In this document: positions 1 to 20,000 of the stretch, one piece after another
Layout: each line of letters starts with the position of its first letter
Position numbering within the stretch: the first letter of the stretch is position 1
Source: an uncultured virus (IMG/VR IMGVR_UViG_3300025325_000017)
Taxonomy: Duplodnaviria > Heunggongvirae > Uroviricota > Caudoviricetes
Length of the DNA stretch: 20,000 bases
Virus record (IMG/VR): IMGVR_UViG_3300025325_000017
Reading direction: 5' to 3' (one strand)
Translations under genes and position numbers: made by a program
The notes under the pieces: model-generated
The model's input: the letters and a program-made list of their open reading frames with translations, nothing else
What the model was told of the DNA's origin: nothing
Database searches by the model: none

Positions 1-111
1 GATTCTAACGACCCAATAGAGCAAGCGTCGGTGAATACCAACTGGACGGCGCAACTGTCGGCGGCGGTGACTGACGTAAGAATTTTCGCGGCTGCTGTAA
101 AAAATATTTGA
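1..111 (+). CDS. 3' end of hypothetical (likely virion) protein, truncated by window
   Basis: Frame 1 open from base 1 (DSNDPIEQASVNTNWTAQLSAAVTDVRIFAAAVKNI) to TGA at 109-111, followed by the GAGGA RBS of the next gene. Confidence 0.6.
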   Translation, partial: DSNDPIEQASVNTNWTAQLSAAVTDVRIFAAAVKNI

Positions 112-121
112 GGAATAGCGA

Positions 122-370
122 ATGAAACTACAACTGATTGGAACGACCCTCCTGAAAAAGAAAGGAGTGCCTTTATATAGGATGGCAAAATATCTTTTCC
201 TGAACGCAGATCATGTGGAGCCGATGGAGTTCAGTCATCCACCGGAAATGACCGAAGAGGAGATTATTAAAGATATTCCGCAGATGCTAGCTAAGATCAT
301 AGAGCATCATGCGAATTTGATTGCCGATGGTTATAAATGGCACGTCTACGAACAGAAATGGCATAAGTAA
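122..370 (+). CDS. Hypothetical phage protein (82 aa)
   Basis: GAGGA RBS upstream; TAATG overlap with next ORF. Confidence 0.7.
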   Translation: MKLQLIGTTLLKKKGVPLYRMAKYLFLNADHVEPMEFSHPPEMTEEEIIKDIPQMLAKIIEHHANLIADGYKWHVYEQKWHK

Positions 371-1098
371 TGGCGGTCTCGCTCAGAGCAGTAGGCACCT
401 ATACCAGCGGCACGGCGAATCTCACGCCGGGCATTCCTGCGGGTGCCGTAACCGGCGATATGATGCTATGTTTCTACGGCACCAAGCCCTACAGCGATGC
501 GCCTACTATAAACCAAGCCTGGAACACCTATGGGAGTGCGACTGACGGCACGGTGGCGGCAGGCGTAGATGTCGGTTCGATGCAGGTAAGGGTTTTCTGG
601 AAGAAGCACACCGGTAGCGAGACAAACCCGACGATCACCAATGGTACTAATAACGTTTCCGGCTGCGTCATCATCGTGTTTCAAAATGCGACAGGATCGT
701 GGGAGATAGCCGGAGCGGGAGGTGGAGATAATACCGCCGGTACGGGATTTTCGGTGACTGCCGGGAGTAATCCCGGTATTACTGTCGGGGACATGCTCGT
801 GGCTTACGCCGCGCTCCGCTCCGACGCGGCTACTCAGTCTGCGATCGGTGTCACCGCGACCAGTGCGACCATAGCGGCTTTCACGGAATCACCTGCGGCT
901 GACCTGGTGACTACTGCCGGCGGCGACATGGCGATGTCGGGTGGGTACGCCGCCTGCACGGCGGGCACGGCCACCGCCGCGCCGGTGTATGCCTCGACGC
1001 TGGCTGCTGCGCACACGGGTTCGGCATACATAATGCGGCTGCGCGAGGCGGCGGCTACATTTATACGTGCCTCTACTTTACCGATGATGGGAGTCTAA
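370..1098 (+). CDS. Putative virion structural/decoration protein (A/G/T-rich, beta-rich, 242 aa)
   Basis: Composition and GDMML/GDMLV internal repeats typical of phage structural beta-proteins; TAATG coupling at both ends. Confidence 0.65.
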   Translation: MAVSLRAVGTYTSGTANLTPGIPAGAVTGDMMLCFYGTKPYSDAPTINQAWNTYGSATDGTVAAGVDVGSMQVRVFWKKHTGSETNPTITNGTNNVSGCVIIVFQNATGSWEIAGAGGGDNTAGTGFSVTAGSNPGITVGDMLVAYAALRSDAATQSAIGVTATSATIAAFTESPAADLVTTAGGDMAMSGGYAACTAGTATAAPVYASTLAAAHTGSAYIMRLREAAATFIRASTLPMMGV

Positions 1099-1370
1099 TG
1101 GCAACCGTAACAATTACATCCATTGTTGAAACAGACGATCACGTGGAGTTCGCATGCTCATTTTCAGTAACTACTCCCGTGCTTTCGTGGGCCGAAACAT
1201 TAGTGTTTGGGCGCGACCGCGTGAGAGGACTGACTCAGGCGCAGATGCGTGATGAAGTTTTGTTCCCCTTGTGTCAAGAAATAGTGTTGGGACGAATAGG
1301 CGTCAATAGGGCGCAAATTGCAGGGAATTCTATATTGAACGTGGCACAGACGATTCCTAATACGCCCTGA
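1098..1370 (+). CDS. Hypothetical phage protein (90 aa)
   Basis: GGAG RBS, TAATG overlap with upstream gene. Confidence 0.7.
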   Translation: MATVTITSIVETDDHVEFACSFSVTTPVLSWAETLVFGRDRVRGLTQAQMRDEVLFPLCQEIVLGRIGVNRAQIAGNSILNVAQTIPNTP

Positions 1371-1382
1371 GACAGTAAGTAA

Positions 1383-1958
1383 ATGTTTACCCCCATATTA
1401 GCCACTACCGGAGCGGCTGGGGAAACGGTTAATTTCAATGCCACGACAATCGCATTAACCGCCCCCTCATTCGGGATTGATGAGGCGTTTGTATTCAATC
1501 CGGCGACACTGACGCTTACTTCTCCGTCGTTCAGTATTGATGAGGCGATTGTTTTTCTTTCTTCCGAGATTCTTGTTTCCGGAGAGGTTTTCACCGTTGA
1601 GAGCGCGGAAGAAATCACGGAAACATTCAGCGGTGGATACATCCACGCCACTCTTGCGGAAAGAAACCTCCTTCGATCCAGAAATAAAAAAGAAGATGAT
1701 CTCGCGCTTCCAATCGAATTGAGGCAAGTAGCCGAACAAGCGGTAAAAGATTCGATTAGCGCGTCTTTTTTTGACGGATGTTTGACGGATGAGAGAGAGC
1801 ATCTTCTTCAGGCGATGGAAGCGTGGGAATCTTATGACGAAGCTTACAGGCGGGCGTATAAAGACGCCTATATAGCCGAAATCGTCAAAGATCGCTGGCT
1901 GGCGGAAATAAAAAGAGCCAGACGCAATCGGGCGGTAGCATTACTTTTATTACATTAA
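1383..1958 (+). CDS. Hypothetical phage protein with 20-aa tandem repeat (191 aa)
   Basis: ORF in operon; NATTIALTAPSFGIDEAFVF / NPATLTLTSPSFSIDEAIVF repeat. Confidence 0.65.
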   Translation: MFTPILATTGAAGETVNFNATTIALTAPSFGIDEAFVFNPATLTLTSPSFSIDEAIVFLSSEILVSGEVFTVESAEEITETFSGGYIHATLAERNLLRSRNKKEDDLALPIELRQVAEQAVKDSISASFFDGCLTDEREHLLQAMEAWESYDEAYRRAYKDAYIAEIVKDRWLAEIKRARRNRAVALLLLH

Positions 1959-1977
1959 AGCCAACAGGAGACCATTC

Positions 1978-2760
1978 ATGGCTGAAGTAGAAGCAGTTGT
2001 AGCTGATGCTGGAGTTCCCCCGGAAACACCTGAAATAAAAGAAGTCCCGGAAGAAAAAAAGGAGATTCCTCCTCCTAGAACTTATACTCAGGAGGAACTG
2101 GATCGCATCACCGCGAAGGTGAAAAAGAACGCCCGCTATCAAACTCGCAAGGAGATAGAGGCGTTCTATCAGGGTCGTGATTCAAGACCGGAGCCCAGAA
2201 TCGAAGCCGACGGAACTAAACCTCCGGAACGTGGAGATTATGGCACCTACGAAGATTTTCTGGATGCAAAAGCCGCCTTCATGGGCGGCAAGGCCGCACA
2301 AGAAGAGCGTGCAAGAATTGACGAACAGACAATGGAAGCGAAATTTATCGAAGAACAGCAGAAAATCTTCGATGGATTTCGGTCTAAGACGCAAGAAAAG
2401 TATCCGGACTTGGAAGAGCGGCTGGAGGAAATCTCCGATGTCGTCATGCCGGCGGGCATGGGACGAGCCATCGCCGAATCCGATGTCGGGCCGGATATTC
2501 TCGATTTCTTTGCAAGAAACCCCAAAGACTGCAAGCGCATCGCGGCGCTTTCACCGTCTTCCGCCGTGCGCGAGATCGGCAAGCTGGAAGCCAAATTAGA
2601 GGCTAAGCCGGAACCGAAAAGACAAGCACCATCCGCCCTGCCTTCTCCCATAAAACCAGGCTCTGGAAATGAGTCAGCTACGCCAAAAAAGTTGATTGAA
2701 ATCTCCAGCCAGGAAGAATTCGAGAAAAGAAGAAGGGCGCAAATCGCCGCAAGGCATTGA
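1978..2760 (+). CDS. Capsid scaffolding protein
   Basis: AGGAG RBS; acidic/Pro-rich N-terminus, charged helical core, 'SAVREIGKLEAKL' segment, basic C-terminus; immediately upstream of the coat gene. Confidence 0.8.
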   Translation: MAEVEAVVADAGVPPETPEIKEVPEEKKEIPPPRTYTQEELDRITAKVKKNARYQTRKEIEAFYQGRDSRPEPRIEADGTKPPERGDYGTYEDFLDAKAAFMGGKAAQEERARIDEQTMEAKFIEEQQKIFDGFRSKTQEKYPDLEERLEEISDVVMPAGMGRAIAESDVGPDILDFFARNPKDCKRIAALSPSSAVREIGKLEAKLEAKPEPKRQAPSALPSPIKPGSGNESATPKKLIEISSQEEFEKRRRAQIAARH

Positions 2761-2782
2761 TTAGCATTCCAAGGAGTAAATA

Positions 2783-4003
2783 ATGTCAAATATTTTCAAA
2801 GTTACCGATTTAGTAGCGAAAGAATCGCTCAGAATCGCCCATGAAAAACTTCAGATGATTGGCACCGTTGATCGCCAATACGATGAAGATTTCAAAATGA
2901 ACGGCCGGAGTTCGCCCCATGGGGCCACTCTCCGCGTCAAAGATCCCAACCAGTATACCCGCCGCACGGGCAACGCCATGGCGGTTCAGACTCAGGCGGA
3001 AAGCACTCAGACCATTACCGTCGCCACCCTGGATGGCGTGGACATGGGGTTTACCGCGTCTGAGTTGATTCAATCGGTTGATAACGACGGCGCGTTCGAC
3101 GATTTGTCCAAGAACTATATCCAACCGGCCATTTCGGGGCTTTGCTCCGGCATTGAATCGGATGCGATTGCGTACTGGACAAAAGCCACGGCGAATATCG
3201 CCGGGACTGCCGGCACCGCTCTCACCGATCTTGTCGTCCCCGGTGCTGCGCGCGCCAAGCTGAACCAGAATGCCGCCCCCAAAGACGGCAATCGGTACAT
3301 CATGGCCGATTCCGTGACGATGGGTGGGATGGTCAATGGCCTGAAGGGTCTCTTCCAAGATTCGGCTCAAATCAAGGAACAGTATCGTGAGGGCATGATG
3401 GGCCGTACCGCGATGGCGGATTGGTACGAAAATGACCGTATGTGGACTATGCCTAACAGTGCTGACGTGGCTGGTGAAATAAATGCCGGTACGTTAACTT
3501 CAGGCATTACTTCACTGACCGTTGATGGTTTTACCGCTGCGCCGGTGGAAGGAATGGTTTTTACCATTGAAGGAACGTATGACGTTCACCCTGAAACCAA
3601 AGCGGCGTTTTCTAACCTGAAACAATTCGTATGTTCCGCCGGATGCACCACGACTAACCTTGTGTTCACACCGGCTGTAATTTACGACACGACCAATCCC
3701 AAGCAGAACTGTTCCGGCGCTCCGACAGATAACGACGACATTACATTTGTGGGTGCTTTATCCACCAACTATGTCCAAAACCTGATGTACCACAAGGAGG
3801 CGTTTCAGTTCATCACGGCTCCGTTGCCGGTTCTGGACGATGCTCAAAAATGCGTCAGGGTTACTAAAGACAATCTTAGTCTTCGCGTCTGGATGGCGTC
3901 CGATATTCGCAATAATGAGTTGCTGATGCGGGTGGACATTCTATACGGTTTGGCGGCGCTGCGTCCTTCATGGGCTTGCCGCATGATCGGTGCTGCCGGC
4001 TAA
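2783..4003 (+). CDS. Major capsid protein, P22 gp5 (coat) family
   Basis: AAGGAG RBS; 406 aa; N-terminal 'VDRQYDEDF...GATLRVKDP', C-terminal 'QNLMYHKEAF...RVDILYG...LRP' motifs recognised as P22-coat-like. Confidence 0.9.
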   Translation: MSNIFKVTDLVAKESLRIAHEKLQMIGTVDRQYDEDFKMNGRSSPHGATLRVKDPNQYTRRTGNAMAVQTQAESTQTITVATLDGVDMGFTASELIQSVDNDGAFDDLSKNYIQPAISGLCSGIESDAIAYWTKATANIAGTAGTALTDLVVPGAARAKLNQNAAPKDGNRYIMADSVTMGGMVNGLKGLFQDSAQIKEQYREGMMGRTAMADWYENDRMWTMPNSADVAGEINAGTLTSGITSLTVDGFTAAPVEGMVFTIEGTYDVHPETKAAFSNLKQFVCSAGCTTTNLVFTPAVIYDTTNPKQNCSGAPTDNDDITFVGALSTNYVQNLMYHKEAFQFITAPLPVLDDAQKCVRVTKDNLSLRVWMASDIRNNELLMRVDILYGLAALRPSWACRMIGAAG

Positions 4004-4028
4004 CACAACTTATTATAGGAGCTAAAAC

Positions 4029-4523
4029 ATGACTACACCTACGGATATTGAACGTATTTCCTATGGCGGCCCCACGGGGTCTTTGCAACTCGGCGAACAT
4101 CGTCAAGTCATTCAGGGCGTCGGGGCGACCCGCACTCTGTTGGCAAAGGAATCCGGCGCTCTCTGCCTGCTCGATAGAGCGGCGGGCGTCGTTTATACCT
4201 TGCCAACCCCGGTTGAGGGGATGCGGTTCGAATTTCTGGCGACAGTCGTCAGAACCTCGAACTCCTATAAAGTCATCACGGCTGCGATTACCACGCAGTT
4301 CATGGTCGGAGCAGTAATGGCTGGCGATCCGGCTATTGCCACTTCGGGTGATGTCTTCACGGCTGATGGCACGACTATCGCCGCCATTACTTGTGACGGT
4401 GATACCAAAGGCGGGTTTATCGGCGAACATTATACCCTCACGGCCATTAGTGCTACTCAGTGGGCGATTGAGGGCATGGTGATCGGGACCGGCACGATGG
4501 TTACTCCGTTTACCGCCACTTGA
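4029..4523 (+). CDS. Putative capsid decoration/minor head protein
   Basis: AGGAG RBS; directly after the coat gene and before a terminator; 'YTLPTPVEGMRFEF' beta-rich motif. Confidence 0.55.
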   Translation: MTTPTDIERISYGGPTGSLQLGEHRQVIQGVGATRTLLAKESGALCLLDRAAGVVYTLPTPVEGMRFEFLATVVRTSNSYKVITAAITTQFMVGAVMAGDPAIATSGDVFTADGTTIAAITCDGDTKGGFIGEHYTLTAISATQWAIEGMVIGTGTMVTPFTAT

Positions 4524-4538
4524 TTGTTTAACTAACAA

Positions 4539-4570
4539 CCCCGCCTCGATAATGGGGCGGGGATTTTTTT
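4539..4570 (+). terminator. Rho-independent terminator
   Basis: CCCCGCCTC-loop-GGGGCGGGG stem followed by ATTTTTTT, after the coat/decoration genes. Confidence 0.8.
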
Positions 4571-4579
4571 GGGTGAAAA

Positions 4580-4924
4580 ATGGATACACTTTTTCAAACA
4601 CAATCTCCTGGCATATCTATTTCAGTAACGTCAACGGCGTCAACGGCCGTTGCGCTCCCAGTGACAGACATTTTGGATAGTCTTGTCCAAGGACAATCTC
4701 ATCTAAGGGTTGTCAATGAAGGGCCGAATATCGCCTTCATCGCGGTCGGCAAAACAACGGCTACCGCGACCCTGCCAACGGCCACAGCGGCAAAAACTTG
4801 TGACGCTGTTTTAGCTGGTGAAGATATGATTCTAACTCTTTCTCCGAATGCTCGTTATATTTCGGCTATTTGCCGGGCGGCGGGAATTGCGACATTATCA
4901 GTTTACGTCGGGAGGGGCCAATAA
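4580..4924 (+). CDS. Hypothetical virion protein (114 aa)
   Basis: In operon; 'LRVVNEGPNIAFIAVG' beta-sandwich-like motif. Confidence 0.7.
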   Translation: MDTLFQTQSPGISISVTSTASTAVALPVTDILDSLVQGQSHLRVVNEGPNIAFIAVGKTTATATLPTATAAKTCDAVLAGEDMILTLSPNARYISAICRAAGIATLSVYVGRGQ

Positions 4925-5382
4925 TGTTCAGGGGCGGCGGTTTTTCTCAAAATATCGGGGCGGCGACTTCAGCGACGGCGGTCATGGTCAATGGAGATAC
5001 CATCTTTACCATTGCCAATGGTCCCATCGAGATTATTGATCTTCTCTCAGAATGTATCACGGCCAACGGCGCAACGGCTTCAACCATGCAATATCAGTCA
5101 GTTCCCACGGTGGGAACTGCGACCACGTTTTCAGGCGCCTCGGCGGCCCTGACATCGGCAACGGCAGGAACCACGGTTCGCCTGGCTCCGACCGCTCTGA
5201 CGACGGCTCCGGTCGTCGTGGCGGCTGCGGCCGGCGGCGTTCAACTGGGGACCAACGTCGCCAATCGAATTACCGCTCAGCCCGGCACGATCAAACTTGT
5301 CATCGGTGTTGGGTCAACCACGGGAACATGGAAGCATTACTTGACCTATCTTCCGCTGGCTCCTAGTGTCACGGTTTCATAA
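4924..5382 (+). CDS. Hypothetical virion protein (152 aa)
   Basis: Start reassigned to ATG 4924 (TAATG overlap, GGAGG RBS); T/A/G-rich. Confidence 0.7.
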   Translation: MFRGGGFSQNIGAATSATAVMVNGDTIFTIANGPIEIIDLLSECITANGATASTMQYQSVPTVGTATTFSGASAALTSATAGTTVRLAPTALTTAPVVVAAAAGGVQLGTNVANRITAQPGTIKLVIGVGSTTGTWKHYLTYLPLAPSVTVS

Positions 5383-5391
5383 GGATCATAC

Positions 5392-5580
5392 ATGCCTATC
5401 AGAATGACACACCCGCGCCACGGCACTACCCATGCCGTCGGCGCAGAAGTGGACTGGAACAAAAAACATGGATGGGTTATTGATGAGGGGCCAAAAATAG
5501 TCTCCGAGGTTAAGGAGATTGAGGAGATTAAACCGATGAGACGCGGGCCCGGCCGTCCAAGGGCAGTCAAGGCGGAATAA
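5392..5580 (+). CDS. Small hypothetical protein with C-terminal RRGPGRPR (AT-hook-like) motif
   Basis: AAGGA RBS; basic C-terminal motif. Confidence 0.65.
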   Translation: MPIRMTHPRHGTTHAVGAEVDWNKKHGWVIDEGPKIVSEVKEIEEIKPMRRGPGRPRAVKAE

Positions 5581-5583
5581 ACG

Positions 5584-6300
5584 ATGGCGACTGCGCTAGC
5601 TATCATCACCAGGGCCATGCGGCTTGCGAGAGTTCTTCGTAAGGGAGAACCATTGGATTCCGATGAATCCACCGATGGATTGGTGGCCTTGAACACCATG
5701 TTGGATTCATGGCAACTAAGCCGGTTGTTTGTTTATCAGATAGTCCAAAATTCGCACACATGGCCCGCCTCGACATCTCTCCGCACTATTGGAATAGGCG
5801 GAAATTTCGCCGTACAGCGCCCCGTTAAAATAGACGGCGCTTTTGTCATGGATTCCAATTCTCAATGGTATCCGGTTGATGTTTTGACTGATCGCAATCA
5901 ATATGACGCCATCGTCACAAAGACAGTAACAAGCACCCTGCCGAATTACCTGTTCATGGATTCCGCCTATCCACTGGCCTCAATTTATCTCTATCCCGTT
6001 CCTTCCGTTGTGGTCACACTTAAACTCAATACCTGGCAGACACTTCAATCGTTCGCTGGATTAACCACTGAGCTTGCGCTGCCTCCGGGTTATCAGCGCG
6101 CCATCGAATTCAGCTTGGCGGAGGAATTCGGGCCGGAATTCGGAGTGGAAATTCCGGGGAAGGTGGAACAAATTGCCGTGCAAGCACGGGCAATCATACA
6201 AAACATGAATCGTCCCTCGATGATCGCGCAAGTAGATAGTGGGGCTGCATCGTTGGGTCAATCGGGCGGTAGGCGGAATATATATAGTGGTGGGCTATAA
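5584..6300 (+). CDS. Head-to-tail adaptor / packaged-DNA stabilisation protein (P22 gp4-like position)
   Basis: N-terminal 'TALAIITRAMRLARV...DGLVALNTMLDSW' and 'LPPGYQRAIEFSLA' motifs; synteny. Confidence 0.75.
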   Translation: MATALAIITRAMRLARVLRKGEPLDSDESTDGLVALNTMLDSWQLSRLFVYQIVQNSHTWPASTSLRTIGIGGNFAVQRPVKIDGAFVMDSNSQWYPVDVLTDRNQYDAIVTKTVTSTLPNYLFMDSAYPLASIYLYPVPSVVVTLKLNTWQTLQSFAGLTTELALPPGYQRAIEFSLAEEFGPEFGVEIPGKVEQIAVQARAIIQNMNRPSMIAQVDSGAASLGQSGGRRNIYSGGL

Positions 6301-7706
6301 TGCCCATTGTCCCGCTTTTTAGAGCCAATCAAGAAGGAAAATCCGTTGTCTCCACGGCTCAGCGACATCTTAATTTATATGCCGAGATAGACCCGGATGC
6401 GGAAAAATCCAGATTGATTTTTCATGGTACTCCTGGATTGATTTTGAGGGCCGGGAGTTCGTTGGGGAATACGCCGATTCGAGGTTGGATTGCCGCCGGT
6501 GATTTATATTACCTTGTTCATCAAGGTACGTTTTACGAAGTCAATAATGCCGGAGCGAAAACATCAAGAGGCACTGTTAGCACCACTACCGGACGAGTGG
6601 ACTTGGCTTATAACGGTTCGGTTATTTTATTGACTACCGGAACCAATGGATACACATATACCGTCGCTACCACGACGTTCGCGCAAATCGTGGCGGCGGG
6701 ATTCCCGCAAATCGCAAAAACCTGTGCTTGGCTGGATGGGCAATTTATCGCCGATGACGGAGAATCTGATGAATTTTTCATCTCGGCGGATGGAGCGACT
6801 TGGAATGCGCTGGCTTTTGCCACCGCTGAATCAAATCCGGACGGAATAGTCCGGATCATTTCCGACAATGGTGAAATTCCTCTCTTTGGAAAAAGCACGA
6901 CGGAATTTTGGGCGAATGTCGGCGCGTCTGATTTCCCATTTCAACCCATTAAGGGGGCAACGCAGGAATTCGGACTGGTCGCCAGATGGTCGCTTGCAAA
7001 ATTCAATTCCGGTCTAATTGCCTTGATGAAATCCAAGCAAGGACAAGCGCATGTCATGTTTTTTCAAGGATATGCTCCCAAGGTTGTTTCGACTCAGGAA
7101 TTGGATTTTATAATAAATAATTATTCCGATGTCGCCGCCGCTACTGGGTATTCTTACATGCTGAACGGTCATCCGATGTACCAGCTCAATTTCCCGACCT
7201 CCGAAAAATCCTGGCTCTATGATGCATCCACCGGAATGTGGAGTGCATTGGAATATGGGCTTTCGGGAGACAGGCACCGTGGGGAAATGTGTTTGGATTA
7301 TTTGAATAAATCCCTGATCGCGGATTATGCCACGGGCGATATATATGAACTTAGTCCAGGTACATATACGGATAATGGCGTCGCCATCGCGCGGGAGATC
7401 ATTGGGCGGCATATTTTTAAGAACGGCGATCCCATGATCATAAATGAATTGTTTGTTGACATGGAAACCGGCGTGGGATTGGCGGCTGGACAGGGCGTGA
7501 ACCCCCAAGCCATGCTTCAAATAAGCCGCGATAACGGCCATACGTGGGGGAATGAACTTTGGACCTCCATCGGTGCTATTGGGAAATATCTAACCAGGGT
7601 CGTATGGAGACGGCTGGGACTTGGAAGTGATTGGTTGTTCAAGATACGGATAACCGATCCGATCAAGGTGGTAATTACATACGCGGCGATGAAGGTATCC
7701 GGATGA
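6300..7706 (+). CDS. Tail hub / DNA stabilisation protein, P22 gp10-like
   Basis: 468 aa; 'TPGL', 'AESNPDGIV', 'SRDNGHTW...GKYLTRVVWRRLG' motifs; synteny. Confidence 0.85.
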   Translation: MPIVPLFRANQEGKSVVSTAQRHLNLYAEIDPDAEKSRLIFHGTPGLILRAGSSLGNTPIRGWIAAGDLYYLVHQGTFYEVNNAGAKTSRGTVSTTTGRVDLAYNGSVILLTTGTNGYTYTVATTTFAQIVAAGFPQIAKTCAWLDGQFIADDGESDEFFISADGATWNALAFATAESNPDGIVRIISDNGEIPLFGKSTTEFWANVGASDFPFQPIKGATQEFGLVARWSLAKFNSGLIALMKSKQGQAHVMFFQGYAPKVVSTQELDFIINNYSDVAAATGYSYMLNGHPMYQLNFPTSEKSWLYDASTGMWSALEYGLSGDRHRGEMCLDYLNKSLIADYATGDIYELSPGTYTDNGVAIAREIIGRHIFKNGDPMIINELFVDMETGVGLAAGQGVNPQAMLQISRDNGHTWGNELWTSIGAIGKYLTRVVWRRLGLGSDWLFKIRITDPIKVVITYAAMKVSG

Positions 7707-8077
7707 CCATCAATGCCCCCCCCCTTGCGAGTCAGATTTCGACGAGGAAAGAAACGGTGATATGGCCGAGGCCCTGGGGGAATTGGATGACACAGGTATT
7801 TTTGGCCCTGTTTGGGTGGACCAGGACTTATACCGGCGTCCTGACTTATGATTTTGGGTCAATAGCGGCACAATCCCAGGCGACCACCACGGCGACGATC
7901 ACTGGCGTAAGATCGGGAGACGCTTTGATCGTAAGACCGGCCACGGCGGTAAACGGGGTCATTCTGGATGGATCCGTGACGGCTGATGATGTCGTGACGA
8001 TTAGGGCGGTGAACTATAGTATCGGCGCGGTTGACCCTGGATCGCAAAATTATCGAATCATCGTTTTTCAACAATGA
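7703..8077 (+). CDS. Hypothetical tail protein (in gp26 position, 124 aa)
   Basis: ATGA overlap with the gp10-like gene (start reassigned to 7703). Confidence 0.6.
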   Translation: MTINAPPLASQISTRKETVIWPRPWGNWMTQVFLALFGWTRTYTGVLTYDFGSIAAQSQATTTATITGVRSGDALIVRPATAVNGVILDGSVTADDVVTIRAVNYSIGAVDPGSQNYRIIVFQQ

Positions 8078-8083
8078 GGGGCT

Positions 8084-8131
8084 ATGGTTGAATTCATGTT
8101 GCTCGCCGCCCCGCGTTCCGGCACGACTTGG
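8084..8131 (+). pseudogene. Orphaned 5' fragment of the sulfotransferase-like gene (MVEFMLLAAPRSGTTW)
   Basis: GAGG RBS; 16 codons paralogous to MIEFMVLSAPRCGSTW at 8679-8726; in frame with the HNH ORF. Confidence 0.75.
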
Positions 8132-8137
8132 TATAAT
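8129..8137 (+). promoter_or_regulatory. Possible extended -10 promoter (TGGTATAAT) for HNH gene
   Basis: TGnTATAAT exactly at the insertion junction, about 27 bp upstream of the HNH ATG; no good -35. Confidence 0.4.
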
Positions 8138-8164
8138 AATGGCTTACTTTCTAAGGAGTGCGCC

Positions 8165-8686
8165 ATGAAAGATTACCAATGCAGCGTTTATGGATGCGAA
8201 AAGAACTCATCAAGATTAAAAATGTGCGATATGCATTACCGCAGGCTTAAACGACACGGGAATCCCGATATTGTTTTACAAGCTAAGGGGCTTTCTCTAA
8301 AGCAACGTTTTTATAATTCAGTAATAGTAAAAGATGGGTGTTGGGATTGGTCTAAAAAAATTAATAGCAATGGCTATGCAGCACTTTTTTTCGATGGGAA
8401 ATGGATGACAGGAAACAGAGCTTCTTGGATATTACACATAAGTAGTATTTTGCCTGGGATGCATGTTTTACATAAATGCGACAATAGAAAATGCACTAAT
8501 CCTGATCATCTTTTTTTGGGATCAAATAGTGAGAATGTTGCCGATAAGGTAAGCAAGGGAAGGCAATATAGAAAATATGCCAGTATGTGCTCCATAAATG
8601 GATGTGAAAATTCATCTAGAAAACTAGGTCTTTGCGTTTCTCATTACAATAAGCAATATCACGAAAATGTTAAAAAACATGATTGA
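8165..8686 (+). CDS. HNH homing endonuclease (Cys-rich, HNH_3-like)
   Basis: AAGGAG RBS before ATG 8165; 'CWDW', 'HVLHKCDNRKCTNPDHLFLGSNSENVAD' HNH motif; CSVYGC...CDMHY and CSINGC...CVSHY Zn modules; visibly AT-rich versus flanks. Confidence 0.9.
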   Translation: MKDYQCSVYGCEKNSSRLKMCDMHYRRLKRHGNPDIVLQAKGLSLKQRFYNSVIVKDGCWDWSKKINSNGYAALFFDGKWMTGNRASWILHISSILPGMHVLHKCDNRKCTNPDHLFLGSNSENVADKVSKGRQYRKYASMCSINGCENSSRKLGLCVSHYNKQYHENVKKHD

Positions 8687-9188
8687 ATTTATGGTATTGA
8701 GTGCGCCGAGATGCGGCAGTACATGGTGTGCTAACTGGTTGACTACGGACACAACCCTGTGTCTACACGACCCGTTGTTCACCAGACACTATACGGAATT
8801 GGATGAAATCCAGACAGAAAAACACCTTGGAATTTCTTGCACCGGGTTGGCTTTATTTCCGGAATGGGTGAATAAACATCCGGCGCGAAAAATCGTGCTG
8901 CATCGTGATATAAACGAAATCAACGAATCTCTCTCTGATCTGGGGTTCCCCGAAGTGGACATTGATTTTATCTTGAAACTGGAATCCATCGAAGCCATTC
9001 ATCTACCATGGACTGATTTATTTGATCGTCCTGATTTCATCCACGAAACACTTTTACAATTGCCATTCGATGCTGAACGGCATGCCCTGTTGAAGGAAAT
9101 TGAAATGCAACCGAAATTCGACAAACTTACCGTGAATCACGATGTAACGCGGCGATTCTTGAATAAGATCGCAACAGGAGGATGCTGA
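8679..9188 (+). CDS. Sulfotransferase-like / P-loop-fold protein
   Basis: N-terminal 'SAPRCGSTW' resembling the 5'-PSB PAPS-binding loop (PRSGTT), then 'LHDP' and 'IVLHRD'. Confidence 0.65.
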   Translation: MIEFMVLSAPRCGSTWCANWLTTDTTLCLHDPLFTRHYTELDEIQTEKHLGISCTGLALFPEWVNKHPARKIVLHRDINEINESLSDLGFPEVDIDFILKLESIEAIHLPWTDLFDRPDFIHETLLQLPFDAERHALLKEIEMQPKFDKLTVNHDVTRRFLNKIATGGC

Positions 9189-9189
9189 T

Positions 9190-10170
9190 ATGCCTTGGGG
9201 TTCATTGGTAGGAACAATCGTCGGCGGGATGATCGCGGGCGACGCCGCCGATGATGCTTCGTCGGCGATGACGGGCGCTTCCAAGGAAGCCATCGAGGAA
9301 CAAAGACGACAATACGACCAGACACAAGCGAATCTCGCCCCATGGTTGACTTCCGGACGGGCGGGCCTTACGCGAATGTCTCAACTTCTCGGTCTTCCTG
9401 GATTTTCCGCCAAGGATCAGGCTTTGACCGCCTTGGGTGGGGAGCCATCACGGGAATCGTTTACCAGCGCGGGAGGAGGAATTTCCCCCGAACATTGGAA
9501 TATTTTGGATCAAGCGGCAAAGGAAGAATATAACCGGCAGCACGGTCGCTTTATAATGAATTATGCCGCCCCAGATTATGAAAGAAAATTTGACCAAGCT
9601 GGATACGACGCGGCACTGAAGGACTGGAATTATAAAAGGACCGCTGCTGAGAGCCTTAAAGATGAAGCCGATTTCGGCGCACTGAACAAGAAATTCACCC
9701 TGGCGGATTTTTGGGATGATCCGATAACCAAGTCGTCTTATCAATCGGGATTGGACTTGGGAACCGAAGCCATTGATCGTATGACCGGAGCCAGGGGCAC
9801 GCGAAAATCCGGCGCGACGCTGAAAGAACTGTCACGATTCGGAACCGACTATACCGGACAGAAAGCCGGGGAATCCTATAATAGATTCTACGGCGATCAA
9901 GAAAGGACTTTGAATCGCTTGGCCGGCATCTCCGGCACTGGGCAGACAACCGGGCAATATCTTGGCGATACGGGCGGTCGTACCAGCGCAAACATCGGTA
10001 ATCTTTTGACTAATGCCGGTTCTGTCAGGGGCGCGGCGGCGATCCGACAAGGAAATATCTACGGCGGGATGGCGCAGAATATAGGAGATTGGTACACCCA
10101 AAAATCTTATAACGATGATGGTTCCCTCGATAGAAGCCAATCTTCAGCGACATCAACTTGGTATCCATAG
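9190..10170 (+). CDS. DNA ejection/pilot protein (P22 gp7-like)
   Basis: AGGAGG RBS; Gly/Ala hydrophobic N-terminus, 'AIEEQRRQYDQTQANLAPW', 'SGATLKELSRFG', 'NRLAGISGTGQ'. Confidence 0.75.
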   Translation: MPWGSLVGTIVGGMIAGDAADDASSAMTGASKEAIEEQRRQYDQTQANLAPWLTSGRAGLTRMSQLLGLPGFSAKDQALTALGGEPSRESFTSAGGGISPEHWNILDQAAKEEYNRQHGRFIMNYAAPDYERKFDQAGYDAALKDWNYKRTAAESLKDEADFGALNKKFTLADFWDDPITKSSYQSGLDLGTEAIDRMTGARGTRKSGATLKELSRFGTDYTGQKAGESYNRFYGDQERTLNRLAGISGTGQTTGQYLGDTGGRTSANIGNLLTNAGSVRGAAAIRQGNIYGGMAQNIGDWYTQKSYNDDGSLDRSQSSATSTWYP

Positions 10171-10179
10171 GAACTAGCC

Positions 10180-11163
10180 ATGCCACTTGATCCATCAATT
10201 TTTAATCAACTCGAAATGCCTCGGGCTCCATTGAACCCGATGGACCTGGAAAGAGACAGGCTGGCAAATACCGCCTTGCAACAGAAGTCGGTCGCCGGCT
10301 CACTTGCCCTTCATAGGGAGGCGCTTGTCAACGTAACTGATCCGACCCAAGCCGCCAAATGGATAAGGGACGGGTTCAATGATCGCAATCTAAGTCCTAT
10401 TCTGCAAAAAGCCGGCTCCCCGGAAGAAATAATTTCACGAATCCCTCAAGACCCGAAAGGATTCGCCGACTGGATAAAACGAAATGCCCTTGGGCTGGAA
10501 AAGTATTATGAATTGACAATGAAGCCTCAGAAATCTGGGTCATCTCCCATGCAACAAAGAAAATTCGATAAACAAATTTCTGATGATTTTAAATCAACGG
10601 GACAAGCGATGCAGACAATGGCGGAAATAACCAACGCCATAAAGACAGTCCGTGCATCCAAAGGATTATCGGCGAGAGAAGGTTATACCGGATATATTCC
10701 CTCCCTCCTTCAGGGCCCGGAAGCCATGAGCGCCCAAAATCGCATCGAAACACTCAAGGGGAAAGTTACCCAAATGGGGAAAGCCATGGCCACGATGTCC
10801 GGCGCAATAGGACCAATGGCGGTCCAAGAATGGAAAATCGTCGCTGATGCCATAAATGCAATAGACCCAACAGCGGGAAATTTGGAAGAACAACTTTCAA
10901 ATATAGAAGCACAAGCGATGGGCGCGTCGGAAAGAATAAAAGATTCGTATGACAGAACTTATGAAAATAAGTTCGAGAATTATCCGCAGTTTGAAACTGG
11001 GAATATAAGAATATATCCATCAACAACATCCCCTCGATCAAAACCAACGAATGTCCCCCTATCTCCAGCGCCAACGTCCCCGCCGCCTCAATCGCCTTCG
11101 CCGCCTCGTTACAGCAGAGAGCAAATCGAGGCTGAATTACGTCGCAGAAAGGTCATAAAATGA
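10180..11163 (+). CDS. Putative DNA ejection protein (gp20 position)
   Basis: 'MPLDPSI' start, helical composition, Pro-rich linker; synteny. Confidence 0.6.
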   Translation: MPLDPSIFNQLEMPRAPLNPMDLERDRLANTALQQKSVAGSLALHREALVNVTDPTQAAKWIRDGFNDRNLSPILQKAGSPEEIISRIPQDPKGFADWIKRNALGLEKYYELTMKPQKSGSSPMQQRKFDKQISDDFKSTGQAMQTMAEITNAIKTVRASKGLSAREGYTGYIPSLLQGPEAMSAQNRIETLKGKVTQMGKAMATMSGAIGPMAVQEWKIVADAINAIDPTAGNLEEQLSNIEAQAMGASERIKDSYDRTYENKFENYPQFETGNIRIYPSTTSPRSKPTNVPLSPAPTSPPPQSPSPPRYSREQIEAELRRRKVIK

Positions 11164-13193
11164 CCGACCTATCTTCCATGTCCACCAAGGACTTGATGAA
11201 GATGCGCGAGGAAGCATCGCTGACAGAGCTATCTTCCATGTCCACCGAGGACTTGATGAAGATGCGTCCCCAGATAACGTCATCTCAAGTCATGTCCCTT
11301 TTTAAGGGGGGGAAGCCGGTTGACGATTATCCTGTTCTGGCTTCCCCCATCGCTCGCGCGGGGTTGGGGGCTTATCAAGCCTTTATGGCCCCCATCCAAC
11401 TGGGGGCGAATGTAGGTGAAAAACTGGCTGATATATCCGGAGCTACCGATTTAAGTCGGCTGGTTAAAAAGAAGCTGGGCATACATACCGGCGGGAAGCC
11501 TCTTCTGAGCGCGGGGGGGCTTAATCAAACTTTAGGTGGATTGGAGGCCGCAAAACGCCAAGCCATGGCGGCAAGATCGGGAAGGCCGGTGGGAGAGGAA
11601 TGGGATATAGCCGGGCTTCTTGGTTCTTTGTATCCTGGAACGATGGCCTATAAAAGCATAGCCGGAGCTTTGCCTAAGGTCATTTCAGAACAAGCCCCTT
11701 CCCTGACAGGTCGCACTGTCGGGAGGATGCTTACGGGCGGCGGCACGGCGGCGCTTACTATCCCAGTAACTTCAGGTGGCGAGGATTTCTTTAATGAGAA
11801 AGGAATTCAGACCGGGATCGGCGCGGCTGTCCCCGTGGCGGCGTCTACACTAATTTCACTTCTCAAGGGGACGGGAAAGATCGGCGGTAAGATTTATTCG
11901 ACTTTGAGAGACGCCGCGCGTCTTCATACTAAGACAGGTCCGCAAAAAATAGCCGAAGCTCATTTCCAATCCATCGCCAAGGAAGGCGGAGAAGAAGCCA
12001 CGGGAAAGACGGTTAAATCACTGTTACAAGCAGAGAAGATATTAAATAAACCGACTTCTGCCGAGGCGATAGCGGCGGGGAATATCGGCAAGGGCGAAAG
12101 ATTCGGTGGACCGGTGGTGCGTTTGCAGGAAGAACTTGCAAGCCTGCCGGAGACAACCACCAAACTTCGTAGTATCGAGGCTGCACAAGAACAAATCCGA
12201 AAAGGTGCTATTGAGAATATCGCCAAGGGCACATCGGCGGAATCGGCGCTGCTAGAGCGCACAATTGCGGCGGCGAAGAATTACGACAAGGCGTTTTATA
12301 GAACTATAGATGGAAAGAAAATTCCTCATACGGCAACTCCAGACCGAGAATTGCAAACAATTTTCGATAAATTTGGAAACGATACGCCTAAAATTCTTGG
12401 TCGCGCCAAGGATTTGGCTGTCAAAGACGGCAAACAATTCAAAATTGGCGCGAAATATCCTATTGAATCTCTCCATTTTACAAAAATGGCGCTCGATGAC
12501 GTGATAAAAAATCCAGAACAATTCGGCATCGGCGCTTCCGAGGCCAGAGCCTTGGCAAGAACGCAAGGGGAACTTGTAAAATGGATTGGAGCCAAATCCA
12601 AGGCTTATGATTTTGCCCGGCAGGAACACAAGCGGCTTTCGGAGATTCTGAATCGCACTAAGGCCAGGGATACACTGGCGAATATTCTTACGGGGCCAAA
12701 AGGGGAAGAAAGAGCGACACAATTCTTGAATGCTACCAGAGATATTCCGAAGACTTTCAAGAAAGCAACGGGATCGCAACGATACGCGAAATTGGAAGAT
12801 ATTTTATTGCCGAATGAAACGATGCTGGTCAATAAAGTAACCCGTGAATTGGAAAGAGAAGCCATGGCAGGGAGAATGGCGAAGGAAGTTAATCTTCCAG
12901 GCGCAGTCAACCCAGTAACGGGGAAAATGGAAAGTTTGCCGCAGATGTTGTGGACCCCAAATATGATTGCAAAATGGGTCATGCGAATCAGCGGCAGGGA
13001 AGGCGATAAGGAAGTAAACAAAATTGCCGCTGACATCGCCGCCAATCCATCTCGCGCGGCCGAAGTAATCAGCAGGCTTCCTTCCAGATTGCAAACTATG
13101 GGCAAAAATCTTTTATCCGATTTGGATGAATTCCTGAAAACCGAAATAGCAAAAACCGCCGCCATTCAGGGCACGAACAGATTGAGAGAATAG
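11160..13193 (+). CDS. Putative DNA ejection protein (gp16 position, 677 aa)
   Basis: ATGA overlap; long A/G/K-rich helical protein; synteny before tail fibre. Confidence 0.6.
   Translation: MTDLSSMSTKDLMKMREEASLTELSSMSTEDLMKMRPQITSSQVMSLFKGGKPVDDYPVLASPIARAGLGAYQAFMAPIQLGANVGEKLADISGATDLSRLVKKKLGIHTGGKPLLSAGGLNQTLGGLEAAKRQAMAARSGRPVGEEWDIAGLLGSLYPGTMAYKSIAGALPKVISEQAPSLTGRTVGRMLTGGGTAALTIPVTSGGEDFFNEKGIQTGIGAAVPVAASTLISLLKGTGKIGGKIYSTLRDAARLHTKTGPQKIAEAHFQSIAKEGGEEATGKTVKSLLQAEKILNKPTSAEAIAAGNIGKGERFGGPVVRLQEELASLPETTTKLRSIEAAQEQIRKGAIENIAKGTSAESALLERTIAAAKNYDKAFYRTIDGKKIPHTATPDRELQTIFDKFGNDTPKILGRAKDLAVKDGKQFKIGAKYPIESLHFTKMALDDVIKNPEQFGIGASEARALARTQGELVKWIGAKSKAYDFARQEHKRLSEILNRTKARDTLANILTGPKGEERATQFLNATRDIPKTFKKATGSQRYAKLEDILLPNETMLVNKVTRELEREAMAGRMAKEVNLPGAVNPVTGKMESLPQMLWTPNMIAKWVMRISGREGDKEVNKIAADIAANPSRAAEVISRLPSRLQTMGKNLLSDLDEFLKTEIAKTAAIQGTNRLRE
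11161..11266 (+). repeat. Tandem near-identical ~46-bp repeat, 60-bp period (TDLSSMSTKDLMKMR / TELSSMSTEDLMKMR)
   Basis: ctatcttccatgtccacc(a/g)aggacttgatgaagatgcg occurs twice. Confidence 0.9.
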
Positions 13194-13201
13194 GATAAAA
13201 C

Positions 13202-14605
13202 ATGGCCGTCAAATTATTATTCAACGACATCCCGGCATTTTTCGATTCCAACGGCGACCCGCTCAACGGCGGTAAGTTGTTCACCTATGCCGCCGGTTCC
13301 AGCACCAAACAAAATACTTATACGACTTCCGCTGGAACAGTCGCACACGCCAATCCCATTATTCTCAATTCCAGGGGAGAACCCGCCAATGCGATATGGG
13401 GAACAGTTGGAATATCTTATAAATTAGTCTTATCTCCATCCACCGATTCCGATCCTCCCGCCGCGTCTTTCTGGACCATAGATAATATCACGCCGATAAA
13501 TGACGCCAATACACTGCTGGATCAATGGTTGACTGGGCCATCTCCGACATATATCAATGCCACGCAATTCACCCTGGTCGGAGATCAGACAACAACATTT
13601 CACGTTGGGCGCAGATTAAAAACGACTAACACCGGCGGATCAATTTATAGCACGATCACAACCACGGCTTACACGACGTTGACTACGGTCACAGTAGTCA
13701 ACGATTCTGGGTCCTTGGATTCGGGATTAAGCGCGGTTAGTTATGGGCTTTTAACTGCTTCCGATGCGGCGGTTCCGTGGGCCAAAATCGCTTCTACTGG
13801 ATGGACTTTCATCAAGGCAGTTACCATGTCCGACGTAGTTACCATGTCCGGGAAGTCTATCATCGAGGCCAATGCTTCCATCGCCGCTCACGCCACGACC
13901 ATGAACCCGTGGAGTCTAGGTAACTATGTAACCGCTACCGGCACGGCTGTAACTTTCACCGATCTCGCCGATGCCCCGCAAGCCGGGGCCGAAGTCGAGA
14001 TATACATGAATGCCGCGCACACCTGGACGAATAACGCCAACCTTGAGGTGGATGGGAATGCCAATTACATAGCGACGGTGGGAGATAGGGTATTGCTCCG
14101 CGCCAAATCCACGACTGTAACCACCGTGCATCCTCGGAGAAAGGCCGGATCTGGCAAGCTCATTCAGCGCGTCGAGGCGACTCCGTATACGGCGTATACG
14201 ACCATAAACACAGCCATCCCGGGCGACGACACAATTCCGCAAAATACCGAAGGCGCCGAAATGCAGACGGTGTCCATCACACCGACGAACAGCAACAATC
14301 GCCTGGTCATCCGAGCTAGTTGTACATGCCTGAGTCACAGCGGCGCCGGAATGCTTCTAGGTGCGATATTCCAGGATGCCACGGCGGATGCCCTGGCCGT
14401 AGGGAATGTCCAATCGTCCGCTGTTGGCGCACCGATACAACTAGTGGTCACGCATGAAATGGCTGCAAACCAGATAACCGAAACGATGTTTAAATTCCGC
14501 CTGGGTCCGAACTCTGGTCAAATGTATGTAAACGGCAACAACACTGCGCGGCTCATGGGTGGCTTAAACAACGTCAGGTTTTTAGTCGAGGAAATTGCAA
14601 CGTGA
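13202..14605 (+). CDS. Tail fibre/tailspike with N-terminal head-binding-type domain
   Basis: 'FFDSNGDPLNGGKLFTYAAGSSTK...NPIILNSRGE' N-terminus typical of podovirus fibre anchors; Thr-rich modular body. Confidence 0.8.
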   Translation: MAVKLLFNDIPAFFDSNGDPLNGGKLFTYAAGSSTKQNTYTTSAGTVAHANPIILNSRGEPANAIWGTVGISYKLVLSPSTDSDPPAASFWTIDNITPINDANTLLDQWLTGPSPTYINATQFTLVGDQTTTFHVGRRLKTTNTGGSIYSTITTTAYTTLTTVTVVNDSGSLDSGLSAVSYGLLTASDAAVPWAKIASTGWTFIKAVTMSDVVTMSGKSIIEANASIAAHATTMNPWSLGNYVTATGTAVTFTDLADAPQAGAEVEIYMNAAHTWTNNANLEVDGNANYIATVGDRVLLRAKSTTVTTVHPRRKAGSGKLIQRVEATPYTAYTTINTAIPGDDTIPQNTEGAEMQTVSITPTNSNNRLVIRASCTCLSHSGAGMLLGAIFQDATADALAVGNVQSSAVGAPIQLVVTHEMAANQITETMFKFRLGPNSGQMYVNGNNTARLMGGLNNVRFLVEEIAT

Positions 14606-15093
14606 TGTCGCTAGGCTTTCTAAGCAACCATGCCGCTCTGCATGCACTCGGAGCCACGATAGTCACATCCACCGATTTTGAGACCAGTTATGCGCCGGAC
14701 AATCTGGACATTTCCGGTCTGGCCGCCGCCGTCCTCGCGGCGGCAAAGGCTTCTAAGAAGAAACAATTGCAAGCGGTTTATGATCTAAAGATGTCCTCCG
14801 GATTCACCTCCTCCGCCCTCGGTGCCGCATATATCTACGCCACCGACGATGACCGCAAGGCGATCCTGACCGCAGGAGCCTTGCGCGCGTTTCGGGGGTT
14901 GACACAGAATTATTATTGCACTGATGTCGCCACCGGAATCGGCGCCATTCGTGCTCATACTCCCGCGCAGATGCTCCAGGTGTTGGACAATGCCGAAGCC
15001 ATAGCGCAGGCGTATTTAAGCAGTCTGCTCGCTAAGACGGCGGCGGTGACAACGGCAGCGACCGAAGCAGAGATAAATGCTATTAGCTGGTGA
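14602..15093 (+). CDS. Tail fibre assembly/chaperone-like protein (DUF4376-like)
   Basis: Follows fibre gene; 'GFTSSALGAAYIY', 'HTPAQMLQV', C-terminal 'EINAISW'. Confidence 0.7.
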   Translation: MMSLGFLSNHAALHALGATIVTSTDFETSYAPDNLDISGLAAAVLAAAKASKKKQLQAVYDLKMSSGFTSSALGAAYIYATDDDRKAILTAGALRAFRGLTQNYYCTDVATGIGAIRAHTPAQMLQVLDNAEAIAQAYLSSLLAKTAAVTTAATEAEINAISW

Positions 15094-15115
15094 ACCGATT
15101 GAGGAGGAATGGTGG

Positions 15116-15412
15116 ATGAACCAGGAAGAAATCAAACGGCTGGCGGCGACGCTGGCACCACAAATCATCGCGTCCATCCGCGAATCAAAGCATGATTTCT
15201 GGATAGACCCGGAGAACCATTTCAGGGCGCACATCGTAATGGACCAATTCGCCGAGTGTCTTGACATGGAGACATTACAGACCTTGCGCGATCTACTCAA
15301 GGCGTATCGCAGGGGAAGAAAGCTATTCTTTGCGGCGTTCGTCGGGTTGATGATCGTCGGCGCGCTCGGACTGGTCGCTATCGCAATCGGAATGAAACCG
15401 CCATGGAAATGA
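15116..15412 (+). CDS. Putative holin/antiholin-like membrane protein (1 C-terminal TM)
   Basis: GAGGAGG RBS before ATG 15116; RRGRK followed by hydrophobic helix; precedes endolysin. Confidence 0.55.
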   Translation: MNQEEIKRLAATLAPQIIASIRESKHDFWIDPENHFRAHIVMDQFAECLDMETLQTLRDLLKAYRRGRKLFFAAFVGLMIVGALGLVAIAIGMKPPWK

Positions 15413-15876
15413 ACAAATTCGATAGGGCAATCGATCTTATTTTGGCCGAGGAAGGAGGATATGTAATAGATCCGCTTGATCCTGGCGGAGAAACAAAATA
15501 TGGAATTTCCAAACGCGCGTATCCTGAAATCAACATCGGCAGCCTGACTTTGGATCAGGCGAAGACTATCTACATGCGCGATTATTGGGAGCCATGTAAG
15601 TGCGACAGTCTGCCTTGGCCATTGTCCTTATTTGTTTTCGATGCCGCTGTCAATCAAGGAACTGACGCGGCGATCAAGATGCTGCAACATACGCTACAGA
15701 CCAATCAAGACGGCATTATCGGTTCCGTGACTTTAAGGCTCGCCGGGGAATCTCGGAAATGGCACTGGGCGCGCTTCATGGCCTTCCGAACCATGAGGTA
15801 TCAAGGCACCCGCAACTATGATCGTTTCGGTGAAAACTGGTTGATCCGTATATTCCGGATCGCTATGGAGGCCTAG
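15403..15876 (+). CDS. Endolysin, glycoside hydrolase family 108
   Basis: 'EEGGYVIDPLDPGGETKYGIS' and 'FDAAVNQG' GH108 motifs; 'DGIIGSVT' peptidoglycan-binding-like segment. Confidence 0.9.
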   Translation: MEMNKFDRAIDLILAEEGGYVIDPLDPGGETKYGISKRAYPEINIGSLTLDQAKTIYMRDYWEPCKCDSLPWPLSLFVFDAAVNQGTDAAIKMLQHTLQTNQDGIIGSVTLRLAGESRKWHWARFMAFRTMRYQGTRNYDRFGENWLIRIFRIAMEA

Positions 15877-15877
15877 G

Positions 15878-16255
15878 ATGGAAACTATTCTCGCGTCACT
15901 TGTCGCCCCCGCTGCTGTTGATATGCTCAAAAATCTATTCGCGTCAGCTTCCCGCAAATGGATCGGGTTATCGGTGGACGATCAGATCAAATTAGAGAAC
16001 GCTAATATAGAGAGGCTGAAAGCCCTGGCGCTGTTGGATAATCCCAACGGAACACCTTCTCAATGGGTTATAAACCTCCGTGGGGCCTCCAGGTACGTCG
16101 CAGTCATCCTGTCCGTGGGGGTAGGGGCGGGGATGATGTTAAAGGCCACCACGCCCGAACTGGAGGTCTTGGGCTTTGAGCTTGTCGCCATGCCTGTCAG
16201 CTTCCTTTTCGGCGAAAGAATGTATCTTGGATTCAAAGGTAACATGGCTAAATGA
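15878..16255 (+). CDS. Putative holin (3TM holin-like)
   Basis: GGAGG RBS; 'PSQWVINLRGASRY', two hydrophobic segments and 'FLFGER'; adjacent to endolysin. Confidence 0.65.
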   Translation: METILASLVAPAAVDMLKNLFASASRKWIGLSVDDQIKLENANIERLKALALLDNPNGTPSQWVINLRGASRYVAVILSVGVGAGMMLKATTPELEVLGFELVAMPVSFLFGERMYLGFKGNMAK

Positions 16256-16275
16256 AATCTATCCTGCGATAGGTG

Positions 16276-16303
16276 GAATTCTGTCTAATACACTGTGTTA
16301 TAC
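16276..16303 (+). other. attI-like site 1 (GTCTAAT-ACACTGT-GTTATAC); 21-bp direct repeat with 19500-19520
   Basis: GAATTCTGTCTAATACACTGT identical to 19500-19520; lies at the left boundary of the array; 2 extra nt (GT) before the GTT core. Confidence 0.65.
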
Positions 16304-16462
16304 GGCAATGTTTTTACGGCACTGGTCCCATGCCAGAGCAGGGGTTTTCCCCCAGGCAAGGAGCGTTGCCGGTCCTTCTTCCCAAATGTGGTAACCACCC
16401 CATGTTGCCCGACAACAAAAGGCTCTCGGTATTATATTCAGTACAAACTGTTTCGCGGTCAT
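16298..16462 (-). CDS. Cassette ORF, hypothetical (54 aa, MTAKQFVLNIIP...KNIAV)
   Basis: GAGGA RBS; stop TAA is the TTA of the GTTA core. Confidence 0.65.
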   Translation of the reverse strand: MTAKQFVLNIIPRAFCCRATWGGYHIWEEGPATLLAWGKTPALAWDQCRKNIAV

Positions 16463-16474
16463 GTTGTGGTCCTC

Positions 16475-16535
16475 GTGTAACAAGTCATTCCAGCCGATCC
16501 TCGCTACGCTCGGGCGGCTGAATTCCGGCTTATAC
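16475..16535 (+). repeat. attC-like site (R' lacks the G: C-TTATAC)
   Basis: GTGTAAC-AAGTC-ATTCCAGCCG...CGGCTGAAT-TCCGGC-TTATAC; extra C in L''; CTCGCTACGCTCG loop. Confidence 0.8.
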
Positions 16536-17192
16536 GTTGCGCTCGCAATCATCGTTTTTGCGGCAAATTATCCAGAAGCAATGACGCTTCCGGGCGTGGT
16601 GCGCGGTTTTCCATTTCGTTGAAACCATCGGCCCTTTCCTGATTTTTACAATCAGATCGCAGACCGTGAAACCCGCTTCCTCGGCCATCCGCATAAAATC
16701 AGCGTGCGGCCATTTCGATTTGTGGTTGTTCACCATGTCGGTGATTTTGGCGAGCAGCAAGCCGTTCGGCTTTAATACGCGCATGGCCTGTTTTAAGAAC
16801 GGCGGATAGAGATAACTCAGGTTCCAATCCTGGTCGACCCCGCATTCCATTGTCGCGCCGAAGTCCACGTCGAAACGCTTTTTGCTTTTGTCCCGCCCTT
16901 GCGGGCCGACATGGGGCGGATCGAATATTACCGCACCATACGTCGCTGCCTTGACGCCATTCATTACTCGATTGTCGCCAACAATCATTGGTTTGTATCG
17001 CGGGTCAATGTCCATCGACACCACTTTTCGCTTTGAGCCTTTCCACATGCGCCCGGCGTTGTAGGTTGAATCAAGAATCGGCTCGGGTGGGATTGTCGGG
17101 TAGAACTTGAACATCGCTTCCAGCAAATCGGAATCGTTTCCTTCCCACACGCTGCTAATCGGAGCGTAAAGGAATGGTGCGAGGTCAGTCAC
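16530..17192 (-). CDS. DNA amino-methyltransferase (N6A/N4C type)
   Basis: Motif I-like 'ILDSTYNAGRMW', motif IV-like 'FDPPH', 'AMRVLKPNGLL'; GTGA overlap with upstream ORF; stop in attC core. Confidence 0.8.
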   Translation of the reverse strand: MTDLAPFLYAPISSVWEGNDSDLLEAMFKFYPTIPPEPILDSTYNAGRMWKGSKRKVVSMDIDPRYKPMIVGDNRVMNGVKAATYGAVIFDPPHVGPQGRDKSKKRFDVDFGATMECGVDQDWNLSYLYPPFLKQAMRVLKPNGLLLAKITDMVNNHKSKWPHADFMRMAEEAGFTVCDLIVKIRKGPMVSTKWKTAHHARKRHCFWIICRKNDDCERNV

Positions 17193-17374
17193 GGGCGAAT
17201 TCCAAATGAGTCACGAAAAATACCAGTACATGCACAACAAAACCAAGTATGCCCGTTGTCCCGGCTATAGTGCCAAACATCATGCTGGCAAACGCGGCAG
17301 TAGGAAGTCCGACTCATAACAACTGGCTGGAACCGACGCCGGAGACAGCGCAGCATGTTTCCTGTAGCGTTCAT
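17189..17374 (-). CDS. Small Cys-rich (CxxC...CxxC) putative zinc-ribbon protein; start uncertain (17374, 17356 or 17317)
   Basis: CRVC...CCAC; ATGA and GTGA overlaps with both neighbours; N-terminus encoded through the attC. Confidence 0.55.
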   Translation of the reverse strand: MNATGNMLRCLRRRFQPVVMSRTSYCRVCQHDVWHYSRDNGHTWFCCACTGIFRDSFGIRP

Positions 17375-17404
17375 GGCCGGCGCGGTTCATCCATGGCGTT
17401 ATGG
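17314..17404 (+). repeat. attC-like site
   Basis: TCATAAC-AACTG-GCTGGAACCGACGCCGG...CCGGCGCGGTTCATCC-ATGGC-GTTATGG. Confidence 0.8.
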
Positions 17405-17643
17405 TGAACAACCGATGCCCAATGTACTGTGATGAAATTCTGTAAAAACTCAGAATCATCACCCATCGTCGGCCTTCCCTGTGATTTTGCCACGCTACGC
17501 GCAAGGTTCACGCAATCATGCACAGTCGCCCGCAGCGTAATATGTGCTGAAATATCGTTCCCCTCTGGGCCAGTAGCGGGCCAAGGCTCTCTCCACTCAA
17601 GTTCTGCGGTGTGCCTATTTTCTAGCAGATCGTCAATGTTCAT
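17371..17643 (-). CDS. Cassette ORF, hypothetical (90 aa)
   Basis: GGAGG RBS; reads through R'/L' of attC; ATGA coupling at both ends. Confidence 0.7.
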   Translation of the reverse strand: MNIDDLLENRHTAELEWREPWPATGPEGNDISAHITLRATVHDCVNLARSVAKSQGRPTMGDDSEFLQNFITVHWASVVHHNAMDEPRRP

Positions 17644-17828
17644 AGTTCCTCCGTGCGCTCGCCGGTTAAGGGCGCGTTAGGCAACGTATATTGATGATAG
17701 TATTTCCTTGTAAGCCTTTCGTATGTTTCAGCTCGTTCTTTATGAAGCCAAAAAGGATAAAGAAGTTCTGCTTCTTCCAAGGCTTTCTTCCTTGCCAGTT
17801 CCATCAACCCTACATAATCGAGTTCCAT
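17640..17828 (-). CDS. Cassette ORF, hypothetical (62 aa)
   Basis: AAGGAGG RBS; C-terminus PNAPLTGERTEEL encoded by the attC half site. Confidence 0.7.
   Translation of the reverse strand: MELDYVGLMELARKKALEEAELLYPFWLHKERAETYERLTRKYYHQYTLPNAPLTGERTEEL
17656..17682 (+). repeat. Right-half attC remnant (L'-R' only)
   Basis: CGCTCGCCGGTTAAG-GGCGC-GTTAGGC; GTTAGGCAA is the reverse complement of TTGCCTAAC at 17839-17847. Confidence 0.75.
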
Positions 17829-17924
17829 TCAACCTCCTTTGCCTAACAAGCGGTTCGAGATCGGACGGGCCTCGTCAGTGCCGTGTGCGGTTTCGTCGCC
17901 TTCTATTGGTTTCTCACCACTCAT
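17829..17924 (-). CDS. attC-encoded bridging mini-ORF (31 aa, MSGEKPIEGDETAHG...LLGKGG)
   Basis: GGAG RBS in attC loop; ATGA overlap with upstream stop; TGA abuts ATG of downstream gene. Confidence 0.45.
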   Translation of the reverse strand: MSGEKPIEGDETAHGTDEARPISNRLLGKGG

Positions 17925-17972
17925 GGTTTCTCATCTCCGTTATCGGCCCGCCGCTCAACCGCAGCGTTAGAT
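17841..17972 (+). repeat. attC-like site (132 bp)
   Basis: GCCTAAC-AAGC-GGTTCGAGATCGGACGGGCC...GGCCCGCCGCTCAACC-GCAGC-GTTAGAT; extra C in L''. Confidence 0.88.
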
Positions 17973-18178
17973 GGTGTAAACCCCATCTGTTCCGGCACCC
18001 CGACATAAGTCAGAAGCCGCACAGTTTCCTCACGCCACATAACAAAATAAAAATCATCCTGGCCGTGAAGCAACCCGATAAAAATATATTCGTTGCCTTC
18101 TTCGTCGAAATACTTGTTCCCTATTAAGGGCTCGTATTCTTTAACCAGATTTGTCCAATTATCATCTGCGTATGCCAT
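17921..18178 (-). CDS. Cassette ORF, hypothetical (85 aa)
   Basis: GAGG RBS and ATG overlap the R'' end of the attC; C-terminus SNAAVERRA encoded by the next attC arm. Confidence 0.75.
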   Translation of the reverse strand: MAYADDNWTNLVKEYEPLIGNKYFDEEGNEYIFIGLLHGQDDFYFVMWREETVRLLTYVGVPEQMGFTPSNAAVERRADNGDEKP

Positions 18179-18263
18179 CTAACCTCGCCTTGAACCGGAC
18201 GCGGGTTACGCCGCGCCGTTTCCTGTTGTTGAATCAGCCGCGCCGGTTATGGCGGCGTTATAC
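18177..18263 (+). repeat. attC-like site (87 bp)
   Basis: ATCTAAC-CTCG-CCTTGAACCGGACGCGG...CCGCGCCGGTTATGG-CGGC-GTTATAC. Confidence 0.88.
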
Positions 18264-18569
18264 GGCATCCCCTTTGTAGGTAAGGCTTAAGCCGCTCTGT
18301 CCGTCCGTACAGCACCATATCTGCGGTAGTTGCGGGTATGGTGTTCCGGTGTTTGGCGCTTCGACCCAACGCGGAACGTGTGATGTTTCAAGCGGCCACG
18401 GCGGGGAGCGATCACGCTCGATAATAATCGGAACGGAAGGAATGAACTTAGAACCGAAAAGCTCGTGTAGTTGATCGTGCAATTCCTTTGCTTCTTCAAT
18501 AGAAAGCTCAACCTTCTTGCCGTCTTTCGTCTCAAGTTCAATCTTCGTTAGTTTCAATTTCTTTGTCAT
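18258..18569 (-). CDS. Cassette ORF, hypothetical phage-type protein (103 aa)
   Basis: GGAG RBS; 'KKVELSIEEAKELHDQLHELFG'; stop TAA in the GTTA core. Confidence 0.75.
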   Translation of the reverse strand: MTKKLKLTKIELETKDGKKVELSIEEAKELHDQLHELFGSKFIPSVPIIIERDRSPPWPLETSHVPRWVEAPNTGTPYPQLPQIWCCTDGQSGLSLTYKGDAV

Positions 18570-18597
18570 GTCAGTCTCCGTTGTAGAAGAAAATGCC

Positions 18598-18654
18598 GTA
18601 TAACACGGCGCTCATGCCGACTCGCTACGCTCGCGGCATAGCTAGGCGTTGGGC
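18598..18654 (+). repeat. attC-like site (57 bp, canonical short type)
   Basis: GTATAAC-ACGGC-GCTCATGCCGAC-TCGCTACGCTC-GCGGCATAGC-TAGGC-GTTGGGC; two unpaired bases in the left arm. Confidence 0.92.
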
Positions 18655-18821
18655 GTCAAAATTTTTAGTGACAATTCCACTACGCATAAAGCACTTCCGA
18701 CTTGAGCAAGGCATCGAAATTTATTGTTTAGTGTTGGTGTTGGCTCACCGATCAAGAAAATTCCTGGCGAAATCTCTTTACCGTCCATTTTAGGCAATTC
18801 CAAATTACCAATAATCTCCAT
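18642..18821 (-). CDS. Cassette ORF, hypothetical (59 aa, MEIIGNLELPKMDGKEISPG...ILTPNA), not in ORF track
   Basis: Manual translation; AAGGA RBS; fills the cassette exactly. Confidence 0.7.
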   Translation of the reverse strand: MEIIGNLELPKMDGKEISPGIFLIGEPTPTLNNKFRCLAQVGSALCVVELSLKILTPNA

Positions 18822-18840
18822 GTCTATTTTCGTCCTTCAC

Positions 18841-18963
18841 GCCCAACCCGGCGCTCAACGCGGACGCTGCGCCAGCGGGCGTCTCGTCGGCTTGTGGTTT
18901 CTGGTCGTTCATCGCTTCGGCTCCTGTTCGTGGCGCGCAGCGCCGGTTAGCTCTACGTTAGAA
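18841..18963 (+). repeat. attC-like site (123 bp)
   Basis: GCCCAAC-CCGGC-GCTCAACGCGGACGCTGCGCCA...TGGCGCGCAGCGCCGGTTAGC-TCTAC-GTTAGAA. Confidence 0.9.
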
Positions 18964-19244
18964 CGCACACGCTCGCACATAGCCTCGTGCATGGCCTCGG
19001 CTTCTTCCCATGTCGTGCAACGGTCTTGCTCTTGATCGAGCTTACCGCCGAATATCATCGTTTCAAAAAGAAGCGGGGGGCCGTCACCGTATTGATGGTT
19101 GAGGCCAAGAAAAACCGTGCTCACTTCAACATCATCAATGGTCGTTTTACGAACTGCCCGGTCTGTTCTTTCAAACCTTCGTGCCCAAGTCATCAAGTCG
19201 GTTTTTACGGCCTTGTGTCCTTCAAGAATGTAGTGATCGCTCAT
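18909..19244 (-). CDS. Cassette ORF, hypothetical phage-type protein (111 aa)
   Basis: AAAGGAG RBS before ATG 19244; 'VSTVFLGLNH...GPPLLFETMIFGG' motif I recall from phage hypotheticals (unverified); C-terminus SNVELTGAAR from attC arm. Confidence 0.8.
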   Translation of the reverse strand: MSDHYILEGHKAVKTDLMTWARRFERTDRAVRKTTIDDVEVSTVFLGLNHQYGDGPPLLFETMIFGGKLDQEQDRCTTWEEAEAMHEAMCERVRSNVELTGAARHEQEPKR

Positions 19245-19257
19245 AAATTCTCCTTTG

Positions 19258-19440
19258 TTAATCCTTGGCCGCATTCCTGACCTGGATGTTAGTACTCAAT
19301 GCGCGAATATCTTTTGCAGTGCCTCGCTGCTCTACAATGCACGCAGATGCTTCGACAGCTGTATCGTATGCCTTGCGAGCTAGTACAATATCTGCATCGC
19401 AACCGTACTTGACACTTGAAATAAACTCTTCAAACTTCAT
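19258..19440 (-). CDS. Cassette-derived ORF, hypothetical (60 aa)
   Basis: GAGG RBS; C-terminus TNIQVRNAA encoded by a half attC. Confidence 0.65.
   Translation of the reverse strand: MKFEEFISSVKYGCDADIVLARKAYDTAVEASACIVEQRGTAKDIRALSTNIQVRNAAKD
19267..19294 (+). repeat. Probable right-half attC remnant
   Basis: GGCCGCATTCCTGACC-TGGAT-GTTAGTA, same L'-5 nt-R' spacing as other right arms; no matching left arm found. Confidence 0.5.
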
Positions 19441-19499
19441 CGTTATAACCTCATAAAGCCAGCCGGGATAGTCAGCGCGCCCCTAATCTTTCGTGGGCA

Positions 19500-19525
19500 G
19501 AATTCTGTCTAATACACTGTTAGCC
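19500..19525 (+). other. attI-like site 2 (GTCTAAT-ACACT-GTTAGCC)
   Basis: Inverse core, 5-nt spacer and GTT core like the attI1 simple site (CCCTAAA-ACAAA-GTTAGGC); GTTAGCCCTCT matches AGAGGGCTAAC of the next attC. Confidence 0.75.
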
Positions 19526-19666
19526 CTCTCGGGCCTTCGCTACACGCTCCAGGTATCGGCGCACTCGTTCCCAGTCTTTCGGGTGGACCCATACCTGCCG
19601 GAGCGTGTAGCCCTTGGCACGCATCCTTGCGCGCTCGTCCCGCTTCCGTTGGGCGGCATCCTTCAC
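19520..19666 (-). CDS. Small basic putative DNA-binding protein, RHH/antitoxin-like (48 aa, MKDAAQRKRDERARMRAKGYTLRQVWVHPKDWERVRRYLERVAKAREG), not in ORF track
   Basis: Manual translation; GTGA overlap with upstream ORF; stop in GTTA core; 'R.RMRAKG...QVWV.P' pattern resembles DUF3018/MazE-like proteins. Confidence 0.65.
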   Translation of the reverse strand: MKDAAQRKRDERARMRAKGYTLRQVWVHPKDWERVRRYLERVAKAREG

Positions 19667-19839
19667 GGATAAATCCACCTGTACACTTCTTCCCCGCCTT
19701 CATCTTGGTCGAAGCGCACTAACCAATACTCCCCGTCCCCGCACTTCACGTCTTCGGCTTCAAGCAGGGTTGCCGTTCCCTCGTACTTTATTTTCGTAAT
19801 TGGGTCTTCGTAAATTTCTAATCTGTCGTATGGTTTCAT
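19663..19839 (-). CDS. Hypothetical acidic protein (58 aa, MKPYDRLEIYEDPITK...YRWIYP), not in ORF track
   Basis: Manual translation; AGGAGG RBS; directly downstream of consensus promoter. Confidence 0.75.
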   Translation of the reverse strand: MKPYDRLEIYEDPITKIKYEGTATLLEAEDVKCGDGEYWLVRFDQDEGGEEVYRWIYP

Positions 19840-19877
19840 GCTTCCTCCTGTTGTCGTAGCTCGATTGCTACAGACAC

Positions 19878-19906
19878 ATTATAGCACGTGACATGTCACA
19901 TGTCAA
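19878..19906 (-). promoter_or_regulatory. Consensus sigma70 promoter TTGACA-N17-TATAAT with extended -10, overlapping palindromic operator GTGACATGTCAC
   Basis: Minus strand reads TTGACA TGTGACATGTCACGTGC TATAAT; perfect 12-bp palindrome at 19888-19899. Confidence 0.88.
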
Positions 19907-19909
19907 GAG

Positions 19910-19973
19910 GGCTAACACGGCGCTCCACCGGATCGCGCGCTACGGCGCGCTCCCGGTGAGCTTGGCGTTAGAG
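19910..19973 (+). repeat. attC-like site (64 bp)
   Basis: GGCTAAC-ACGGC-GCTCCACCGGA...CCGGTGAGC-TTGGC-GTTAGAG; extra C in L''. Confidence 0.92.
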
Positions 19974-20000
19974 CCCATGCGCAGTAGCTCCTTGCCACGC

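Follow-up and report, generated by a model that had tools for sequence, protein, structure and literature searches.

To the right of the lysis genes of an uncultured member of the Caudoviricetes, small genes alternate with imperfect palindromes that resemble the attC sites of integrons, raising the question of whether a phage carries its genes as integron cassettes and, if so, which enzyme moves them. The 20,000-nt stretch of DNA that we analyzed (here referred to as the window) had been interpreted in an initial annotation as part of a phage that keeps its accessory and early genes in cassette form and draws on an integrase encoded at another location. This interpretation is supported by an attC covariance model, by a 19-mer shared with bacterial attI sites, by the absence of recombinase matches from all six phage records searched and by whole-cassette differences between related phages, and it is consistent with every test that we ran. 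We consider it likely that integron cassette arrays reside in the early operons of an integrase-less P22-like phage of ~40 kb and that IntI of the host acts on them in trans.

Position of the array in the phage genome

Sequence comparison revealed that the window and the 39.9-kb viral record G001 are circularly permuted versions of each other; therefore, the array is part of the genome of a P22-like phage and not of host DNA. Both flanks of the array consist of phage genes. The lysis module on the left includes a gene for an endolysin of glycoside hydrolase family 108 (15403–15876, plus strand; Pfam PF05838, E 4.4e-25) and, as the final plus-strand gene ahead of the array, a gene for a putative holin/lysis protein of 125 aa (15878–16255, plus strand) that matches phrog_28107 (function unknown; E 9.8e-39), has 22 related viral loci and was assigned also from its place after the endolysin gene. 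To the right, where a continuation of phage genes had been suggested as a check, we found genes for a Cro-like regulator, NinB/NinG and the portal protein. The array itself extends ~7 kb past the window end, as anticipated, with further sites at 8859–8945, 9119–9206, 9806–9857, and 10724–10781 of locus L003.

These observations bear on the alternative that the array is host DNA or an assembly chimera, that is, a bacterial integron that adjoins the phage at the end of a prophage or was linked to it in a faulty assembly. Assembly errors at these repeats do occur in this population, since contigs L011 and L012 are chimeras that pass from one phage strain to another via a shared cassette. However, the circular permutation and the phage genes on both flanks argue against the earlier alternative of a prophage that terminates here within a host integron. 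Moreover, the attI-type repeat described below is present in eight viral contigs, the cassette genes are reversed, contrary to those of bacterial arrays, and the array-bearing phage G006 has terminal repeats and was scored as 100% complete. We regard this alternative as largely refuted and its remaining probability as minimal.

attC and attI-type sites

To identify attC sites, we used a covariance model (R1) that was built from 16 bacterial attCs and zero phage sequences. Because 15 of these 16 sites were chosen by our own detector, which requires a bulge in the left arm, the strand preference of R1 is partly built in. R1 is nevertheless validated by class 1 attCs outside the training set, which score 12–41 bits, a range like that of the phage sites, and by the bacterial arrays that have the same attI as the phage arrays at their head, in which 39 of 42 cassettes have their gene on the sense strand, that is, in the canonical direction. 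All seven full sites that had been proposed for the window matched R1 on the plus strand (17.6–43.8 bits; E 3.5e-12 to 5.1e-4), and the sole minus-strand match between 16200 and 20000 is the mirror of the site at 19910–19973 (10.5 bits). With filters off, the window, L003, and L004 together (59,924 bases, or about 40 kb after removal of overlap) gave 14 R1 matches that represent nine distinct sites, all within the array, and across the ~40-kb genome no R1 match was found outside it; this phage has 11 model-supported attCs in all. An independent rule-based detector yielded eight matches in the 10.6-kb array region, compared with a mean of 0.235 and a maximum of two in 200 dinucleotide shuffles, and two in the remaining 29 kb.

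The seven sites, all on the plus strand, differ in length and score. The first (s1, 16475–16542; 35.8 bits, E 1.1e-9) ends at 16535 according to R1, with CTTATAC as R'. The second (s2, 17314–17404; 24.4 bits) belongs to an attC family of 87–91 nt, the motifs of which also occur in bacterial arrays headed by the same attI. Long central loops characterize s3 (17841–17972; 23.2 bits, E 9.1e-6) and the lowest-scoring site, s6 (18841–18963; 17.6 bits, E 5.1e-4). The remaining sites are s4 (18177–18263; 27.3 bits), s5 (18598–18654; 42.4 bits, E 9.9e-12), the left 31 nt of which are 93.5% identical to an attC of bacterial locus L076, and s7 (19910–19973; 43.8 bits, E 3.5e-12). Two half sites had been proposed in addition. 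That near 17660 is a real right half on the plus strand (17656–17682; L', spacer and R' GTTAGGC, with the left half absent; family D1), and positions 17656–17686 can be aligned to the corresponding halves of two full sites; the one near 19270 was not confirmed.

All seven palindromes end in an inverse core (AAC) on one side and a core (GTT) on the other, and the sites display the unpaired 5-nt spacer, the L box and the polarity-setting extrahelical L'' base of attCs; the bulged hairpin is present in the folds of four of the seven (s1, s3, s5, and s7). Their fine anatomy (5-nt spacer, 3 bp, extra C, 6 bp, GAC) is that of real attCs from R100 and four other plasmids. The left arm is base-for-base like that of the class 1 aadA1 attC of R100 (AAC, AATTC, 3 bp, extra C, AAGC.GAC), and its extra C on the plus strand agrees with the aadA1, dfrA22, and aacA4 attCs on the coding strand. 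In all five adjacent pairs, the core that starts a cassette exactly complements, over 7 nt, the inverse core of the hairpin that follows (GTTAGGC/GCCTAAC, GTTAGAT/ATCTAAC, GTTATAC/GTATAAC, GTTGGGC/GCCCAAC, and GTTAGCC/GGCTAAC), the first of these pairs being formed by the half site near 17660 and s3, and the two cores within one hairpin do not match each other. We read this pattern as the footprint of circular cassettes and, judging by model match and anatomy, identify the window sites as attCs.

The hairpins could instead be mainly RNA or transcription elements of the phage (terminators or processing and stability elements) that are attC-like or co-opted, their polarity deriving from RNA function. 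Hairpin polarity indeed tracks gene direction in both operons, the attCs being on the plus strand among minus-strand genes and on the minus strand around the plus-strand Mom genes, and several loops hold, on the sense strand, a Shine-Dalgarno-like CAGGAAAC that is near start codons. However, the same loop motif is found in bacterial attCs whose genes lie on the other strand, T-runs are absent after the hairpins, terminator-like sites are not enriched (four observed vs. 4.7 expected), and the attI copies and the junctions at core sites are left unexplained. This explanation is therefore very unlikely in our assessment.

The site adjoining the putative holin gene that had been described as attI-like proved to be the first of several compact attI-type sites. 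It (r1, 16268–16303, plus strand) comprises a GATAGGT box, a 21-nt repeat and the core GTTATAC. A second site lies within the array (r2, 19494–19524, plus strand; core GTTAGCC at 19518–19524), a third, which shares a 19-mer with r2, lies past the window end (r3, L003 8622–8650), and a fourth copy is truncated. The 21-nt repeat is at 16276 and 19500 in the window, with the third copy beyond, and r1 differs from r2 and r3 by two additional bases at the crossover point, ahead of GTT. The 19-mer that r2 and r3 share matches the attI core of bacterial integrons exactly and is found in 58 bacterial loci, in 56 of which the 12 bases following GTTA are distinct. An attI-type site heads the phage array, and the bacterial sites with the same 19-mer likewise head arrays: of 120 R1 matches in these loci, a tally of our own that includes 15 training sites, 117 are downstream of the 19-mer and three upstream, all in the same orientation and none in the opposite one. 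Ten of the loci (L045, L054, L059, L060, L064, L065, L073, L078, L081, and L087) contain a complete integron with this attI core, their full-length IntI being encoded divergently from the 19-mer site and 45–52% identical to IntI1; all five candidates tested passed the TIGR02249 model (424–470 bits; cut-off 265). The phage attI is a short form without ~33 nt that 22 of the 58 bacterial sites have. Among the phages, the attI core is 100% identical in five different contexts, and the r site has five distinct right-hand neighbors, each beginning after ACACTG. By sequence, the phage r copies are attI-type sites, and they may serve as docking sites of integron type.

Reversed cassette genes and their exchange among phages

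The cassette genes of the window are all on the minus strand, antisense to the attC top strand. The first encodes a DNA methyltransferase (16530–17192; phrog_24333, E 9.1e-22; PF01555, E 1.7e-4). It is followed by a family-less ORF of 90 aa (17371–17643), which has a codon score of +0.03 bits/codon compared with –0.32 for its plus-strand rival, an ORF of 62 aa (17640–17828; +0.24) with a Shine-Dalgarno sequence 13 nt after s3, and one of 85 aa (17921–18178; +0.25), the final 15 codons of which enter s3 and which has an 80% DNA match in the related phage L013 that begins at TTAGAT. The next ORF, of 103 aa (18258–18569), uses the TTA of the core GTTATAC as its stop codon and has a 55% relative on another viral contig. 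An ORF of 59 aa (18642–18821) with a weak coding signal precedes one of 121 aa (18909–19274; +0.13) that belongs to a widespread phage protein family with 256 viral relatives, and an ORF of 60 aa (19258–19440). One further cassette (19520–19839) holds two small genes, of 58 aa (19663–19839) and 52 aa (19520–19678), for which no Pfam family was found. A perfect sigma-70 promoter (19878–19906, minus strand; TTGACA, 17 nt, TG-TATAAT; 12/12 consensus matches), which overlies a 12-nt palindrome, is the own promoter of its cassette.

The reversed strand was assigned by homology for the methyltransferase, a CxxCxxCC protein and Mom, and by codon score for the other genes. In the canonical arrangement, the gene has the direction of the attC top strand and fits within its cassette; the phage gene is reversed, and five of the nine window ORFs overrun the G|TT boundary by 7–49 nt into the neighboring attC; thus, the phage cassettes are not cleanly self-contained in this orientation and would be in the opposite one. 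The unrelated complete phage G006 has five attCs, all antisense to a homologous gene, and no integrase was found in it. Arrays occupy both early operons of the P22-like phage. Their identified cargo, an N6/N4 methyltransferase and Mom, consists of DNA modification of the counter-restriction type and probably counters host restriction; the other products are small proteins. No homologs of 19 phage cassette proteins were found in the 58 bacterial loci.

The expectation that relatives would differ at exact G/TT boundaries was borne out in part. Whole cassettes differ between related phages and junctions fall in the 7-nt core, but some breakpoints are in hairpin loops, off G|TT (s4 compared with L013 and s2 compared with L037), and are compatible with deletion or homologous exchange. 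A 397-nt cassette consisting of a 95-aa gene and an attC is 99% identical between G001 (10721–11117), where it is inverted in the rightward operon, and L013 (11580–11976), where it is part of the leftward array; its ends fall in GTTAGCG and GTTAGCC. At position 19518 of the window, L013 has a full attC where r2 stands and homology restarts exactly at GTTAGCC, and because the sequences to the left of this core are unrelated, the exchange needed no flanking homology. Shared flanks of 5–15 nt accompany two junctions. On this comparative evidence, related phages are mosaic at the level of cassettes, with changes at core sites.

The same data could reflect fossil integron DNA of genuine descent, in which no IntI recombines the sites any longer and mosaicism arises at these repeats via phage genes for homologous or short-homology recombination. 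The phage has an exonuclease gene (phrog_298, E 4e-13) in one operon with a neighboring gene for a phrog_862 protein, and the loop breakpoints, the shared flanks, the ORFs that cross cassette boundaries and the absence of IntI from every phage record searched are in line with this explanation. The junction at 19518 is not, nor is the exact complementarity of starts and inverse cores expected of circular cassettes, and the invariant attI core together with intact attC structures argues for continued selection. We consider fossil DNA rather unlikely, although more plausible than an origin of the hairpins as RNA elements.

Source of the integrase and relation to known systems

That no integrase gene adjoins the array had already been noted, and profile searches extended this to the whole genome: none of six phage records, including three with a completeness of at least 95%, matched the tyrosine recombinase model PF00589 (E ≤ 1), and G001, the one record searched with the IntI model TIGR02249, gave no match (E ≤ 10). 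The phage thus has no intI adjoining attI, as a complete integron does; IntI was found in ten of the bacterial loci that share the 19-mer. Bacterial IntI is SOS-induced.

If host IntI acts in trans, the phage probably depends on the host enzyme for cassette shuffling. Each array opens with a compact copy of the bacterial attI (r1, r2, r3, or the truncated fourth) and runs rightward in units of TTRRRY, gene, attC, and G. Host IntI would bind the folded attC strand, which is the minus strand of the window, and the double-stranded attI copies, and would, at G|TT, excise cassettes, insert them and change their order, whereby co-infecting phages would trade cassettes. The reversed genes are read from phage early promoters that oppose the polarity of the array, with one cassette having its own promoter. 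A more specific proposal, which we put forward tentatively, is that of a "mirror integron", in which compact attI copies and a phage-specific pool of reversed cassettes allow SOS-induced IntI of the host to shuffle and trade counter-defense genes during infection. Reversal may have arisen because the reverse complement of a TAA-C stop is a secondary target, G|TTA; attCs inserted after phage stop codons would then make cassettes of ordinary phage genes, which would constitute a route of cassette genesis. Alternatively, reversal may make the recombinogenic strand the non-template strand where early transcription is heavy. The uniformly reversed genes may bear on the origin of cassettes.

Integrase-less attC clusters (CALINs; Cury et al. 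2016, PMC4889954), to which the present array belongs by definition, are known from phages, both virulent and temperate (Qi, Rajabal, Ghaly, Tetu and Gillings 2023, PMC9892861). That study reports 17 phage CALINs with at least two attCs each, and five of six phage attCs tested recombined with IntI1. They share with our phage attCs and cassettes without an integrase, methyltransferase cargo and the proposal of host IntI acting in trans. In the available text of that study, however, the integrase-less cases have no described attI and no mention of reversed genes was found, whereas our phage has three attI copies with the bacterial core, uniformly reversed genes, and 11 model-supported attCs, and each of its two early operons contains arrays. 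Relative to these published phage CALINs, what is new is the presence of attI copies, the reversal of the cassettes and how far the array extends.

Chromosomal integrons of environmental Gammaproteobacteria and Desulfobacterota share with the phage the identical 19-mer ending in G|TTA, the attC family and its polarity relative to attI. Unlike the phage, they have intI beside attI, genes on the attC top strand and, at the 22 sites with the longer attI, a second copy of the binding box 31–33 nt upstream. Through the conserved 19-mer, the attI of a large group of environmental integrons becomes searchable. Recent work presents bacterial chromosomal integrons as banks of anti-phage defense cassettes, and the phage is a counterpart that keeps DNA-modification and accessory genes in swappable units at host-type attI copies without the cost of an integrase. 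Here, the exploitation of host recombination by a phage for gene shuffling can be put to the test in a concrete case, as can cassette traffic in both directions between phages and bacteria. The simple site of class 1 attI1 has the same layout as r (CTAA.AC.A..GTTA; 11 of 17 bases in common), but class 1 integrons differ in attI sequence, in the presence of intI1 and in their resistance cargo, which lies on the top strand and is read from Pc. The "morons" and the nin/ea regions of lambdoid and P22-like phages are likewise small, non-essential early genes that vary between close relatives; whereas their mosaics are attributed to illegitimate or homologous exchange, the modules described here are bounded by the site-specific sites of a known system.

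Phage genes on both flanks of the array

The nearest record to the window is a viral contig of 39,924 bp (G001). In blastn the two match at 100% identity over window 1–15996 (G001 23929–39924) and 16116–20000 (G001 1–3885), and 119 bp of the window (15997–16115) are absent from G001; this layout indicates that the two assemblies are circular permutations of one genome of approximately 40 kb. Predicted genes show a P22-like podovirus, with Pfam and PHROG matches to portal (8.6e-159), P22 coat (6e-25), a scaffold-like protein and stabilisation protein as well as to a GH108 endolysin, NinB, NinG, Mom and a Cro-like regulator. Lysis genes lie to the left of the array, and the Cro-like gene, Mom, NinB/NinG and portal follow to its right, past the window end. 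Because phage genes thus occupy both flanks, the possibility raised in the initial annotation that a prophage ends here inside a host integron is not supported. A blastn search with window 16256–20000 gave no match among GenBank phages. An integron integrase was not detected by six-frame search of G001 (E ≤ 10), and six related phage records, one of them complete with terminal repeats, gave no match to a tyrosine recombinase at E ≤ 1. Elsewhere in the window, an HNH homing-endonuclease-like gene (8084–8686; PF13392, E 5e-8; PF05551, E 9e-7) splits the tail/structural module, and local GC falls there to 0.41.

Architecture of the attC sites

For reference, attCs were taken from five class-1 integrons, among them that of plasmid R100 (aadA1). 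Read on the coding strand of the cassette, each begins with an inverse core that terminates in AAC; a 5-nt spacer, 3 bp, one extra base (usually C), approximately 6 bp and GAC complete its left part. The right part comprises a variable loop, the complementary arm, which lacks the extra base, a spacer of 5–6 nt and GTTRRRY. The phage sites on the + strand of the window have exactly this build. Aligning the phage sites with MAFFT (alignments A1 and A2) gave structurally inconsistent results, and therefore no model was built from these sites; our covariance model, R1, was trained on 16 bacterial attCs and contains no phage sequence. R1 recovered on the + strand, with 17.6–43.8 bits, all seven sites of the initial annotation (starting at 16475, 17314, 17841, 18177, 18598, 18841 and 19910), whose observation of an attC array is thereby confirmed. 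With filters off it identified nine distinct sites in the whole phage genome, every one inside the array; class-1 attCs outside the training set scored 12–41 bits on the cassette coding strand. A separate rule-based detector recovered seven of nine known attCs and gave 8 matches in the 10.6-kb array, where 200 shuffles averaged 0.235.

The first version of this detector demanded complementary core flanks and was over-strict (2 matches), because the cores of one hairpin derive from different cassettes. In all five cases the core that opens a cassette and the inverse core of the hairpin after it are exactly complementary over 7 nt, and the two cores within one hairpin are not complementary to each other; we interpret this pattern, a hallmark of integrons, as the footprint of once-circular units. 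An energy-only folding scan of AAC...GTT segments returned approximately 115 candidates genome-wide and was dropped as non-discriminating.

One 58-nt attC recurs at 93–100% identity beside different genes in several phage strains (L003 9803–9860 and 10724–10781; L013 11916–11973; L037 3738–3795; L007 10645–10702), and in G001 the final 8 codons of Mom and its stop codon are provided by this attC; the exact 26-nt core of the attC had 0 matches in genome_contigs. A terminator-like hairpin with a T-run (window 18595–18609, minus strand) is made up of the inverse-core end of the attC at 18598 and its flank.

An attI-type repeat shared with bacterial integrons

A 21-nt repeat occurs at window 16276 and 19500, with a third copy at G001 8622, and is present in eight viral contigs. 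Its right-hand neighbours are of five different kinds, each starting directly after ACACTG. A 19-mer of the repeat, ending in G|TTA, is matched exactly at 58 bacterial loci (L044–L101), where it leads attC arrays; the carriers are mostly environmental Gammaproteobacteria (Thioalkalivibrio, Ectothiorhodospiraceae, Acidiferrobacterales, Thiotrichaceae and others) together with Desulfuromonas/Desulfobulbaceae (Desulfobacterota) and one Bacillota MAG. Some of them are in culture, namely Gilvimarinus agarilyticus and Thioalkalivibrio. The 12 bases following GTTA are distinct in 56 of these 58 loci. By our own tally of 120 R1 matches in them, 15 of which are R1 training sites, all share the orientation of the 19-mer, 117 lying downstream of it and three upstream. 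Ten of the 58 loci encode a full-length integrase, 45–52% identical to IntI1 and divergent from the adjoining attI site, and all five integrases tested exceeded the integron-integrase model cut-off (424–470 bits vs. 265). Array polarity and the adjoining IntI mark the repeat, on this sequence context, as the core of an attI that belongs to a widespread group of integrons. In nine of the loci (L045, L054, L059, L060, L064, L073, L078, L081 and L087) the integrase ORFs are 465–501 aa long and the IntI model covers them only from residue ~150 to the end; the extra part is either an N-terminal extension (~140 aa) or intergenic DNA (~550 nt).

A second copy of the binding-box motif is found 31–33 nt upstream in 22 of the 58 bacterial sites, and the phage attI looks like a shortened form in which the two box copies have apparently merged. 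Short attI-type forms (AAT.TCTG..GTTAG) at two other array starts (L007 ~10380–10395 and L003 ~11100–11117) resemble full sites that have lost the segment between their two CTG repeats.

At most other bacterial loci, 8 of the 58 lacking enough left flank, the array headed by the site directly adjoins housekeeping genes, and intI is absent within 10 kb. The left flank was checked at 12 intI-less loci, and the neighbors of the site there are mostly ordinary chromosomal genes, such as those for signal peptidase, HslUV, RF-1/PrmC, PFK and HrpA. These loci resemble satellite arrays that have an attI of their own and are served in trans. Several bacterial genomes carry two or three such loci, one of them having intI (e.g., L081 with, L050 and L085 without).

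Reversed genes, cassette exchange and a proposed role for host IntI

In bacterial arrays led by the same attI, 39 of 42 cassettes have their longest ORF on the top strand of the attC. In the phage array, attCs and attI copies are + oriented, and the genes are on the minus strand. Homology places on the minus strand two cassette genes, those for a methyltransferase (phrog E 9e-22) and a CxxCxxCC protein, as well as the SLT and exonuclease genes that share their operon, and the minus-strand reading of a 121-aa cassette protein is backed by 256 viral relatives. Codon scores are negative for every rival + strand ORF, and base skews change sign past ~16500, matching the strand switch of the genes. 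In the other early operon the whole arrangement is flipped, Mom and its neighbors being on the + strand and their two attCs scoring on the minus strand. The reversed arrangement is also found in relatives G002 and G003 and in the unrelated complete phage G006.

Three findings count against the cassette reading: five of nine window ORFs overrun their own G|TT boundary by 7–49 nt into the adjoining hairpin, some of the breakpoints that separate relatives lie within loops, and the attI copy at 16268–16303 has two additional bases at the crossover point. A model in which the minus strand is the top strand would hold every ORF inside its cassette; it was rejected because the strand of the R1 matches, the polarity of the extra base, the attI polarity and the ends of a 397-nt cassette oppose it. 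This 397-nt unit, which pairs a gene for 95 aa with a 58-nt attC, is shared at 99% identity by G001 (10721–11117) and its relative L013 (11580–11976). Its ends fall in GTTAGCG and GTTAGCC, and the two copies belong to different operons and point in opposite directions. At window 19518, homology to L013 begins at GTTAGCC, and leftward the window has an attI copy vs. a full attC in L013. The co-inherited unit is the gene with the attC on its 5′ side, which fits + polarity and conflicts with the opposite-polarity model. Such comparisons indicate that the cassettes move.

The initial annotation had proposed that phage genes are held as cassettes with the integrase elsewhere, and the evidence supports this; that IntI acts on the sites we infer. 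We think that a host IntI, its attI copied by the phage, services the arrays in trans, and it would insert cassettes at the attI copies and excise them between attCs at G|TT. IntI is SOS-induced. Expression would come from phage early promoters running against the array, one cassette having its own sigma-70 promoter. Integrase-less attC clusters in phages, methyltransferase cargo in them and IntI1-mediated recombination of phage attCs are already described (Qi et al. 2023, PMC9892861). The passages of that paper covered here, and a motif search of the literature with 0 papers returned, revealed no phage that lacks an integrase and yet carries attI copies, no array whose cassettes are all reversed and no mention of the conserved attI found here.

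No phage cassette protein had a tblastn match in the 58 bacterial loci. Homologs of the 121-aa protein have no attC nearby in 77 of 78 other viral loci, which suggests that ordinary phage genes were turned into cassettes in a few lineages only. Apparent large inversions in L011 and L012 are explained as assembly chimeras: the underlying viral contigs run from one phage strain into another, inverted, via the shared 397-nt cassette, and users of these records should be cautious.

A two-gene cassette at window 19520–19906 has a perfect sigma-70 promoter (12/12, extended −10) over a 12-nt palindrome and small overlapping genes of 58 and 52 aa. Its layout resembles toxin–antitoxin cassettes of chromosomal integrons, but neither gene matched a family. 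In L013 the first gene is replaced, and the promoter and second gene are retained. The array of this relative, with its 83% holin, also contains a tRNA-Trp gene (L013 10666–10741, minus strand) where the window phage has cassettes.

Follow-up and report, generated by a model that had tools for sequence, protein, structure and literature searches.

In bacterial integrons, a cassette consists of a gene followed by its attC site, and crossover occurs at G|TT. Some promoter-bearing bacterial cassettes, of the toxin-antitoxin type, are found in reverse orientation. Phage arrays have been described too (Qi 2023, PMC9892861): they consist of successive attC sites and single small genes, lack an integrase and typically carry methyltransferases. 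The attCs of such arrays are substrates of IntI1, and bottom strands recombine more than top strands. The TJE1 and PH101 arrays are termed typical in structure, and the accessible parts of that paper do not remark on the strand of the genes relative to attC polarity.

The cassette row described here is from a soil and groundwater phage and shares with such arrays the succession of attC sites with single small genes, the missing integrase and the methyltransferase cargo. To the arrays in the accessible parts of PMC9892861 it adds repeated attI-like sites and two arrays that mirror each other. With bacterial cassettes it has in common the attC anatomy (R''/R' boxes, L''/L' arms, unpaired bases at positions 16 and ~23), the complementarity of R' and R'' from one cassette to the next and the predicted G|TT crossover; unlike in bacterial integrons, the gene is on the bottom strand rather than on the top strand, the phage has neither intI nor a Pc beside attI, and the attI-like site is transcription-distal.

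Location of the array within the phage genome

The window, a stretch of 20,000 nucleotides from an uncultured virus (IMG/VR IMGVR_UViG_3300025325_000017), has as its nearest full record G001, a 40-kb P22-like phage that is 96% complete and whose ends are bridged by the window. Its minus strand block is the early-left operon, which begins with a Cro-like gene with a promoter match (10/12) upstream. At the far end, the last gene of the late operon (15878..16255, plus strand, phrog_28107) converges on the array, with the junction at 16255-16298, in line with the convergence stated in a preliminary description of this DNA. We interpret 16298..19839 as the promoter-distal part of an integrase-less integron-type cassette array (CALIN) that occupies the accessory region of this operon. 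The explanation as a whole, a reversed phage CALIN with attI-like sites, served by IntI in trans and expressed from the early operon, has a probability of roughly 0.6 in our estimate.

Neither G001 nor its relatives G002-G004 have a PF00589 or TIGR02249 match indicative of a tyrosine recombinase; as the phage has no integrase, we only infer catalysis by IntI. The sub-arrays are interspersed with phage core genes (exonuclease, phrog_862, transglycosylase), the cargo is phage-typical (methyltransferase, Mom) and related phages have cassettes in common, in shuffled order. The accessory ('moron', ea/nin-type) regions of lambdoid phages likewise consist of small accessory genes, mosaic between relatives, and have the same two locations, one distal in the early-left operon and one immediately downstream of the early-right promoter; the mosaic units of the present phage differ in being bounded by attC sites with integron recombination signatures.

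attC sites and their polarity

The covariance model R1 was built from 21 attC sites, all of them near intI1-type integrases, with the top strand set by the position of the integrase. It identifies seven attC sites in the window, all on the plus strand, with 26-46 bits: 16475-16535 (37.3 bits, E 5.8e-7), 17314-17404 (the weakest, 26.3 bits, E 1.9e-4), 17841-17972 (30.3 bits, long loop), 18177-18263 (33.2 bits), 18598-18654 (36.2 bits), 18841-18963 (36.9 bits, long loop) and 19910-19973 (45.8 bits), the last belonging to a two-gene cassette and lying just beyond 16298..19839. At these seven places only two minus strand matches are listed with E up to 10, with 15.2 bits (19910-19973) and 8.0 bits (18598-18654). 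The plus strand had been proposed as the attC top strand in the preliminary description, and the covariance model, by which this could have been overturned, agrees at all seven sites. R1 strand calls match the integrase-defined strand in 13/13 cases in one set and in 52/52 cases in control loci, the latter including the 21 training sites, and in phage TJE1 the sense strand is called at 3/3 sites.

The anatomy of the sites points the same way. The arm pairs ATTCCAG/CTGAAT, GCTCATG/CATAGC, GCTCCAC/GTGAGC and GGTTCGAG/CTCAACC are all present, and the extra unpaired base previously seen in the left arm on the plus strand corresponds to model position 16, matching the aadA1 attC of plasmid R100 on the aadA1 sense strand; a second unpaired A is near model position 23, like in most reference sites. 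The bottom strand folds more stably at 9/12 phage sites (40/47 reference sites) and the top strand is purine-poor at 10/12 (41/47). R' of one site and R'' of the next are perfectly complementary (7/7) at five of eight junctions. The hairpins of the window are genuine attC sites with the plus strand as top strand.

Elsewhere in G001, near-identical attCs are found at two places (9803-9860, 49.8 bits; 10724-10781, 49.3 bits) and a truncated attC (9334-9360), reduced to R'', spacer and L'', directly adjoins a backbone gene.

Cassette genes are antisense to the attC sites

Every credible cassette gene of the window is antisense to the attC polarity, that is, on the minus strand. Closest to the late operon is an ORF listed with 84 aa (16298..16552), its likely start being an internal ATG at 16462, just past the attC, followed by a DNA methyltransferase of 220 aa (16530..17192; phrog_24333, E 9e-22; PF01555 below its cut-off). 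A hydrophobic ORF of 32 aa (17185..17283), with its sequence retained in the relative G002, is overlapped by an ORF of 61 aa with poor coding potential (17189-17374). Further ORFs encode 90 aa (17371..17643), with a tail that runs into the attC, and 62 aa (17640..17828), with a 4-base overlap (ATGA) with the next ORF and a tail, PNAPLTG, that crosses an isolated L'-R' half-site (GTTAGGC, 17676-17682). The ORF of 85 aa (17921..18178) has its ribosome site and ATG within the L''/R'' end of the attC at 18177-18263; the ORF of 103 aa (18258..18569) has its TAA stop inside GTTA, and an ORF of 59 aa (18642..18821) is the weakest gene call. Next are an ORF of 121 aa (18909..19274), running into the attC with the tail SNVELTG, and one of 60 aa (19258..19440), then a short degenerate attC-like remnant (~19255-19295) that is not detected by R1. 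The two-gene cassette (19520..19839) encodes 58 aa (19663-19839), then 52 aa (19520-19678), and has a weak resemblance to a small regulator or toxin-antitoxin pair (phrog_536, E 2.8e-4).

Three lines of evidence place the genes on the minus strand, as had been claimed. Codon-usage log-odds, trained on the structural genes of the phage, are positive for 10 of the 12 minus strand ORFs in 16298..19839, zero for one (59 aa) and negative for one (61 aa, 17189-17374), and are negative for 14/14 competing plus strand ORFs. Pfam and PHROG matches are on the minus strand (methyltransferase, 16530-17192). Compared with two homologues of ~80% identity, the 85-aa ORF has 30/48 and 28/44 substitutions at codon position 3 of the minus frame. 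Two further details given earlier were also recovered: four ORFs stop on the TAA within (G)TTA (16298, 16530, 18258, 19520), and the tails PNAPLTG, SNAAVER, SNVELTG and TNIQVR are all present in the translations.

The full record of G001 has nine plus strand attC sites among leftward early genes and three minus strand sites among rightward early genes. The latter belong to a smaller second array, located where the early-right operon begins, in which both attC polarity and gene strand are flipped: a gene of the Mom family (PF25680, 76 bits) and two small genes are on the plus strand, between attCs of minus polarity. Within this phage, attC sites are thus antisense to the genes in 12/12 cases (binomial p 5e-4, even against a 50:50 expectation). 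As genes oppose attC polarity on both arms, the coding strand is always the recombinogenic bottom strand, and the mirrored second array indicates that the rule tracks the direction of transcription and not a strand of the genome. In gene sense, the mobile unit is attC - ribosome site - gene, instead of gene - attC. There is one exception: G002 has a sense cassette, a 130-aa plus strand ORF that ends in a plus strand attC. The mirrored array, this sense cassette, the downstream placement of the attI-like sites and the reversal in other phages were not part of the preliminary description.

attI-like sites and cassette boundaries

An attI-like site with the consensus G(A/T)TAGGYG-GAATTCT-GTCTAAT-ACACTG|TTRRRY is present in three copies in the phage and in seven distinct contexts in all, placed at the downstream (promoter-distal) end of each sub-array. 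Conservation ends exactly at G|TTA, followed by TTATAC, TTAGCC, TTAGGC, TTATGC, TTAGGG, TTAGGA or TTAGAT, and different cassettes start right after the G|TT; this pattern of conserved left and variable right bears out the agreement with plus polarity noted before. Copy 1 (16268..16297, plus strand; GATAGGTG-GAATTCT-GTCTAAT-ACACTGTG|TTATAC) has two extra bases (TG) in comparison to the other copies and resembles the attI1 simple site; its crossover would fall between 16297 and 16298. For copy 2 (19492..19519, plus strand; ACACTG|TTAGCC), the predicted crossover is between 19519 and 19520. Like the attI1 simple site (CCCTAAA-ACAAA-GTTAAAC), the phage site combines an inverse-core-like box with a 5-nt spacer and GTTRRRY; a core-like repeat is also present upstream. 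The phage site is a candidate for cassette entry outside a classical integron, as described for attG insertion sites (Loot et al., 10.1101/2022.09.11.507474), but differs from attI1 and attG in being away from intI, in having three copies per genome and in its conservation across different phages.

The relative G003 has one extra unit (minus strand ORF, plus strand attC at its right) between the end of the late genes and the attI-like site, bounded by G|TTAGGG and G|TTAGGC, as predicted with plus as top strand. The 85-aa cassette occurs in three different array contexts: its left border is retained at (G/A)|TTAGATGG in a different context, and the point of divergence of the three copies is in the loop of the attC rather than at the G|TT on the right. 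Breakpoints of population variants are mixed: one is in L'' (17333), one at the AA|C of an R'' (18182), one on the left boundary of an R'' (18840) and one 7 nt to the left of an R'' (18591), a pattern that homologous recombination between shared attCs would explain as well.

Reversal in other phages

In bacterial control arrays, the longest ORF is in sense in 33/35 cassettes. The genes of TJE1 are in sense too, in the canonical arrangement, and reversal is therefore not universal among phages; the genes of the present phage are antisense, and so are those of H101 and ctTUS972. H101 has three attCs on the plus strand and 12/12 flanking annotated CDS on the minus strand, with its plus strand corresponding to the top-strand oligo of PH101_attC2 (Qi 2023, Table S3); ctTUS972 has four attCs on the minus strand and genes on the plus strand.

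In a sample from IMG/VR (80 of at least 128 stretches matching a single motif, crude longest-ORF rule, contig kinship unchecked), the longest ORF is antisense in 50/75 cassettes. Pfam matches were found for 10/49 antisense ORFs, from seven contigs, and for 0/30 sense ORFs of this sample; in the bacterial arrays, 17/31 sense ORFs and 1/15 antisense ORFs (an IS110 transposase) have a match. The Pfam-supported orientation differs between the two with Fisher p = 8e-7, with the kinship of the IMG/VR contigs unchecked. The viral contig G007 encodes a true IntI (390 bits, cut-off 265) and has an attI and seven attCs on the plus strand; its cassette genes are on the minus strand, co-directional with intI. 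A search of the literature on cassette gene orientation returned no paper describing the reversal. Its recurrence suggests that phages maintain their own pool of cassettes built backwards.

Alternative origins of the reversed array

The hairpins may resemble attCs in form only, being linkers or weak terminators between units that are spread by homologous exchange with no integrase, with polarity as a by-product. We consider this unlikely: it would suit the lack of a recombinase in four related records, the variant breakpoints at several places inside and beside attCs and the recurrence of near-identical attCs (G001 9803-9860 and 10724-10781), but the scores of the sites (up to 50 bits) resemble those of true attCs (33-69 bits for sites beside integrases), R' and next R'' are perfectly complementary at 5/8 junctions, seven different cassettes begin exactly at the attI-like G|TT and IntI1 recombined such phage attCs in experiments (Qi 2023, PMC9892861). 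Moreover, homologous exchange by itself does not explain why polarity is uniformly linked to gene direction on both arms.

It is quite improbable that the sites are served by a recombinase different from IntI, be it host XerC/D or some other tyrosine recombinase, and that the reversed strand is the norm of that system. The phage is indeed without IntI, but its sites fit the IntI1-associated attC model, both unpaired bases included, G007 combines a true IntI with reversed genes and sites of the same motif class, and the H101 attCs were recombined by IntI1 (Qi 2023, PMC9892861).

Passive capture of a piece of a bacterial chromosomal integron, with the antisense arrangement as an accident of insertion, has precedents in chromosomal integron fragments of functional Vibrio phages (Qi 2023, PMC9892861), and the truncated attC against a backbone gene (G001 9334-9360) would be consistent with it. 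Yet, since bacterial cassettes are in sense in 33/35 cases, a captured piece would bear plus strand genes here; the interleaving with exonuclease, phrog_862 and transglycosylase genes, the mirrored polarity of the sub-arrays flanking the early control region, the phage-typical methyltransferase and Mom cargo and the same reversal in unrelated phages also make this origin very improbable.

Finally, a misassigned polarity, with ordinary gene-then-attC cassettes on a minus top strand and a phage early promoter as Pc, would agree with ORFs that end in or just inside the RYYYAAC box and enter the hairpin, like many bacterial cassette ORFs, with the R''/R' complementarity across each ORF, which is symmetric and suits both polarities, and with one population variant that breaks exactly at ATCTAA|C (18182), but is scarcely credible given that R1 scores are higher for the plus strand at all seven sites (by 18-31 bits or more; controls 52/52, TJE1 right), that the unpaired bases are placed as in the sense strand of the aadA1 attC, that fold stability and purine skew side with plus, that in seven contexts conservation of the attI-like site is confined to the left of G|TT, with variation to the right, that the attC of the extra G003 unit is on the side predicted by plus as top strand and that the R1 polarity of H101 is the strand termed 'top' in published assays (Qi 2023).

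Proposed expression and maintenance of the reversed cassettes

With a reversed CALIN as the favoured explanation, an integron integrase provided in trans by the host or a co-resident element would insert and excise cassettes at G|TT. The array could then express, and generate by excision, only cassettes of the reversed kind; the reversal may persist because an array in this orientation expresses and releases only such cassettes, and phages would thus maintain a cassette pool of their own. The arrangement may also be beneficial in that the bottom strand, as the non-template strand of an operon under heavy transcription, would be free to fold.

The published strand rules (Nivina 2016, PMC5027507) imply that these cassettes would be oriented away from a host Pc. 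The structure in the preliminary description (plus as top strand, genes on minus, attI-like polarity in agreement) stands; expression of the cassettes from the distal end is plausible, while their being 'built for' it is still interpretation. Read-through from the early promoters and one internal promoter may express the cassette genes. The internal promoter is of the sigma-70 type (19878..19906, minus strand, G001 3791-3763) with a 12/12 match (TTGACA, 17 nt, TATAAT, TG) and probably drives the two-gene cassette and also the cassettes downstream of it. The two-gene cassette (19520-19906) thus has its own promoter, like the promoter-bearing toxin-antitoxin cassettes of chromosomal integrons (Richard et al. 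2024, PMC13108822); in the other phage cassettes, by contrast, no promoter was detected, and their expression would depend on read-through. A palindrome overlaps the promoter at 19878..19906.

Genomic setting of the array

The late genes of a tailed phage found in soil and groundwater, among them those for scaffold, major head protein, head closure protein, ejection proteins, tail fibre and endolysin, occupy the + strand of the window from 1 to 16255, and leftward genes start at 16298. The nearest full record, G001 (39,924 bp, CheckV 96% complete), is identical to the window over the common parts; its two ends are joined by the window, which adds 119 bases (G001 coordinate = window coordinate - 16115). 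In G001 the - strand block is 9.5 kb long and ends at a Cro-like gene (G001 9485-9694, PF14549) with a promoter match (10/12) directly upstream. Because of this gene with its promoter match, and because an exonuclease, a phrog_862 protein and a transglycosylase are encoded within it, the block is the early-left operon of a lambdoid, P22-like phage. The cassette array (window 16298-19839) sits at the far end of this operon, convergent with the late operon. Profile searches with TIGR02249 and PF00589 identified no tyrosine recombinase anywhere in G001 (96% complete, with its ends bridged by the window).

A reference model for attC polarity

A reference attC model was built because Rfam has no attC family; its sole match on the stretch is a chance match (22.6 bits). 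The attC of aadA1 (plasmid R100, read on the aadA1 sense strand) consists of R'' GTCTAAC, a 5-nt spacer, L'' GTTCAAGC, L' GCTTAAC and R' GTTAGAT, with L'' one base longer than L'. Reference candidates were palindromic sequences of the type RYYYAAC...GTTRRRY from 80 loci around intI1-type integrases, with the strand set by the position of the integrase, and were retained only if R' was complementary to the next R'', a criterion that favours neither polarity. Most of the 39 representatives have an unpaired base at position 16 and a second one near position 23, in the 5' arm. The covariance model (R1) was trained on an alignment of 21 of these (57-80 nt); three evident non-attC sequences, 13 longer sites and the sites of locus L061 were kept out of the training, the latter because a truncated intI makes their polarity unsafe. 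In control searches R1 placed 13/13 matches of four loci on the integrase-defined strand, with 8-22 bits on the opposite strand, and 52/52 matches of 27 loci at E <= 1e-4 (training sites included).

The attC sites of the window are on the + strand

R1 identifies seven sites in the window, all on the + strand and with 26-46 bits; on the - strand only two of these seven places appear (15.2 and 8.0 bits), and the preference for + is 18-31 bits or more. All seven align to model positions 1-71, with the RYYYAAC inverse core and the GTTRRRY core at their ends, and the imperfect L''/L' palindrome has, on the + strand, the bulged base at model position 16 and, like most reference sites, an unpaired A near position 23. 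R' is complementary to the next R'' in 7/7 bases at five of the eight junctions; the R''/R' complementarity is symmetric and has no bearing on polarity. Two further comparisons use strand features of attC described in the accessible part of Nivina et al. 2016 (PMC5027507): the bottom strand fold is more stable at 9/12 phage sites vs 40/47 reference sites, and the top strand is purine-poor at 10/12 phage sites vs 41/47 reference sites. Both agree with + as the top strand, more weakly than R1 does. The preliminary description had already regarded + as the attC top strand, and this is borne out by the model, the fold stability and the purine skew.

A CALIN is defined as at least two attCs that share a strand, are spaced by less than 4 kb and have no integrase in the vicinity (Cury et al. 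2016, PMC4889954). With seven + strand sites within 3.5 kb, which pass the structural tests for attC, the array is a CALIN by definition. Unlike a complete integron, which has intI, attI and Pc beside the array, it has no intI in G001. It also differs from arrays of canonical cassettes, in which the ORF is on the attC top strand, is followed by the attC and is driven from Pc, whereas the phage cassette genes are on the opposite strand.

The cassette genes are on the - strand

Coding was assessed with codon-usage log-odds trained on the structural genes of the phage. In the whole block, 22 of 27 - strand ORFs have a positive score (one zero, four negative) and 17 of 18 competing + strand ORFs a negative one; within window 16298-19839, ten of the 12 - strand ORFs have a positive score (one zero, one negative) and all 14 + strand ORFs a negative one. 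The domain matches of the block (methyltransferase, CxxCxxCC, SLT, exonuclease) are on -, and the 85-aa ORF at 17921-18178 (-) has two homologues of about 80% identity with 30/48 and 28/44 substitutions at codon position 3 of the - frame. Codon scores, domain matches and substitutions thus all uphold the earlier claim that the cassette genes are all on -, antisense to attC; the stops inside (G)TTA and the ORF tails running into the hairpins that had been described are likewise present in the ORF listing. In bacterial arrays next to an intI1-type integrase, the sense strand holds the longest ORF of 33/35 cassettes.

The two-gene cassette (19520-19839, -) has a perfect promoter that overlaps a palindrome (TGTGACATGTCACA-like, window 19868-19906). 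The overlap suggests that one of the two encoded small proteins is autoregulatory.

A mirrored second array

R1 detects nine + strand sites in G001, all within the leftward block. Three sites on the - strand (G001 9803-9860, 10104-10176 and 10724-10781) form a second array at the beginning of the early-right operon, adjoining the early control region on its right side. The genes of this array all point rightward; they encode proteins of 63 and 95 aa and a Mom-family protein (PF25680, 76 bits). Overall, 12/12 attC sites of G001 are antisense to their genes. Reversal follows the direction of transcription on both arms and, as polarity and gene strand flip together, the rule is tied to transcription direction. 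Replication direction was set aside as the cause of polarity, since the opposite-polarity arrays flanking the early control region follow transcription.

The second array (G001 9803-11262) is flanked by a 12-base inverted repeat (GATTTGTTAGGG at 9848-9859, CCCTAACAAATC at 11244-11255) and has a degenerate attC at about 11097-11190. A truncated attC, consisting only of R'', an AATTC spacer and L'' (G001 9334-9360), adjoins an 86-aa backbone gene at its 3' end. L101, a related record, has the same backbone gene joined to a different truncated attC, and in both cases the stop codon of the gene is within attC-derived sequence.

An attI-like site and the movement of cassettes

The 21-base direct repeat noticed in the preliminary description is an attI-like site with three copies in G001 (window 16276, window 19500 and G001 8630). 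Exact-match scans of viral and metagenome contigs found it in seven distinct contexts: it is conserved through ACACTG and continues as TTATAC (here preceded by two extra bases), TTAGCC, TTAGGC, TTATGC, TTAGGG, TTAGGA or TTAGAT. The site is laid out as a core-like repeat G(A/T)TAGGC, 8 nt, GTCTAAT, 5 nt and GTTRRRY, which resembles attI1 (GTTACGC, 13 nt, CCCTAAA, 5 nt, GTTAAAC). In gene sense, each copy is at the downstream end of a sub-array; in top-strand sense this is the 5' end of the array, with variable cassettes after G|TT, which fits the position of attI. An attI adjoins its cognate IntI, whereas all phage copies are without an adjacent intI.

In the related record G003, the late-gene end and the attI-like site are separated by one additional unit, which has a - strand ORF and, to the right of the ORF, an attC on +; G|TTAGGG and G|TTAGGC border the unit. 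This insertion matches the unit [TTRRRY...gene (antisense)...attC-G] predicted under + polarity, and favours it because the opposite polarity would place the attC on the other side of the ORF. The 85-aa cassette is found at three different positions in three records; in the context that diverges most, it is bounded on the left by (G/A)|TTAGATGG, and at its right the three copies diverge inside the attC loop. Variants in contigs from four DNA runs break at 17333 (in L''), 17646, 18182 (at AA|C of R''), 18591 and 18840 (at the left edge of R''). Such breaks are expected under either polarity when cassettes share attCs, and they are no proof of integrase action because homologous recombination also fits.

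A 'skip' joint from 15898 to 18144 in DNA-run contigs was disregarded, having only 21 letters on its short side. One sense cassette is present in the related record G002 (4158-4741): its 130-aa + strand ORF ends in the R'' of a + strand attC, and it lies within an otherwise antisense array, where it would face the transcription of the operon. In G004, another related record, the early region matches G001 4630-11117 at 99.95% identity over 6.5 kb and has the inverted orientation with respect to the late-gene end, where identity is only 81-84%. The joint is at an attC, in the L'-spacer-GTTAGCG part, and recurs in contigs of two samples; an integrase-type inversion between attCs of opposite orientation could account for this arrangement, as could mosaic recombination or a chimeric assembly.

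Gene reversal in other phages and viral contigs

That phages carry CALINs is already published, and three of these phages were taken from Qi et al. 2023 (PMC9892861), as far as the accessible part of that paper describes them. TJE1 is canonical, with 3/3 attCs and the genes on +. H101 has three attCs on + and 12/12 annotated CDS of the stretch on -; its + strand at 76529-76585 is the top-strand oligo of PH101_attC2 in Table S3 of Qi et al., and the accessible text of the same study reports higher recombination for bottom than for top strands. ctTUS972 has four attCs on - with the genes around them on +. At E <= 0.01, R1 found nothing in six further published phage records with CALINs, P12002L, jenny 12G5, H188, Shewanella phage 3/49, PhiCHU and Atu_ph02.

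For a broader sample, IMG/VR was scanned with a single motif, giving at least 128 stretches, and flanks were taken for 80 loci. R1 has 139 matches in these at E <= 1e-3; the five contigs examined with CheckV are 90-100% complete. Pairs of same-strand sites delimit 75 non-redundant cassettes (80 of at least 128 stretches), of which 50 have an antisense and 25 a sense longest ORF, and calls with a ratio of at least 1.5 are antisense in 29 cases and sense in 11; for longest-ORF orientation against the bacterial arrays, Fisher p = 4e-10. Among ORFs of at least 85 aa, Pfam matches (E <= 1e-3) are found in 10/49 antisense and 0/30 sense ORFs of the viral sample, and in 1/15 antisense (an IS110 transposase) and 17/31 sense ORFs of the bacterial arrays (Fisher p = 8e-7); the viral figures refer to a sample drawn with one motif, with kinship among contigs ignored, Pfam-supported ORFs from seven contigs and the IMG/VR viral label as given. 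Seven of the antisense matches exceed the Pfam cut-off, three of them to methylases (one C5, two N6/N4) and one each to Lar, NADAR, RLIG1 and DUF2528. Two length-based 'sense' calls are reversed by antisense domains (NADAR and DUF2528), and the length rule thus undercounts reversal.

Viral contigs with an integrase

A true IntI was identified in two of the 34 viral contigs searched, G007 and G014. G014 is canonical, with both cassettes sense. In G007 (40.2 kb, labelled provirus), intI occupies 1-1035 (-, 390 bits) and is accompanied by a G|TTAGGC junction at 1081, an attI and seven attCs on +. Its first 4600 nucleotides have the layout of a canonical platform, yet the cassette genes run toward intI and in the same direction as intI. 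Their assignment to - is based on GC-by-codon-position patterns and on PHROG matches (2/8 antisense vs 0/5 sense ORFs). The first cassette gene stops 13 bases before the start codon of intI, and read-through would therefore pass from the cassettes into intI. The first 9 kb of G007 have no nucleotide similarity to G001, and the integron may belong either to the prophage or to host flank.

A proposed phage cassette pool

In integrons, the selection of the attC strand orients promoterless genes correctly behind Pc. An array with genes on the bottom strand only, and viral domain-supported genes that are antisense in ten cases and sense in none, break this link between attC polarity and gene direction and suggest a separate cassette economy on the phage side. 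Our most far-reaching reading, to which we give a probability of roughly 40%, is that phages keep their own pool of reverse-polarity cassettes (gene on the attC bottom strand, attC upstream), exchanged at attI-like sites downstream in early operons by a host IntI or, in some phages, by a phage-borne one, as in G007 with intI last in the cassette operon. In the most likely mechanism, IntI supplied in trans would insert and excise units at G|TT, and these would be transcribed from the early promoters and an internal promoter at 19878-19906. An array in reversed orientation could express only reversed cassettes, and excision between two co-oriented attCs would generate only reversed cassettes; the pool would therefore perpetuate itself in phages. 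A more speculative point, drawn from the established importance of single-strandedness (Richard et al. 2024, PMC13108822, accessible part), is that folding may be easier when the bottom strand is the non-template strand of an operon under strong transcription.

If such a pool exists, reversal would silence the cassettes in a bacterial integron and keep them active in a phage, the recombinogenic strand would be the non-template strand, and phage anti-defence genes (methylases, Mom, Lar, NADAR) would shuffle in a channel parallel to that of bacterial defence cassettes. This would bear on how phages acquire anti-restriction and other counter-defence genes, and on the birth of cassettes, as a phage gene between two co-oriented attCs becomes a reversed cassette. 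It would also bear on integron surveys of viromes: current tools give attC strand and CDS without comparing the two. Existing attC x attI assays would allow a direct test. Listings and abstracts of the literature yielded no description of systematic gene-strand reversal, repeated attI-like sites or mirrored arrays in phage CALINs.

Further features of the phage genomes

An HNH endonuclease gene is located amid the late structural genes (window 8084-8686). G001 has a GC-rich run of GCCGCC-type repeats at 4960-5080, inside a 184-aa ORF (4925-5479; DUF7666-like, under the cut-off). Two related phages have a tRNA-Trp (CCA) within the cassette region (L094 619-694 on -, L105 15960-16035 on +); it is not found in G001, and in both phages it runs the same way as the cassette genes.
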